Assembly: GCA_965242865.1 (NCBI GenBank)
Contig: CBDETK010000013.1
Location: 5,440,001 to 5,504,000 of the forward strand
From: Candidatus Latescibacterota bacterium
GTDB lineage: Bacteria; Latescibacterota; UBA2968; UBA8231
Length of the DNA stretch: 64,000 nt
Direction of reading: 5' to 3'
The notes beneath the pieces were generated by a model. The model was given only the letters and a program-made list of their open reading frames with translations, was not told where the DNA came from and searched no databases. Position numbers and translations under genes: made by a program. Position 1 is the stretch's first letter. Each line of letters opens with the position of its first letter. Positions 1-64,000 of the stretch are shown piece by piece.

Positions 1-2
1 GA

Positions 3-2321
3 CTGCGACGGGTCGGTGGGGACCTCGCGCTTGAAGGTGCTCTTCCACTTGGGCCACACGGTCAGGTTGGCCCCGATGGGAATGGTGTAATCGGCTTTGG
101 TGATCAGCCCGAAAAACGAGCGGTCGCGCTTGTCGTCGGCCTGCTCGCCCCGCTGGTTGAACAGCTCGTGTTTGACCTTGGCGGTCGCCCGGAAGTTGCG
201 GAGGCGATTGTAGCGCGCCTGCAGGTAGATGCTGTTGACAAACGTGTCTTGGTTGTCGAGCGGGTCGGTAAAATCCGTCCGGCCCGTGGGGTCGACCCAC
301 TGCAAACGGTCTTCCCGAATGTTGTCCGCGACGAATTTGGCGTGTTCAAAGAGCGCCACCGACAGGCCCGGGAGATTCCACCGCACAGTGAACAAGCCGT
401 AGTTGGCCTTGCTCTTGCGCGCCGAACTGAGCTGGCGCTCGCTCAAGCGACCGAGGGTTAGCTGGGCGTCCTCGCTGAGCATCAGGCCGCCGTACGCGTT
501 GTAGCCCCGGTGGTCGCGGTCGTAGGGATAGTCGGGCTGGCGGTCGTCTTCAAAGCGGTCGATTAGGGTGTTGTTGTTCATGTCCATGCCAAAGAGAAAG
601 TCCGGCGGATCCACCTCGTAGCGCAGGAACGGCTCGTCGTAGTCGGGCCGCGCATTGCGGTTTTGGTTGAAGTCGGAGACGAAGTCGTTGTTCTCGTCGA
701 GACCGGGGAACACCTCTAAGTCGGCCCCCACTGAGCCGCCCGAAGCACCCACCCCGGTGCCGAATTGGCCGGCCCGCTGCCAGTCGGCAAAGCGGTCTTG
801 GTCGTCGTTGTCATCGACGAACTCAAAGAGGTGGAAAATTTCGCTGCTGTAATCAATGCCGCCCAGCGAGTTGGCCATGAACGCGGTCGTGCTGTAATCC
901 GGGTCCATGGTGAACATCTCGCCGTAGGCAAACCACGGATACGAGGTGTACGACGCGGTGATGTACCCGGCCTCGCCCTTGTCTTCGGCGAGGGTGTGTT
1001 CGGTTAGGTTTTGGTTGGGGAAGCGGCGGAAGCGGCGGTTGCGCACGAACTCGGCGCGCAGGTCGAGCCCGCCGAGGCTCAGAATCTCAAAATCCACTCC
1101 GATGACATCGCTGCCGGTGGGCAACCCGTACTCAAAGCGCAAAAACTGCTGGTTTGACCCGTCGGATATTTCGCCAGCGGCCTGCGCGACCGGCAAAAAG
1201 ACCGGGTCGCCCAAGCGGTCGGTCTGCACGTTGGACGTGACATCGACCCGGTAGTCGTTGGCCAAGATCAACTCGAACTCGATTTTGCTCGCCTCCTGAT
1301 AGGTCGGCACCTTTTCGGTGGGGCGGAAGCTGTTGCGGATGTCGTAGATCAGTTCGATGTGGTCCACGCCCCGAGCCTCTAAGCTGCCGCCGGTGCGGAT
1401 GCCGCCGCGGACGATCGGGGTGATTTCCGGGTGAATCTCGCCATCGATCAGCACGCGGTCGAAAAACAGCAAGGCCCCGTCGTCGCTCGATTCGGGCGAA
1501 TCGTCCGAGATCAAGATCGTCACGGTCTCGACGCTGCCGGTGTTTTGCGGCGTGGTCAAGACGCCCTTGAGCGAGTTGGCCCCCATGTCGAGGGTGCTCC
1601 GCGCATTGTGGGCGCTGACCCACGTCGCCCCCACTTTGGCAAAGTCGCCCACTTGGGCCACGCCCCGGCCGCCGAGCAGGCGGGTGGAGTTTTCCACGAG
1701 GGCTGCGGCCTCGGACTGGGTTCCGGCCGGATTGGCCGGCGAGCTGATGCGCGAGCCGAGGAACGTAAACGCGTACTTGTCGGCGAGGAAGTCCCACTGG
1801 ATGCCGTTGAAGGTCGGCTTGGAAAAGGTCAGGGGGGTTAGGGTGGTGCGAATGGCGTCGCCGACGGTCAGGGCGGTGTGAAACTGGCCCTTGTGGGCCG
1901 ACGAGATCACCACGCGGTCGAACCAACTGCTGTAGCGCGGGCTTTTGAAGATGCCGCTGCCTTGGCGCAGGGGATTGTTCTCGGTCCAGTCGTAAATCGT
2001 CCAGCCGCGGGCGATGTAGTTGCCAAAGGCGTCGTAGTGGCGGTTGCCCTCCAACTGAATATCGACGTAGCGCTCGTACTCGTCGCGGGCGTAGTTGCTG
2101 TACTCCCAGCCGCGCCAGCCGTATTCGTAGAAGAGGTTTTGCGGCAGGTAGAATTTGCGGCGGTTGGGTGCTAGCGCGCCGGGGTGGATTCGCACCCCGT
2201 AGATACCCGGCTCGGCGATGGGCCGATAGCCGGTCGTCAACTGAGCGGCAGCACTATTCCAGTCGAGTGCGAGCAACGCGAGTGCTGCCCACCATGCGAT
2301 TCGGATGCGAGATAAAACCAT
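3..2321 (-). CDS. Large secreted/outer-membrane hypothetical protein, truncated at left window edge
   Basis: Not in ORF track (no stop in window). ATG at 2321 after GAGGGAGGGG RBS; signal peptide MVLSRIRIAWWAALALLALDWNSAAAQ; same frame reads VWPKWKSTFKREVPTDPSQ at the edge; Asp/Asn-rich loops such as DMNNNTLIDRFEDD. Confidence 0.8.
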   Translation of the reverse strand, partial: MVLSRIRIAWWAALALLALDWNSAAAQLTTGYRPIAEPGIYGVRIHPGALAPNRRKFYLPQNLFYEYGWRGWEYSNYARDEYERYVDIQLEGNRHYDAFGNYIARGWTIYDWTENNPLRQGSGIFKSPRYSSWFDRVVISSAHKGQFHTALTVGDAIRTTLTPLTFSKPTFNGIQWDFLADKYAFTFLGSRISSPANPAGTQSEAAALVENSTRLLGGRGVAQVGDFAKVGATWVSAHNARSTLDMGANSLKGVLTTPQNTGSVETVTILISDDSPESSDDGALLFFDRVLIDGEIHPEITPIVRGGIRTGGSLEARGVDHIELIYDIRNSFRPTEKVPTYQEASKIEFELILANDYRVDVTSNVQTDRLGDPVFLPVAQAAGEISDGSNQQFLRFEYGLPTGSDVIGVDFEILSLGGLDLRAEFVRNRRFRRFPNQNLTEHTLAEDKGEAGYITASYTSYPWFAYGEMFTMDPDYSTTAFMANSLGGIDYSSEIFHLFEFVDDNDDQDRFADWQRAGQFGTGVGASGGSVGADLEVFPGLDENNDFVSDFNQNRNARPDYDEPFLRYEVDPPDFLFGMDMNNNTLIDRFEDDRQPDYPYDRDHRGYNAYGGLMLSEDAQLTLGRLSERQLSSARKSKANYGLFTVRWNLPGLSVALFEHAKFVADNIREDRLQWVDPTGRTDFTDPLDNQDTFVNSIYLQARYNRLRNFRATAKVKHELFNQRGEQADDKRDRSFFGLITKADYTIPIGANLTVWPKWKSTFKREVPTDPSQ

Positions 2322-2467
2322 GAGATACCCCTCCCTCAAGAGGCTTGGCCGAATGGTTTAGGAGCGAGTTGGAGCGATTCAAAAACTGAGCGTTCAGTCC
2401 ATTCTGATAACGGTAAGACTATTTCCGGCAATTTCCAACTTATGCCTCTACGTCTAAAAAACCAACT

Positions 2468-3849
2468 TCACGTCCGCACCTCCCATCGACCCGCCCTAGC
2501 CGATCCGACCCGACGGATGACGCCAGCGGCTCGCAGCTTTCCCAAGTGGTACTTGACTCCATCCCGCGTAAGGCCAATTCGTTCAGCGAGCATGCGCTGA
2601 GTTATCTCAGGCTCCGCTTTGAGTAAAGCCAATATGCGTTCTTGGGTAGTTTTTGGGGTAGTTTTTGGGGTAGTTTTTGGGGTAGTTTTTGGGGTAGTTT
2701 TTTTAGGGCTAGCATCACGGGTCGGGCGGACATGGTGCTGGTACGCGGCAGAAAACGGGAACCTCAACCACAGACCGTCGCCGCTGGCTTGCAGCTTCCA
2801 CTCTGGCGTGGGGTTGCCAGCCTCCTGGCACATTTCCGCGATCCGCCGGATGCCCCGTCCCCATGCCTCGATCATTCCGGCGCGGAAGAAGGCGTAGGCG
2901 ATGCGCGGGTTGTACGGCTTGGACGAAAATTCTCCGGCGAGTGGCTCGACAGCCCATTCCGGCGGCAACTGCACCGCATTCCAGATCGCGATCCGGTCGT
3001 CATGTACGCGAATCTGAATCGTCGTGGGGCTGGCGTAATCCCGGTGAATGACGGCGTTGATCACCGCTTCGCGCATGGCTTCGCGCGGTACGGGAAAGGT
3101 CTCCACGCGGTAAACGCCGTCGTAGGAAATCAAGGCTCGCGTGTACTTCGTGTACAGCAGTCCATCGTCCGATCTACCTGAGTGAATAGGTCGCCCTCGA
3201 TAACATCCTGATACAGCAACTCCGCACCGCGGAAGTAGCCGATCTTGACGTAGGCTTCCATCACGAACCGATCCGGCGCGGGATGAAAGAGCAGGACCGC
3301 GGCGCGCTTGAGGAAGCCTGCCTCCCGCAACTGGAGCCTTTCGATCACCCCTTCGTCGGATTCGTCCAAGATGTCCTGCGGCAAGCGTTCGCTGTCGGCA
3401 CCCCGCTGGCGAAACCCATCAAACACGCGACCGTCTAAGTCCTTGAGGCCGACGCCCGGCAGGGGCACGTCGTCCCACGTTCGGCCGTATTTTTGCAACA
3501 GGAAGCGGCTGAGTGCCGCGCCTCTGAGCACCTGCTTGGTGCTGCCGCTGCGATAGTGGAATTCGCCTTTGTAGCTGATTGCATTGGGGTAGGGATCAAC
3601 CGCGACTTCCAGATATTCCCGGCCGTCTGCCGACTTCAGGTTCACGTCAACCACAATGCCGAGCAATGCCTGTGCTTTGTTGGGGATCTCCTCGAGCAGC
3701 CGGAGAACGCCCTTCACTCCGACCACTTCGCCCCGATCATTTTTGCCGATTTCCAAGACGCCGCCCTGCGCGTTGGCGAAGCCGCAGACCCATTTTAGGT
3801 ATTCGTCCCGCCACGTCTCCTTCCATTCGATGTTCTGATTCTCGCTCAT
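2468..3849 (-). pseudogene. AlbA_2 (Schlafen-like) + HATPase_c_4 + HTH protein, split by a 1-nt frameshift near 3160
   Basis: N-half ENQNIEWKE...FANAQGGVLEIG; C-half REAVINAVIHRDY, PYNPRIA, IEAWGRGI and C-terminal wHTH. One added base after ...RTMD restores DLLYTKYTRALISYDG. Could be an assembly error. Confidence 0.75.
2643..2704 (-). repeat. 12-bp coding tandem repeat (~5 copies) encoding KTTP
   Basis: GGGTAGTTTTTG units with GTAG at 2646, 2658, 2670, 2682, 2694; protein KKTTPKTTPKTTPKTTPKTTQ. Confidence 0.95.
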
Positions 3850-4033
3850 GTCGTCTTTGTCAGAGACTCGGGTTTGACCGGCCGAATCTGACCGGTGGAA
3901 GCTACTACGTCATGCCCTGCTTGACGGCACGGGTCATGCCCTCGGCTGACGCCACTTTCTCTGCCTCGGATTTAAGCGAGGCGAGCAAATGACGAGAATG
4001 TCGCTACCTCATAAACCCGAACTCACGTTTGGT

Positions 4034-6310
4034 TTAGTACGCCACGTGGATGATCTGCGCCAAGTTTTGCACCTCGGCTTGGGCGTCGATTTGGATGCGA
4101 CACACGTAAATCCCCGGGGGCACGCGCTGGCCCTCGTCGTCTTGGCCATCCCACTCATAGACGAGGAAGCCATCGCTGTTGCGGCCGCCGGCCAACGAGC
4201 CGACCCGCCGCCCATCGAGCGCGTAAATGTCAACGGTGACCGGGGCGTCGGCCTTCAATACCGCGAAGCGAATAGAGGCGCGGTCGCCGACCCCGTCGCC
4301 GTTGGGCGTGAGGACCTGAGGCGAAATGGCGACTTGGTCGAGCAAAGCCGCGGACGCGGGCACGGCCGGCAAAAACACCGTGGTGGCCGCCCGGCCGGCC
4401 GGATCGACTTGCTGCCAAAATTCCAGCTCGTCGGTGTGGCCGACGAAGGCCGAAAAGAGATAGGGATTGGCGAATACGTTGACCCGCAGGTCGATTTCGA
4501 CCTCTTGCCGGCGGACGACTCGGGGCAGTTCCGCGACCAGCGAGTCGGGCAACAGCGCGAGGGAACTCGGCTCGACCTCGGCGCCGGCGACGCGGATGAC
4601 CACGCTCTCGGCCTGCGATGGCGTGTCGAGCCGCAGCCGGTTAAAGCCCTTGTCGCCCGATTGAAAGTCCGGTTGCAACGTGTAGGTGAAGGTTTCCGGC
4701 TGGCCCACTTGGGCCTCGTTCGGGGACACTTGGCCCAAGGCCCCATTGAGAAACGAGTCCGTGTAGTTGAGCCGCAGCCCGTTTAGGGTGGGAGCCACGT
4801 CTGGGCTGTCCGATTTGAGCAGCACCTTGAATTGGACGTAGCGCCGCGGGCTGGGCGAGAGAAACTCTTGGCCGGAGAACAGATAGGTGTTGCTCCAGCC
4901 GCTCCAATCCGCGCTGGGCCGAATGTAAGGCACGATGTCGCCCTTCCACCGCTTCTTCAAGGCGTTGTATTCGTCCTCGGTTACTTCGTGGCCTTTGCGA
5001 TGGTAGTACGTATTGCCCTCGTCGAGCCCGCTGCCCGAGCGCGTCTGCGCCAAAATTTGCGTTCCCGGGGGCAACTCGGCGTCCCATTCGAGGGTGCGGA
5101 ACACCTTGGGGCGGTCGTCTATCTTGAGGAAGTCCGAGCGCAATTCCACTTCGGCGACGTAGCCGGTGGGGATGACGACGGCTTCGGCCATCGCGCCGCT
5201 GCTGCTGCCGCCGAAGATCATTTCGAGATGGCGCAGGGGCCGATACGGGTGCATGAGATAGGTGATCGGCTCGGGATTGTTCCAATCGCCCGGCTCGGGA
5301 AAGTCGAAGAGGACATCGAAGTTGATGTCGCCCGAAGGCTTGAGCTCGCCGGCCGACCCCAGCAGCCGGTGGCGCAAGATGCGCGGCCGCCCCCAAGTGG
5401 TCGTCTCCTGAAACGCCACGAAGATGACGCGGTTGATCCAAAAGACCGCGCCCAAATCCCAGCGCCACTGGGCAATGAACTGGCCGGTCTCGCTCCAGTT
5501 GAGCTCCTCCCAGAAGGTGTTGACATTGCCGTCGATCATGGCCGGGGCGCGCTCCTTGCCCTGATCGTCGATGAGGCCGCCCCGCCCGGCGGTCCCTTGG
5601 GCGATGTTCTGGCCAAACGAGATGACCTCGACCTCGGCGAGGGCTGCGTCCTCGCTCTGGACGTCGGCGATGATGCGGATGTATTGGGTGGGAGCGAAGG
5701 TCGTGGAGACGTCCGCGGCTGCGGTGGGTTGGCCAAAGCTCAACACCCGTTTGGTGGCCTCGCCAAAGGCCACTCGATACGACAGCAGGGTCTCTTCGTT
5801 GCGCTTGGTCGTGCCGCCGATGAGGTTGAAGAGAAAGACGTCGTCGGTGATGGACTGGAACTTGCCGTCCGACCCAAAGACCCGCAGGGCCCGCAGCGGG
5901 CGCGCCCCTTCCTCGTCGGGAAAGTGCAGGCGGACCTCTTTGACGGCCACCATCCGGCCCAAGTTGATCTCGATCCACCAATCGTCGAGCGGGTCGTCTG
6001 GGCTGGGTTGCCAGTAGGTGGTCGGGTCGTCGTCGATGATCAGGGGGGCGTCGGCCGCGTTGGACCCAGCCTTCCACACCCCACCGCGCTGCTCGCCGGC
6101 CCGCTTGAGTTCGTGCGTGAACAGCGGGGCGCTCGGCGCGGCGTTGAAGGGCTGCTCAAACCGAATCGGCTTGATCGACCCATCGGCTCGCAGGTCGAGG
6201 GTGCCGACCGGAAAGACCCACGTCTCCCACTGCCGCTTGGTGTTCACTTCAAAGATTTCTTGCGCGTGGGCAACACTCGCTACCAGCGTCAGCAAACTAA
6301 GCCATAGCAT
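4034..6310 (-). CDS. Secreted protein with discoidin-like N-region and C-terminal FlgD-Ig/CHU_C-like domain
   Basis: Signal peptide MLWLSLLTLVASVAHAQ; C-terminal TPNGDGVGD...WDGQDDEGQRVPPGIY...VAY. Confidence 0.85.
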   Translation of the reverse strand: MLWLSLLTLVASVAHAQEIFEVNTKRQWETWVFPVGTLDLRADGSIKPIRFEQPFNAAPSAPLFTHELKRAGEQRGGVWKAGSNAADAPLIIDDDPTTYWQPSPDDPLDDWWIEINLGRMVAVKEVRLHFPDEEGARPLRALRVFGSDGKFQSITDDVFLFNLIGGTTKRNEETLLSYRVAFGEATKRVLSFGQPTAAADVSTTFAPTQYIRIIADVQSEDAALAEVEVISFGQNIAQGTAGRGGLIDDQGKERAPAMIDGNVNTFWEELNWSETGQFIAQWRWDLGAVFWINRVIFVAFQETTTWGRPRILRHRLLGSAGELKPSGDINFDVLFDFPEPGDWNNPEPITYLMHPYRPLRHLEMIFGGSSSGAMAEAVVIPTGYVAEVELRSDFLKIDDRPKVFRTLEWDAELPPGTQILAQTRSGSGLDEGNTYYHRKGHEVTEDEYNALKKRWKGDIVPYIRPSADWSGWSNTYLFSGQEFLSPSPRRYVQFKVLLKSDSPDVAPTLNGLRLNYTDSFLNGALGQVSPNEAQVGQPETFTYTLQPDFQSGDKGFNRLRLDTPSQAESVVIRVAGAEVEPSSLALLPDSLVAELPRVVRRQEVEIDLRVNVFANPYLFSAFVGHTDELEFWQQVDPAGRAATTVFLPAVPASAALLDQVAISPQVLTPNGDGVGDRASIRFAVLKADAPVTVDIYALDGRRVGSLAGGRNSDGFLVYEWDGQDDEGQRVPPGIYVCRIQIDAQAEVQNLAQIIHVAY

Positions 6311-6324
6311 AGTCGGTTCCTTTC

Positions 6325-8259
6325 TCAGTACGCCACACCCATGCTGCCAGAGCGCGTGAGCGTCTCGCGTTCCGTGTGGACTTGGACGACGGCGAGGTAC
6401 AGCCCCGGCGGAACGACCTGCCCTCGGTCGTCGCGCCCGTCCCACGCCACGGCATAAGCGCCGCTGGTGCTCTCGGCGCTGAGGACGGTGCGCACGGGGC
6501 GACCGGCCAAATCGAAAATTTCAACGGCGACCGCGACCGGCTTCACCAACTGCAACAGGCTGTAGAGCAGTTCTACGTGGTCGTTGACGCCGTCGCCATT
6601 GGGGGTAAAGACCGGGTGGCTGACCGCCAAGGGAGACACGAGCTGGCTGGCCGAAGCCGCGGTCGTCAGCACCCGCAGGGCATTGGTCAGCACATCCGGG
6701 TGGGCGTCGCCGGGTTGCACCCGCTGGGGTACGCCGCCGTCTTCGGCCTGCGAGTCAAAGACTTCGGCCTCCACGGAGGTGCCTTGGATGAAAATCTGCG
6801 CGTCGAACACGGCGCGCATGCGGTGAATGCCGGGCGCTGGCCGCTGCGAGGAAAAGAAGATGGTCAGGCTGCCCGGCGCCACCTGCAAGCTGTCGGGGGT
6901 GACCTCGGCCCCGTCTTCGCCGGTGAAGAACCGCCGAAATACCGGCGTCGATTGGGGGGTGAGAATGCGCAGGGCGTCAAAGCCGGTGTCGGCCTCCCCG
7001 ATTTGGGCCACGACATCGTAGGCAAACGTCGTAAAGTCCCCGGCGGTCACAATGGGCACGTCGCCGGGGGGCCGGGGGACATCCAACTCGGAAATCTCGG
7101 CCACCAAGCGTTGGGCTACGGGCGGGATGGTGTGTTCGACGCGCAGCGACGAAAGCCGCAGGCCGTCGAGAATCGCGCCGCTTTCGATCCGCACCTCAAA
7201 CTGGAAGTAGCGCCTGGGGCTGGGCAGTTGGATGGGCTGGCCGGATTCCGTAAAGGGGGCGGACCACAGGCTCCAGTTGACTTGATCGTCGTCGACAGGG
7301 CCGCGCACGCCTTCGTCGAGGGCTCGGTACTCGGCTTCGGTGACGACCTGCCGCTCGCGGGTAAAGAGGTCCGTGTACTCGTAATAGACCCGGGGGTTGT
7401 CGTCTAGGCCGGTGCGCATCACCACCGTTAGCTCGGCGGCCGCGGCCGGTTCGACGACGAGCTCATCGCCGCGCTGGCGCAGCTTTTCCACCGTCCATTC
7501 GATGCGGCTGAAATTGGCCGGCTCCCCGAGGTCGATGACTTGGGATAGATAGGAGCCGGCCGGCGCAAAGCCCGAGCCGAAGAGCTGGAATTCGGCCAGT
7601 TCAAACGGGCTGGCCGAGGTGACTTCGAGCTCGATGTAGCGGACAAATTGCAGGGGAAAGTCGATCTGCGCGGTGTTCTCGCGGGTAAAGTCAACGCGCC
7701 TGATCGGGGTGTAGATCGGCTCGTCCCGCTCGTTGAAGCTGGCGCCGTCATTGACTTTGAGCACGTAGCCGCGGATGTAGTCTTCGCTGAACGGCCGCCC
7801 CTCGGAGCTGACGCCGGCCAAGCGCGGAAAAAACGCGATCCGATTGGCGGGAAACCGGGTCCCCAAATCAAAGAAAAACTTGGTGCCGTCTTGGGCGATG
7901 CCAAAGCGCTTAAACGCGAGGTGGGTAGAAGTCGTGTCGATGCCATCGACGATTTCCAATAGGGGGCGGACGACCGCGATGTTGTCCCAGATCAGGGCTT
8001 GGGCGCGCTCTTCCACGTAGCCAGCCGGAAACGCATCGGCCCAAGTCAGGCTCGGAATGACGTTGTCTTGAGAGGTAAAGGCCACGAGCTGGACGGCGCC
8101 CAGCACGTCGAAACTCATCGCGGTGGAGCGCTGCTCGTGTTCCCGCCAAGCGGCCCCTTCGTCGTCGCCCACCGTCCATTGGCGGACTTCGGCCGCGGCC
8201 GAGGATGCGGCGAGGGCCGCGGCGAGCGCTAGGCGAGAAATGGTGGTGTGCAATCCCAT
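6325..8259 (-). CDS. Secreted FlgD-Ig domain protein (paralog 2)
   Basis: Signal peptide; TPNGDGVND...WDGRDDRGQVVPPGLY...VAY. Confidence 0.85.
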   Translation of the reverse strand: MGLHTTISRLALAAALAASSAAAEVRQWTVGDDEGAAWREHEQRSTAMSFDVLGAVQLVAFTSQDNVIPSLTWADAFPAGYVEERAQALIWDNIAVVRPLLEIVDGIDTTSTHLAFKRFGIAQDGTKFFFDLGTRFPANRIAFFPRLAGVSSEGRPFSEDYIRGYVLKVNDGASFNERDEPIYTPIRRVDFTRENTAQIDFPLQFVRYIELEVTSASPFELAEFQLFGSGFAPAGSYLSQVIDLGEPANFSRIEWTVEKLRQRGDELVVEPAAAAELTVVMRTGLDDNPRVYYEYTDLFTRERQVVTEAEYRALDEGVRGPVDDDQVNWSLWSAPFTESGQPIQLPSPRRYFQFEVRIESGAILDGLRLSSLRVEHTIPPVAQRLVAEISELDVPRPPGDVPIVTAGDFTTFAYDVVAQIGEADTGFDALRILTPQSTPVFRRFFTGEDGAEVTPDSLQVAPGSLTIFFSSQRPAPGIHRMRAVFDAQIFIQGTSVEAEVFDSQAEDGGVPQRVQPGDAHPDVLTNALRVLTTAASASQLVSPLAVSHPVFTPNGDGVNDHVELLYSLLQLVKPVAVAVEIFDLAGRPVRTVLSAESTSGAYAVAWDGRDDRGQVVPPGLYLAVVQVHTERETLTRSGSMGVAY

Positions 8260-8270
8260 GAGAATTCCAT

Positions 8271-8562
8271 TGATAGGCTACGGCACATGATAGGCTACAG
8301 CACATGATAGGCTACGGCACAGGGGCCGTAGCCTACGGTTCCTGTGCCTGTTTCCGTTTCCGTTTCCGTTTCCGTTTCTGTTTCTGTTTCCGTCCCCCCT
8401 ATTCTGCCGTCCTACCCCTGTTGTGGACGGCCCCCGTGCCGTTCAATCCGTCCCGCCCAACCCGTCCCGCCTACCCCGCGTCGTCCTAATCCGCGTCGTC
8501 CTAATCCGCGTCGTCCTACCCCGCGTCGTCCTACCCCGTCCCGCCTACCCCGCGTCGTCCCA
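8271..8562. repeat. Intergenic cluster of tandem and palindromic (REP-like) repeats
   Basis: 17-bp TGATAGGCTACRGCACA x3 then inverted GCCGTAGCCTAC; (GTTTCY) x~7; 15-bp CCGCGTCGTCCTAMY x4-5. Confidence 0.9.
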
Positions 8563-8563
8563 C

Positions 8564-10615
8564 CTAATAGGCCACGGCCACCGCCCCAAAACGCACCTCT
8601 CGACCCCGGTCAGTATTCGCCCCAATCCGCACCAGATACACGCCCGGTGCGACGAGTCGATTGGCTTCGTCGCGGCCATCCCAGCGCAGCGCGTGATACC
8701 CCGCGCCCTGCACCCCACCCGATAGACGCCGCACCGGCTGACCGGCCAAGGTCAGCAACTCAATTTCTACTTCAATCGCATCGAGGACGCTGAACAAGGT
8801 GTATTCAATGGCCACTTGGTCGTTGATGGCGTCGCCTTGGGGCGTAAAGACCGCCGGGGCGATTGCCACCTCAGACAACACGGCTTCTAGCGAGCCGGAA
8901 TGGACCAACACCCGCAACTGGTCCGTGCCCAATTCGCGGCTGGCATCGCCGCTTTCCACGCTTTGCGGCAGGGTATTGCCCTCCCGCGCAAAGACTTCGG
9001 CGCGCAGTTGGTCCGACGCGCCGTACACGGTCGTCTCCAGCCGCAACCGGAGCGCGTCGCTGGTGGCCGGCTCGATCCGCTGCGGCAAATAAATCGCCAA
9101 GTCGCCCCCTTCGTGGACGATGCTGTCGGGCGTCACGGCCGTTAGCGGCTCGCCCATTTCCAAGCCCAGCACCCGGCCGGCCGAGGGCAACCCCAAGCGC
9201 ACCGCGTCAAACCCCGGCTGGCCGGCGTCGGAAAACTCGGCCCGCAACCCGAGGACGAACTCGGTCGGCTCGCCCGCAGGCACTTGCGGCACTTTGCCGT
9301 CGGGGCGCAACTGGGCCACGGCCGCAACTTCGCCCAACACTTGGTCGGCCAACAGCGGGGAGGTTTCAATGGCGACCCAATCGAGGCGGGCAAACTCCCA
9401 CAAGGCTTGGGTCTCTAGCTGGATTTGTAGCTGAATATAGCGTCCCTTGGGTACGCGGGGCCGCTGGCCCGCAACCCGGATCGGCGGCGACCAGAAGCTC
9501 CAGTTGTTGGCATCGTCGGCGATGACGCCCTGCCAACCCACGGCCGGCGGGTCCCACGGCCACACGCGCGGCTTGAGCTTGGCGTAGGCGTCCTTTTCCA
9601 CTTCTACGGGCTGGCCTAAGTCGTTGTACGAGTGATAGGCGATGGGGCCGTCGTCCAACCCGGTCTTGATTTCGATGTTGACGCCGGCTTGGGCGTCGGG
9701 TGCTTCGACCAATTGGTCGCCAGCGCGCCGCCAAGTGCTCAAGCCAAAGTTCACCGCGCCGATGTTGATGAGCGCGCCCATGTCGATCACCTGCGATAGC
9801 CAGCGCGCCCGGGGGACAAACCCGCGGCCGTACACCTCTAGCTCGGCCAGCGCGTAGCGCGTGAACTTGGGCGGGGCGTCGGGCAGCACCCGCATGCGGA
9901 AGAAGCGCAGGTACTGGAGCGGAAAGTCGATCTCGATCACCGCGTCGAAGTTTTGCTCCACCTTGGCCAACGTCTGATCCAGCGGCAGGTAGTAATCCGT
10001 CTCCTGCGTACCGGCCACGCCCGAGCGGAATTGCGGGGGTTGTTGGGTTTCGACCGCGACTTTGTCGTTGGTCGCGGTCAGCTCGTAGGCTTCAAATTTG
10101 TAGTTGGGCCGGTACGGCTCTTGGAAGAAGGGGTCGTTGCCCTCGGGCGGCACCAACTTGAAGTGGTCGGCCGGAATCGGCATGCCCATGTCGAGCGTGT
10201 AGAACTCGCCCCAGATGCCCCCGAGGCCGCCGCTGCCCTGAAAGTCGCGCCCCTCGTAAAAGGTGTTGAGATCGCCGTCGATAAACTCCATGGGGTTGGA
10301 GACGTGCCCGGGCCGGGAGACATCGCCGATGGCCCGCCAGATGCGGGGCATGCCCTCTTGGTAGTTGATGTCAATGGGCTGCCGATAGCGCGTCCAGTGG
10401 CGCAGTTGGGTCACCACATTGACGTCGGGCTTGAGTTCGAGCGGTTGGATCGCGCCCGGGGTGGTGGCGTTATCGACCATCAGGTTGACCAGCGTCTGCT
10501 CCTCCCAATCGAGGCCATCGGCGCCGCCGAGGCGGAACTGCGACACTTGCGCTCCGGCCGGGCCGACTTGGGCGAGGGCCAGGTACGCCGCGAGCAAACA
10601 GAGCTTGGATTTCAT
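8564..10615 (-). CDS. Secreted FlgD-Ig domain protein (paralog 3)
   Basis: MKSKLCLLAAYLALAQ signal after AGGAG; TPQGDAIND...WDGRDEANRLVAPGVY...VAY. Confidence 0.85.
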   Translation of the reverse strand: MKSKLCLLAAYLALAQVGPAGAQVSQFRLGGADGLDWEEQTLVNLMVDNATTPGAIQPLELKPDVNVVTQLRHWTRYRQPIDINYQEGMPRIWRAIGDVSRPGHVSNPMEFIDGDLNTFYEGRDFQGSGGLGGIWGEFYTLDMGMPIPADHFKLVPPEGNDPFFQEPYRPNYKFEAYELTATNDKVAVETQQPPQFRSGVAGTQETDYYLPLDQTLAKVEQNFDAVIEIDFPLQYLRFFRMRVLPDAPPKFTRYALAELEVYGRGFVPRARWLSQVIDMGALINIGAVNFGLSTWRRAGDQLVEAPDAQAGVNIEIKTGLDDGPIAYHSYNDLGQPVEVEKDAYAKLKPRVWPWDPPAVGWQGVIADDANNWSFWSPPIRVAGQRPRVPKGRYIQLQIQLETQALWEFARLDWVAIETSPLLADQVLGEVAAVAQLRPDGKVPQVPAGEPTEFVLGLRAEFSDAGQPGFDAVRLGLPSAGRVLGLEMGEPLTAVTPDSIVHEGGDLAIYLPQRIEPATSDALRLRLETTVYGASDQLRAEVFAREGNTLPQSVESGDASRELGTDQLRVLVHSGSLEAVLSEVAIAPAVFTPQGDAINDQVAIEYTLFSVLDAIEVEIELLTLAGQPVRRLSGGVQGAGYHALRWDGRDEANRLVAPGVYLVRIGANTDRGREVRFGAVAVAY

Positions 10616-10711
10616 AAGGGATCTCCTAAAAAAAGAAGCGCGGACACAGGAAGATAACGCAAAACAGCCGGGGCCTGTCAATCAAAATTTAACGCCGGGG
10701 CCATGGGGTCG

Positions 10712-12661
10712 TCAGCCCCAGAATATCACGTTCCAAGTCATGCCGGTGAAGTGATCGATGATCAGATAGAAGCCTCCGGGCGTGAAGTAGCCGAGGATCA
10801 TCCCCATGAAAAAGGGCCGCGTCTTGAGGTAGAGCCGCACGCCGCCGTACTTGAGCACGAGGACCTTGACGCCCCAGGCGATGAACATGTTGAACCACAA
10901 GTGGTCCATGATCCAAATCGGCCCGATCACGTAGCCGAGCGGGTGCAGCGGCCACCAGACGTAGAGCCAGCGCGCGACCATCAACCCGGTCATAATGGCC
11001 GCGCCGATCCCCATATTGACCCAGCCCCAGCCGTAGAAGTCGGTTGGCGTGCGGAGGACTTTTTCGATGTAGTTGTAGTTGCCGCCGCTCCAGATCCACA
11101 GGTTGATCGCTCCGTATTTGTGGCTGAGCAGCATCACCATCCACACGGCCGCGCCCACGGCCACGACCAGCGCCAAGACGATGATCCAAAACAGGGGCCG
11201 GCGGTTGCGCCCCAATTCCTCGCCCAGCCGCAGGCTGTTGGCACAGGAGACCATGACGAAGTTGCGCCCGGTAGTCCACAAGAAGGTCGTGGCCAGCACG
11301 ACGAGCCCTTGGGCACCAATGACCGACGACCCCACCGCAGACACCAAAATTCCCGCGGGAACCACCGGCGGGGACCCGTCGGAAAGCCCGCCCTCGGCCA
11401 CCACCCGCGAATAGCCAAAGACGATGACCACGCCTAAGAAGAGAATGGCCAGCCCAAAGACCAGCGGCAGCCCGGCCAGCCACAACCAACCCACTATCGT
11501 CAGGGAAGAGACCGTCAATACGATCAGGGCGGCGCGGTAGGAGAGGATCTCGTCGCTGTCGTCAATGCTTTCGTCTCCTTTGAACGCCTTGCGCCACACG
11601 CCCGTTAGGTGCTTGCGCGCGGTCCAGATGCCGCCCAAAAAGAGCACGAGAATCGCGCCCATCGACTGGTAGGCCAAAAAGGGATCGCGCACGGCGTGAC
11701 CGGCCCCGCCGGTCTCGGTGCTGACCACGCCCAAAATGCCAAAGATGCCGCGCACCGCAAAAGAGAGCAGGTTGAAAAACCACAGGCTAAAGGCGATGTC
11801 GGTTTTGAGAAAGTAGAAGAAGCCGATGATGTTGAAGCGCAGCGCGATATACAAGGCGGCTGTGCGGCGAAAAACCGGCACGTCCATGCGCACGGGATCG
11901 ACGTCTTGGGCGATGGGGACGGTCTCGGGAAAGTAGTTGTACAACCCGTGCAAGGTGCCCCACAGCGCGGGGATGGCAAACCCGGCCCACATGACGGGGT
12001 TTTTGAAAAAGGGGCTTAGCTTTTGCCCGCCTTCGCCTTCCTCGGTCATGGCCAGCGGCACCTGCATCAGCGGATAGATCAGCCGCTCGTGCTCGATCCA
12101 CTGCTTGCGCAAGATCGCCATGAAGGAAATCATCATCAGGAAGAGGGCGCAGATAAAGGGCGTCCACATCCCGATGACGCCGCGCCACACGGCCCAAGGA
12201 ATGGGTTCGTCCCGTCCGCTGCCCTCGTAAAACTTGCGCACGGTCTCCAAGTCGTGGACCATCAGCCAGTCCGGGATGTAAGGATGGATCAGGTCGCGCC
12301 ACTCGTTTTCTGCGGTCGCGTAGTAGAAGGGGTAGCTCAGGGCACTGAGGAACTTGCCGACGAACAGGGTTGGGATCGGCGAGGCCATGACCATCATCAC
12401 ATAGACCACGAGCAGTTCGCGCCGATTGAGTCCTAGGTGCGGGTGGACGAGCTTGAGCAGGGGATTGATAAACAGGGTCAACAGGAAGAGGATGAACACC
12501 GCCCCCGGCATGCTCGTGCCCAGCGCCATAAAGGAGCCGTGTAGATAGAGGGTGCCGTAGGCGGCCCCGGCCGACACGCTAAAGGCCCCGGCGCATCCGA
12601 CCAGCACGGACTTGAGGGTAAAAGCCGGGCCGCCGGCTTCCCGCTCGGGTTTGCTAGGCAT
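10712..12661 (-). CDS. Polytopic membrane protein, DUF6785/DUF6784 putative peptide transporter family
   Basis: 649 aa with many TM helices; LRKQWIEHERLIYPL and WWPLHPLGY motifs. Confidence 0.75.
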   Translation of the reverse strand: MPSKPEREAGGPAFTLKSVLVGCAGAFSVSAGAAYGTLYLHGSFMALGTSMPGAVFILFLLTLFINPLLKLVHPHLGLNRRELLVVYVMMVMASPIPTLFVGKFLSALSYPFYYATAENEWRDLIHPYIPDWLMVHDLETVRKFYEGSGRDEPIPWAVWRGVIGMWTPFICALFLMMISFMAILRKQWIEHERLIYPLMQVPLAMTEEGEGGQKLSPFFKNPVMWAGFAIPALWGTLHGLYNYFPETVPIAQDVDPVRMDVPVFRRTAALYIALRFNIIGFFYFLKTDIAFSLWFFNLLSFAVRGIFGILGVVSTETGGAGHAVRDPFLAYQSMGAILVLFLGGIWTARKHLTGVWRKAFKGDESIDDSDEILSYRAALIVLTVSSLTIVGWLWLAGLPLVFGLAILFLGVVIVFGYSRVVAEGGLSDGSPPVVPAGILVSAVGSSVIGAQGLVVLATTFLWTTGRNFVMVSCANSLRLGEELGRNRRPLFWIIVLALVVAVGAAVWMVMLLSHKYGAINLWIWSGGNYNYIEKVLRTPTDFYGWGWVNMGIGAAIMTGLMVARWLYVWWPLHPLGYVIGPIWIMDHLWFNMFIAWGVKVLVLKYGGVRLYLKTRPFFMGMILGYFTPGGFYLIIDHFTGMTWNVIFWG

Positions 12662-12682
12662 TCGCTCGCTCGCGCCGGAGAG

Positions 12683-13498
12683 TTAGCCGTAAAATTTGGC
12701 GACCAACTCGGCGGGTTTGCCGCGTACCGTGGCCGGGTCCAGCGCGTGGGCGCCAAAGACTACGGGAAAGGGTTGGCCGGTGTCGAGGGTGCGGGTCGCG
12801 GCGTCCATATAGGTCACGCTGAAGGCGCGGCGGGCCGACTCCGTGGCGTTGGTCCCGGAGCGATGGAGCAGGAAATTGTGCAGCAAAATGGCCTCCCCGG
12901 CCTCGGCTTCGAGATCGATTACTGCCTCGGGGGGCGCGTATTGGGCCTCTTGCTCGGCCGGGAGAAAGTGCCGCTCGTTGATGATGCCGTGTTGGTTGCT
13001 GCCCGGCACGATCTGCATGCAGCCCGTAGCAGTGGTCGCGTCGTCGAGGGCCGTCCACACGGTGACGATGGGGTTGGTGTCAATGCCCCAGCCAATCCCG
13101 ACGTCTTGATGCCAAGGCAATTCGCGGCGGAGTTCGGGCGGTTTGTTCATAAACATCGAGCGAAAGACCGAGACGGTCTCGCCGATGTAGCGGCGGGCGA
13201 TTTGGCGGAAGAGGGGGTGCTGGATATAGGCGAGGAAGAGCGGGTCTTGCTCTAGGTCGTCGATGCGCCGGTACGCGAGCGTCCGCACCTCGTTGCCCAT
13301 GGTGCGACGCACTTCGCCGCCTTTTTCGACGACCTGCAAGCGCATATTCTCGTAGCGGACGCGGCCCAGCATGATGTCGTCAATGCGCTGCTGCAAGGCG
13401 GCCAATTCCTCTGCGGACAGGACGTGGCCCAGCCGCACATAGCCTTGGGCGGCAAACTGCTCGCGGTGAACATCGTCAAAAGTGGCAAGGGCTTGCAT
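12683..13498 (-). CDS. Phytanoyl-CoA dioxygenase (PhyH) family Fe(II)/2OG oxygenase
   Basis: PWHQD, VWTALDDAT...GCMQIVPGS, HRSGTN...RR motifs. Confidence 0.9.
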   Translation of the reverse strand: MQALATFDDVHREQFAAQGYVRLGHVLSAEELAALQQRIDDIMLGRVRYENMRLQVVEKGGEVRRTMGNEVRTLAYRRIDDLEQDPLFLAYIQHPLFRQIARRYIGETVSVFRSMFMNKPPELRRELPWHQDVGIGWGIDTNPIVTVWTALDDATTATGCMQIVPGSNQHGIINERHFLPAEQEAQYAPPEAVIDLEAEAGEAILLHNFLLHRSGTNATESARRAFSVTYMDAATRTLDTGQPFPVVFGAHALDPATVRGKPAELVAKFYG

Positions 13499-13595
13499 AA
13501 TGCGATCTCCTTTTGAGGGGGTATATAGAGGTTTATGGGCGATAGTGCTGCAAGCCGCTATTGGCTTCGCGTCCATCCTAGCTTCAAGGGACGGG

Positions 13596-13742
13596 CTACG
13601 TTTTTCGACTGCTTCTTTTTTTTGACGGCGATTTTTTCGGTGGCGGCGGCGGGGGTGGTTTCGGACTCGGCTTAGGCTGCCTCCCGCTTTGGGGTTGACG
13701 CCCTTCTTGCAGAGGTCTATTGCTACCTGTGTTCTTAGCCAT
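13596..13742 (-). CDS. Small Pro/Lys-rich peptide (48 aa)
   Basis: AGGAG RBS before ATG; MAKNTGSNRPLQEGRQPQSGRQPKPSPKPPPPPPPKK; directly downstream of DUF6338-like gene. Confidence 0.55.
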   Translation of the reverse strand: MAKNTGSNRPLQEGRQPQSGRQPKPSPKPPPPPPPKKSPSKKRSSRKT

Positions 13743-13788
13743 AACCGCGACTTCTCCTTTCATACAGAACTGTTTTGTCCGAGCTCGT

Positions 13789-14391
13789 CTAGTGAAAATC
13801 AATTCTATCGATACTGTCGGCCTTTAGCAGCAAGCCTTTTATCCGTTCATCCGGGACAGGCTCCTCTTGCCCTTCTACATACTCGCATACATTGCTGAGG
13901 TATAGGTCGCGCTCGGACGGGTCGGTAGAGGTAAAGCAATCGGAATCGTATAAAGCCACGATCTCCTTGCCGTCCTTCAAGTGAACCGTGATCCATTGCG
14001 ATTGGGCACGCATGAACTTCCAATCCCACGCCGACGGAATGCCGTGAACAGGTTCTAGCCTGATTTTTCGCAAAAGCCAGTACAACCACTCTTTTTGAAT
14101 CCCGTGTCCAACGAAAATCCCGATGACTACGGGGACCAAAACGACAACTACCGCCGACAACCAACTAACGTCCATGTCGCGGATGCGATGAGCTACGTCC
14201 AGTGCCGAACCCCAACCACATAAGGACCATACCACCACGTAATACGCGCTCGATACGGCCAAGCTGGCGGCGAAGGCCGGACGCCCTGTGGTGAAGCGAG
14301 AGATAATAAACAGAATGACATAGCCGGGCGTTAATAGGGCCGCTGTCACCAGCGGCACGATGGAAATGCTGATCGCAAAATCGGTATTCAT
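13789..14391 (-). CDS. DUF6338-like membrane protein
   Basis: N-terminal TM helices with PG; PSAWDWKF, WITVHLKDG, ERDLYL, IDRIDF motifs; lower GC than flanks. Confidence 0.75.
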   Translation of the reverse strand: MNTDFAISISIVPLVTAALLTPGYVILFIISRFTTGRPAFAASLAVSSAYYVVVWSLCGWGSALDVAHRIRDMDVSWLSAVVVVLVPVVIGIFVGHGIQKEWLYWLLRKIRLEPVHGIPSAWDWKFMRAQSQWITVHLKDGKEIVALYDSDCFTSTDPSERDLYLSNVCEYVEGQEEPVPDERIKGLLLKADSIDRIDFH

Positions 14392-14547
14392 TTTGTTTTC
14401 CTCAATAAGCTAGTGCCGAAAACGGCTATCGACATTGCGCGTACGATGCAAGGGGCGGGTCGGCGGCTACCTCTGCTCAACGCCTTGGACGCTCGGTTCT
14501 AAGTATAGAATACACCTTTTGGGCGCGCTTGGGCAACGCCGCCGCGT

Positions 14548-16152
14548 TCAAGGCTCGCGCACGGTCAGGAGCTGATCGGCCGCGACGTCGTGTAAGCGCG
14601 ACACCCGGCCGCTGGGCCAGCGGATTTCCACCTCGTCGGCGCGGGTGCGGTCTCCCAACCCGAAAAAGGGGCGCAGCGCACTTTGGCATAGATAGCTCGA
14701 TCCGGCCCGCACCACGTCATACCGCACTTGGTCGCCGGCCGCCACGCGGACCTCGGCCCCGATGGAGTCCCCGATCAACCGCAAGCTCAAGTAGTGCTGG
14801 GCATTGCCGCCGTCGTTGCGCAAGAGCGCGGCCGCTTGGTTGTTGTTGGCTACTACAATATCGAGATCGCCGTCGTGGTCGTAATCGCCCATGGCCGCGC
14901 CGCGGCTCACTTGCTGCAACCGCAGGCCCGGCCCCACCCGATTGCTCACCTCGGCAAAGCGCCCGTGCCCCTGATTGCGGAAGAGTTGGTTTTGCTGGGC
15001 GTACGTCACCGCGTCGAACAGGTGGATGTTGTCGTCGAGGTGGCCGTTGGCCACAAACAGGTCGCGGTCGCCGTCGTTGTCGTAGTCGATGAAGAGGGTG
15101 CCCCACGCGAGGAACGGCAGGCTGGGAACCCCCAACCCCGCCTGAAAGGTCACGTCGGCGAAAAACCCATTACCGAGGTTGCGGTAGAGGCTGTTGGTCT
15201 CCCACTGGTAGTTGGTGACGAAGAAGTCGAATCGGCCATCGCCGTCGTAGTCGCCCACGTCAACCCCCATGCCGGCCAGCGGCTTGCCCGCGTCGTTGTA
15301 AGCCACCCCGGCCAACGCGCCGACCTCGGCAAAGCGCCCTCCGTCGTTGCGGTAGAGCAAATTGGGGGTGCGGTCGCCGGCCGCGTACAAGTCGAGATCG
15401 CCGTCGCCATCGTAGTCGATAAAAAAGGCCCCGAGTTCCTTGGCGGCCGCTGGGAGCAACCCAACCTCCGCGGTGACATCGGCAAAGGTGGCGTTGCCTT
15501 GGTTGCGATAGAAGACATCGCGCTGGGGTGCAAAGGCCTCCGGCCCGCAGTACACCGCAATCTCACCGGAGCGGACGCAGGGCTGATGGATTTCGGGGCG
15601 GAACGCGGCGTAATTGGCCACGAACAGGTCGAGGTCGCCGTCGCCGTCGTAGTCGGCAAAAGCCGCGCCCGTACTCATCGCCGGGTTGGCTAGGACAGGC
15701 CCGGCCACGCCAGCCGCGTCGGTCGCCTCGGCAAACTCCCCGTCGTTGCGGTAGAGGATGTTGGGGCCGTACGCGGTGATGTACAAGTCCAAGTCGCCGT
15801 CGCCATCGTAGTCGGCCGCAGCCACGCCTAGCCCATAGCCCGAATGGGCCACGCCGGCCGCGTCGGTTGCCTCTGCGAATTGACCGGTGCCCGCGTTGCG
15901 ATAGAGCGCGCCCGGGCCGGCGCTGTTGACGAAGTACAGGTCGAGCCACCCATCGGCATCGTAGTCGAAAAAGGCCGCGCCCGACCCCATGGTCTCCATG
16001 GGGTACTTTTGCCCTTGCGCCCCATTCTGATGGCGAAAGGCGATCCCGACCTCGGCCGCCACCTCCACGAACTGCACCTCGGCGCGGCCCAGCGCGGCCT
16101 GTAGCAGGCCAAAGCAAGCGGCCCCTAAGAGGGCGCGCCGCGTCACGGGCAC
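14548..16152 (-). CDS. CRTAC1-family protein (FG-GAP/VCBS repeats + ASPIC/UnbV)
   Basis: Repeated DYDGDGDLDL..N.LYRN motifs; C-terminal FGLG...VEIRWPSG. Confidence 0.9.
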   Translation of the reverse strand: MPVTRRALLGAACFGLLQAALGRAEVQFVEVAAEVGIAFRHQNGAQGQKYPMETMGSGAAFFDYDADGWLDLYFVNSAGPGALYRNAGTGQFAEATDAAGVAHSGYGLGVAAADYDGDGDLDLYITAYGPNILYRNDGEFAEATDAAGVAGPVLANPAMSTGAAFADYDGDGDLDLFVANYAAFRPEIHQPCVRSGEIAVYCGPEAFAPQRDVFYRNQGNATFADVTAEVGLLPAAAKELGAFFIDYDGDGDLDLYAAGDRTPNLLYRNDGGRFAEVGALAGVAYNDAGKPLAGMGVDVGDYDGDGRFDFFVTNYQWETNSLYRNLGNGFFADVTFQAGLGVPSLPFLAWGTLFIDYDNDGDRDLFVANGHLDDNIHLFDAVTYAQQNQLFRNQGHGRFAEVSNRVGPGLRLQQVSRGAAMGDYDHDGDLDIVVANNNQAAALLRNDGGNAQHYLSLRLIGDSIGAEVRVAAGDQVRYDVVRAGSSYLCQSALRPFFGLGDRTRADEVEIRWPSGRVSRLHDVAADQLLTVREP

Positions 16153-16394
16153 TCGGAGTCCGCGCTGGCTTCGCTGGCCCCGCGCCCGGCGACCATGTTG
16201 CGGATCATCTGCGCCACATCGCCAACGCCCTTGTAGGCCACGGCCGCGACAATGCCGTAAAAGAGGACGCTAGCGACGATAAAAATCGCCTGCCAGACTT
16301 CTCGCCAAGGCATCAGCCTACATTCGACGTAAGCCGCGACCGCGGCGAACAGCAGGGCAAAGCGTACAATGTCTTTCCAGCGTTGGGCTTCCAT
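16143..16394 (-). CDS. Small two-TM membrane protein, likely symporter partner
   Basis: 83 aa hydrophobic ORF immediately downstream of SSS gene. Confidence 0.6.
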   Translation of the reverse strand: MEAQRWKDIVRFALLFAAVAAYVECRLMPWREVWQAIFIVASVLFYGIVAAVAYKGVGDVAQMIRNMVAGRGASEASADSECP

Positions 16395-16400
16395 AAGGGG

Positions 16401-17942
16401 TCACTCCATGTTGCTAAAGTCTAACGGGCGCGGCGGATGCGAGCGCTGGGTGAACGAGGCGACGACCAGCATGGCGAGGCCGCCCAAGACGAGGCTAGTC
16501 AGCCCGACGAGGTTGGAGTTTTCGACCAACGGCAACAAAAACTCGGGGACCAAGTGCTGGTTTTCGGTCATAATTAGAAAGTTGATCGGCACCAGCGCGC
16601 CCAGTATCAGGGCGCAGTACGCCCCCGGGGTATTGGCCTTTTTCCAATACAGCCCCAAGGCCACGGTGCCGACGCAGCCAGAGAAGTAGATGCTGCCGGT
16701 GACGTACATAAAGCGGAAGGCCGTCTCGGGCAGTTGGTAGAGCGCGCCGAAGAGGGCCAAGAAGGCCGCGAGGATGACGACGATGGCCCGGGTCCAGTAG
16801 ATCTCGCGCTCGCTCGACAGCCCGCCCCAAGTGCCATCGGCCTCGCGCCCGCCGCTCGACCGGGCGAGCATGGCCTTGATCGGCGAGACCACGTCGCGGA
16901 CGATGACGCCGCTCCAAGCCAACAGGTAGCTGTCGTGGGTGGACATGAAGGCGGCGAACATCCCGGCCATGAGCAGGCCGGCTAGGCCGATGGGCAGGAT
17001 TTTGCCGAGCATTTCGGGCATGGCGTAGTGGGGGTCGAGCGCGGGGTCGCCAAAATAGGCCAGCGTCGCGATGCCCCAAAACATCGGCACCATGGCCCGC
17101 CCCATGACCGTGGCCGCCGAGATCCAGAACACGCGGCGGGCCACTCTGGGGCTTTCGGCGCTGAGCGGCCGCATCATTTCGGGTTGCCAAACCACGCCGA
17201 CCAAGCCGACGCAGAACAAAAACGAGATCACCGGGAGGCCGTAGTTGGGATTGGCAATCGGGTCGAAGCCGAGGTCGCCTTTGTGGGTCTCAACGGCTTG
17301 GACTATGGTGTCCCAGCCGAGTTGGGGGTGATTGAGAATGATGTACGTGCCAAAGAAAAAACCCAGTGCCAACAACACGAACTGGGCGAAGTCCGTCAGC
17401 ACCACCGAGACCATGCCGCCCATTAGCGTGTAGAAGACGACGATGATCAACATGCCGACCATGACGTAGTTGACGTATTCCCGGTCGAGGCCGGTGAAGC
17501 CGACGATGAACTTGCTGCCGAGGATGGGGAACAGCCCCATGTTGAGGGTGCCGGCGAGGGTGAGGATGATGCCGCCGAGCAGGCGCACGCCGCGGGTGTA
17601 CTTGAGTTCGTAGAACTCGGGCACGGTCATCACCTGCAAGTGGCGCAGGCGGCTGACGATAAAGCCGGTGCGACCAATGATTAGCGTGGTGATCAGCGCC
17701 ATGAGGCCAAAGACAAAGGGCGCGAAGCCGTACTTAAAGCCCTCCTCGGCCATGTACATGACCGTGACCAACCCGAGCCCGGTCGAGACCATCGTGGCGA
17801 CGGCCATGTGGGTTTTGAGGCCGCGGCCGGCGACGAGAAAGTCGGAGATGCCCTTGATGGCACTGCGCGCCAACGTGCCAGCGACGATGGTGCCGCCGAC
17901 GTAAACGAGGACGATGGCGTAATCGATCCAGCTCAGGTGCAT
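16401..17942 (-). CDS. Sodium:solute symporter family protein
   Basis: DFLVAGR, GGMVSVVLTD, AAFMSTHDS, GLYWKKAN motifs. Confidence 0.9.
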   Translation of the reverse strand: MHLSWIDYAIVLVYVGGTIVAGTLARSAIKGISDFLVAGRGLKTHMAVATMVSTGLGLVTVMYMAEEGFKYGFAPFVFGLMALITTLIIGRTGFIVSRLRHLQVMTVPEFYELKYTRGVRLLGGIILTLAGTLNMGLFPILGSKFIVGFTGLDREYVNYVMVGMLIIVVFYTLMGGMVSVVLTDFAQFVLLALGFFFGTYIILNHPQLGWDTIVQAVETHKGDLGFDPIANPNYGLPVISFLFCVGLVGVVWQPEMMRPLSAESPRVARRVFWISAATVMGRAMVPMFWGIATLAYFGDPALDPHYAMPEMLGKILPIGLAGLLMAGMFAAFMSTHDSYLLAWSGVIVRDVVSPIKAMLARSSGGREADGTWGGLSSEREIYWTRAIVVILAAFLALFGALYQLPETAFRFMYVTGSIYFSGCVGTVALGLYWKKANTPGAYCALILGALVPINFLIMTENQHLVPEFLLPLVENSNLVGLTSLVLGGLAMLVVASFTQRSHPPRPLDFSNME

Positions 17943-18066
17943 GCGTACTCCTGTGGGGCGGTGAATGGGCGGGTAGTAACTAATGGTGTTGAAGCGGTTT
18001 CATAACTAGCGTCGGGCCGCCTCAAGGGACATCAACATGGAAAAGACCGTCTCGATGCGGCCCCAG

Positions 18067-19056
18067 TTAGACGCTACGGTTGTAGATCCAGCTAAACTGT
18101 AGCGGCGCGGCGGGCGTTTGCCGGCGCTCGTTGCGCTCGGCTAGCTTGGCGTAGCGCGGCCCGAGCGAGCACAAGTACTCTTGGGCCGCGGCCGCTTCCC
18201 CGGTGAGGCCGGTGAGCGAATCCAACCCCCATTGGCGAACTAGGTGCTGGGTGATTTCGGAGTAATGCTTGGCCGTGTACACCCCGAGCCGCTGGGCCAC
18301 CGTGGAGAAGCGTTCAAAGAGGTTGGGGCCTTGCCCGTCGGTCATCAGGTGAGCGGGCATGACGACTTGGCGTTTCATCAGGTCGCGGAAGGCCAGTATC
18401 GCGCCGTTGGGGTCGAGCTCGAAAATTTTCTTGATAAAGCTGGTGTACGCTTTTTCGTGGCGGGCTTCGTCGCCGGCCACGACGCCGCAGATGGTCTTGA
18501 GGTGCGAATCGCCGGCCCTTTGCGCCAAGCGAGCCACATTGCTGTGGGAGATGCGGGTGGCCCGCTCTTGGAAAGACGTATAGACGAAGCCTTTGTAGGG
18601 ATCTTGGGCGGCCTGCGGGTTGAAGCCATTGCGCAGCAGGTATTGGATCGTCGTCTCGATGGCGCGCATATCGACGCGGCCGGTGAGGAAGAGGTATTTG
18701 TTGAGCAGGTCGCCGTGGCGATTTTCTTCGGCCGTCCAGCCGCGCGACCACTGGGCCCACGCGCTGGCATCCGTGCCGGTGGTGTCCGACACGCCTTCAA
18801 AGCTGTTGAGCAGAGTCTGATAGGTGGGCAGGGCTTCCTCGGTGATCATGTCGCCGACGAGGACGACGAGGACATCGTCGGGAAGTGCTTGGGCGCGGGC
18901 GCGGAACTCGCGGATGGAGTCTTCCCAGTTTTCCGCGCTCATATTGGGGAGAAAATCGTCGGGCTGCCAACTGTCTTCTACGGGTTTGAGCAACTGGAGC
19001 TGGCCTCTGACAAAATCCTCCATGCTCGCAATGACTTCTCTCTTGTGCGGATTCAA
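18067..19056 (-). CDS. Soluble di-iron acyl-ACP desaturase
   Basis: WQPDDFLP, TEEALPTY, WTAEENRHG, SFQERAT, DEARHE motifs. Confidence 0.92.
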   Translation of the reverse strand: MNPHKREVIASMEDFVRGQLQLLKPVEDSWQPDDFLPNMSAENWEDSIREFRARAQALPDDVLVVLVGDMITEEALPTYQTLLNSFEGVSDTTGTDASAWAQWSRGWTAEENRHGDLLNKYLFLTGRVDMRAIETTIQYLLRNGFNPQAAQDPYKGFVYTSFQERATRISHSNVARLAQRAGDSHLKTICGVVAGDEARHEKAYTSFIKKIFELDPNGAILAFRDLMKRQVVMPAHLMTDGQGPNLFERFSTVAQRLGVYTAKHYSEITQHLVRQWGLDSLTGLTGEAAAAQEYLCSLGPRYAKLAERNERRQTPAAPLQFSWIYNRSV

Positions 19057-19393
19057 CGGAGTTTCTCCATCACTGAGTGATTGAAAGATACCCTGACCGG
19101 GTACGCGGGCGGCATGGTTTATACATACAATAATTGAATATAAGACAAAATGAACAAGTTAAGCTATCGCTTCAAGCGGTTTTCCTCGGTAAGCCTTTTG
19201 ATACTAATGTTTTATATATGAAACAAATGGAAGATAATATAAACTTACGCTTTTGGCCCGTCAACGTGCGGCGCGCTACGCGAGCGAGTGGCTGGCGGCC
19301 CCCGCCAAAAGTGGCGAATGCCGCCATGAACCCATGTTCCCCTTAAAACTCTATCTGACTGTCTGCCAATAAGTTGTACCCAGCGCAAAGCCG

Positions 19394-19409
19394 CGGTACG
19401 CCTTTTGCT
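19394..19409 (+). promoter_or_regulatory. Putative sigma54 -24/-12 promoter
   Basis: CGGTACGCCTTTTGCT: GG(19395-6)-N10-GC(19407-8), close to TGGCACG-N4-TTGCW, upstream of pspA-like operon. Confidence 0.55.
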
Positions 19410-19453
19410 AATAAACCGGGTAGTTCCCTTACCCCAACAAGGAGGATACCTCG

Positions 19454-19648
19454 GTGAACAAAGGATTTAGTCGGGAGCAAATCGAGCGCGTAGCGCGGAT
19501 GTACAAATGCAATCAGGACGCCAGCCGGGCGCTGGGGATCACGATCCGCAGCTTTAGCCGGCTCTGCCGCAAATACGATATTGAATCGCCCTTTGCCCGG
19601 CGGCAGCGGCAGTACGGTCGGGCGGCCCAAAGCACCAAGCCCGAATAG
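19454..19648 (+). CDS. Small Fis-like HTH protein
   Basis: AGGAGG RBS; ASRALGITIRSFSRLCRKYDI. Confidence 0.7.
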   Translation: MNKGFSREQIERVARMYKCNQDASRALGITIRSFSRLCRKYDIESPFARRQRQYGRAAQSTKPE

Positions 19649-19661
19649 GAGGAGGCATATC

Positions 19662-20327
19662 ATGGGAGCCATAGAGCGGATCGCCGCCATCTGGAAGGCG
19701 AACCTCAACGAGGTGTTGGACCGGATCGAGGATCCGGCGAAAATGGTGGATCAGATCGTCCGCGACGTAGAGCGCGCCGTTGACCAAGCCGTAGCCGCGC
19801 TAGTCAAGGCGCGCGCCACCAAGCGGCGTCTAGAGCGCGATCTCCAGCGCAACGCCGAGCATATACAGAGGTGGCAAGCAAAGGCCGCGGCCGCAGTAGA
19901 GGCCGGCAACGACGAAAGTGCCCGGCTCGCCTTGATCCAGAAGACGAAGTTGGAGCACGAGCGCGTCGGGCTGGAGCCGGCTCTGGCAGAGCACGGCGAT
20001 ACCGTAGTCCAGCTAGCGGAGCAGGTCGAGAGCTTGCGTCAAAAGCTGCGCGATGTCCGGGCGCGGCGGAGCAAGCTGATCGCCCGCTGTTGCGCCGAGC
20101 GCGACCGCGGTGCCGCCGGCGGAGAAGACGCGACCACGCTCCGTTTTGCCGCGATCTCGCAGCGGGTGCAGCAAAGCGAATGCGAGCTGGCGCGTTTTGA
20201 GGAACAGGTGGATCGGGCCGTTGCTGAGGCCGAAGTGCTGCGCGAACTAGCGGCTGAACGCCGCGCCGAGCGCGACCGCAAGGTCGCAGAGGAACTGGCC
20301 GCGCTAAAAGCGGAAAAGGCATCGTAA
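19662..20327 (+). CDS. pspA: PspA/IM30 family protein
   Basis: ANLNEVLDRIEDPAKMVDQIVRD, AVEAGNDESARLAL, coiled coil, EELAALK terminus. Confidence 0.85.
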   Translation: MGAIERIAAIWKANLNEVLDRIEDPAKMVDQIVRDVERAVDQAVAALVKARATKRRLERDLQRNAEHIQRWQAKAAAAVEAGNDESARLALIQKTKLEHERVGLEPALAEHGDTVVQLAEQVESLRQKLRDVRARRSKLIARCCAERDRGAAGGEDATTLRFAAISQRVQQSECELARFEEQVDRAVAEAEVLRELAAERRAERDRKVAEELAALKAEKAS

Positions 20328-20344
20328 AGGAGAGGAGGTCCGTC

Positions 20345-20719
20345 ATGTTGGCCAGAATACTAGGTGCGATACTGCTCATTGGGGGCGTTGTTTGGTCGAT
20401 CAAGCTAATTTGGCCCGTATTCGGCGGTTTGTTTGGTTTGCTCGGCGCAGTTGTGGTCGGCCTCTTGGCGGCCGGGGCACTCTACGTGGGCCTGCGCTGG
20501 CTGCGCGGCGAGAGCCTCTTGGGCCGGGTTGTCGGGGCCTTGGTCCTACTCGTCGGCGTCGGGCTGGCCTTTAAGGCCGTGTTGAGCTTGGCGTCTAGCG
20601 TCTTTGGGATCGCGTTTTTGCTTTTGCAGGTCGCTTTGGTGCTGGCGATGATCTACGTGGGCTGGCGGTGGCTGGACAACGGCGAGTTTAGCCTGCGAGG
20701 ACGAGGCGACTATATCTAA
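20345..20719 (+). CDS. Four-TM membrane protein with internal duplication
   Basis: Two similar halves (...LYVGLRWL / ...IYVGWRWL); GAGGAGG RBS. Confidence 0.75.
   Translation: MLARILGAILLIGGVVWSIKLIWPVFGGLFGLLGAVVVGLLAAGALYVGLRWLRGESLLGRVVGALVLLVGVGLAFKAVLSLASSVFGIAFLLLQVALVLAMIYVGWRWLDNGEFSLRGRGDYI
20677..20697 (+). repeat. 21-bp direct repeat, left copy
   Basis: CAACGGCGAGTTTAGCCTGCG, identical at 22002-22022. Confidence 0.9.
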
Positions 20720-20912
20720 AGGCGGTTTTGGAAGAGCCGGAGCTAGGGGGCGGTGAGGGTGGAGCAGTCTTGACTTTGTATGGTATGGTCATTATAAAGG
20801 ACAGGCAGCAGGTACTATACCTTATCTCACAAATGCCCATCCTCCCGTAGTATGGGGCGTCCACAAGGGACGCCTCATACCTTTAACCCTCTTAACTAAG
20901 GAAGGTACTTAT

Positions 20913-21444
20913 ATGGCCAATAAACAAGGTCCTGTTTGCGTTTCAGTGATTAACATGAAAGGGGGCGTTGGCAAGACTACAATCGCGACAATGCTGGCTC
21001 GCCATGCGACCCTCATGTCCCGCAAAGTTCTAGCAACTGACTTGGACCCACAGGCTAACCTGTCTCAAGCCCTTATGGGAGGTCGTGCTTATAAGGAGTT
21101 CCTAGAGCACAAATCCCCGTCAGTTGTCGAGGTATTTAAGGAGTATCAGCCCCCAACTCCCGATAAGCCATAATCGAGGCCACTTGATTGATGTCATCGG
21201 CGTAGTCATCAATAATTCTACTTATCACTATAGTGGCAACCGTGGAGGGCCTGAAGCACAGAGATCAAAGAAGGAAATATGTGCGGAAGCAGCTAAGAAT
21301 GGATGGCACGTGTTCGAGTCCGAGCTCCCTTTCTCCCGAGGATTTCCCAAAATAATGCGCGGCGCTTTCAGTCATATTGGAGATGCTGCATACTTTCGGT
21401 GTTTTGCGGAAAAATTTTTCGCAAGACTCTTTAACGGAGGTTGA
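20913..21444 (+). pseudogene. ParA/Soj-family ATPase with internal deletion and frame change
   Basis: NMKGGVGKTT and DLDPQANLS in first 86 aa; C-terminal piece GVVINN in another frame; middle motifs missing. Confidence 0.7.
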
Positions 21445-21450
21445 GAGCGT

Positions 21451-21996
21451 ATGAAGAATCCTATTGAAGCAGCACTGCGCCCAATAGTCCGCCAGTATGG
21501 CTTAGGGAGTGTTCTCGAATCGCTGGGGAGAATTGCGGACGCTCAAGGCGAAAGTTCTGGGCAGCCCAGAGGATCGTCCGATGCCGATAAGGGGAAAAAG
21601 CCCAAGAAGCGAAGTGTAAAAGCTACGGCACCGGAATACGTTTCCAAGTTGGAACTCTCCTCAGAGAAGATCTCTCCAGTAGCTAATCTTGCGGAGTGCT
21701 TTGAGCGCAAGGCGTTTTTGCCCACTTTCGGCGATATTGCTCACTTCTGTCAGATATACGGAATTGAGGTGCCGGCCTCTAAGACTCGCGCAAGTGCCAT
21801 CCCAAGAGTTTTCAAGCACCTAGCGGCGATGGAAACCGAAGAAATTCAAAGGATATTGGACGATGGGCTATTCTCCGGCCCATCGCGTTTGGGGCCTATT
21901 GCGGATGCAATCCGGCGCAATGGCAGGGGCAGCACTTCGCCTGCCTCCTCGTCAGTGCGAAACTCTCCTCTCCAGCCTACCGAGAGACATCCATAG
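21451..21996 (+). CDS. Hypothetical protein (partner of ParA-like gene)
   Basis: 181-aa ORF just downstream with GGAGG-like RBS; lower GC islet. Confidence 0.65.
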   Translation: MKNPIEAALRPIVRQYGLGSVLESLGRIADAQGESSGQPRGSSDADKGKKPKKRSVKATAPEYVSKLELSSEKISPVANLAECFERKAFLPTFGDIAHFCQIYGIEVPASKTRASAIPRVFKHLAAMETEEIQRILDDGLFSGPSRLGPIADAIRRNGRGSTSPASSSVRNSPLQPTERHP

Positions 21997-22001
21997 CCCA
22001 G

Positions 22002-22022
22002 CAACGGCGAGTTTAGCCTGCG
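22002..22022 (+). repeat. 21-bp direct repeat, right copy
   Basis: Identical to 20677-20697. Confidence 0.9.
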
Positions 22023-22062
22023 GCGATGGAGAGTTTGAGGGCCTAAAAAGGGATTAAAGTGC

Positions 22063-22116
22063 TTGACAACTGCACTTGTGTTCAGTATATTGGTTGCTAC
22101 TGAACACAAGTGCAGT
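22063..22116 (+). promoter_or_regulatory. sigma70-type promoter embedded in a perfect 19-bp inverted repeat
   Basis: TTGACA(22063)-17 nt-TATATT(22086); ACTGCACTTGTGTTCAGTA(22069-22087) / TACTGAACACAAGTGCAGT(22098-22116). Confidence 0.8.
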
Positions 22117-22188
22117 AATTGCTCAAAATGATCCCCCACGTCCTCTCTGGCACCGCCCTGAGTGCCAGTACTCCCTAGGAGGTTTCCA

Positions 22189-22482
22189 ATGCACAGGCAG
22201 CGTGCATTCCCCACATCCCCCTCGGTCGCCCGGCTGGGCGGGGAGCTCAGCGCAGTCATCAATCGGGTGCGGAGTGCTTTCGGGCCCATTCCCATGCGCG
22301 GCTCGGCCGGCCGGCCCCAAGTTCAGCGGGCCGAGCAAGTCGTCGATCAAACCGCCCGTCAGCTCCTCCGCGGCGAAGCGGATTGGAGCGCGTGGTATCG
22401 GGTGCTGCGTCAGTACGAAGACGCTTGGATGCTAGAGCTGGAAAGGATGCGCAGCACCCGAGCCGAGCGCTGTGCGGCTTGA
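22189..22482 (+). CDS. Small hypothetical protein
   Basis: AGGAGG RBS before ATG; 97 aa; downstream of promoter above. Confidence 0.6.
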   Translation: MHRQRAFPTSPSVARLGGELSAVINRVRSAFGPIPMRGSAGRPQVQRAEQVVDQTARQLLRGEADWSAWYRVLRQYEDAWMLELERMRSTRAERCAA

Positions 22483-22484
22483 GG

Positions 22485-22748
22485 CTAATCGAGGTGGATC
22501 TCGTCCACTTTGCCGACGATGGCCGCGTCCGTAGGCAGTGGAGGGGCAAAAGCATTGCAGGCTTCGCGGGCGACTTCGACGATCACGGCGTCGCCCTCGC
22601 GCAGGGCCGCCCAAGTCGCGCAGACCTCGGCCTCGCCCGTAAGCGCTAGGTGCTCGTTGAGGTCTTGGGTCAGGTGCAATATCTGGCCGCGGAACGGCTC
22701 AATGCACTGCGAGAGCACTACAGTGCCCACCACCTTGGCCAGCTTCAC
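22485..22748 (-). CDS. EutN/CcmL family microcompartment vertex protein (BMC-P) 3
   Basis: VKLAKVVGTVV...DAAIVGKVD. Confidence 0.8.
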   Translation of the reverse strand: MKLAKVVGTVVLSQCIEPFRGQILHLTQDLNEHLALTGEAEVCATWAALREGDAVIVEVAREACNAFAPPLPTDAAIVGKVDEIHLD

Positions 22749-23005
22749 GCGACCGCCTCCTCGTCGATAATTCCCACGATCACGCTCCTGCACGGGGGGC
22801 GTTTGGCCCCGGTCACCTCGGCCCCGGCCGCCCCGGACTGAACGACCAACACGCTGCTGCCGATCCCGGCTTGGACTCCATCCACCGCCACCTGCAAAGC
22901 ACCGCCTTCCTCGCCTTCGGGGCGCACCACCATGATCTTCTGCCCGGCGAGCGCGGGATGTTTGCTGCTGGCGACTACGTGGCCAATGACGCGGCAGACC
23001 TTCAT
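22745..23005 (-). CDS. EutN/CcmL family microcompartment vertex protein (BMC-P) 2
   Basis: MKVCRVIGHVVASSKH...AVDGVQAGIG...IVGIID. Confidence 0.85.
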   Translation of the reverse strand: MKVCRVIGHVVASSKHPALAGQKIMVVRPEGEEGGALQVAVDGVQAGIGSSVLVVQSGAAGAEVTGAKRPPCRSVIVGIIDEEAVA

Positions 23006-23304
23006 GCGACTTGCTTCTCTAGGGCGCGTCCAAACGCCTGTAGCGAATCCACGATACCGATGATCAGCGCATCTACTGGCACCTGCTCCATGCCCGGGGC
23101 CTGCCGCGCCGAGCTGCCCTGCACGACGACGACGAGTTCGCCTTCGCCCGCTTGCACCGCGTCGATGCAGACGAGGTGTTTCTCGGTGTGCTGCAAGCCC
23201 TCGGGCGTGGCGGCGAGGATTTCGACGATGAGTAGTTTCTCGCCCTCGAGGGCCTCTACCTTGGCGCTGGAAACCACGCGCCCTTTGACGAGGCCGAGTA
23301 TCAC
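23002..23304 (-). CDS. EutN/CcmL family microcompartment vertex protein (BMC-P) 1
   Basis: GRVVSSAK...DAVQAGEGELV..GSSAR...DALIIGIVD. Confidence 0.9.
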   Translation of the reverse strand: MILGLVKGRVVSSAKVEALEGEKLLIVEILAATPEGLQHTEKHLVCIDAVQAGEGELVVVVQGSSARQAPGMEQVPVDALIIGIVDSLQAFGRALEKQVA

Positions 23305-24557
23305 GGGCGGTCCTCAAAAAGTTGCAAGCGAGCGGCGTTGATTTCCTGCTCACCGTACCCGTACAAGCCGGCGACCTTCTCCAATACTTGGTTCATGAGG
23401 ATATCCGGGCAGGACGCGCCCGAGGTAATGACTAGCCGCACGGGCAGGGAGCGCGGCAGCCAGCCTTCGCTCTCGATTACTTTCTTAGTATGAATGTCGA
23501 GATGGCGGATGCGCTGGGCCGATAGGATCTCGTCGCTGTTGGCAATGAGAAAGCTCGGCATGGATTGGAGGCATAGCTCGACTAAATGCGAGGTGTTCGA
23601 GCTATTGTAGCCGCCGACGATCAGGGCCAAATCGGCACCGGAACTTAGCAGCGTGCGCGTGGCGTTCTGGTTTTGGTGGGTAGCGTAGCACAGGGTGTCG
23701 TTGGTGTCGGCGCAGTGGTAGTCGAGGTTTTCCGCGCCGTAGCGCTGGCGCATGGCGCGGCGCAAAACAGCGGCCACTTCCTGCGTTTCCTCGGCGAGCA
23801 TGGTCGTCTGGTTGACCACGGCCACCCGCTCTAGGTCCCTTTGCGGGTCAAAGCCCGCTGAGCATTTGTCGGCAAAGGTGCGCTCAAAGGCGGCGAGTGG
23901 CATCTTGCCCGTGATGTACGCGGCCACCTTTTCGGCTTCGGCCGCGTCGAACACCACTAAGGTCTTGGTGTGTGCCTCGGTGTGCGAATGAGTGGCTTGA
24001 GTCTCGGCGTGGTTGTACTTGCCGTGGATGATGATGGTATAGCCTTGGCGGCCCAGCTCTTCGCCGCGCTTCCACACCTTGGACACAAAAGGGCAGGTGG
24101 TGTCGTAGTTTTCCCGGTATTCTTCGGACTCGATGGCGATGCCGCTGTGGCGGAGCGATTCCTCGATCTGCGTGGTGGTGCCAAAGGCCGGAATCAGGGC
24201 GATGTCTTCGCTGGTCAATTCCTCCTCGGCGATCTGGCGGTCCCCCTCGGAGTCGTAGATGAAGCGGACGCCTTGCTTTTTGAGGTCGTTGTTGACTAGG
24301 GGGTTGTGGATGATTTCGCTGACGAGGTACGTGTTGCGCCCCGGGTTTTCCTTTAAGGCCGAAAAGGCCATGTGAATGGCCCGCTCCACCCCGAAGCAAA
24401 AGCCAAAGTGCCGGGGGATTAAAACCTGTAGCTGGCCGATTGCTAGGAGGGTCGGACAGAGCGAACGCTTGCCGTTTTTTAGGCGGTAGTTCTTAACGCG
24501 CTCGATGACGGGGCCGGCGTAGTGATTGGGGACCCGGTCGAATTGCGAATACGCCAT
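23301..24557 (-). CDS. ispH: 4-hydroxy-3-methylbut-2-enyl diphosphate reductase
   Basis: FGFCFGVERA, IIHN, DTTCPFV, TLCYAT, SSNT, SGASCP motifs. Confidence 0.93.
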   Translation of the reverse strand: MAYSQFDRVPNHYAGPVIERVKNYRLKNGKRSLCPTLLAIGQLQVLIPRHFGFCFGVERAIHMAFSALKENPGRNTYLVSEIIHNPLVNNDLKKQGVRFIYDSEGDRQIAEEELTSEDIALIPAFGTTTQIEESLRHSGIAIESEEYRENYDTTCPFVSKVWKRGEELGRQGYTIIIHGKYNHAETQATHSHTEAHTKTLVVFDAAEAEKVAAYITGKMPLAAFERTFADKCSAGFDPQRDLERVAVVNQTTMLAEETQEVAAVLRRAMRQRYGAENLDYHCADTNDTLCYATHQNQNATRTLLSSGADLALIVGGYNSSNTSHLVELCLQSMPSFLIANSDEILSAQRIRHLDIHTKKVIESEGWLPRSLPVRLVITSGASCPDILMNQVLEKVAGLYGYGEQEINAARLQLFEDRP

Positions 24558-24698
24558 GCAAAGCTCCTCGTGGAATTTTTATCTATGGAAGTACATAGTA
24601 TGGCATCGGCCTAAACTGTCAATAGGGTGCTCTGCTCGGGGCCGGGCGATTGGTTATATTGTCCGGCGCTGAATTCACCTGTACGGGAGTGCCAACCC

Positions 24699-25763
24699 AT
24701 GAAATTCGTCATTCGCGCCGGCGGGATCGGTACGCGGCTGTGGCCCTATAGCCGAGTGCGCAAGCCCAAACAGTTCCACTGCTTGGTCGGCGAGCAGACC
24801 ATGCTCCAAGCCGCGGTCGCCCGCATCAGCGCGATTGCCGCGCCAACCGACATGTACATATCGACCGGACGCCCATTGCAGGCACTGGTGCGCGAACAGG
24901 TGCCGGTGCTGCCGCCCGAGCAGCTCATCGTCGAGCCGGCTCTGCGTAATACCGGGCCGGCCATCGGCTTGGAGTGCGCCTTATTGGAGGCTCGCCATCC
25001 GGGCTGTACGGTCGCCAGCTTGGGATCGGACCACTACATAGGCCGGCCCGAGGAGTTTTGCCGCTTGTTGCAGGTGGCCGACCAAGCCCTAACCGACCGG
25101 CCCGACTGCTTGTTCACGCTGGGGGTTGAGCCGACGCGCCCGGAGACCGGGTACGGCTACATCCGCCGCGGCCCGGTGCTGGCCGAGGTGCATGGGACGC
25201 CGGTGTACGCGGTCGCCGAGTTTACGGAAAAGCCCGCGGCCCAACAGGCGGCCGAGTACGCGGCCAGCGGCCACTACTTGTGGAACAGCAACACGTTTGT
25301 CTGGAAGGCGGCGACCGTGCTGGAGCTGTTCGCCCGGTTTGAGCCGGCCATGCACGCCGGGTTGCAGCGCATCCAAGCAGCCGTTGGCACGCCGCAAGAG
25401 GAAGCGGTCATCGCCCGCGAGTATCCCCAACTCAAGCCGATCTCCATCGATCACGCCTTAGTCGAGTGCGCCCCCCAGGTGGCTACGCTCGCGGCGAATA
25501 TCGACTGGGGCGACATTGGTTCTTGGGCCGCACTGACGGACGTATTGCCGACGGATGCGGCGGGCAATTTGCTGGCGGATGAGGTGCTGGCGTTGGACGC
25601 GGCCGGTTCGACCGTGTACGGGCAAAGCGACAAGATCGTGCTGCTATTGGGGGTGGAGGACTTGGTGGTGGTGGATACTGAAGACGCGCTGCTGGTGTGC
25701 GCCAAGGGGGCGGCGCAGCAGGTGAAGGACGCGGTGGAGCAACTAAAAGAGAAATACCGCTAG
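24699..25763 (+). CDS. manC: Mannose-1-phosphate guanylyltransferase family
   Basis: AGGIGTRLWP.SR..KPKQF, EPALRNTGP, ETGYGYI, FTEKP, WGDIGSW. Confidence 0.85.
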   Translation: MKFVIRAGGIGTRLWPYSRVRKPKQFHCLVGEQTMLQAAVARISAIAAPTDMYISTGRPLQALVREQVPVLPPEQLIVEPALRNTGPAIGLECALLEARHPGCTVASLGSDHYIGRPEEFCRLLQVADQALTDRPDCLFTLGVEPTRPETGYGYIRRGPVLAEVHGTPVYAVAEFTEKPAAQQAAEYAASGHYLWNSNTFVWKAATVLELFARFEPAMHAGLQRIQAAVGTPQEEAVIAREYPQLKPISIDHALVECAPQVATLAANIDWGDIGSWAALTDVLPTDAAGNLLADEVLALDAAGSTVYGQSDKIVLLLGVEDLVVVDTEDALLVCAKGAAQQVKDAVEQLKEKYR

Positions 25764-25854
25764 GCCTAAAATCCCTAGCAGAACTCGCCAAAAACGTCAG
25801 TCATTAAGAATTAAAAAAATCGCCACCGGCGGGAGGAAGGGTAGCCCGAAGGAG

Positions 25855-28599
25855 CTACGATCGCTCGACGCGCACCTGATCCTTCAGGTCGAGATCGTCG
25901 AGCACCTGCCGCAGCTCGGTTTCCACGGTCTGGGCAAATTGCGCGGGGACGCGCACGGTGAATTCTATGCCGACGCAAAGGTCTTCTCCAGAGCGCAGCT
26001 TGGGCAGCAGTTTGGTTCCCAAGCGATTCCAGACTTCGGGCGGCACAACGCCGGTGAGCCTAAGCGCGGTCTTTTGATTGGCTGGACTCGGGGCCGGGGC
26101 CGGCTGGGGTGGAGGCTCGGGGCGCGGCGCGGGTTCCGGTTCTGGCTGGGGCGCATCTTCAGGCGCGGCTTTGAGTGCTTGGGCCTTGGCTTTGGCTACC
26201 AAGAACACGTTCTCCTCAAACACCACATCCTCGGCAGCGACCGCCTCTTCATACCACAGCCGATTGAGGTTGGCGCCGGAGGCTAGGCCGAACTCTCCCC
26301 GCGCCACAAACTCAACGATCTTCTGACGCAAGATCGCGTCGGGATCGATCAGCCGCGTCAACGCGCCGTTCAAAAAACTCTGGCGCAGGCTCGTCAGCGG
26401 CCACGCCCCCGCGTCTTTGAACGCGGCCGGCCAGTGGCGGTCGATGTAGCCGGCCCCCACGTTCTCGTTGAGCAGGGCCTCGGCTTTCAACGCACTGATG
26501 ATCCGTCCGCAGAGGGTTTGGCTGGCACTGGCGTGGCCGGCTCCGAGGTCGATGATCTTGAGCTGGTGCTCTTCTCGATTGTCCGCCAGCGCGACAAAGC
26601 GGTAGCCAGCCCATACCTCGTCCTTGGCCGCTTCCTCTGCGTCGCGAACGTGGGCCTGAAGCTCGGCGCGGTCCGCACGGTCGTATTCTGAGCCGAGGAC
26701 GCCCTCGGCCACCTCGTGCGCGACGCGCTTCCAAGCGAGCCATAGCTCGACCTTGTCGCGCAGTTCGCGCCCCGGCTTCCGCGCACACCAGACCAACGAA
26801 CCGCGGTACAGCCGGGGCGCGGTGCCCCGCTCCTGCGTCCAATCGCCAATGCGCTCGATCACTCGGTTGCCGCTGGGCCATTCCTCATCCGGGTCGAGGA
26901 CGATGAGGGCCAAGCGCGGCGAATCCGGGACTGCGGTGCTGTCTTGGGGGAAGAAGCTCGTCGGCAGGGTCGCACCGCGGTTGAACTCTTCCTCGACCAG
27001 CTTGCGGATCGCCGGCTTGATCTCGGCGGTCTCGTCGAGCGACGCCCGCCGGTCGCTGACGACCTTGCGCAGGGTCGCTTGGTGGTGGATGCGGTAGCCG
27101 TCTGTGCCGACTTTGCGGATAAAGAACCCCGACCCTTCGAGGGCGGTCGCCGCGCTGTCAATCGTCGTGGTTTCGACTTGGGGCTCCCCGAGCGCAAAGC
27201 GCAATTCCGGCAGATGGGCCACCTTATCTACCTGCCCGCCAGAGGACTCAAACAGGATGGCCGTGCCCACGCGGCGGTGGATGTCGCGCAACGCGCCCGT
27301 GGCATCGGCATCGAGCGGTCTGGCCCGGGCCGTCAATCCCGCGAGGTCGGCGTCAATCGCCACGTCGAGCCGCGACTCGCCCAACTGGCCCAAGACCACA
27401 GCGCGGAACTCGGGCACATCCAACGGCGCCGCCCCCAGCGTAATCAGCGGCTCGGTGCGCGCCTTGGTAAATTGCTCGCGGGCGGCCCAAGAAATCCATT
27501 GCGCGAGCATGGCCAGCGCCCCGCGGGTTTGCTGGAACTGAGTGAGCGCGCGCCACTTGCGCTGAAAGACCGAAAGGGTGGCCGGATGAAAGGGATAGCA
27601 CGCGGCAAATCGGCCCCGCAAAAACTCCTTGGCCTTGGCTTCGGTCGTCGCGGTATCGACCGCCAGCCACTCGGCCGGTAAGCGGGCAGTGCGTTCAAAG
27701 CACCAGTCCGCGTACGTCTTGGCGACGCGCTTGCGAACGCGCTCGCTGCCGAGGTCCTCAAACAACCGCCGACGCACCACTTCGCTGATCTCGGATTCGT
27801 CGTTGGCAATTAGATCGCGGGCGACGCGGCGCACCACCTTGGTGATTCGGTCTTGCCACTGCTGATCCCAATCGGTCATTTCGACTTGGCTGCGCGGCAG
27901 GCTGATGACCGCGGCGGCCTGCGTGCTGCCGGTGACCGCGACGGTCAGGTTTTGTAGGAAGGCGTGGAAAGGCTCGGCTAGGTCGCGGTGGCGGTTGACG
28001 AAGTTCAGGACTTCATCGAACAACAGCAGCACGGGTGCGTCCGCCGCGGCGAATACGTTGGCGAGTGCCTCGGTGCCCGGTGGCGTGGTTTTTGCGGTCG
28101 CCCCGAGCGCGGCCACGCCCGTTTCGCCGGCCAGTTGGCGGGCTAGATCGATCCAAGGCGTCTCTCGGCCCTCTGCCGGGTCCCAAGCATTGCCGACGAA
28201 GACGCCGACGCGGGCGGGCGGAGCTTTGGCAAGCCCCGCCTCGTTTAGGAGGTCTGCCACCCCGAGGAACTGGGCGGCCTCTGCGCCGGCCTTGGCGATG
28301 TGATACAGGGAAGCGAGGGTATGGGTCTTGCCGCCGCCGAATTGGGTGACGAGCGTGAGGACCGGGGCTGTGTTCTCGGTCTTGCCGGAAAGTCGCCGGA
28401 GGACCATGCCGGCGTGTTCCTTTAGGGCGCGGGTGAAGCAGGTGCGCGAAAAAAATTGCGCGGGCTCGCGGTAATCGGCCGGAGCGGTTTGGGCGACGAT
28501 TTGCTCTAGGGCGATGGCGAACTCGTCCGGGCTGAACGAGCGGCCTTCGCGCACTTCCCTGCGGAGCGTTACGATTTTGTACCAAGGGTCGAGGGCCAT
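25855..28599 (-). CDS. DUF499 AAA+ ATPase (restriction-like/BREX-related system)
   Basis: MALDPWYKIVTLRREVREGRSF..DEFA, TQFGGGKTH Walker A, LLFDE, YPFHP, FQQTRGAL. Confidence 0.9.
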   Translation of the reverse strand: MALDPWYKIVTLRREVREGRSFSPDEFAIALEQIVAQTAPADYREPAQFFSRTCFTRALKEHAGMVLRRLSGKTENTAPVLTLVTQFGGGKTHTLASLYHIAKAGAEAAQFLGVADLLNEAGLAKAPPARVGVFVGNAWDPAEGRETPWIDLARQLAGETGVAALGATAKTTPPGTEALANVFAAADAPVLLLFDEVLNFVNRHRDLAEPFHAFLQNLTVAVTGSTQAAAVISLPRSQVEMTDWDQQWQDRITKVVRRVARDLIANDESEISEVVRRRLFEDLGSERVRKRVAKTYADWCFERTARLPAEWLAVDTATTEAKAKEFLRGRFAACYPFHPATLSVFQRKWRALTQFQQTRGALAMLAQWISWAAREQFTKARTEPLITLGAAPLDVPEFRAVVLGQLGESRLDVAIDADLAGLTARARPLDADATGALRDIHRRVGTAILFESSGGQVDKVAHLPELRFALGEPQVETTTIDSAATALEGSGFFIRKVGTDGYRIHHQATLRKVVSDRRASLDETAEIKPAIRKLVEEEFNRGATLPTSFFPQDSTAVPDSPRLALIVLDPDEEWPSGNRVIERIGDWTQERGTAPRLYRGSLVWCARKPGRELRDKVELWLAWKRVAHEVAEGVLGSEYDRADRAELQAHVRDAEEAAKDEVWAGYRFVALADNREEHQLKIIDLGAGHASASQTLCGRIISALKAEALLNENVGAGYIDRHWPAAFKDAGAWPLTSLRQSFLNGALTRLIDPDAILRQKIVEFVARGEFGLASGANLNRLWYEEAVAAEDVVFEENVFLVAKAKAQALKAAPEDAPQPEPEPAPRPEPPPQPAPAPSPANQKTALRLTGVVPPEVWNRLGTKLLPKLRSGEDLCVGIEFTVRVPAQFAQTVETELRQVLDDLDLKDQVRVERS

Positions 28600-28608
28600 T
28601 TTCAGTTC

Positions 28609-28735
28609 CTATTGATTTGTTATCTGCCGTAATTTGGCGCGAAGATCGTCCAAAAACGCCTTTAGCGACGAATCGCTCTTCCCTGCTCGATAGAAGTCCA
28701 TACCCTCTACCAGTTCAGAAGCGAAGATTACTCAT
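28609..28735 (-). pseudogene. Remnant of ATPase partner gene (start fused to last ~38 codons)
   Basis: ATGAGTAAT overlaps ATPase end, followed out of frame by FASELVEGMDFYRAGKSDSSLKAFLDDLRAKLRQITNQ*. Confidence 0.55.
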
Positions 28736-29972
28736 CAATGAGTCCGCGCAGTATCAGGCTTTCAAACATACCATCTTCCATCTGGCTGGCGAGTGCCGCC
28801 GCGATTTCTGTATCCTGAAACAGCGAGCCTGTAACATCGAAGGGGTCGATCACCGTCCCCTGATTCGCAAGGCGGACATTGAAGAGGCCAATATCGCTTG
28901 ATTGTGTCTCGCGCTTCATCTTCATGATTGCATCGACAAACAGTGGTGAATGCGTGGTGACAACAACTTGGCCTCGACGCTCCTCGACAACAGAGAACAG
29001 AAGCCGAGCGATCAGTTCGAGCCGGCGTGGATGAACGCCGTTTTCGGGTTCCTCCAGTGTTAGGAGAGAGCCGCCCCAAGGGTTCGCAGCGATGGTGCAG
29101 AGTGCGAGAACCCGCAGCGTTCCTTCAGATAAGATGCGAGAGGAATACTCTACGCCTGCCTGCTGGACCAACAGATCCAAGGTGCCGCGTCGCTCGTCTA
29201 GTTCGACGTTTAGCGTCTCAATGCTCGGTACGATTGAGCGCAATGTTCGCAGGACGGCAGCAAAATACTTGGGGTGCTCAGCTCGGAGCTTATATAAAAA
29301 TGACGCGATGTACTCGCCGTGAATGCCAATATCCAACACGTCGGCCGGGGACTCCTCCGCCCGCATCTGCATCCGTGGCTCGAAATAGTACGTGCGCCAG
29401 TTCAGCAACTCTGAACGGACTTGCTCTAGCCAAGGGTATCCGTTGCCGCCCAAGCTCCGGTCAGACAGAATAGAGTGGTTCAAGCCGACCGGCTCCTGTC
29501 GCGGATGAGCCGGCTTGCCCTTGCGGCGGATGTGGAAGTTAGATCCCACGCGCTCAATGGCCGCGGCCCCCTTCGGGTTTCCGGCCGCACTGAGTTGAGC
29601 CAAATACTCGTCGGCAACGCTGAGTTGTCCCGATCTAAAATCTATTTCCGGCTCGACGCGATATCGATAACCTCCTTTCTCAGTAGCCAGATCGGCCTCC
29701 AGTGTAAACCGTGCAGATTGTTTCTGAAGCAAAGCGGGTAGTCCTTCCGCAGAAAAAGAGAATGCTTCAAAGGCATAACCGCGTACCGGAAACGATCCTC
29801 CGAGTGCGTCGAATAGCGTACGTGCGTTGCCCATCCACGAAAGAGCTTGGATGGCGTCCAGCAGATTGCTCTTGCCAACAGCATTAGGCCCAAAAAGGAC
29901 CGCCAAACGGGGCAGGTCGACCGTGACTTCGCTGAGCGACTTGAAGTTGCGGACGGTCAGTCTCTTGAGCAT
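28728..29972 (-). CDS. ABC-type (AAA_21) ATPase
   Basis: FGPNAVGKSN, LSEGTLR, LEEPENGVHP, TTHSP. Confidence 0.9.
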   Translation of the reverse strand: MLKRLTVRNFKSLSEVTVDLPRLAVLFGPNAVGKSNLLDAIQALSWMGNARTLFDALGGSFPVRGYAFEAFSFSAEGLPALLQKQSARFTLEADLATEKGGYRYRVEPEIDFRSGQLSVADEYLAQLSAAGNPKGAAAIERVGSNFHIRRKGKPAHPRQEPVGLNHSILSDRSLGGNGYPWLEQVRSELLNWRTYYFEPRMQMRAEESPADVLDIGIHGEYIASFLYKLRAEHPKYFAAVLRTLRSIVPSIETLNVELDERRGTLDLLVQQAGVEYSSRILSEGTLRVLALCTIAANPWGGSLLTLEEPENGVHPRRLELIARLLFSVVEERRGQVVVTTHSPLFVDAIMKMKRETQSSDIGLFNVRLANQGTVIDPFDVTGSLFQDTEIAAALASQMEDGMFESLILRGLIDE

Positions 29973-29984
29973 TTGCGCTCTCCT

Positions 29985-30055
29985 ATCGCGGTATCCCCCA
30001 GCGACTCCAATTTCGTTACCCAGCCATTGAACCGAAGGCATTTAGCGCGAATCAC
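29985..30055 (-). pseudogene. DUF4276-like gene remnant
   Basis: GTG overlapping upstream TGA reads VIRAKCLRFNGWVTKLESL, resembling the DUF4276 C-terminus (IR..C.RF..W...LE.L). Confidence 0.55.
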
Positions 30056-30621
30056 GGGCGTCCTCCGAGCAGGTTCTTCTGCCAGAGCTCGCCCGGTGTG
30101 AAGTTATCGTCGAGCCATACCTGATAGTCATCTGGGGATAGCTTGCGAACTTCAGTACGACCGTCCCGTAGCTCTAATACGAAAATCTCGTCGAGACCGA
30201 ACGCATCAACCAGCAAGGGCGATTGTGTTGCCACAATGACCTGCCTGTCCTCGGCGAGGGACTTTATCATACCCCCGACCAAAGCGATAGCGGCCGAACG
30301 GTCGGGCTGAGCACGGGAAAGCATGAACCGATAGTCGCCATAGCCCTCATCGATTCGCAATCTAACCTCGGCCTCTATGCGTGGCGTCCGTCGGCTGCCG
30401 CCATGTAATTGGTCATCGGCTCCTCCTTGGCTACCGATGAACTCGGCGAGCCTGCGATGCTCGAGCATCCAACTCAGCATTTCAAAGAAGCGAATGAAAT
30501 TCGACTTGCCTGAGCCGTTGGCACCGATTAGGACCGCCGCCTTGGGAATTCCCGCAAGCTCAACATCGGCCAACGACCGGAAGCCGCGGATGCGGACGGA
30601 TTCGATCATTGTTGAGTCCAT
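30052..30621 (-). pseudogene. AAA_21 ATPase with in-frame internal deletion
   Basis: GANGSGKSN and ATQSP...WQKNLLGGRP present; ABC signature and Walker B absent; only 189 aa. Confidence 0.75.
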
Positions 30622-30631
30622 TTCGTTCCTT

Positions 30632-30663
30632 TCACCTCGGTGCCGCCAAGAGCATGGCGTCGA
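30632..30663 (-). repeat. Copy of DUF1156 methylase 3' end (DAMLLAAPR*)
   Basis: TCACCTCGGTGCCGCCAAGAGCATGGCGTCGA versus 34289-34320 TCACCTCGGCACCGCCAGCAGCATGGCGTCGA. Confidence 0.85.
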
Positions 30664-30668
30664 TGTAG

Positions 30669-31145
30669 TTATTTCTGGCATAGATCTCGTCGTCCAAGTA
30701 GTCTCTTGTGGGTAGGCGTGAAACGCTGGTTCGTACGTGTGGTGTAGATCTTGCCTCGTGGTCGGTTTATCAGATCCCTGTTCTTGAAATCCTCGCCTAG
30801 TCTCTTCTCTCTTTCACTGCTCTCATTAGTAAACAATAGACGCGCTCCACTGATTTGGGCTAAGGCGATGATGTGCGAATCGTCTGAAACGCATTTACCC
30901 TTGATCGCCTCTGCTTTAGCGTTGACCTGATCTTCGTTCATGGTCCTCATTTTGCCCGCTTCTCCTAACGTACTCGCCCATTCTCTAAATGTTGGCGAAC
31001 CGTCTTTAAGTTCTTCAAGTAGCTTGCCGCCGACTATCAAGCGTTCTGATCCTGCGTTGATCCAATCATAGAATTTCTCGCCTGCCTCAGATTGACTGGG
31101 ACCGAAAACTTCATTGGCTACATTCGCATCAACAATTGCACACAT
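30669..31145 (-). CDS. PIN-like domain protein
   Basis: IVDANV N-terminus and DDSHIIALA...LLFTNE, PIN-type acidic pattern. Confidence 0.6.
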   Translation of the reverse strand: MCAIVDANVANEVFGPSQSEAGEKFYDWINAGSERLIVGGKLLEELKDGSPTFREWASTLGEAGKMRTMNEDQVNAKAEAIKGKCVSDDSHIIALAQISGARLLFTNESSEREKRLGEDFKNRDLINRPRGKIYTTRTNQRFTPTHKRLLGRRDLCQK

Positions 31146-31148
31146 GGC

Positions 31149-32507
31149 TCAACTCCTTTCAGCCTTTCGTCTCTTCCAAATAGACCGTTCCATTTCATTG
31201 ATGAAGAACTGCCGATATACCGGAGGGGCATTCAGGACGTTTCCCTCGGCGTCTATTTCTAGTGAATGAATATGTACGTCGAGGTCGCGTCGCTCGAAGA
31301 AGAGAATGGAAACGTCTTCGGGTTTCAGGTTCCCCTCGCTGTCGCGAACGTCCATGCGCACCCGGCTGAGCAGGTGATCGCTATGCGTCTCAATCACCAA
31401 TTGACGCTCCGGCCCGGCAATTTGGCAGAATAGACTGCCCAGAGCGGCTTGGGCACTGGGATGGAGATGTACTTCCGGTTGCTGGAGCAGAAAAATGGAC
31501 GGGGCGTCTGAACGCAGTAACTCGGTGACGACAGGGAGCACTTGGCTCACTCCATAACCTACGTCAATCAAGTTGCGTTGCGGCCCCTTAACCCTTTTCC
31601 CGTATTTTCGGATCTGCACCTGAAAAGGCTCGGTCTCCTTCTTGTCGAAAGACTTGACCGAGATTTCGTCAAAAAGGCCGGCGTCTTGACCAAATTTTTC
31701 GAGCGCGTCCTTGAGGGTTTCCCATTGCTTTTTATGCTGGAAATACAAATTGGACAGGTACATGGGAATGTAGTCGCCTTCGGGGTCCTGTGTCGGGAGT
31801 GCGGGGTCGTAGGTACGACGTGGCTTGGAGCGAACAGGTGCGCTGGCATACGGTTCGGATGCGTGAAAGAGAAAACGGCCTGATTGGCTAGCGTATATAA
31901 CCTCTTTGATTTTTTTTAAGTCCGCTTTTGTAGGAGCCGCTGCACCTGCTAGTGCGTTCCATTGATGATTTTCTTCGAGCGTTTCTGTAAAATGCCAAAT
32001 AAGCGACAAAAGAGAAAGTCGATCGTCCCGACTCCAATCCAGAAAGTGGACGGCCTCATCAGATAGATGATGCTTCCAAGCCCCCCTTTTTGTCCCGAAG
32101 CAAACCTCCCTTTGCGAGAGACGATATTCGATCCACGTATCCTTTTGAGAAAGGCGTCTGCGCTCCGGCACCGGGACGCTTCCCTTCTTTTTGAAGATCG
32201 CTTCAAAATGGAACGGTTCTGTGTCGCTACGTATCTGAGTAGTGAATGCAAATCCCGCCTCAAAAGCATCTGCTCGACCACCCCGTCCTCGGTAATGGGC
32301 GATCTCGTCGAAGCTGCCGAGGTCGTAAGGCTCTTTCTTAAAATCGGGGTTTTTCTGCCGGTAGGCGACATCCCAGAGTGCCCGGATCAGGGCCATGAAC
32401 GAGGTCTTGCCGGTGCTGTTCTCCCCGACAAGTAGCGTCAGTGGTGCTAAACGGGCGGTCTGTTTTTCGCGGAAGCAGCGAAAGTTTTTGATCGTGATTT
32501 GGTCCAT
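31149..32507 (-). CDS. ABC-type ATPase with DUF3696-like C-terminus
   Basis: GENSTGKTS, DVGYGVSQVLP, QQPEVHLHP, IETHSDH. Confidence 0.88.
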   Translation of the reverse strand: MDQITIKNFRCFREKQTARLAPLTLLVGENSTGKTSFMALIRALWDVAYRQKNPDFKKEPYDLGSFDEIAHYRGRGGRADAFEAGFAFTTQIRSDTEPFHFEAIFKKKGSVPVPERRRLSQKDTWIEYRLSQREVCFGTKRGAWKHHLSDEAVHFLDWSRDDRLSLLSLIWHFTETLEENHQWNALAGAAAPTKADLKKIKEVIYASQSGRFLFHASEPYASAPVRSKPRRTYDPALPTQDPEGDYIPMYLSNLYFQHKKQWETLKDALEKFGQDAGLFDEISVKSFDKKETEPFQVQIRKYGKRVKGPQRNLIDVGYGVSQVLPVVTELLRSDAPSIFLLQQPEVHLHPSAQAALGSLFCQIAGPERQLVIETHSDHLLSRVRMDVRDSEGNLKPEDVSILFFERRDLDVHIHSLEIDAEGNVLNAPPVYRQFFINEMERSIWKRRKAERS

Positions 32508-32528
32508 GCGATTCCCTTTTTTGTGCTT

Positions 32529-32640
32529 TTAGCGCGGCACCGCTAGTAGGAGGCGTTTTTCGTTGCAGCCTTGAGGATAGGGGGCGGATAGGGCGTTGGC
32601 AAGGCGGAGGAAGTCCTCGGCACAAATCAGCGTCCGCAGC
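32529..32640 (-). repeat. Copy of DUF1156 methylase 3' end (~110 bp)
   Basis: Reads LRTLICAEDFLRLANALSAPYPQGCNEKRLLLAVPR* versus LRTLISAEQDRGPDFLRLANALSALYPQGCNEKRLLDAMLLAVPR* in the gene. Confidence 0.92.
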
Positions 32641-32649
32641 CTCTAAGGC

Positions 32650-32707
32650 GATGGCGGATGAGAGATGCGGATACGACCGCCGCACACCGATCTACTAGGA
32701 ATCTCAC
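32650..32707 (-). pseudogene. DUF5615 PIN-like toxin N-terminal remnant
   Basis: GTG overlapping DUF433 stop reads VRFLVDRCA, typical DUF5615 start, then breaks into the methylase-end copy. Confidence 0.55.
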
Positions 32708-32955
32708 GAATCCGCAATCGATACAGCGGCCAGTGTATCTTTGGCAATAATGGCATGCGCGTAGGCCGTGCAGGCGCGAATGTCGTCTGGTTCCAGTTCG
32801 GGGTAATCCGCTAGAATGGCCTTTGTCGTCACGCCCTGTGCCATCAGGCTCAGGATGAGTTCCACTGAAATTCGCATGTCGCGAATGATGGGCTTGCCGC
32901 CAAAGACTTCCGGGCGGGCGGTGATGCGCTTGAGCAGTTCGGGATTAGGGATCAT
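32704..32955 (-). CDS. DUF433 antitoxin
   Basis: RITARPEVFGGKPIIRDMRISVE...ILADYPEL..DDIRAC. Confidence 0.92.
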   Translation of the reverse strand: MIPNPELLKRITARPEVFGGKPIIRDMRISVELILSLMAQGVTTKAILADYPELEPDDIRACTAYAHAIIAKDTLAAVSIADS

Positions 32956-32979
32956 GTCCTCTCCGTAGATTACGTCCGG

Positions 32980-33027
32980 CTACCTCGGCACCGCCAGCAG
33001 CATGGCGTCGAGTGAGGCGTTTTTTTC
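32980..33027 (-). repeat. Copy of DUF1156 methylase 3' end (DAMLLAVPR*)
   Basis: CTACCTCGGCACCGCCAGCAGCATGGCGTCGAG...GAGGCGTTTTT matches 34289-34333. Confidence 0.9.
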
Positions 33028-33041
33028 GGAACCAATAGGAG

Positions 33042-33269
33042 TCATCGGTTCTGCGTGATGAGCCGACTTCTGCTTTCCTCGCGTGGCTTTGAGGGCGGCT
33101 TGGTTTCAAAGGGATTACTTACCCGACTGCCGCTATCTTCCCACACTCCCAATTCTTCGAGTTCTCGGCGCATTTGTAGCGCCTCTTCGACGATCTTAGG
33201 ATCAACCGCCGGATTCTTTGCGATCTGCTCTTTGGTGAGCATGGGCACAAGTAGGTCTTTTTTTAGCAT
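33042..33269 (-). CDS. Small hypothetical protein
   Basis: AGGAG RBS; 75 aa directly after protease. Confidence 0.6.
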   Translation of the reverse strand: MLKKDLLVPMLTKEQIAKNPAVDPKIVEEALQMRRELEELGVWEDSGSRVSNPFETKPPSKPREESRSRLITQNR

Positions 33270-33280
33270 AGAGACTCCTT

Positions 33281-34174
33281 TTAGGGGAAATAACGGTTAT
33301 GGACTAGACTATTTGCTTCTTCCTTGAATGCAAGATCTCCGAAAAACCAGAAGTATTCCTTGATCAAGTTGCTCAACGTAGGATCGGCTTCTAAGTCATC
33401 AATTTTGAGCTTCAATTCAGCAAGAACATCTCGGTTAATTCCACGTCCATGAGTACCCCATCTTTTTTGATCGTTAAGTGCTTGGGCGATTTCTTCCGCA
33501 CGTTTCTCCTTTTCTTTTTGAGTAACAGGTTTCTTTGTAGAACCGTGTGTTGACCAATCCTTGAATTTGTACTTTACAAGCCAATGTTGAATGAGTCGAA
33601 CTGATAGCTCGGCTGCCAATTCATATTGACGCAAATCAGCAGCATCAAGTTTCTGAAGCAGCACCAAATCCGCACTTGTCAGGGTGCCTTCTTCGGCTTT
33701 TTTGACAAAGCGTTCGTACTGTTCAAGATAAGAAAGAACCGATATAGGGATGGGTTTGTCTTCTATATACAATTGGGGATCAACCGGCCCCAAACAAGAG
33801 AAGTAGTCCATCAAAATTGCGTCCCCGGACATCACGAGCACCGTCCCTGCCGACATCGCCTTATCGGGAATGAGAAACTTCACCTCTTTGTAGTAATGCC
33901 TGAGCGTGGTAACAATGCGTTCGGCGACCTCGACAATGCCACCAGTTGTATCAATGATCACGAGCGAACCTTCGCGGCGTTCCGGGACCCTTTCGATAGC
34001 CAACCTGACGCGGTGATCGACCGACTCCATGATTGGACCGAAAATTGTCAGCGCATCCATACAGGTATGCTTCTCAATTTCAGCGAGCTTGGAATTAAGC
34101 CACTCGACCGCGATTGAATCGCTCGTATCTGGATTCTTTTGTGGGACCGGCTGCGCGGTGATGTCATCGGCCAT
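33281..34174 (-). CDS. SDH/ClpP-fold serine protease
   Basis: DTTGG, AMSAGT, LGPVDPQ, THGRGI motifs; lower GC. Confidence 0.85.
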   Translation of the reverse strand: MADDITAQPVPQKNPDTSDSIAVEWLNSKLAEIEKHTCMDALTIFGPIMESVDHRVRLAIERVPERREGSLVIIDTTGGIVEVAERIVTTLRHYYKEVKFLIPDKAMSAGTVLVMSGDAILMDYFSCLGPVDPQLYIEDKPIPISVLSYLEQYERFVKKAEEGTLTSADLVLLQKLDAADLRQYELAAELSVRLIQHWLVKYKFKDWSTHGSTKKPVTQKEKEKRAEEIAQALNDQKRWGTHGRGINRDVLAELKLKIDDLEADPTLSNLIKEYFWFFGDLAFKEEANSLVHNRYFP

Positions 34175-34288
34175 GGAGTGAACTCCTGCTCTCGGGGATT
34201 CGATTCATGTTGTCTCTGCGTATGCTTCGATTTTTAGAGTACTTAACCAGAATTTTTGCTTTGCGTCAACCTTTTGCTGAATCACGCG

Positions 34289-37200
34289 TCACCTCGGCAC
34301 CGCCAGCAGCATGGCGTCGAGGAGGCGTTTTTCGTTACAGCCTTGAGGGTAGAGGGCGGATAGGGCGTTGGCAAGGCGGAGGAAGTCGGGGCCGCGATCT
34401 TGCTCGGCGCTGATTAGCGTCCGTAGGGCGGTGGCGTGGCCGGTGGATTGGAGCAGCATGGCGGTGTGGACGCGGTCGAGGGTGGTGTCGCCAAGCGTGG
34501 CGGAAAGGGGGTCGTCGGAGGATTCGCCGTATTGTGGGCGCGGCTCCCGGACGAGCGTGGGGGTGCTGTCCTGCTGGTCGGGGAAGAGCGTCTGCTGGGC
34601 GTCGGCTCCGCTTTCGATGTACGTGGCTGCGGCGGCCGCGCCGTCTTCGCCGAAGAGCTTTTGGGCGCGCTCGGCTACGGAGAGGAGGCGCACGACGCCC
34701 TTTTCTTGGCCGATGATGCGGTCGGTTTGGGCGGCGAGGTCAATGCCCATGGGCTGGGCGAAGCGGCGCACGACATCGAAGGGGAGCGCGAATCCCGTGG
34801 CCGCGGCTTGGGCGACGGCTTCTTCGTCGGCCTCGTCGGCTTGGTCCTGATTTTCTGCAACAGGGGCCGTGCTCTGGAGCGTCCACAGGAAGAGCGCGGT
34901 TAGGCGGGCGTCCGCTTCCAATGCGCCGTGCGTTTGCGCCTCGGCCGTGCCGAGCACCTGTTGCAGGGCGGCGCGACCGACGACTTCCCAGACTTTTTCC
35001 AAGTAATCGGGCAGGCCGATTAGATCGCCTTCGGCGGTTTCGACAGCGCGGTAGCGGCTGAAAATTTCGAGGGCCGGGCCGATGCAGGCGAAAACCAGAT
35101 CGGCCCCGCGGATGCCTTCGGCTTGCAAGCGGTCGATCCAGTCGGCGACGCGGACCGGCAGTTCGCGCAGGACATCGGCCCAATCGCCGATGGGGGCGTC
35201 GTCGGGACGGGGGCGGCAGATGAGGTGGACGCTGGTGGCGAGGGCAGCGGAATCGCGGGCGCGGAGACGGGTCGCGCTTTCGGTAGCAATCGGCCACGAT
35301 CCGGTTATGGTCCAACCGCCGCGAATCATGCCCGAGAGCAACGCTTCCCAGCCTTCCGTTGTTTTATGAGCGAAGACGACCGAGCCGATGCCTTCTTCGC
35401 TCAGTACGCGGCGACCTTCGGCAAAGGCTTTCGCCATCGTCTCCTCGAACCATGCGCGGTCTTTTGGGCGGCCGTCGGCCTGCTTGGTCTCGTCTTGTAC
35501 GGCCTCGGCGGTCTTGGGCGAGAGCAGGTTGTCAGGATCGAAGGGATCGCGCAGTAGCGGATTGTTGGGTAGCGTACGTTTGAGCCAGACGAGGAAGAAG
35601 TCGGAGAGATCGGAATAGGGAATCGCGTCGTAGTACGGCGGGTCTGTGAAATAGACGCTGGTGGCTTGGTCGGGGAGTGGGTGGTCGGTGGCGTCGGCGG
35701 ATTGAAGTTGGCCTGAAACTGCAGATCGGGCGAATTGTATGACTTCACAAGTTGCACCTATACCTGATAGGAAAACCCCCCGCGCATTGCTCTTTGGTGT
35801 AGATTCACAGAAATCCCACACAATGGGAATGGCTTGACGTGCAAAGAGATTTACAGGGTTTTCAGCATTGCTTTCCCACCGAGTAAGGGAGTTGTTGCCA
35901 TCCGCCATTCTGCCTAAAAGCAATGCGATTAGGGTTTGTTGAATGCTTGGCGTGAGCGTTACGCTAGATCGGCCCAACCCAACCAACGCCACCTTCTGCC
36001 GCGCCGTAAACAAATCCCCCCACTGCATCATACCATATCGCTGCACACGAAAGCCCAACGTGCCGATTGGTGGCAACGGCTCATCCGGCACCGGGCAAAG
36101 CCCCTGCCGCCCACCCCGCTCCCACTCGTCCAACATCCGCGCCACCCGCTCCTGCGCCACCCGCACCGCCGCATAATCCGCCCCGTCTCGCCGGGCCGCA
36201 CCGTCACCACCGCCGTCATCCGCGCCCCACCCGTCCGCCTTCCCTCCGCGTCAAAAACCACATCCGCGCCGCCCCGTTGGGCCGCAAGCTGCGCCCGCAC
36301 CCGCTCCGGCGGCAGCACCGCGCCGCAGCACAAACAAGTCGCTCGCGCTCGCGCCACCGTGCCGCCGCGCACCTCTCGATCCGCCTGCGGCTCAACCACC
36401 GCAAACTCGACGCTCGGCGGCTCCCCCTCGCAACGCTCAACCCGATGCTGCAACGCCCGCTTGCGCTTGGCCTTCTTGCACAACCAAAACGAGCGCATCA
36501 GGGGAATCTCCGCGCCGCAGTTGGGCGCTTCGCAGCGCACCGTGCGCGCCCACAAGTAGGCAATCGGCGTGGCCCCATCCGGGTCCCTCGGATACAGCTC
36601 GGCCAATTCCCGCTCGGCCTGCCGCTTAATTTCGCCGCCGACCCGACGCAACTCCTCGGCCAGCCCCGGCCCGTGCCGCGGAATATCCTCCAGCATCACC
36701 TTGAGAATCAGACACGCCACCGGATTTAGGTCGCTGGCAAACGCCTCGCAACCCAGCCGCAACGCCTCCAGCGGAATCGACCCGCCGCCGGCAAACGGAT
36801 CCACCACCAGCGGCGGCTCCGCGCCATGCGCCGCTTGCACCAACGCCCGGCTCACGTCGAGATGGGTGCGGTCCGCCGCATTCTTCCAATTGGCAAAGTT
36901 GGCAATGAACGCCAGTAACCCCTGCCGCAGCTCCAAGTCATTCGCCAGCGGCTGCCGCACCGCGAGCAGAATGTTCCGCGCTTGCCGCTTAAAGTCCTCC
37001 GGACAGTGCGCGTCGCACGGGTCTGGCAGCAGCAACGCCAGCAACACCGCCCGCGACGAGGCCAACGGCCGCCGCGCCCACCACAAGTGCAACGTACTCG
37101 GATGCCCATGCCGAATCGACTTCTCCCGCGCCGCGTACTGAGAAACCTCAGCAATGGGAAAATCAACTTCGGCGAGACGTTTGCAGACGCGGGGGATCAT
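34289..37200 (-). pseudogene. DUF1156 adenine DNA methyltransferase, frameshifted near 36175
   Basis: HLWWARRPL, DPFAGGGSIP (motif I), Zn-ribbon Cys pairs, FTDPPYYD (motif IV); frame shifts between ...PGETGR and DYAAVRVAQ. Confidence 0.88.
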
Positions 37201-37281
37201 GGATTCTCTTTCCGTTCCTGCCGAGGCGGGATGGTGCTGGCACAGCTAAACCTGCGGTTCGGCGTCGTCATTGGCCGGTGC

Positions 37282-37491
37282 TTATCCGCGCTCCAGTTCG
37301 GCCGGATGCATGCTGAGATATTCACGAACCTCCAACTGCATTCGGTCGATCTCGGCGAGAAATCCCGCCACCGAGCCTCGGTAATTTTCAGGATGGGTTT
37401 CCACATTGCGTAGATGGGCTATTTGACGCTGGAAATGCGCGATTCGCCCCAGAGTGACGTCGAGTTCGCGATCGTTTGCAATCATGGTCAT
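37282..37491 (-). CDS. Small helical protein, partner of DUF6932 gene
   Basis: MIANDRELDVTLGRI...EVREYL; overlaps upstream stop. Confidence 0.7.
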   Translation of the reverse strand: MTMIANDRELDVTLGRIAHFQRQIAHLRNVETHPENYRGSVAGFLAEIDRMQLEVREYLSMHPAELERG

Positions 37492-37928
37492 TCCCCCGTG
37501 ATTTCAACGATGCCACGTTCAGTACCATCGCGTTTGAGTTGCCAATCTTCGATGGCGGATTCTTCGCCACCGATGGCCGCCAAGCGGCGAACCCAGAACA
37601 CACTACATCCAAAATGATCTTGGGCCGTTCCGTGATAGAACAGGAGTCGGGCTTCGCCGACTAGTGACCCCATATCGAAATTGTCATCCATAATCATGAA
37701 GATGTCCACATCGTTGGGTTCGTATTTTTCAGTAATAAACGAGCCGAATACGATGAATCGAGCTAGATAGCCAGTTTGCGCCGCGATCTGATAGATGCGT
37801 TCGAGGCGCATGGCAAGCAGCTTTCGGCGATGCGATCCCGTTCCAAAACGGCTGACTGTTTCGGCGAGCGAAGCCGTATAGACGCCAAAAGGAAGATCAC
37901 CCATTGCGGTAAAGTCAGGTAGGGGCAT
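37488..37928 (-). CDS. DUF6932-like nucleotidyltransferase
   Basis: G.LP.G, FGSFITEKYEPNDVDI, RGIVEI. Confidence 0.8.
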   Translation of the reverse strand: MPLPDFTAMGDLPFGVYTASLAETVSRFGTGSHRRKLLAMRLERIYQIAAQTGYLARFIVFGSFITEKYEPNDVDIFMIMDDNFDMGSLVGEARLLFYHGTAQDHFGCSVFWVRRLAAIGGEESAIEDWQLKRDGTERGIVEITGE

Positions 37929-38068
37929 AGACCCTCCTGTTGATGAGAACCATTCTAATGAGACAGTCGGTTAGATCGTGCATCCCCGCGGCCAGCCCAT
38001 TCCATCTTTCATCCCCCAAGGCCGTCGCTATACAGATTCCACGAAGATAAACAGTATTATTAGTTTAA

Positions 38069-41000
38069 TCACTCAGTTCCTGATTTTTGAACAATAAATG
38101 CTTTCATACCACCTGCATAGAATTGAATTTGAACTTTATGACTTGACGATATACTAGTATCTATCATTGAATTTCTTTTTTTTAAGAAAAGAGGTATCTT
38201 ATACTGAAGATCTATAATACGCACGTATAATCTTTTTTTATATTTGACTATAACAGCATCAAATATCTCAGGATTACCTTCATCATCTTTCCAATAATCT
38301 TGCATACATAAGCTAGTTCTAAAACGTTGCTGAATTTTTCTCATGTGTCTCCTAAAATAAGAGAATTTTCTGTTATATGCTTCTGCGATACCCAAAAAGT
38401 AATGATATCTCATAGGGTCTTGTTCAAGTATAGGCCCATTAGAGCGAACTAAATCAAATAACTTAGATCGGCTGGCACTATGGTGTAAGTTACGCCCATA
38501 GTGCTGGAACAATAGCTTTGATACTTCATCTAAGTGAGTATATTTTTCAAGTTCACGCACCTTTGCACCTAAAGCATCCTCATCATTTTTCTGGGAGTAA
38601 TAATAGAAGTATAAAATTAGGGCGTATGGCTTTAAATCTTCTTTTTTATACAAGTCACTTATAAAATTGATATATTTTTCATCATTAGCAGAAGAAGAAT
38701 GATGCTTTTTTCTATATCTGGCTTCTATTTCGGCAATGGTTTCAATCCCTTCATGAAGCTGTCTTTTCGCTCGATCTAATAAATCTTCAATCGAAATTAT
38801 ACTACGCAATTCTGTTTCTTGGGTAAGAGAAAATGTTTCTAAATACCATATCTCAAACCGTAAGTATTCTCGGAAACTGTATATACTAAAGGGATCTTCT
38901 ATCATTTTTATATAAAATAATTCCCTCGCTTCGTCAATATAAGGTTGTACTGCACTATGTATAACTTGCTCACGATCTAGCAACTGGGCTAGTTTAAAAT
39001 TGAGAACTGCTCGTCGATGTGTTAATCTGTGACTTCTTCGATATAAGAAACTTTCTGCATATATGATACGTTCGATGCCACGTTCTAAAGATTTCTGAGT
39101 TCCTCGGTATTGTAAATTTGTAGCGTAGTGAAGGTTGAAATGAGGATCATCAGAAAATTCATTTGCACATATATCATATAGATTATCAATCTTAGATTGT
39201 GTAAATTCTTCTGCCGTTATCATTGCTTTTAGTATATCTACAATTAAACGGGAATTATGAGGAGTATAAGTTAATTTTTTAAATATTTTTTGGTATTCCA
39301 CAAATCTTTTATCTGAATCACTTAGATACATCTCTATAAGTAAGTCTGAAATTACCGGATGACGAGTTCGAAAATATAGGTCGGGTTCATCTCCCGATAT
39401 ATTTTTTTCTTCTTGGACCAAAATTCCTTTTGCATCGTATTCTATGACGTCACGTTTGAATGTACCCCAATCTTTAGACACCAGTTTCATCAATAAACTG
39501 GAAGGCATTAAAATTTTGAATCTATATAATAATGATGTATATAGAAATGACTCCTTAGCCTTTTCTGATAGTTGTTCATATGCGCTCCGTAATATCTGGT
39601 CATGATGTCCATCTGTAACTATGGATAGCAGAGACACAAAAGCATCTCCTTTATAATCTCGAACAACCGTAGAGGCGAGAGAGTTTCTTTCTTTTTCATC
39701 TCTGACAGTGATAATCTTTGAGTCATCTAATTTCTTAATCAGATCTGATGCTTCTTTTTTGTTAAAATTAGTATTGATCTCCAGTTGATGCAGGTTGGGA
39801 TATGATCGGTTATGGGTTAATTTTTGTAGGATATTTTCCCTTATGGGAACCAGCATCACTATATTAGATCCAGAGAGTTGTTGTATGCTGAGATTCGACC
39901 GCAATTCAATCATTGATTTAAAGAAACTGTCTACCTCACATTCATCAAATAGAAGCATGATATTTTCAGTGTCAACAGCACTGATTAGTTCACATAAATC
40001 TACTTCTCTAATATCTTGAGGCTCTAATATCTCAAATACTGCTACATCTAAGTCAGAGTCAAGAATACTATGGACTAATCTATAGCAGAAAGTCGTTTTG
40101 CCGACACCATAGGATCCAGTTATTGCAATAATAGGAATTACAAATTCTTCAGAATTGAAAAATTGTTCTAATTTATTGATTATCTCTTTTTGACAATCTA
40201 ATCTTATTACATCATAATTCTGCTTTATCGCAAAATAAGATGGTCTTTCTCCCGTATAAAATTGCTCTGGTGAAATGTATTCAAATCTGGTATGTGGATT
40301 AATCTGGACAAGACTGCTTCCAAGCCTCTTAATAAGCCTATTAGATATATTTATGGGAGAACTGTCTTTTTGGCGAAACTGCGGTTTTCGCCTTCTTATA
40401 GCTGATTCTTCACTCGATTTTTCCCAATCTTCATATTTTTGATAGAATTCAGAAGCAGTGCATTTTATAATTCTAATACTGCTGCTCTCAAGGTATGGTA
40501 GCATATCTTCCTGTATGGTGGGATCTACCAATAGTATATCTCTCTTATTTCGGTAATTATATCGATCAAAACGATCAAGAAGAAATTTAGCAAACGGATC
40601 TCTAAATGAGTATCCAATCACGAGAAGTTGAATACGGGGCGAGATGTGTTCTAGGGCCTGTAACACTATCTTGTAAAAACCGTTAACGGATTCAAAATCT
40701 CTTGTTGAAAAAATGAATGGATATTTGGCTCTATCACTAATACAACCATTTAGCTTAATGTATTTTATCTCATCGTTTGCTGGATTGTAATGATATTCAT
40801 GCAAATTTTTTGCAGGCTTCAGGATTTTATTTTCGTCCGATGTACTAAATACTCTATCAAAAGCCTTCTCAACTATAATATCCAAATTGGTCGTAATGAT
40901 CTCTTTCCAAGGTAGGCGAGCAATTGTAGTATGAAATGCAGTGGGTTCTAGATTTCTAAGACATTTTTCTACTATATCATCAAACTCTTTGCGATCAAAT

Positions 41001-41233
41001 TGAGGATTTCGACTAAGCACATCAACATATTCAATAATACTGTCGGTTTGATAACTATTTCCAGACTTTGCTTTGTGATAACCCATTAATTGACTACTTA
41101 GATACACATTATCATCGGTTATAGAAGCACCTGCGCCTAAGAACAGAATCGTATTACCCGATATGATATTAGGAAATATGTCTCTTCGTAAAGTTTCACT
41201 TCCTTTTTCTTGGACATCTGTTATATGGTACAT
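38069..41233 (-). CDS. SIR2-like + STAND P-loop + TPR/helical (+ possible OB) protein, Avs/SAMD9-like
   Basis: FLGAGAS, ITTNLD, KLNGC; GSYGVGKTT, LLFDE; RTRHPVIS; markedly AT-rich DNA. Confidence 0.8.
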   Translation of the reverse strand: MYHITDVQEKGSETLRRDIFPNIISGNTILFLGAGASITDDNVYLSSQLMGYHKAKSGNSYQTDSIIEYVDVLSRNPQFDRKEFDDIVEKCLRNLEPTAFHTTIARLPWKEIITTNLDIIVEKAFDRVFSTSDENKILKPAKNLHEYHYNPANDEIKYIKLNGCISDRAKYPFIFSTRDFESVNGFYKIVLQALEHISPRIQLLVIGYSFRDPFAKFLLDRFDRYNYRNKRDILLVDPTIQEDMLPYLESSSIRIIKCTASEFYQKYEDWEKSSEESAIRRRKPQFRQKDSSPINISNRLIKRLGSSLVQINPHTRFEYISPEQFYTGERPSYFAIKQNYDVIRLDCQKEIINKLEQFFNSEEFVIPIIAITGSYGVGKTTFCYRLVHSILDSDLDVAVFEILEPQDIREVDLCELISAVDTENIMLLFDECEVDSFFKSMIELRSNLSIQQLSGSNIVMLVPIRENILQKLTHNRSYPNLHQLEINTNFNKKEASDLIKKLDDSKIITVRDEKERNSLASTVVRDYKGDAFVSLLSIVTDGHHDQILRSAYEQLSEKAKESFLYTSLLYRFKILMPSSLLMKLVSKDWGTFKRDVIEYDAKGILVQEEKNISGDEPDLYFRTRHPVISDLLIEMYLSDSDKRFVEYQKIFKKLTYTPHNSRLIVDILKAMITAEEFTQSKIDNLYDICANEFSDDPHFNLHYATNLQYRGTQKSLERGIERIIYAESFLYRRSHRLTHRRAVLNFKLAQLLDREQVIHSAVQPYIDEARELFYIKMIEDPFSIYSFREYLRFEIWYLETFSLTQETELRSIISIEDLLDRAKRQLHEGIETIAEIEARYRKKHHSSSANDEKYINFISDLYKKEDLKPYALILYFYYYSQKNDEDALGAKVRELEKYTHLDEVSKLLFQHYGRNLHHSASRSKLFDLVRSNGPILEQDPMRYHYFLGIAEAYNRKFSYFRRHMRKIQQRFRTSLCMQDYWKDDEGNPEIFDAVIVKYKKRLYVRIIDLQYKIPLFLKKRNSMIDTSISSSHKVQIQFYAGGMKAFIVQKSGTE

Positions 41234-41496
41234 CTCAAATCCTTATAGTCTATATTGCGTTATAGATGGAAGTCATTGGGAACGGAAAAACGTATGATGA
41301 CGCCCTTGTTCCTCGTGGTTCTACTTGGGAAATAAGTCTAGATTAGCCCATTCCAACGCTTTTTCTTCCCACAATCGAATTCGGCGTTTCGGACCACTTC
41401 TACTCAAGAAAACCTATCGCCCGCTCGTCCAAATATATCTATCATGTTCAAAATATCGTATCCTCTACACTAGGTCAAGTGTCTCCATAGTCGCCG

Positions 41497-41628
41497 CTAT
41501 CGCACCCACCACAAGTGCAGCGTACTCGGATGCCCATGCCGAATCTACTTCTCCCGCGCCGCGTGCTTGGAAACCTCGGCAATGGGAAAATCGACTTCAG
41601 CGAGACACTTGCATTCATGAGGGATCAT
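41497..41628 (-). pseudogene. Copy of DUF1156 methylase 5' end
   Basis: [42 protein letters not shown] versus [44 protein letters not shown] at 37200. Confidence 0.92.
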
Positions 41629-42020
41629 AGTACGCGTTTCTCGGCCCAACGGACGACGGCTTCGGCGATAGTGATGGCTTCGGCGTACTCCTGAGCGGTA
41701 ACAGGCTCTATATCGCCGGGATAGCGCGTGGTGGTGGCGTATTTAGTCAACTTGCAGGCTTGACTGATCGGTGCTGGTATGACTTCTCCCTCGTCTTCGA
41801 GTAGTGATAATAGGCGGTCGAGATCATGCACGTAAGGGAACTCGATGTTGCGTACGATCATCACGGCCTTGATAGATTTTTCGGCGGCCTGCTGAGCATT
41901 GAAGCACAAATTTTCGAGATAGACCCCGGGCACCTCGTTCTTTGCTTGAGTCAGGTCGCTTCGGGCGCGGTTTATCCATTCCCGGGGATCGCCAGGCGGA
42001 AAGCGTTCAGGAGGCTTCAT
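41625..42020 (-). CDS. HEPN domain protein (copy 2)
   Basis: CFNAQQAAEKSIKA, YVHDL, TRYPG. Confidence 0.9.
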   Translation of the reverse strand: MKPPERFPPGDPREWINRARSDLTQAKNEVPGVYLENLCFNAQQAAEKSIKAVMIVRNIEFPYVHDLDRLLSLLEDEGEVIPAPISQACKLTKYATTTRYPGDIEPVTAQEYAEAITIAEAVVRWAEKRVL

Positions 42021-42321
42021 AGACGATCCTTCCTTCCTGTAGGGCGGGCTTGATGACCAATGCGTGGGTGTCCTTATACCGCTCGACCGATTGGGGCGTG
42101 ACGACGATGGCGTCAACTGCTGCGCCAACCCTGTGCAGGTTCTGATAAATCTGCCCCATAAGTTCAAGCGGGTTCGCGCACTCTTTTATAATAAGCAGAT
42201 CGACATCGCTGTGGCGGTTCATGTCGCCGCGAGCAGCCGACCCAAAGAGAATGATTTTCTCTGGTTGGGCAACTTTCACAATGCGGCGAATAATGTCGTC
42301 CAGAATCGCTTGTTCGAGCAT
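42007..42321 (-). CDS. Minimal nucleotidyltransferase (MNT, copy 2)
   Basis: ILFGSAARG....SDVDLL. Confidence 0.9.
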   Translation of the reverse strand: MLEQAILDDIIRRIVKVAQPEKIILFGSAARGDMNRHSDVDLLIIKECANPLELMGQIYQNLHRVGAAVDAIVVTPQSVERYKDTHALVIKPALQEGRIVYEAS

Positions 42322-42381
42322 CTTCTTAATCCCACGTTCTATCGTTTGCAATCACGTTGAATGGCGTGTACCGATTGCGGA

Positions 42382-42777
42382 TTAGCCCACAAGTTCCCCG
42401 GCCCAGCGGACGACGTTTGTGGCGATCTCTATCGCTTCGGCGTACTCCTGAGCGGTAACAGGCCCTGTGTCGCCGGGATAGCGCGTGGTGGTGGCAAATG
42501 GAGTGAGCTTTCTGGCCTGTCCAACGGCGTCCGGGATCGCTTCGCCTGCTGCCTTGAGCAGGGAAAGCAATCGGGCCAAATCATGCACGTAGGGAAAGCC
42601 GATGCCGCGCTTGAGCATCACCGCCTTAATCGCTTTCTCAGCGGCTTGCTGTGCATCAAAGCACAAGTCTTCAAGATAGGCACCGGGAGTGCGGTCTTTT
42701 GCCCGAACCAAATTGCTTCTGGCTCGATTCATCCACTCTCGTGGGTCGTCCGATGGAAAGCGTTCAGGCGGCTTCAT
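42382..42777 (-). CDS. HEPN domain protein (copy 1)
   Basis: CFDAQQAAEKAIKA, YVHDL, TRYPG. Confidence 0.9.
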   Translation of the reverse strand: MKPPERFPSDDPREWMNRARSNLVRAKDRTPGAYLEDLCFDAQQAAEKAIKAVMLKRGIGFPYVHDLARLLSLLKAAGEAIPDAVGQARKLTPFATTTRYPGDTGPVTAQEYAEAIEIATNVVRWAGELVG

Positions 42778-43078
42778 ACACCACCTTTCCCTCCTGTAGA
42801 GCGGGCTTTATTACCAGCGCGTGGCTGTCCTTATACCGCTCTACAGAGTCGGGCGTGACGACGATAGCATCGACGGCTGCCCCGACGCCATCGAGATTCA
42901 TATAAATATCACCCATGAGTTCAAGCGCGTTCGCGCATTCTTTTATAATGAGCAGATCGACATCGCTATGGCGGTTCATGTCGCCGCGAGCGGCCGACCC
43001 AAAGAGAATGATCTTCTCCGGTTGAGCCACTTCTATAATGCGGCGAATAATGTCGTCCAGAATCGCTTGTTCGAGCAT
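42764..43078 (-). CDS. Minimal nucleotidyltransferase (MNT, copy 1)
   Basis: ILFGSAARG....SDVDLL; near-identical to copy 2. Confidence 0.9.
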   Translation of the reverse strand: MLEQAILDDIIRRIIEVAQPEKIILFGSAARGDMNRHSDVDLLIIKECANALELMGDIYMNLDGVGAAVDAIVVTPDSVERYKDSHALVIKPALQEGKVVYEAA

Positions 43079-43114
43079 CTTTTCAACCCCATTAGCATTT
43101 GCCTGCGCGGAAGA

Positions 43115-44350
43115 TCACGACGGTTTCGGCTCCTTCCACAAGCGGACGATGAAGCGGTGCTCTTCCTCGATCAGGTCCGGCTCAGTGCCGTTGTGGTCTC
43201 GCATAGCTCTAATAATCCGATTGCGTACACCCATGCCAAAATGCTCAACATAGCCGTAATCTCGAAGGATTTCTTTTAGCAATTCATTTCTGGCGGCCCG
43301 TAAACCTTCCTTCATCTTCTCTACCGTCACTCCATTAGGAAGACGCCCGGGCGAGATTACTTCTAGGCGATCACGATACAAAGAGACTTCGATGTCTGTG
43401 CCGACGAGCGTATAATCGCGGTGTGCAACCGCATTCACGATGGTTTCACGAACCGCGGCCCGTGGAAGCGACTTCTTGCGGCGTCTCCTTCCACCATCGA
43501 GCCACGCGACAGAGCCCATGTTACGGGCTACGAAATCTACCGCTCGGTCAATGACCCCCTTATCCATAACACTTTTTTTTGCCGATAACATCGGAACGAG
43601 AGGACCTCGAATCAGTTCTTCATCTACAGTATTGTACGCCTTTTCATTTTCTGGGAACGCCGCCGCCGTAATGCCCGACTGCGGCAGCCTGCGGTTCGGG
43701 TTCTTGCCGAAGAGGAGCAAGCCCGCGACTGTTCCGACAGTCGTTCCCGCCGCTTCCGCAAGAAGATCAATGCTCACAAGAACTCGACGCCATTCTTCGG
43801 TATTCTGCGCCGTTGGCACATCGCGCTTCTGGATAACACGAAAGTAGTTCCCGATTCGGTCCAGATCGAGTTCCTCCAGTCCCGTCTCAAGTACGGGCTT
43901 GATGTCATAGCGCATGATACGGGCTGACTGGTAGAGGCGTCCTTCTTCATCGCGACTTGCCTCTCGTGAACTGCTACCGACCCGCACGAACGTCCACCAA
44001 GCTTTGCCGCGTTTAGCCTTGTACGGCTTATCCGGCGCATCGCTAGGAAGAGATACTATGCCGACGGTTTTCCCCTCTCCCCAGTCCACGGTCTCCCAGT
44101 AGGGGATCGTCGCCGGACGGATGTGGGTACGCGCAGTTTCCATCACCCATTCTTCGACTTTGCTCGGCTCGCAGGTGAGACCGGAAACCGAGCCATCGTC
44201 CTCGACGCCGAGGAGAATGTGCCCACCTTCTAGGTTGAGTAGGGCGGCGATTTCAGTGGCGAGTCGTTCGGGGCGAACGTCGGAGCGCTTGAACTCCACG
44301 CCGGAACTCTCGCCATTGCGGATTAGTTCGATCAAATCGGTTTTGTTCAT
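43115..44350 (-). CDS. AlbA_2 (Schlafen-like) + HATPase_c_4 protein
   Basis: GESSGVEFKR, LLNLEGGHILLGVEDDG, RETIVNAVAHRDY, SPGRLP. Confidence 0.88.
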   Translation of the reverse strand: MNKTDLIELIRNGESSGVEFKRSDVRPERLATEIAALLNLEGGHILLGVEDDGSVSGLTCEPSKVEEWVMETARTHIRPATIPYWETVDWGEGKTVGIVSLPSDAPDKPYKAKRGKAWWTFVRVGSSSREASRDEEGRLYQSARIMRYDIKPVLETGLEELDLDRIGNYFRVIQKRDVPTAQNTEEWRRVLVSIDLLAEAAGTTVGTVAGLLLFGKNPNRRLPQSGITAAAFPENEKAYNTVDEELIRGPLVPMLSAKKSVMDKGVIDRAVDFVARNMGSVAWLDGGRRRRKKSLPRAAVRETIVNAVAHRDYTLVGTDIEVSLYRDRLEVISPGRLPNGVTVEKMKEGLRAARNELLKEILRDYGYVEHFGMGVRNRIIRAMRDHNGTEPDLIEEEHRFIVRLWKEPKPS

Positions 44351-44358
44351 AGTTCACC

Positions 44359-47070
44359 TCAGAATCCGTATTTCCGGCGGCGACGCTCAAAAGCATCCTT
44401 GCCACCTTCGAGAATCTCCTCAACCATTTCCCGCACCGGGTGTGCATCAATGGAGCCTATATGTTTGGGATCAATGTAGGCATTCCCCTCGTCCCCACCT
44501 CCAGTGGCGGTGAGGCCAACGATCAGTTCGGCGTCCCCAAGCACCAAGATGTTGGCATTGTGAGTCGAGAAGACGAATTGGCGACGGCGTTTCTCCTCGC
44601 GCATTCTGGGAACCACCCCTTCGGTGATGAATCGGTTGTCGAGGTCGTCCTCCGGCTGATCGACGATGAGCGGCGCATCGGACTCTAGCAGGAGGAGCAG
44701 CAACACAGCGGTCGCTTTTTGGCCCGTTGAGAGCGCTTCGAGTGCTTGCCATGACGGCGGTTTGCCGGAAGGAGCCGTGTTGAGCTGGATTGTGGTCGCG
44801 GGGGAAAGTTCCAACTCTTCAATGTGCATCAAAGTCTCGGCCGACGCCTCGGCAAGCCGTTGCGCTTGGGCTGGTGGAATTTTGTAGGTTCGGTGAACGG
44901 CATCCGCGCCTGTCCGACAGCTATCGACGAATTGCGGCAGCGAGAAGTTCTCCGCTCGGGCGAGGATGGCTAAGGCCTCGGAGAGACGGCCGCGGATCTC
45001 ATCGCGGAGCAACCGGATCAGCAGCTCGCGGTTGCCTGCGGCGGTGACCGCCACTTGGACGCGGGGGCGCAGTTTCTTGCTGACTGCTTGCGCGGCTCTG
45101 TCCAAACTCCTGAACTCCTCCGCTTTGATATCTTCCCATTCGGCGAGCAGCATACGCCGTCGTTCAAGGAGTTCTTTTTCTAACCGTTTCAATAAGAACT
45201 TGCGCTCCCCGAGCGGGCGAAGGTTCTCGATTTCGCGCCTAAGACGAATGAACTCTTGCCCGTCTATTGCCGATTTCTGAAGCTCGCGCAGAATTTTCTC
45301 ATAGTCGGCTTGGACCTTTTCTTGGCACTCGTTCCAGCGAGCGCGGATTTCGGCGATTCCTTCATCTGCTTGCTTTAGTGCTTCTGCAAGTTGACCCGCC
45401 AATTTATCGAGATTAGTGCTCAGGCTTTCCAATATGTCATTGCCGCCCGCAAGAATTTTCTTACCCGGTAGATCTCGGAGTGCCCTTTCAGACAAGAACA
45501 CCCGGTCTATCGGGAGCTCTTGGCGGAGAAGATCGAGGCATTCGCGGAAATTCTGTAGGCGCTCGGGCATCGAATTGAGCACCCGCTCCTCGCGTACGAG
45601 CAAGCTCTTTTCTCGCAGGCGATCTTCAAGACCGACTTCTCGAAAGCGTTCTAGGGTCTCCTCAAGTCTTGGCAGGGCGGCTAGACGCTCCTCGATTTGC
45701 TGGAGCTCGGTGCATACCTCTACTATGGACCGCCGCGTCTTCTCGAGTTCTCGGCGGAGATCGGCCTTGCGCCGGGCCGAGGAATGGTCTCGCTCGACGA
45801 AGCGGTCGAGAAGGCGCGTGAGCTTTTCGGGACTCTTGGTGAGTTCGGAAATTTCGTGCTGTCCGTACACCTCGACGCGAGGGAGTATCTCTTTTGGAAG
45901 CAGGTTCGACATATTGCCGTCCTCCTCGCGCACCACGGGCGGGTTTGGAATGGTCCGCTCAATGCGGTACTCGCGTGGCGCCGGGCGGTCACAGCGCACG
46001 AGAAGCGAGACTTTCGTCCCGCTGCGGAGCACTTGGCGCACGATTCCTTTGTGGGCCTTGTCGGCCTCCTCGCCGATAGGCTCCAATCCGAGCGCGTAGC
46101 GCAGGCTCTCGATGATGGTTGATTTGCCGGTGCCGCGCCCGCCGACTAAGACGTTCATGTTCGGATTGAAGCGAATGGCTGCACCATCCAGAAAGCCACC
46201 TTCCCAAGTCAGGGAAACGAGTTCGGCGTGGTCGTCGGGCGTGGAGTCGCTGTTCAGCCGAATTCTCGACCCGGGATCGAGAAAAGCCTGCCGTAGCCCC
46301 TCAACCGTGATCTCGGACATCTTGATCCAGCATGTAGCCGAAGGGTCTTTCAGATCGCTCGGCTTAACGACATCCTTCGCGTTGATCGCGGCTACGGCTA
46401 GATTTTCATCTGCGGGATGGTTTCGCTGATAGTCTGGATTCTCGTTCTGGACAATTGGACGTACCTCGGGGGGCAGGCTGGCGACAGGCCCAGGGATCTG
46501 GATCGCGAGCAGGTCTTTAGCACGCCATGCGTTGATCCGCGCTTGGCCTTCGAGTGCTTTGAAAAGCCCTTTGGCGTTTGTCACGTGCGCGGCGATGGCG
46601 ACTCCGCCCTGTTGCTCGACCATTGTAAGTACCTTGTCGAACGGCTCGCTCGACAAATTCGCTGAAGGGCCAGTCTTTCGGATTCTAAACTCGCCTAGAA
46701 ACCGATCCAAACTGTTCTTATCAGCATTCGGCGGATAGATGCACAGGATGTGAATGCCTTCAGACGAAGAGAGCTCGAAACCGGGGAATATCGTGACGTT
46801 GGTATGTTGGGCGGCTTCTTGGAACGCGGCTACTCCGCTCGCGTCGTTGTGATCGGTGATGGCGAGCACGGAGACGCCGATTTCGACTGCCTGCTCGACA
46901 ATGGCTTTCGCGTGCTCGCGAGCATCGCCGCTGGTTTGCTGGCCTCGGAAGGTTGCGCCGTAGCCGTGTGGGTTTACTTGGAGGGCGCATCGATGAAATA
47001 CAGCACCCGCTGGCAACCCGCTGGCCTTGGCGATAGGGTCCTTAGCCCTCACACTCGACATGGTCTCCAT
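44359..47070 (-). CDS. PHP phosphoesterase + SMC/ABC ATPase fusion (Ppl/TrlF-like defence protein)
   Basis: AITDHN, GFE, HIL, AAH (PHP); GGRGTGKST, LSTGQK, IVDQPEDDLDN, STHNAN. Confidence 0.88.
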   Translation of the reverse strand: METMSSVRAKDPIAKASGLPAGAVFHRCALQVNPHGYGATFRGQQTSGDAREHAKAIVEQAVEIGVSVLAITDHNDASGVAAFQEAAQHTNVTIFPGFELSSSEGIHILCIYPPNADKNSLDRFLGEFRIRKTGPSANLSSEPFDKVLTMVEQQGGVAIAAHVTNAKGLFKALEGQARINAWRAKDLLAIQIPGPVASLPPEVRPIVQNENPDYQRNHPADENLAVAAINAKDVVKPSDLKDPSATCWIKMSEITVEGLRQAFLDPGSRIRLNSDSTPDDHAELVSLTWEGGFLDGAAIRFNPNMNVLVGGRGTGKSTIIESLRYALGLEPIGEEADKAHKGIVRQVLRSGTKVSLLVRCDRPAPREYRIERTIPNPPVVREEDGNMSNLLPKEILPRVEVYGQHEISELTKSPEKLTRLLDRFVERDHSSARRKADLRRELEKTRRSIVEVCTELQQIEERLAALPRLEETLERFREVGLEDRLREKSLLVREERVLNSMPERLQNFRECLDLLRQELPIDRVFLSERALRDLPGKKILAGGNDILESLSTNLDKLAGQLAEALKQADEGIAEIRARWNECQEKVQADYEKILRELQKSAIDGQEFIRLRREIENLRPLGERKFLLKRLEKELLERRRMLLAEWEDIKAEEFRSLDRAAQAVSKKLRPRVQVAVTAAGNRELLIRLLRDEIRGRLSEALAILARAENFSLPQFVDSCRTGADAVHRTYKIPPAQAQRLAEASAETLMHIEELELSPATTIQLNTAPSGKPPSWQALEALSTGQKATAVLLLLLLESDAPLIVDQPEDDLDNRFITEGVVPRMREEKRRRQFVFSTHNANILVLGDAELIVGLTATGGGDEGNAYIDPKHIGSIDAHPVREMVEEILEGGKDAFERRRRKYGF

Positions 47071-47080
47071 TTTGGCCCTC

Positions 47081-47326
47081 TCATTCGTCCCGTGTTTTCC
47101 ATTTTTCAGAAGTCTTTTGACCTTCCCTAACTTCCACCGGCTGCTTGAGCGCGTCAACGCTCAGATAGTAGTGAGCTACCTTGGTGACCTCGTGCCACGG
47201 AAATCGCACGGGGTCTCGGATCGGCTCTTGAAGCTCTGGCGCACTCGCGCAGTGGGTCACCACGTAGAGCCAGTAGCAGTCGCGGCGATCCTCGGCGACG
47301 CGCCGCTCGTTGGGCGTCAGCAGGAT
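47081..47326 (-). pseudogene. 3' remnant of SNF2 helicase-DUF3883 gene
   Basis: ILLTPNERRVAEDRRDCYWLYVVTHC...IRDP..FPWHEV.KV.HY, the C-terminus typical of DUF499-associated helicases; no upstream body. Confidence 0.75.
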
Positions 47327-47521
47327 AAGGAATTAGGGCTTTTTCGTTGAGCCAAGCGGTCGCCTCGGGCCGTGCGGCTATCGGCGGCCGATTTGTGAAA
47401 TCCTCAATGAACCGCAAGAATACCTCTATTTTCTCGACGTGCATCACACGAAAAGTATCGGCGTAATCTGAGCAACCTAGACACATCGTGCATCTTCCCC
47501 GATCTAGCTGTTTTGAAAGAG

Positions 47522-49072
47522 TCATCTGAAGCTTATAAAGCTGAAGCGGTTTCGTTTCAACTCAGCCAAAAACGCTTGGCCTTCGCCTCTCAGCGTTTCC
47601 TCGCGCCACACTTGATAGATCAGGAGCCAGAAGCGGTCCTTCTCTTGGGTCTCCATATCCTTCAACTTATTGGCGCGTCTTCGTATCGCCTCCCGAATTC
47701 TCTTAATCCTGTAGCGTTTTGCGTACTTTAGTAGTAACACATCCGAGAGGCAGTCATCTATCGCGATGACCTCTATGAACTTGTCCTCCAGCGTACTCAA
47801 CTGAAGGTTATGTTTGAGCGAGTAATACAAGGCATGGGCGATGGCATCCGAATAGATTCTCTGAATTCCAATCACTAGGAGATGTTCAATAAAATCAAGA
47901 ATGACTTTCTCGATTCCATCATAGCGATGCTTGTCGAACACGTGCTTGTCTAAGATTGGAGCAAGATATGGATATAGCAGTGCCAAGTTGATAGTCTCCT
48001 GAACGAAGAGACGCTTAGCTCGGCTATCGAGACTCGGAGGCACCATCTTGATAGCGTAGTTCAAAACGGCATAGGTCTCCGCTCCATGCGCTAGTTTCAG
48101 TGCCAAGTCCAGGAGCGAACGAACCTTCCCGAAGCGAACGGTTGCGCCTTTGGCTGGCAATCGGAAGTTGTTCAACTCTCGAACCCAGTCTTTTTGGATT
48201 GGAAGTGGCATCGGCAAGATTTCAGTCTTACGGTCGTTCAGAACAAGCTCGTATTCGCGCAGTTGCATCCCAAGGTCATGGATGAATTTCTCAGCTTCGT
48301 CATAGGTTTTCGCGTAAAAGGTGTAATCGTCAATATAGCGGCTAAACCTCTCGTATCCCTTCTTGGTCATCTCATAATCAATTCTGGTCAGTATTATCTC
48401 TGAGACGACGTTGGATGAGTGTGGCCCGATCAAGATCCCATTGGTTTGTCCATCTCGGATACCCTGGGTGGCTTTGTCCAGAAGATTTCCTGCCAATAAG
48501 ACCGAGCGGCACTTTTTCGACTTACTACGACCATGTAGGGCCCATGGGATTGAATGAGTGTAGATGCTGGGAAAGCAATTTGATATATCAGTGTAAACGA
48601 CATAATGCGCTCCCATCATTTCGCGAATGTCTATTTCTTCATGCTCGAAGTGTTCCTTTCCCTTGTAATTCATTCGGAAAACACGCTCACTTGACGTTTT
48701 CCGAACAAAGAGACGGCTCACGGGTGTCTTCGGTTTTGCGCAGTGCCCTTTAATTGTCGCCCAATGCTGCTTCAGGGCTAGACACTGGACAAGGTGGCTT
48801 TCGGGATGGGGAACCCCCATCTGACGAGGGATATTGACGGCGTGTAGTGGTTCGTAGCGGATGAAATCGTGCTTTCGTTTCTTAAAGGTCTTATCCAAAT
48901 TTTTTGAGTCTTTTTCTGTTGTTGGCTTTAGAAGAATGTTCGGGGCATAGGCTGAAAGCCCTTTGGAGGTAAAACATGGCGGAAGTTTTTCACTGAATAG
49001 GCCATAGTCAACCAAGCCTATGAATGCTTCGTCCTCCGAAAGGCCGAGCCCTGTCGTTTGTCTCCTTACCAT
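47522..49072 (-). CDS. Abi/UG-type (DRT4/AbiA-like) antiviral reverse transcriptase
   Basis: EKLPPCFTS, DISNCFPSIYTHSIPWA, GQTNGILIGPHSS..SE, RYIDD, LNDRKT, helical C-terminal extension. Confidence 0.85.
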   Translation of the reverse strand: MVRRQTTGLGLSEDEAFIGLVDYGLFSEKLPPCFTSKGLSAYAPNILLKPTTEKDSKNLDKTFKKRKHDFIRYEPLHAVNIPRQMGVPHPESHLVQCLALKQHWATIKGHCAKPKTPVSRLFVRKTSSERVFRMNYKGKEHFEHEEIDIREMMGAHYVVYTDISNCFPSIYTHSIPWALHGRSKSKKCRSVLLAGNLLDKATQGIRDGQTNGILIGPHSSNVVSEIILTRIDYEMTKKGYERFSRYIDDYTFYAKTYDEAEKFIHDLGMQLREYELVLNDRKTEILPMPLPIQKDWVRELNNFRLPAKGATVRFGKVRSLLDLALKLAHGAETYAVLNYAIKMVPPSLDSRAKRLFVQETINLALLYPYLAPILDKHVFDKHRYDGIEKVILDFIEHLLVIGIQRIYSDAIAHALYYSLKHNLQLSTLEDKFIEVIAIDDCLSDVLLLKYAKRYRIKRIREAIRRRANKLKDMETQEKDRFWLLIYQVWREETLRGEGQAFLAELKRNRFSFISFR

Positions 49073-49117
49073 AGAAATCTCCTTTGAGGACTGTCGCCTT
49101 CAAGTGACCGAGGCTGC

Positions 49118-50356
49118 CTACCCTGTGCTGCGCTCTTTCCACAGCCGAACCGTGAAGCGGTAATCCTCCGCTATCAGGTCCGGCTCGGTGCCGTTGTGGG
49201 CCAACATGCCGGGAATGATCTTGTTCCGCACGCCCATTCCACGCGCATCCACATAGCCGTAGTCGCGCATCACGTTGACTAGCGTCTGATTGCGGGCGTA
49301 GCGCAGTCCCAAGCGCATCCCGGCCGGCGTCACCGTGTTGGGCAAGCGACCCGGGCTGACCACTTCGAGGCGGTCGGAGAATATGACCAGCATGATGTCC
49401 GTTCCCACGATGCTATAATCGCGGTGTACTAGGGCGTTGGCCACGGCCTCGCGCACCGCTTCTTCGGGAAATTCCCAGCGGTCAATCCGCCGCGCCCCTT
49501 CCAAGTAGGCGGAAGGCGTCGTATTGCGCCGCACGAAATCCCACGCCTTATCTACAAGCCCCAGCTTGACAAACTCCCCATCCTCGGGGTCGCAGAGCGG
49601 AACCATAGGACCGTTGAGATCCTCGTCCGCACGGGTTGCATAATCCGGCTCCCGGCCTACGTAGCAAATCGCGCGAATGCCCGATTGCGGAAGAAACCGC
49701 TTGGGGTTCTTGCCGAACAGGAGCATTCCGTCCACGGTTGCGACCATCCGGCCCGCTGTTGGGGTCGCAAGTTCGAGGTTTTGCAGCAGCCTTTGCCATT
49801 GATCGACATCGCTTGCCGGCGGAACGCTGCTGCCCAGAACGCGGCCAAAGTAATCGCGCAAGTGCCGCTGGCTGAGCGAGTCGATTGCCGTGCCGAGGAC
49901 GGGCTTTAAGCCGTAACGGAACAGTCCCCCTTGTAAGTAGAGCCGTTCTTCTTCCTCGCGGCCAGCGGCTCGCGTGGTAGTACCGACGCGTACCTGAGTA
50001 ACCCAATTTTCTCCGCGCTTAGCCTTGTACGGCTTATCCGGCGCATCGCGAGGCAGAGATATAATGCCGACGGTTTTCCCCTCTCCCCAGTCCACGGTCT
50101 CCCAATAGGGAATCGTCGCCGGCAAAACGTGGGTACGCGCCGTTTCCATCACCCATTCTTCGACCTTGCGCGGCTCTCGCATGAGACCGGTAACCGAGCC
50201 ATTGTCTTCGACGCCGAGGAAAATGTACCCGCCTTCGAGATTGAGTAGAGCCACAATTTCCGCGGCGAGTCGTTCCGGGCGAAGATCGGCGCGTTTGAAC
50301 TCCACGCCGGAGTTCTCGCCGCTGCGAATCAGTTCGACTAAGTCGTCTTTGTTCAT
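49118..50356 (-). CDS. AlbA_2 (Schlafen-like) + HATPase_c_4 protein, paralog of 43115-44350
   Basis: GENSGVEFKR, LLNLEGGYIFLGVEDNG, REAVANALVHRDY. Confidence 0.88.
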   Translation of the reverse strand: MNKDDLVELIRSGENSGVEFKRADLRPERLAAEIVALLNLEGGYIFLGVEDNGSVTGLMREPRKVEEWVMETARTHVLPATIPYWETVDWGEGKTVGIISLPRDAPDKPYKAKRGENWVTQVRVGTTTRAAGREEEERLYLQGGLFRYGLKPVLGTAIDSLSQRHLRDYFGRVLGSSVPPASDVDQWQRLLQNLELATPTAGRMVATVDGMLLFGKNPKRFLPQSGIRAICYVGREPDYATRADEDLNGPMVPLCDPEDGEFVKLGLVDKAWDFVRRNTTPSAYLEGARRIDRWEFPEEAVREAVANALVHRDYSIVGTDIMLVIFSDRLEVVSPGRLPNTVTPAGMRLGLRYARNQTLVNVMRDYGYVDARGMGVRNKIIPGMLAHNGTEPDLIAEDYRFTVRLWKERSTG

Positions 50357-50371
50357 GGCTTTATTCCCGCG

Positions 50372-51484
50372 TCACCGCGCAAAAAGTTCCCCCGCTTCCA
50401 TCGTCAACTCGCGGCCCTGACCGCCGTCCTCGCGCACCACGAGTTGCCCGGCGGCGTATTCCACAGCGGCGACGCCGGCGAAGTCGGGGGGAATTTCCAT
50501 GAGAAAGTTGGCGTAGTGAAAGACTTGGGTCTCGTCCGCATCGATGAAGCGCAAAATTTGGCGGCCAAAGATAGGGCCCTTTTGGACGAGTATCGGCCCG
50601 GGCTGATGTAAGCCCGTGGTGCCAAACTCCAAGCCGCGGGCAAAGGGCTTGCCGTCGCGGACGTGCCGCCAAGCGTCGAACCACGGGTAGTCCGCTGTCG
50701 GCCAGATATAGCCGATCAGCAGCCCTTGGCCGGCGTTGATGGCCGTGGTCCAGCCGTATTCCGCTTCGACGATATAGGACACCACGGCCGGGGCCGCGTC
50801 ATCCGTCAGATGGCGCATATCGACCTCGGTGCCGTCCTTTTTGCGGGCGTAGGGCCAGCGCACCTCCGGATCCTCTGGCGTCGGCATGGGCGTTTCCTGC
50901 ATGAAGCCGCGCGTGCCGTTGGCGTCAACGCGGGTGCTCGCGTCCAAAAAGGGCGGGCCAATGGTCGGGTGCTGGACGATGTTGTACACGCGGCCCAAAT
51001 GGCGCGTGTTGGTAACGGCCTCGGCCACGGCAACCACGGCTTGGTCCTGATGCAGGCGAATCGAGCGTGCGACCGTTAGGCCGGCTAGGGGCAGCTCGGC
51101 CGATAGCTGGGCCACGAGAAAGCCATCCGTAGCGCGGACGTCCTCGTCTTTTGTCCACCACACGCGCGTGGCCTCGCCGTGCCAGCCCATGCCGTGAGCT
51201 TGCTCGGCTTCGGTGGCCGGTCCCCAGCGGTCGAGGCACAGGAAGTGCCCCATGGAGCGCGGTTCCATGGGCGGGGCTTGGTCCGGGGTAGCACTGAAGG
51301 ACCAAGAGTCCCATTGCAGGGGGTTGAGCGGGTTGCTTTTGAGGTGGAAATCGGCAATGGAGCCGCCGCCTAAATCGACGACTAACACCGCGGCTTGGCC
51401 GTCGAGGACGAGGCGGGGGCGGTCTGCGGCCGGGCTGGGCGCAGCGGCCCAGAGGAAGGTTGTGAGGCAGAGAATCCATCTCAT
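50372..51484 (-). CDS. Secreted hypothetical protein, possibly galactose-mutarotase-like fold
   Basis: Signal peptide; HGE, HPT, GLEF pattern. Confidence 0.6.
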   Translation of the reverse strand: MRWILCLTTFLWAAAPSPAADRPRLVLDGQAAVLVVDLGGGSIADFHLKSNPLNPLQWDSWSFSATPDQAPPMEPRSMGHFLCLDRWGPATEAEQAHGMGWHGEATRVWWTKDEDVRATDGFLVAQLSAELPLAGLTVARSIRLHQDQAVVAVAEAVTNTRHLGRVYNIVQHPTIGPPFLDASTRVDANGTRGFMQETPMPTPEDPEVRWPYARKKDGTEVDMRHLTDDAAPAVVSYIVEAEYGWTTAINAGQGLLIGYIWPTADYPWFDAWRHVRDGKPFARGLEFGTTGLHQPGPILVQKGPIFGRQILRFIDADETQVFHYANFLMEIPPDFAGVAAVEYAAGQLVVREDGGQGRELTMEAGELFAR

Positions 51485-51566
51485 TGTGGTGCTCCTTTAC
51501 GGGTGAAGGAATGGGCAACGGAACGCAACAACGTACTAGAAATTGACAGCAGGCAAAAGACGGCAG

Positions 51567-53651
51567 ATGTTGTTTCTAATGAGCGTCGTTCTGGTTGCTA
51601 CCCTGTCTATTTCCATCCTCGCCCTAAGCGGCTGCCGCGAACCGGCCGGCCGCTCCGAGGCGTTCCGCGAATCGTACTACCGGGGCTTGGACTTGCTGGA
51701 GCGCTATCGGCTCCGGGCGGCCGAGCGGGCCTTTGCCCAGTGCGTCCGGCTGGAGCCCGAGGCGGCCGAGGGCTACTGGCAGCTAGGACGGGTGCGGCTC
51801 GTGCAGGGGCGGCTCGAAGAAGGCGTGGAGTTGCTGGAACGAGCTGCGGTGCTCGACCCTGCCTTGACGGCCGCGCGGTCTTTGGCGTTGGAGACCTTTT
51901 TGGGGCGGGGGAAAGAGGCACTCGAAGAGGGGCGGTTTGAACAGGCGGAAAGCTATTTGCAGCGGGCACTGGCCGCCGATCCCCAAGGCTACGAATCGCT
52001 CTACTGGGCGGCGATTGCCGCGCTGTGGCAGCAGGACTACGTGCGGGCCGACTCGATCTTGCAGCAGGCCGTGGCCTTGCATCCCGAGCCGTTGGAATTG
52101 CGCTGGCACCGGCAGTGGTTGCAGGAGGCCTTGGGGCGGCCGGCCACCGGGGCCTTTGCCGATGCCGTGCCGCCGGGACCGATCGGCGGGCGGTTTAGCG
52201 AAATCGGGGCCGAGGTGGGGGTCGATAAGTTCGACGGGGGCCGCGCCAGTGCGTGGGCCGACTACGACGAGGATGGCGACCTCGACTTGGTCGTCATCGG
52301 CCATCCCGCCTTGGCGTACTTTCGCAACGACGGCGCGCGCTTTGCCGAGCGGACGCAGGCGGCCGGATTGGTGCGGCCCGAGGGCGGCATTGGGGTGCAG
52401 ACGGCCGACTACGACAACGACGGCGACGCCGATCTATATGTGACGCGCGATGGCTGGTTTGGCGGCGGGGTGAACGCGCTCTTCCAAAACGACGGCCGGG
52501 GGGGCTTTGCCGATGTGACCCAAGCGTCGGGCACGGGCGATCCCGGGTCGAGCTTTTGCGCGGCGTGGAGCGACTTCAACCGCGACGGCTATCTCGACCT
52601 CTACGTGGCCAACGGCACGGGCGCGACCGGGGATTCGACCAATGTGCTCTACCGCAATCAGGGCGACGGCACCTTTGCCGACGTGGCGGCGGCCGCTGGG
52701 GTGGCTCACCAGGGGCAGACGTTGAGCGCGGCGTGGGGCGACTTTGACGGCGATGGCTGGCCCGACCTGTACGCGTGCAATTTTACCGAGCCGAATGTGC
52801 TTTTCCGCAATCGGGGCGACGGCACTTTTGCCGATCAGACGGTCACGGCCGGCGTAGGGGCCGAGTACATCGACGGCTTTATAACGTTTGTCCTCGACTA
52901 CGACAACGACGGTGCGCTGGATATTTTCGTGGGCAACTGGAGCCAGTACTCGGTAGTGCTGGCCGACCGCGTCGCCGGAAAGTCAACCAGCCAGCGCGAC
53001 CGGCCGGTGCTTTTCCGCAATCGGGGCGACGGCACCTTCGCCGATGTGACCCAAGCCGCCGGGCTGGCGCGGGCGCTGGGCACGATGAGTGGCGTTCCCG
53101 GGGATGTGGATAACGACGGCTACATAGACATCTACCTCGGCAACGGCGGGCCGCAGATGGGCCGGCGCGAGCCGGATGTGCTTTTCCGCAATCAGGGCGA
53201 CGGGACCTTTGCCGATGCGACCGAAGCGGCTGGCTTGGGGCACTTGGGAAAATCGCACGGCGTGACCTTTGCCGATTACGACCGCGACGGCGACCTCGAC
53301 CTGTACGCGCCCGTGGGCGGCGCCCAACCCGGCGACCAGTGGCCCAACGCATTCTACCGCAGCGAAGGCTTTGGCAATCACTACTTGGTCTTGGAATTGG
53401 AAGGCGTCGAGAGCAATCGCGACGGGATCGGGGCCAAGGTCTGGGTGCATTCCGGCGAGTTAATGCAGTTTGCCGAAGTGGCTTCGGGGTACAGCTTTGG
53501 CAACAGCAACAGCCTAGAGCTGGAATTTGGTTTGGGGCAACGGCTGCGGGTCGAGCGCATTGAGGTGGCGTGGCCCAGCGGGCAGGTTGACGTGCATCGG
53601 GACATTGAGGCCGACCAGCACTTGCTGCTGCGGGAGGGGGAGACGCGGTGA
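51567..53651 (+). CDS. TPR + CRTAC1/ASPIC-UnbV protein (probable lipoprotein)
   Basis: LSGC lipobox-like; TPR helices; DYDNDGD repeats; GIGAKV...FGLG...WPSG. Confidence 0.88.
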   Translation: MLFLMSVVLVATLSISILALSGCREPAGRSEAFRESYYRGLDLLERYRLRAAERAFAQCVRLEPEAAEGYWQLGRVRLVQGRLEEGVELLERAAVLDPALTAARSLALETFLGRGKEALEEGRFEQAESYLQRALAADPQGYESLYWAAIAALWQQDYVRADSILQQAVALHPEPLELRWHRQWLQEALGRPATGAFADAVPPGPIGGRFSEIGAEVGVDKFDGGRASAWADYDEDGDLDLVVIGHPALAYFRNDGARFAERTQAAGLVRPEGGIGVQTADYDNDGDADLYVTRDGWFGGGVNALFQNDGRGGFADVTQASGTGDPGSSFCAAWSDFNRDGYLDLYVANGTGATGDSTNVLYRNQGDGTFADVAAAAGVAHQGQTLSAAWGDFDGDGWPDLYACNFTEPNVLFRNRGDGTFADQTVTAGVGAEYIDGFITFVLDYDNDGALDIFVGNWSQYSVVLADRVAGKSTSQRDRPVLFRNRGDGTFADVTQAAGLARALGTMSGVPGDVDNDGYIDIYLGNGGPQMGRREPDVLFRNQGDGTFADATEAAGLGHLGKSHGVTFADYDRDGDLDLYAPVGGAQPGDQWPNAFYRSEGFGNHYLVLELEGVESNRDGIGAKVWVHSGELMQFAEVASGYSFGNSNSLELEFGLGQRLRVERIEVAWPSGQVDVHRDIEADQHLLLREGETR

Positions 53652-55033
53652 GGGGGTCGGCTGCCATCGCGCTCTTGTTGGCCGGGTGCGCCGCGCCGGA
53701 CGCGCCCGAGGCCCATCGCCAAGCGCAGGCGCTGATCGCCGGTCGGCCCCTGCGGACCTTGAGTCCGGCCGAATTGGCTCAAGCCGAACAGCTCGTCACA
53801 CGGGCGCGGGACCTCGACCCGACGCGGCCCGAGGCGACTTTTGCCTTGGCCGCGCTCTACGTGGCGCGCGGTGCGTACGAAGACGCGACCGCGCTCTACC
53901 GCAGCCTAGTGGAAGCGCACCCGGACGACGGGCGGGCCTACGCCGAGTTGGGGTTTAGCTTGGCCGCGCAAGGGCGCTATAGCGGCGCGTTGCGCGCCTA
54001 TCAGGATGCCGTGCGCCGAGGCGAGAAATCGGCGCGGCTGTACGCGCGGCTGGGCCACGCCTATCAGGCGCTGGGGCACTTGCGGGAAAACCTCCACGCG
54101 GCGCAGGCGGCCTATCGCGCATCCCTCCAGCTTGCGCCCGAGCAGGCCGAGGTGCGCTACCAGCTAGCGCGCGTAGCGGCGCGGTTGGGGCAAGATGAGG
54201 AGGCGCGGACGCTGATGCAGCAGGCACTCGACGCCGCGCCCCAAGACTTGGGGATCCGGGCCGACCTCGCCGCGCTCTACCGAGAGGCCGGTCAACGGGA
54301 ACAGGCGCACGCCGCACTCGTCGAGGGGTTGGCGGCTGGCGATGGGGGGGGCGAGGAAGCGGTCTTGTACTGCGAGTTGGGGCGGCTGCTCTGGGAGGAA
54401 GGGGATGGCGTCGGTGCCCTAGCCCAGTTTGAACGGGCGCGGGCGGCCGATCCCGACCTGCCCCCGGTCTATCGCTATTTAGGTTTGATCCACAGCGCGG
54501 CCGGGCGGCTGGACTCGGCACTCGCCGCGTTTGTCGAGTTGGCGAACCAACAGCCTAGAGATGCAGCGGCCCAAGTGAGCATCGGCATCGTCCACAGCCG
54601 CACAGGTGCGCTCGCCGCGGCTGAAGAGGCGTTTGAAACGGCCCTCGCGTTGGGCGGTGCCGAAGGGGACGCGGCCCTGAAGTTGGGCGGGTTGTACGTG
54701 CATCAGCGGCGGCTACGCGCGGCCGTGCAGGTGTTCAAAGAAGCCACGGTCGCGCACCCGCACCACGCCGAGCTTTTTGCGTCGCTCGGCGATGTCTATC
54801 GGCAGTTGGGCTTGCTCGCCGCGGCCGCGCAGGCCGGCGAAGAGGCCGTCCGGCTCGAACCGGAGCGGGCGCTGTGGCGCTTCCATCTCGCCGCGACGTA
54901 CGAAAAATTAGATCCCGAGCGAGCGCGGGCCGAGTGGCGCGCGTACGCATCACTGGCCGAGGGCGACGAGCGCGAGGCCCAGCGGTTGGCGCAGGTTCGC
55001 TCGCGCCGGCAAACTTTGCAACAGGAGGAATGA
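53648..55033 (+). CDS. TPR lipoprotein
   Basis: LAGC lipobox; serial TPR motifs. Confidence 0.85.
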   Translation: MRGSAAIALLLAGCAAPDAPEAHRQAQALIAGRPLRTLSPAELAQAEQLVTRARDLDPTRPEATFALAALYVARGAYEDATALYRSLVEAHPDDGRAYAELGFSLAAQGRYSGALRAYQDAVRRGEKSARLYARLGHAYQALGHLRENLHAAQAAYRASLQLAPEQAEVRYQLARVAARLGQDEEARTLMQQALDAAPQDLGIRADLAALYREAGQREQAHAALVEGLAAGDGGGEEAVLYCELGRLLWEEGDGVGALAQFERARAADPDLPPVYRYLGLIHSAAGRLDSALAAFVELANQQPRDAAAQVSIGIVHSRTGALAAAEEAFETALALGGAEGDAALKLGGLYVHQRRLRAAVQVFKEATVAHPHHAELFASLGDVYRQLGLLAAAAQAGEEAVRLEPERALWRFHLAATYEKLDPERARAEWRAYASLAEGDEREAQRLAQVRSRRQTLQQEE

Positions 55034-55896
55034 TGATCGACCTAGTGGCTTTTGACCTCGACGGCACGGTGCTCGACTCAGAGGGGCGGTTGGCGGCTTC
55101 GGCCGTGGCCGCGCTCGAGGAACTGATCGGGCGCGGCATCCCCATCGCCAGCATCAGCGGGCGCAGCATGCTCCGCATCGAACATTGTTTTGCAGCCCAT
55201 CCAGCCTTGGCGCGGGCACTCTACATGGCCGGCTACAACGGCTCGGTGATTCTCGGGCCGGGCGAAGGGGCCGGGCGCACGGTGTTGCGCGAGGAGCGGC
55301 TGGACGAGGCGTCCTTTGCCCAGCTCGTCGAATACGGGCGCGCCGAGGGGCTGAACCTGATCTACTGCCTATTTGAACGCACGGCCGCGGGGATCGCCGA
55401 GGAGTACCGCCACGTCCGGCCCATCGATCACCTCGAAGCACTCGGCGGCCCGGGCATGGTGCTCGACGCGGATTTGTACGCGCGTTGCCAGCGCGGCGAG
55501 TTCGGCGCACCGCCCAAGATCATGCTGGAGGTCGCCCCCGAGCGACGGGACCAGCACATCGCCGCGATCGAGGCCCTGTGCGGCGATCAGGTCTATGTGG
55601 CGTGGGCACTGCCCGACCGGGTGGAATTTATGCGGCGGGGCGTGGATAAGGGCGTGGCCTTGCGGACGCTGGCCGAGCGGGTGGGCGGGTGCGTGGAGCG
55701 CGTCTTGGCGATTGGGGACGCGGACAACGACTTGCCCATGTTGCGCGCGGCCGGGACCGGGGTGTTGCTGGGCAATGCAAAGGACGAGGTAAAAGCGGCC
55801 GTGGCCGGAGAGGACGTGCGGATTGGCCCGGGGATGGCCGAGGATGGCTTCGCCAAAATGGTGTGGGAATACGCGCTGGACGGGGAGCAGCCGTGA
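55030..55896 (+). CDS. HAD-IIB (Cof-like) hydrolase
   Basis: FDLDGTVL, SGR, DKG, GDADNDLPM. Confidence 0.9.
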   Translation: MMIDLVAFDLDGTVLDSEGRLAASAVAALEELIGRGIPIASISGRSMLRIEHCFAAHPALARALYMAGYNGSVILGPGEGAGRTVLREERLDEASFAQLVEYGRAEGLNLIYCLFERTAAGIAEEYRHVRPIDHLEALGGPGMVLDADLYARCQRGEFGAPPKIMLEVAPERRDQHIAAIEALCGDQVYVAWALPDRVEFMRRGVDKGVALRTLAERVGGCVERVLAIGDADNDLPMLRAAGTGVLLGNAKDEVKAAVAGEDVRIGPGMAEDGFAKMVWEYALDGEQP

Positions 55897-56564
55897 TGCG
55901 GGTGTTGTGCGGAATCGCGCTGTGGGTCGCCGTGGCGTCCGCGGAGGAGGGCGGGGAGATGGTACAGATCGAGGGGAAGAATCACAGGTTCTACCTAGAC
56001 AAGTACGAGGTGACCAACGCGGAGTATGCCGCGTTTTTGACCGCCAAGGGAAACGCCAAAGTGGAAGGGGTGTTCTGGGTGGAACTGGGCAGCCGATATA
56101 CGGCCCTCGTGGAGCAAGACAGCGTGTATCAGGTCAAAGAAGGGTTTGCGCGGCATCCGGTCATTGAGGTGTCGTGGTACGGGGCCAGGGCCTATTGCCG
56201 GTGGGCGGGCAAGCGCCTGCCGACCGAGGAGGAATGGCAATTCGCCTGCGCCGGGGCCGACGCGCGAAAGTACCCGTGGGGAGCAGACTTCGAGGCGGGA
56301 CGCGCCAACATCTTCGGCGACGCGGACGGCTACCGGCGGACCGCGCCGGTGGGGTCCTTTCCGCGGGGGGCCAGCCCCTTTGGCCTCTTGGATATGGGCG
56401 GCAATGTGTGGGAGTGGACGCAAGGCGGCGAGAAAATGCAGTTTCTGCGTGGGGGATCGTGGATCAACGGCCCCACCTTGGCCCAGTGCAACAAGCGGAC
56501 CAACACCAAGGACTCGCACTCGTACATCAAGGGCAACACCATAGGCTTCCGCTGCGCCCGCTAA
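55896..56564 (+). CDS. Formylglycine-generating-enzyme (SUMF1) domain protein
   Basis: YEVTN, RLPTEEEWQFA, DMGGNVWEW, RGGSW, GFRCAR. Confidence 0.9.
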   Translation: MRVLCGIALWVAVASAEEGGEMVQIEGKNHRFYLDKYEVTNAEYAAFLTAKGNAKVEGVFWVELGSRYTALVEQDSVYQVKEGFARHPVIEVSWYGARAYCRWAGKRLPTEEEWQFACAGADARKYPWGADFEAGRANIFGDADGYRRTAPVGSFPRGASPFGLLDMGGNVWEWTQGGEKMQFLRGGSWINGPTLAQCNKRTNTKDSHSYIKGNTIGFRCAR

Positions 56565-58202
56565 ATGCTCGCGCCCATTTTTGCCCTCCTGCTCGTCGGA
56601 GCCAGCACCCGGGCCGATCCCTTTTTCGTGGATGCGACGCGGGAAGCCGGCTTGGACCATCCCACCATCAGCGGCGGCCCGCACAAGCGCTTCATCCTCG
56701 AATCGATCGGCAGCGGCGCGGCGTTTTTCGACTACGACCGCGATGGCGACCTCGACCTGTACGTGGCCAATGGCTCGACCTACGCCAACTATGGCACAGG
56801 GCCGGGCAATGTGCTCTACCGCAACGACGGCGGTGCCTTTGTGGCGCGGGTCGCCGGCGTGGAAGATTCGAGTTGGAGCATGGGAGTAGCGGTGGGGGAT
56901 TACGACGGCGACGGGCAGCGCGATCTCTATGTGACCAACTACGGGGCGGACGCGCTCTATCGCAATCGCGGCGACGGCACCTTTGCCGCAGTCGCCGCGC
57001 CGCCCGGGGTTGCCGGCGATCGCTTCAGCACGAGCGCGGCGTTTTTCGACTACGACCGCGACGGCGACCTCGACCTGTACGTGGCCCATTACGTGATCTT
57101 CGACATTGAGCCGGTGCTGCAAGACCCGGAATTGGCAGACCCTTGCGTCTATTTGGGCGGGCTGCGGGTCTTTTGCGGGCCGCAGGGCATGGCGGGCGGG
57201 CGGGATCGGCTCTACCGCAACGACAGCGGCCGCTTTGCCGATGTCACGGTCGCGTCCGGCGTGGCCGAGGCCAATGCCCACTATGGCTTGGGCGTGGTGC
57301 CGGCCGACTTGGACCGCGACGGCGACTTAGACCTGTTCGTGGCCAACGACGAGACGCCCAATGCGCTGTTCCGCAACGACGGCGGCCGCTTGATCGATGT
57401 AGCCTTGGCGGCCGGCGTGGCGTACAACGGCGATGGCGAGGCCGAGGCGAGCATGGGGGTGGATGCGGCCGATTGCGACGGCGATGGCGATTTGGACCTG
57501 TATGTGACCAACTTCTACGGCGAGACCAATACGCTCTATTTGAACTCGGGCGACGGAACCTTTATCGACGCCACGAGCGAGCGCGGCTTGGCCGCCCCTA
57601 CGGTGGGCTATCTAGGTTGGGGGACGCGCTTTTTTGACTTCGACTTCGACGGCGACTTGGACCTGTTCGTTGCCAACGGCCACATCTATCCCCAAGTGGA
57701 TCACGCCCAGGCCGGAGGCACGTATGCCCAGCGCAACCAGCTTTTTGCCAACGCGGGCCCGGGCGTCTTTGCTGCGGTGGAAGGGGCCGGTCCCGGGCTG
57801 CTGGTGCAAAAGTCGAGCCGGGCGGCCATCAGCGGCGACTACGACCAAGACGGCGATGTCGATCTGTTCACGACCAATATCGACGATAGCCCGACGCTCT
57901 TGCGCAACGAGACGCCCTCCGGTCGCTACCTCGTGGTGCAAATCGAACCGGAAGCCGTCGGCACTTGGGTGCGGCTGGTCGCGGGCGGGCGGACGCAGGT
58001 GCGGCAGGTCGGTGGGGCGGCGAGCTATTTGGGCCACAGCGACGGGCGGCTCCACTTTGGCGTGGGCCGAGCCGAGCGCGTGGAACGCTTGGAGGTGGTG
58101 TGGCCCGATGGCGCGGTGACGCGGCGGGAGGATCTGCCGGTGGATGAGCTGGTGATCGCATATAAGGAGGGGAAATTGGGCCGTGTGCATAAGCGGCCGT
58201 GA
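56565..58202 (+). CDS. CRTAC1-family protein (FG-GAP + ASPIC/UnbV)
   Basis: DYDRDGDLDLY repeats; HFGVG...WPDG. Confidence 0.9.
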   Translation: MLAPIFALLLVGASTRADPFFVDATREAGLDHPTISGGPHKRFILESIGSGAAFFDYDRDGDLDLYVANGSTYANYGTGPGNVLYRNDGGAFVARVAGVEDSSWSMGVAVGDYDGDGQRDLYVTNYGADALYRNRGDGTFAAVAAPPGVAGDRFSTSAAFFDYDRDGDLDLYVAHYVIFDIEPVLQDPELADPCVYLGGLRVFCGPQGMAGGRDRLYRNDSGRFADVTVASGVAEANAHYGLGVVPADLDRDGDLDLFVANDETPNALFRNDGGRLIDVALAAGVAYNGDGEAEASMGVDAADCDGDGDLDLYVTNFYGETNTLYLNSGDGTFIDATSERGLAAPTVGYLGWGTRFFDFDFDGDLDLFVANGHIYPQVDHAQAGGTYAQRNQLFANAGPGVFAAVEGAGPGLLVQKSSRAAISGDYDQDGDVDLFTTNIDDSPTLLRNETPSGRYLVVQIEPEAVGTWVRLVAGGRTQVRQVGGAASYLGHSDGRLHFGVGRAERVERLEVVWPDGAVTRREDLPVDELVIAYKEGKLGRVHKRP

Positions 58203-58440
58203 CGAAGGTGCTGCTCGCCTTGCTCGATGGCCCAACACCGGCGACTTTGCTGGCCATATCAACGGCGTCTAGCGTATTATAAGGGTGTCAACAAAAACGA
58301 GGATTTTCCTAGAAACCTGAAGGAACAATCATGCAACGGCCTCGCAGCTACAAAAACCCGCCTATATAGCAATTCTAAATTATTCAAGAGATGTTATATA
58401 TTGCTGTAATTCCTACTTCTTTGGAGCTATCCAAATTACC

Positions 58441-61400
58441 ATGAAGCCACTCTACTTTACCGCCTGTGCTCCTCATCCAAAGGTCGCGCCTGCCTTAGCG
58501 TCCCAAGTCCAGGAAAGCCTACGTCCTTACACTGCGTATCTGAGATCTGCGCTTGATGCTGCTAAAAAGCGCGAGTCGCGGTCTGTGTGTCGGTGGGAGC
58601 CTGTCCCGCAAGAGTATCCACTTCGAATTACCCCTATGGACTCGCTCTTGGCAGTGGAAGCCGAGGGGTATAACTACCGGCTCGAAGGCTGGTCGGGCGA
58701 CGCGCCGGATATGCCGTTATTCGTCGGAGACCAGTACCGGCCGATGGTCCCCAAGCGCGTTGAGCGAGTTGACGACGGATTGCTCCTCGTTCTAGACAGC
58801 GAGGTTGACCCGGACGACCGGATATTCTGGGAGGGCGAGCCTTGCACATTAACGCCCGCAGAGTCGATCTGGCCGGCTAAGTTGGTTGCACGGCGCGACG
58901 ACGGTACCGTCGCGTCCCTGTTCCAACGCAGGGAAGAAGCCAAGCGCGTTGTTTTGGTCGTAGAGGGCTGTGCTCCTGTTGTTCTCGAGGACGAGCGTGG
59001 CACCGAGCTACCCCATCGGGTGACCGAGCCACATGAAGGTGCCACGCGCCTTCGCGTCGGCAGAGAGGAGATTTCTTGGAACGGTCAACGAACCCTGACG
59101 CTGGAGGAACCGCCAGACCAAGACTTTCTCCTCGCCGACAACGGCGTCCGGTGGGCGTGGGCGGACGACGGTGGACGTGGGCGGCGACAGCGCGGGGTCT
59201 GGATTCAACTCCTGCCCCCTGACGAGGTGGATAGCGAGGCGGCCTTGGATATTCGGACAGCATACATGGAGGAAGGCGTTCGCGAAGTCCGTACGAAAAA
59301 AGGCAACAACCCGCAGCATGCCTTCAAGGTTTGGGGATTCCAGCGCGATAATTATCGGCTCGAATTAGATCGGCTCCCACCCGAGGGATCGACATTTTTC
59401 ATCCCGTCCAGCACTTCGGGCCTACAACGCCAGCGGCAGGCAGTGTTCCGTTTTAAGGACAACCCACTGCCCCACCACGGCCCTCTCCTAAGGCTTTGTG
59501 AAGCACCGGATAAGGTCCATTGGCCAAAGTTCCGACCAAAGGAAAAGGACGTTTCCCACTGGTATTTGCTCAACGACGAGCATTGGTGGGGCACTAGCCA
59601 GCAACGGGAGTTCGTAGAAAAGGCCCTTGGTACGCCGGACTTCGCGTTTCTCGAAGGGCCGCCTGGGTCGGGTAAAACCCATGCCATTTGTGAGTTGGTG
59701 CTCCAGTTCATCGACCGGGGACTGAATGTGTTGCTCTGCTCTACGACCCATGTCGCCGTGGACAACGTACTGGAGCGACTCGTCGGTGATGGCGAGTTTG
59801 AGCAAGTTGAAGCCGTGCGGATCGGGCTTGCAGACCGAGTGGACCAAACCATCCGCACTGTACAGATTGATGAACGCATCTCGGCCTTGGTGGAGACTTG
59901 GCGTGACGTTGGAACCTTCGCCGACTTGGATACCGCCGACTTGGAGCGAGTCGCCGAGGCGACAATCCTCTCGTCCGTGAACCTGACGTGCGGCACCTCC
60001 ACAGGCATCCTCGCGCATCCCTACATCCGCCGGTCAGACGCCGGGCGCGACAACGATACCGGCCCGAGTTGGCCCTACTTTGATGTTTTGATCATTGACG
60101 AGGCCAGCAAGACGACCTTCCAAGAATTTCTGGTCCCCGCCCAACTCGCCCGCAAGTGGATCGTAGTCGGCGATGTGCGGCAACTGCCTCCCTTCTCTGA
60201 GCCTAAAGATCTCGAAGCGAGTATTGCCGAAGTCAGCGACGCGAACGACGCAATGCTCTCGGACGCCCAGCAAGCGGCACTGCTGATCTTGTTCCGCCTC
60301 CAACGACCGGAAGCGGGGGTTAGACGGGTCAGATGGTTGATTGAGGAGTCGAACGATGTGCTTGATGCGCTTAGTGCGGAAATCGAGGCTCGGACCCACA
60401 CACCCGAGATCGTGCGCGTTGTCCAAGGCCGGTCCGTGGGGAATAAAGTATCCATCGCCGATATTGAGGCCGGTCAACCTGTGGCACTGCATTTATTAGC
60501 GGCCGATTGGATTCTCTTTCCACCTAAGTTGCGAAATCGCCTCGCGCCTTATCTGCCGCCGGATGGGCTTGCGTTGCGCGACTGGGGCCCGGATTCTGCC
60601 CGTGCGTACCAATTTGTACGCTGGCTTGAGCAACGAGGCCGCTTCAAAAATCCCGTGCGAGAGCAACGGCGTCAGTTCCAAACTGCCGATGAGTTGGCTG
60701 CCCGCCAGCGGGGTTTTCTGCGCGAGGAGTCTTGGGCCAAGCAGGTATCGTGGCGGCTTGGGAGGGTTCATCAACTTGCCAGTGCTCGAGACGAGCGACA
60801 GAGTAAACGACGCCAAGATGAAGTTGATAGCCTTATGCCCGCCGTGGAACCCTACTCTAAATGGGTGCCCCTAGCCATTGACGCAATCCGAGATGTCGGA
60901 GTTCGCAGTGTAATTGAGTCCTTCCGGGTGCGTAGGAGCAACCATCGGGTTCGCCGCCTGAGCGCCCTCACCGAGGCACTTCCAACGCATGTTTGGAATG
61001 AGCGGGCGGTACTGATCGAGTACCAGCACCGTATGCACCCGGACATCTCAAAGTTTCCGAGAGAGCAGTTCTATGAGGGAGTGGCACTGAAGGACGCAAA
61101 CACCCTTGATGGGCGCGACAAACGGGACGGTTGGTCCTTCATGCCCAAGGTGCCCGCACGACGAGTGTGGGTGGATGTGCGTGGCCACGAGGAACGCGGC
61201 GTCAACCAAGCTGAGATCAAAGCTATGCAGAGTTGGTTGGAGACTTGGCGGGATTACGCTAAAACTCACCCGAGAACCGATGGCAAGCCTTGGACAGTGG
61301 CCTGCCTCTCGTTCTACCATCGGCAGGAATTGGAGACGCGAAACATGCTCCGGCGACTCACCAGAGTGCAGCGTGCGGAGACGCGCTTCGCGCTTCCCAA

Positions 61401-61641
61401 CACGACGATTGTATGCGCGACGGTTGACCGCTTCCAAGGCCGAGAGGCCGACCTCGTGTTGCTGAGTCTCAGAAACACCTCTCGACCAGGGCACATGGAC
61501 AGCCCCAATAGGCTCAATGTCGGGGTCACTCGCGCCCGGTTTCTGCTCGTCATCTTAGGTCGCCGGAAGTACTTCGCCGATTGTCCATCCGAGGAACTCA
61601 ACGCGCTTGCAAACGCCACGCCGTTGTTCAGTCTTGCTTGA
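58441..61641 (+). CDS. SF1 (Upf1/DNA2-like, AAA_11/AAA_12) helicase
   Basis: EGPPGSGKT, IIDEASK, VGDVRQLPP, QHRMHP, TVDRFQGREAD, NRLNVGVTRAR. Confidence 0.9.
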   Translation: MKPLYFTACAPHPKVAPALASQVQESLRPYTAYLRSALDAAKKRESRSVCRWEPVPQEYPLRITPMDSLLAVEAEGYNYRLEGWSGDAPDMPLFVGDQYRPMVPKRVERVDDGLLLVLDSEVDPDDRIFWEGEPCTLTPAESIWPAKLVARRDDGTVASLFQRREEAKRVVLVVEGCAPVVLEDERGTELPHRVTEPHEGATRLRVGREEISWNGQRTLTLEEPPDQDFLLADNGVRWAWADDGGRGRRQRGVWIQLLPPDEVDSEAALDIRTAYMEEGVREVRTKKGNNPQHAFKVWGFQRDNYRLELDRLPPEGSTFFIPSSTSGLQRQRQAVFRFKDNPLPHHGPLLRLCEAPDKVHWPKFRPKEKDVSHWYLLNDEHWWGTSQQREFVEKALGTPDFAFLEGPPGSGKTHAICELVLQFIDRGLNVLLCSTTHVAVDNVLERLVGDGEFEQVEAVRIGLADRVDQTIRTVQIDERISALVETWRDVGTFADLDTADLERVAEATILSSVNLTCGTSTGILAHPYIRRSDAGRDNDTGPSWPYFDVLIIDEASKTTFQEFLVPAQLARKWIVVGDVRQLPPFSEPKDLEASIAEVSDANDAMLSDAQQAALLILFRLQRPEAGVRRVRWLIEESNDVLDALSAEIEARTHTPEIVRVVQGRSVGNKVSIADIEAGQPVALHLLAADWILFPPKLRNRLAPYLPPDGLALRDWGPDSARAYQFVRWLEQRGRFKNPVREQRRQFQTADELAARQRGFLREESWAKQVSWRLGRVHQLASARDERQSKRRQDEVDSLMPAVEPYSKWVPLAIDAIRDVGVRSVIESFRVRRSNHRVRRLSALTEALPTHVWNERAVLIEYQHRMHPDISKFPREQFYEGVALKDANTLDGRDKRDGWSFMPKVPARRVWVDVRGHEERGVNQAEIKAMQSWLETWRDYAKTHPRTDGKPWTVACLSFYHRQELETRNMLRRLTRVQRAETRFALPNTTIVCATVDRFQGREADLVLLSLRNTSRPGHMDSPNRLNVGVTRARFLLVILGRRKYFADCPSEELNALANATPLFSLA

Positions 61642-61650
61642 AAGGAAACA

Positions 61651-62754
61651 ATGAAAGCTAGCCTCAAAAAAGAAGTCGAGATTCGAGACATCGCGGTATT
61701 TGCAGAACTCGCCGTATGGGAGGAGAGACCGGACCTTCAGAGCCTGTGCGTCGCGGCTCAGGATCAAGGTGTCCTCAACGAGGCCGCGGTTGATACCGTC
61801 CTACCGGGGCTGTCGCCGCGTGCTCAGAAGAACCTGTTGCGCCACTTGGGCTACATTCAACTTGTTGATCAAAACGGAGCACTGACCGCCCTCGGACGCC
61901 GTTGTGCATCGTCGGGCGAGGCCCCGGCTTGGGAGCAGGGTGTATATCGCCTGCTCGTGGCATCCCATCCTCTCTTTGATAGCCATGTCCTCGATTTCAG
62001 ACGCGCCCCCGGCGATTGGCGCGACCGCGACTTTGACAACCACGAGCCGCTTCCGGCAGGGGTCTCGGCTAAACGCGACAGGGTGTTCACGTCGGTATTC
62101 CAGTCTAAGCGATTCAACGTATCGAAGTTTCCGGCAGCACAAGGCCAAAATCCGGTCTGCCGCATTGAAGGTACGACCAAGGGAACGTTGCAGTGGGATA
62201 TCGACCTCGCGTCGGGCGACAACGAGTGGACGATTGAAGGACAGGTGAGCGGAGATAGGAACCGGCGCGGCAAGTTCCAGTCCGCGCCTGAGTCGGTGGA
62301 GCCGGATGAGTTGGTCGATATTTTCGCGGACTGGGAGCCGCAGCACTGGGATGTGCGAATGGGTCGCCTCGCCATGGCGTATGACGGCAAGATTGGGCAG
62401 GGCGGACGCGAGTCGTTTCTGCGGTCCCGGAAGTACAAAAATAAGCAGGTCAAGAGTTTTGGCTCGTTTGATGAGGTCGTAGTCCGAGATGTACCGGTCG
62501 GCCCGGCGACGAAGGAGGATGCTCGTACTTGGGCAACTGCCATCCTCATCGCTCAAGCCAAGGCCGAGGACAAATACATAGTGCCCGACACTTATCAGTC
62601 GGATTGGTCAAACATTATCGACGGTACTCCACTGGCAAAGTGGGCTGGGGATGCCCCCGATCCGGTGGCACTCTCCGAGGTGAACGGTCGCCCCCTCGCT
62701 GACCGGATGAGGTGGTTGCTCGCCGCGGGGACCGATCTAGAAATGGAGGCATGA
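61651..62754 (+). CDS. Hypothetical protein with N-terminal winged-helix-like segment
   Basis: 367 aa; LRHLGYIQLVDQNGALTALGR wing-like motif; 9 nt after helicase. Confidence 0.7.
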   Translation: MKASLKKEVEIRDIAVFAELAVWEERPDLQSLCVAAQDQGVLNEAAVDTVLPGLSPRAQKNLLRHLGYIQLVDQNGALTALGRRCASSGEAPAWEQGVYRLLVASHPLFDSHVLDFRRAPGDWRDRDFDNHEPLPAGVSAKRDRVFTSVFQSKRFNVSKFPAAQGQNPVCRIEGTTKGTLQWDIDLASGDNEWTIEGQVSGDRNRRGKFQSAPESVEPDELVDIFADWEPQHWDVRMGRLAMAYDGKIGQGGRESFLRSRKYKNKQVKSFGSFDEVVVRDVPVGPATKEDARTWATAILIAQAKAEDKYIVPDTYQSDWSNIIDGTPLAKWAGDAPDPVALSEVNGRPLADRMRWLLAAGTDLEMEA

Positions 62755-64000
62755 TGCGTCGCGGACCGATTCAACCCGAAGATAAACAGGAATGGATTGA
62801 CCAGAGGGAGAAAGAGCTTTCGCTTTGGGAGCAGGGCAAGAAGGGTACGCAAATTGACCTTCCTTGGACCGAATTGAGCAGCCCCGACTCCCTCAATGAT
62901 GTGCAGTCGCTCGTGGCGAATGCTCGTAGCGTCATCCTTGCCATCGGTACGACAACAACCTCGCGCAAATTGATTGACGCTGTCTTACAATATCTTCCTG
63001 CACAATGCCGGCTCTATGTTTACGGAGCTAGTGACCTTGAGACCGAATTGGTTCAAAAGATCGCGGGCATGGGCGACCGAGTCCTCGCTCGCTTGGGGCA
63101 CCGTCCACCTGCCGACTGGCTCATCGTTGATAAAGGGCGCGCCGGACGCCTTATCGTAGGGCCTACCGCCGAGCACCAAAAATGGGTGCTCCCCGTCAGC
63201 GGCGACTTAGCAAGATCGCTGTTCGAGGCATTTTGTGTGCTATTCTGGTTTCACGCAACGAGCGAAGCCCTGCCGGACGATAACGGCAATGTCGCCTTCC
63301 GGCCTCCGCTGGCGGCTCCGTTCAAAGACCCCGGTCCCGACATCCCACTCCCGGCTGGTCGGCTCCTCCTTGGCGGAGAACTCGACGATCCAGTTTCTGA
63401 CGCCGAGTTCCGAATTTCACCGAACGCTTCGGATCCCGGACATGCGCGGGTGCTGTTCATCCCTCCCACTGACGACCTGGCGAGCGGCGGGACAGGTCGC
63501 CCTGTCGATCTCGAGCTTCCGACGGCACTCTGTCGCCGGGGTCACCGAGTGCTGTGGGTTGATACCGGTCTTCCGAGGACGACGGTTACACGTCAGCGCA
63601 TGGTTATGAACCTCGTGGAAGCCCCGATTGCACTCCAAATTGAATGGCCAGCCGCCACAGCAATAGACTTCCTCCACCGTTTTGAACGTGCGGCGAAACA
63701 ACCCGCTTGGGAGTTCCATCCAGCGCGGCGGCTCGACGCTATTAAGGGCGAGGTGCTACTGAACGGGGCGACGCAACCCGCCAAGATCGCTCCCTCTGTC
63801 TCGCTGGACGCTGGCGATGTGGACGCACCACTGCTGGACTTCGACTCTGCCCGCCCCGCTCGCTTGCCCGATGTCCCGCCCCTCGCCTTGGAAGCGGCTA
63901 TCAAGTGGCGACTAGTACCGGCTACTTTGCCGCGGGGTGCCCGCCGCGCCGAGATCGTCCGCCACTGGACAGCGGTGGATGAGTGGACATCGCGGACAGT
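62751..64000 (+). CDS. Hypothetical protein, possible degenerate PLD fold, truncated at right edge
   Basis: Not in ORF track. ATGA overlap with previous stop; open by manual translation (MMRRGPIQPEDKQEWIDQRE...RLYVY...GHRPPADWLIVD...FCVLFWFHA...) to window end. Confidence 0.7.
   Translation, partial: MMRRGPIQPEDKQEWIDQREKELSLWEQGKKGTQIDLPWTELSSPDSLNDVQSLVANARSVILAIGTTTTSRKLIDAVLQYLPAQCRLYVYGASDLETELVQKIAGMGDRVLARLGHRPPADWLIVDKGRAGRLIVGPTAEHQKWVLPVSGDLARSLFEAFCVLFWFHATSEALPDDNGNVAFRPPLAAPFKDPGPDIPLPAGRLLLGGELDDPVSDAEFRISPNASDPGHARVLFIPPTDDLASGGTGRPVDLELPTALCRRGHRVLWVDTGLPRTTVTRQRMVMNLVEAPIALQIEWPAATAIDFLHRFERAAKQPAWEFHPARRLDAIKGEVLLNGATQPAKIAPSVSLDAGDVDAPLLDFDSARPARLPDVPPLALEAAIKWRLVPATLPRGARRAEIVRHWTAVDEWTSRT

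Follow-up and report, generated by a model that had tools for sequence, protein, structure and literature searches.

The window (the whole 64,000-nucleotide stretch analysed here) holds a decayed Hma operon, that is, an operon of the hmaA helicase-nuclease, the hmaB DUF1156 methylase and the hmaC DUF499 ATPase, both of whose internal intergenic junctions are now packed with accessory defence and toxin-antitoxin modules (Table 1). The Hma operon is also named the BREX-related type 1 system. Both the DUF1156 methylase (HmaB) and the DUF499 ATPase (HmaC) that characterize such systems lie in the same operon, and hmaB is recognized by Pfam in its N-terminal DUF1156 domain (E 2.3e-23) and by the PADLOC HmaB model in each of its two ORFs (E 2.8e-54 and 3.3e-61). 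The full HmaA, a Snf2-type helicase with a C-terminal nuclease, is absent from the window, where only a short C-terminal piece is left; a full hmaA is present in 45 of 79 related loci (numbered below with the prefix L). The core reading frames are not all intact, as they would be in a working Hma system, since hmaB changes frame along its length, which may be a sequencing error.

Table 1. Features of the Hma locus in the window (relic, leftover copy of a core-gene end; negative numbers, nucleotides before the end of hmaB).
Feature	Position	Strand	Basis or remark
hmaC, DUF499 ATPase	25855..28599	-	Intact ORF, 914 aa; Pfam DUF499; PADLOC HmaC E 1.6e-93
DUF4276 remnant, last ~40 codons	28609..28731	-	tblastx/translation match to DUF4276 C-terminus of L017, L020, L058
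ATP437, AAA_21 (OLD-type ABC) ATPase, HEC-01A-like	28728..29972	-	Pfam, PADLOC
Block of ~57-61 nt	29996..30056	-	blastn to L002, L004, L006, L007, L012
ATP209, HEC-01A-like ATPase	30052..30621	-	PADLOC match in two pieces; internal deletion of ~540-600 nt
hmaB 3' relic C	30632..30664	-	TGA; from hmaB -33 to stop
PIN-like protein, 158 aa	30669..31145	-	Weak Pfam PIN match; partner of ATP452 upstream
ATP452, AAA_15/AAA_21 ATPase with DUF3696, NsnB-like	31149..32507	-	Pfam, PADLOC
hmaB 3' relic B	32529..32639	-	TAA; from hmaB about -160 to stop; gaps of 15 and 12 nt
DUF5615 remnant	32643..32707	-	~290 nt found in L006 absent here
DUF433 protein, 83 aa	32704..32955	-	Pfam E 3.8e-22
hmaB 3' relic A	32980..33040	-	TAG; clear over 32980-33024, degenerate to about -66
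75-aa ORF	33042..33269	-	Conserved beside protease in L012
ClpP-like SDH-type serine protease, 297 aa	33281..34174	-	Pfam PF01972 E 1.4e-16; L012 98% identical
hmaB, DUF1156 N6-adenine methylase	34289..37200	-	Two ORFs, frameshift near 36169-36175
DUF6932 nucleotidyltransferase-like protein	37488..37928	-	Domain match
SIR2-like + STAND NTPase protein, 1054 aa	38069..41233	-	Domain/PADLOC matches
hmaB 5' relic	41501..41628	-	Start codon to about nt 128; in-frame stop at codon 28
Two tandem MNT-HEPN pairs	41625..43078	-	78.6% nt identity over 701 nt
AlbA_2 (Schlafen-like) + HATPase_c_4 protein	43115..44350	-	Domain matches
PHP + ABC ATPase protein, Ppl-like	44359..47157	-	Domain/PADLOC matches
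hmaA 3' relic	about 47100..47326	-	aa ~1076-1143 of 1147-aa helicase-nuclease
DRT4-type defence reverse transcriptase	47522..49072	-	PADLOC Drt4 E 1.8e-152
Second AlbA_2 + HATPase_c_4 paralogue	49118..50356	-	Island end, adjoins core DUF4432 gene

All cargo modules are co-oriented on the minus strand and tightly packed. The families that an earlier note had assigned to the cargo between hmaB and hmaC were essentially right, with the qualification that the DUF5615 gene and ATP209 are internally deleted and that DUF4276 survives only as its last codons. The missing middle of ATP209 is present in relatives, and the pair of ATP452 and the PIN-like gene is conserved in L002, L011 and L056; no family match was found for the 75-aa ORF. 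The DUF4276 remnant is the mostly deleted partner gene of ATP437, the ATPase upstream of it. The best relatives of ATP437 lie in other phyla (L025, 77% identity; L017, 69%), the closest being from a Spirochaetia metagenome-assembled genome, and the short block beside ATP209, which in relatives stands just upstream of hmaC, is separated from hmaC in the window by the ATP437 module. On the other side of hmaB, the gene for the SIR2-like and STAND protein has a GC content of 33-34% against ~60% for the genome.

Between hmaB and hmaC, three additional copies of the hmaB 3' end occur, each immediately before a different cargo module. When positions 34100-34800 were compared with the whole window by blastn, for which the best unrelated match had an E value of 0.011, the copies were recovered at 32548-32615 (68 nt, 95.6%, E 5e-26), 32982-33024 (43 nt, 97.7%, E 4e-14) and 30632-30663 (32 nt, 87.5%, E 2e-5), and alignment with relatives lengthened them to the limits given in Table 1. 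The same pairs were returned by a repeat-family search and by the self-blastn of 25000-51500 that corresponds to the self-comparison of 25-51 kb proposed in the earlier note. Read on the minus strand, each copy ends at an in-frame stop codon (TAG at 32980, TAA at 32529 and TGA at 30632), followed by a spacer of 10-22 nt before the start codon of the next cargo. Both the recurrence of this terminus with three different stops and the placing of one relic before each different module, as first described in that note, are thus borne out by blastn and minus-strand reading, and the latter by the relatives as well. At their other ends, the relics begin only 1, 3 and 4-6 nt past the stop codon of the preceding cargo: relic A lies 1 nt past the 75-aa ORF, a junction that it shares with L012, and relic C lies 4-6 nt past the PIN-like gene, where a possible microhomology of 4-6 nt occurs. 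These junctions are compatible with a microhomology join.

Comparison with relatives indicates where these ends came from. Each relic, with its spacer and cargo, is collinear with a real hmaB end, spacer and the same cargo in relatives, and every cargo of the window is found there singly and directly behind an intact hmaB. Each relic agrees in stop codon and spacer with the real hmaB ends of relatives that have the same first cargo: TAG precedes DUF433 in 12 of 21 loci, the seven closest relatives in that set among them (L001, L006, L007, L008, L010, L018 and L019), TAA precedes the ATP452 ATPase in three of four, and TGA precedes the protease in L012. The proposal that the copies derive from the ends of different hmaB alleles rather than from one local duplication, with each cargo expected singly behind an intact methylase of matching end, is therefore supported. 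Judged from sequence identities, cargo and core are discordant: ATP452 is 66-67% identical to its counterparts in L002, L004 and L011, whose HmaB C-terminal parts are 83%, 86% (best segment) and 70% identical, respectively. Moreover, junctions are shared by loci with different contents. The left junction of relic B (DUF5615 to relic) is common to the window, L006 and L008, and is followed by ATP452, ATP209 and DUF433, respectively, in keeping with the suggestion of tandem accretion in which the conserved gene end serves as a homology patch; the last 33 nt and spacer of the L006 relic resemble relic C. The junction of the PIN-like gene with a relic occurs in L002 and L012 as well as in the window. 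The assembly of L012 is independent and chromosome-level; this locus has the same array order and two of the same junctions as the window, and carries internal deletions in hmaA, hmaB and hmaC. The slot is commonly occupied, as the hmaB-hmaC gap is at least 273 nt in 61 of 68 loci. From 61 loci, 142 ORFs in 61 clusters were obtained, with transposases in only three loci; one slot between conserved genes thus carries different cassettes from genome to genome, without mobility genes.

The relics are not confined to the hmaB 3' end. Upstream of hmaB lie a relic of the hmaB 5' end (87.5% identity over 128 nt, E 5e-40) and one of the hmaA 3' end, both of which went unmentioned in the earlier note. 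The 123-aa ORF at 47154-47525 was rejected as a gene, as it is an out-of-frame reading of the hmaA 3' relic. When an alignment of 61 hmaB genes was scanned in 108-column segments, setting aside the incomplete main genes of L013, L029, L035, L045, L072 and L075, additional copies were found solely of the first ~3 and last ~3 segments; internal segments gave none in those that could be scanned, four having too few rows for a profile. Furthermore, profiles of the six gene ends, searched in the 79 related loci, recovered relics of hmaA 3', hmaB 5', hmaB 3' and hmaC 5' but none of the two outer ends, hmaA 5' and hmaC 3', where the zero for hmaA 5' rests on interpreting four matches outside annotated genes as starts of fragmented main genes. 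Relics in these loci are thus limited to the four gene ends bordering the two spacers within the operon, and every one lies on the coding strand. Additional hmaB 3' relics occur in L006, L008, L012 (two) and L060 (two), the last belonging to another phylum, with a weak case in L077 (E 0.21).

We suggest that the hmaB 3' copies are probably scars left when Hma operons with different cargo recombined imprecisely, anchored by homology, and that the relics subsequently served as short repeats at which cassettes were gained or lost; the hmaB 5' and hmaA 3' relics may be read as scars of the same kind. In such a process, DNA of a foreign Hma operon, with its own cargo tightly behind its own hmaB, would recombine with the resident operon, homology within a core gene driving one side while the other side joins imprecisely, about 30-230 nt from the resident gene end. 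This could take the form of one-sided homology with an illegitimate join or, equivalently, of a single crossover of a circularised fragment. In homology-facilitated illegitimate recombination, one-sided homology and an illegitimate join add foreign DNA. Because the join would fall imprecisely near the resident gene end, the new cargo would be gained rather than swapped, and the displaced gene end would remain before the old cargo. Long relics would then be lost, since repeats of that length collapse and untranslated DNA has polar effects, and the short relics that persist would act as direct repeats, or homology patches, for later loss or exchange of cassettes. Within this scheme, the anchoring by homology, the illegitimate joining, the transfer route and whether a given event was an insertion or a deletion are inferences. 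Conservation alone fails to explain why breakpoints lie at gene ends, since the hmaB termini are not its most conserved stretches: over 15 close relatives, nucleotide identity is 83-87% in the 180 nt at either terminus and reaches 87-91% in internal windows. If each addition of cargo left a short leftover of a core-gene end, then the DNA would record the growth of the defence island.

The relics might also be more than scars. The Hma operon could be a recombinase-free, integron-like cassette platform, in which general recombination between relics would release units of one relic and cargo as circles, able to re-enter any Hma operon, across phyla too, through the near-invariant hmaB end. We consider this doubtful; if true, it would explain the identical junctions in different contexts, both that of the PIN-like gene (window, L002 and L012) and that of DUF5615 (window, L006 and L008).

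It is rather unlikely that the relics are what is left of entire foreign hmaB genes, or of entire Hma operons, that were inserted in tandem and then lost all but their ends by deletion. In favor of such decay, L020 carries two complete tandem copies of hmaB, separated by an hmaA 3' relic (an arrangement that also counts for the recombination proposed above), the hmaA 3' relics of L015, L021 and L025 reach ~1 kb, and internal deletions are many in the window (ATP209, DUF5615 and DUF4276) and in the three core genes of L012. However, decay of this kind predicts internal-only fragments and 5' pieces beside a 3' piece; no internal-only fragment was found in the scannable segments, and the left junctions of the window's relics fall within 1-6 nt of the stop codon of the cargo before them.

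A purely local history, in which stretches from the hmaB end to the hmaC start were duplicated in tandem within one genome and the cargo in the duplicates subsequently diverged or was replaced, without direct accretion from foreign alleles, strikes us as improbable. It would suit L008, in which the last part and spacer of the relic match the locus's own real end and spacer, with DUF433 after both, as well as the tandem MNT-HEPN pairs and two AlbA_2 paralogues of the window, which resemble local duplications, and L060, in which an hmaC 5' relic is fused to an hmaB 3' relic as expected of a tandem-duplication joint, although we also count this fusion for the recombination reading. Against it, the modules behind the three relics of the window are unrelated gene families, the stops and spacers of the relics have their matches in different alleles of other genomes, and cargo identities do not follow core identities. 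Because replacing the duplicates would still require recombination with foreign alleles, this history merges with the homology-anchored recombination that we favor.

The earlier note had likened the array to an integron and the gene end to a homology anchor or an att-like site. Under site-specific accretion, small integrative cassettes would target an att site in the hmaB 3' end and bring a replacement gene end, with a recombinase acting in trans, forming an integron-like platform comparable to ICE/IME/CIME arrays or the Dehalococcoides ssrA islands. Direct repeats of the 3' end do flank each module in a single orientation, and the modules end 1-6 nt past their last stop codon, a spacing tighter than random illegitimate joins predict and one that counts against our own explanation. 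So do several irregularities that cluster near hmaB -33 to -37: relic C has its boundary there, relic B its 12-nt gap and relic A a 1-nt insertion, and the boundary and gap of the two L012 relics fall there too. These could mark a preferred break site. The same holds for the report that 19.1% of hmaA homologues have phage integrases no more than 10 genes away (PMC11232893). However, a search of the island ORFs and of the window's non-overlapping ORFs of at least 100 aa gave no integrase, transposase or tRNA, as the note had stated for the first two, and no tyrosine or serine recombinase was found in 51 of the 61 cargo clusters from 61 related loci, a survey of hmaB-hmaC spacers that turned up only DDE transposases (L012, L047 and L056). 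Nor was a fixed crossover core seen, as independent relic breakpoints lie at about -33, -36, -66, -71, -96, -160 and -228. RNAalifold on 70 hmaB ends gave no conserved hairpin (0 pairs), single-strand DNA folds gave z scores of -1.3 and -2.1 for the two strands of the real hmaB end and -0.9, -0.8 and +0.1 for the three relics, and no shared motif was evident by eye on the cargo side of the junctions. Since relics of four gene ends occur, 5' ends included, four att sites would be needed. The att-like site is thus not upheld, and we regard site-specific accretion as quite improbable.

That assembly strung together strain variants of a single locus, with the conserved gene end as the link, is hardly credible: although the source is a metagenome-assembled genome, judged from relatives, and the repeats are short, the window's own protein lies on a contig of 5,613,566 nt, serial chaining requires cargo-to-gene-end joins that are missing from simple variants, the relics are diverged with indels, L012, assembled independently to chromosome level, shows the same order of the array and the same junction ahead of relic A, and L006 and L008 have that of relic B.

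Insertion of defence genes within hmaABC has already been published (PMC11232893, for Halomonas meridiana; PMC12839542), so the earlier view that the architecture was undescribed stands only for the relic punctuation, which was not found in the texts searched. The closest system is the Halomonas meridiana Hma hotspot, of the same operon family with DUF1156 in hmaB and DUF499 in hmaC, for which gene insertions in about 66.5% of hma systems, AAA_21 ATPase pairs in the hmaB-hmaC slot, Ppl, PARIS or Septu in the hmaA-hmaB slot, and transfer by mobile elements as a proposed route have been reported (PMC11232893). The frequent filling of the hmaB-hmaC gap in the loci compared here agrees with this. 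In the window, by contrast, the modules are separated by core-gene-end relics, of which no description was found in that paper, and the core is decayed. A gene-neighbourhood census of auxiliary or backup effectors in BREX and BREX-related loci lists matching cargo types (OLD-type ABC ATPases with TOPRIM or PIN, MNT-HEPN, Schlafen/AlbA_2 with a histidine-kinase-like domain, and GmrSD), and the words remnant, pseudogene, truncated and recombination are absent from its main text (PMC12839542). What appears to be new here is the punctuation of cassettes by gene-end relics; insertion into hmaABC itself is already known.

Tandem accretion of integrative elements at a gene 3' end is familiar from ICESt1 and its CIMEs at fda, and arrays of the ICE/CIME type need a tyrosine or serine recombinase and a fixed att core. 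It is also reported for the Dehalococcoides ssrA islands (PMC3146451). As in those arrays, each module here is bounded by a direct repeat of the target 3' end, with the intact gene at one side; unlike them, no recombinase was found in the window or in the cargo clusters of relatives, breakpoints vary, 5' end relics occur too, and the modules are only 0.4-2 kb. Integron arrays consist of co-oriented, tightly packed cassettes behind one fixed point, read as one operon. The cassettes of the window likewise accumulate, co-oriented and tightly spaced, behind a fixed point, but no intI was found among the ORFs searched in the window and no attI or attC-type imperfect hairpin at cassette boundaries, and the repeats are coding-sequence leftovers. 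In minimal mobile elements, different cassettes occupy one slot between conserved genes without mobility genes and are exchanged through flanking homology, usually by a clean swap. Unlike the minimal mobile elements of Neisseria, for which the term is used (PMC3082526), additions here pile up and leave gene-end relics behind, and the anchors are the genes of a defence operon found across phyla.

In the island delimited in the table below, PADLOC calls the DUF1156 methylase HmaB and the DUF499 protein HmaC, which together with the helicase-nuclease HmaA form the core of the Hma system described by Payne et al. (PMC8565338) and renamed BREX-related system in PMC12839542. Because it also carries relics of the 5' end of hmaB and of the 3' end of hmaA, the island is one Hma operon, with both internal junctions filled with cargo and with five gene-end relics. 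The hmaB 5' relic comprises the first 128 nt of the gene (87.5% identity, E 5e-40), and its codon 28 is an in-frame stop. It follows an MNT-HEPN pair, and between it and the real hmaB come a SIR2-STAND gene of 33% GC and a DUF6932 gene. The hmaA relic, which encodes the last ~70 residues of the helicase-nuclease (1147 aa in the related locus L016), is all of hmaA that the window retains. A 123-aa ORF that overlaps it in another frame was rejected as a gene, being an out-of-frame reading of the conserved hmaA 3' end, and its tblastn matches in many phyla are riddled with stops. Neither of these two relics figures in the earlier note.

Features of the window and of related Hma loci (L handles); slot items are numbered in transcription order between hmaB and hmaC
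Locus	Feature	Coordinates	Slot item	Remarks
Window	Hma island	25.8 to 50.4 kb		every gene on minus strand
Window	AlbA_2-bracketed stretch	43115-50356
Window	hmaA 3' relic	about 47100-47326		out-of-frame 123-aa ORF at 47154-47525
Window	two MNT-HEPN pairs	41625-43078
Window	hmaB 5' relic	41501-41628
Window	SIR2-like + STAND NTPase gene	38069-41233		1054 aa
Window	hmaB frame change	near 36169-36175		between homologue residues 344 and 351
Window	hmaB (DUF1156) end	34289
Window	ClpP-like SDH protease	33281-34174	1
Window	75-aa ORF	33042-33269	1
Window	relic A	32980-33040	2	TAG; blastn 32982-33024, 43 nt, 97.7%, E 4e-14
Window	DUF433 + DUF5615 with internal deletion		3
Window	relic B	32529-32639	4	TAA; blastn 32548-32615, 68 nt, 95.6%, E 5e-26
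Window	ATP452 (AAA_15/21 ATPase) + PIN-like partner		5
Window	relic C	30632-30664	6	TGA; blastn 30632-30663, 32 nt, 87.5%, E 2e-5
Window	ATP209 (ATPase without its middle)		7
Window	ATP437 (second AAA_21 ATPase)		8	DUF4276 partner down to ~40 codons
Window	hmaC (DUF499) start	28599
Window	Schlafen/AlbA_2 gene	2468-3849		AlbA_2 ORF 3130-3849; HATPase_c_4 + wHTH ORF 2468-3133
L012	DDE transposase (IS4/5)	12653-13468
L047	DDE transposase (DDE group 1)	12869-14194
L056	DDE transposase (ISL3)	13083-14300
L019	~361-aa conserved protein	12375-13460
L020	two complete tandem hmaB genes	7432-13940
L020	short hmaA 3' relic	10856-10921		between the two hmaB genes
L060	fused hmaC 5' and hmaB 3' relics	11804-11961		~110 nt and ~71 nt

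Relics A, B and C, all extra copies of the hmaB 3' end, were recovered when the methylase end was compared with the entire window by blastn (next-best match, E 0.011); a repeat search and self-blastn concur. Read on the coding strand, each copy reaches an in-frame stop and is followed 10-22 nt further on by a start codon; the coordinates and stop codons reported in the earlier note are thus correct. That note had also proposed that the copies are ends of different alleles rather than one duplication, and our comparisons bear this out, since their stops and spacers match different relatives with the same cargo. The stop and spacer of relic A equal the real hmaB end and spacer of four loci in which DUF433 comes next (L001, L007, L008 and L018), relic B matches L002 and L004, where ATP452 follows, and relic C with its spacer matches a relic in L006 (the last 33 nt and spacer) ahead of an ATP209 homologue. 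The link between end variant and cargo, whose absence was to count against the proposal, is therefore present. ATP452 is 66-67% identical to its counterparts in L002, L004 and L011, against 83%, 86% (best segment) and 70%, respectively, for the C-terminal part of HmaB; the nearest ATP437 among the best 80 of 127 relatives is in a Spirochaetia MAG. The histories of cargo and core disagree.

Scanning genome contigs with the C-terminal hmaB ORF yielded 170 pattern matches and 127 relatives. The 80 best of these relatives, many of them chromosome-level Latescibacterota MAGs, made up a comparison set of 79 loci. The distance from hmaB stop to hmaC start ranges from 38 to 7432 nt (68 measurable loci, window included) and is below 150 nt in only seven of the 68. 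The slot contains 142 ORFs of at least 70 aa in 61 clusters, and Pfam annotation of 51 of the 61 cluster representatives returned AAA_21 ATPases, DUF4276, DUF433, DUF5615, GmrSD, MNT-HEPN, PD-(D/E)XK and PIN; among the same 51 there was no tyrosine or serine recombinase, and DDE transposases occurred only in three loci (L012, L047 and L056). Every module of the window is found elsewhere directly behind an intact hmaB: ATP452 with the PIN-like gene in L002, L004, L011 and L056, DUF433 in 21 loci, ATP437-like genes in ten and the protease in L012.

Several other features of these slots were observed. The DDE transposases lie within cargo arrays, and that of L056 splits the ATP452 homologue from the PIN-like one. 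A ~361-aa conserved protein without a Pfam match occupies the slot in 15 loci from several phyla; some Hma operons may have it as a regular fourth component. The SDH-type protease and its 75-aa neighbor have no PADLOC match and occur elsewhere only in L012 among the 79 loci; they may form an undescribed accessory module. DUF1156 homologues were also found on 124 plasmids, all at <60% identity; these plasmids are a possible vehicle, uninformative about the window locus.

Relics are confined to the inner gene ends, which face the two internal junctions of the operon. With a profile built from the final 108 nt of hmaB, 89 matches were obtained at E <= 1, 19 of them away from annotated main ends. 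Ten of the 19 are relics (three in the window, two each in L012 and L060, one each in L006, L008 and, weakly at E 0.21, L077), one is a second complete hmaB in L020, five are main ends with shifted stops and three are noise. When 108-column profiles were slid along an alignment of 61 hmaB genes, extra copies were limited to the ~3 segments at each end; the scannable internal segments (four had too few rows for a profile) yielded none, setting aside the incomplete main genes of six loci. Profiles of all six gene ends recovered relics of hmaA 3', hmaB 5', hmaB 3' and hmaC 5', and none of hmaA 5' or hmaC 3'; we interpret the four hmaA 5' matches outside annotated genes as the beginnings of main genes that are fragmented. 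Every relic is on the coding strand. In L060, from a Phycisphaera MAG of a different phylum, an hmaC 5' relic runs straight into an hmaB 3' relic ahead of an ATP437-like gene. In L020 an hmaA relic separates the two tandem hmaB genes, whose identities to the window's hmaB are 72% and 68%. Extra hmaA 3' ends of up to ~1 kb also lie between hmaA and hmaB in L012, L015 (which has two), L021, L023, L025 and L061.

The simplest account of these patterns is that Hma operons with different cargo recombine with each other. On one side, homologous recombination would occur within a core gene, and on the other an imprecise join would form near a gene end; because of this asymmetry, cargo would be added and the displaced gene end left behind. 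Single crossover of a circularised fragment would be an alternative route to the same product, indistinguishable here. We propose that short relics would prevail because direct repeats collapse when they are long and because long stretches left untranslated have polar effects.

Junctions between relics and cargo give further detail. Counted back from the stop, independent hmaB 3' relics begin near -33, -36, -66, -71, -96, -160 and -228. On its left, relic B has a junction in which the DUF5615 stop plus 3 nt is joined to hmaB -160; this junction is common to the window, L006 and L008, and is followed by ATP452, ATP209 and DUF433, respectively. Either ATP452 and its PIN-like partner were inserted into a relic of the L006 type, or an array like that of the window lost them from the interval separating relics B and C; in both cases a relic served as recombination substrate. 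A degenerate version of the junction that joins the PIN-like gene to relic C is found again in L002 and L012, and the junction ahead of relic A is common to the window and L012. Two candidate readings were discarded. The relic B junction does not cut DUF5615, as it lies 3 nt past the stop of this gene in L006 and L008, and the deletion inside the window's DUF5615 is separate from it. For L004, the suggestion that hmaB sequence follows the hmaC 5' relic was withdrawn, the stretch being common to L070 and L012 and not clearly hmaB-derived.

It is unlikely that a site-specific enzyme acting in trans made these joins. Three points do count against the recombination account: in the window only 1-6 nt separate the left junctions from the stop codon before them, several irregularities fall close together near hmaB -33, and the hmaB termini are not the best-conserved nucleotide stretches but only local peaks of identity. 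However, relic boundaries vary, relics are of four kinds, and neither a hairpin nor a recombinase was detected. An attC-like hairpin in the hmaB end was rejected (RNAalifold, 0 consensus pairs in 70 sequences), its single-strand folds being not clearly better than shuffles. No integrase or transposase was detected among the ORFs of the island or the window's other non-overlapping ORFs of at least 100 aa, the window has no tRNA or tmRNA, and an Rfam search of 25000-51500 gave no match at E <= 0.1. Nor is the relic array an assembly artefact: the window's protein is on a 5.6 Mb contig, L012, an independent chromosome-level assembly at ~91% nucleotide identity, has array order and junctions in common with the window, and the same DUF4432 core gene adjoins the island in L002, L004, L007, L008, L012 and L070.

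In 74 loci and the window, HmaB ends in ~35 residues (the final ones being LLDAMLLAVPR in most) that hardly vary between phyla, the remainder of the protein being 50-86% identical; because third codon positions vary, the constraint acts on the protein. The idea that relics are retained because the hmaB end contains an internal promoter was not supported (2 sites vs 3.4 expected in the region); one weak promoter-like site lies within relic B and is lacking from relics A and C.

The Hma scaffold is decaying while the array persists. The window's hmaB is in two ORFs, the frame change being either a real pseudogene or a base-calling error; L012 has large deletions in hmaA, hmaB and hmaC alike, and several cargo genes are also eroded. 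The GC content of the SIR2-STAND gene (33-34% vs ~60% for the genome) suggests recent import from a low-GC donor; L012, the closest relative, lacks this gene, apparently owing to a deletion in which DUF6932 and one HEPN gene were cut as well. The two MNT-HEPN pairs stand in tandem at 78.6% nucleotide identity. Two AlbA_2/HATPase_c_4 paralogues, ~82% identical over their first 420 nt, enclose a Ppl-like PHP-ATPase, the hmaA relic and a DRT4 reverse transcriptase, and the stretch that they bracket is a second repeat-bounded unit of ~6 kb. A further Schlafen/AlbA_2 gene, apparently split, is distant from the island.

The formation of defence islands is mostly ascribed to mobile elements or to unexplained hotspots. 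Here the DNA is its own growth record: a leftover core-gene end marks each added module, so that order, source alleles and later losses can be reconstructed although no mobility gene is involved. The locus is also an example of cargo outlasting a decaying scaffold. If the pattern is general, conserved defence genes would act as landing strips, accessory effectors could pass between distant genomes via ordinary recombination, and scans for relics would offer an inexpensive means of locating cargo boundaries and new defence genes in Hma, BREX and similar operons.

According to PMC11232893, ~66.5% of hma systems hold inserted defence genes; the region is termed a hotspot there, and mobile elements are proposed as the vehicle. 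PMC12839542 catalogues embedded backup effectors of the same kinds as those described here. The main text of neither paper mentions leftover gene ends, and our literature searches, which covered open-access main texts, turned up no account of such relics for Hma or BREX loci or for defence islands generally. Thus, the embedding of cargo in Hma operons is already known; what appears to be new is the relic-punctuated array and its implications for how such arrays grow.
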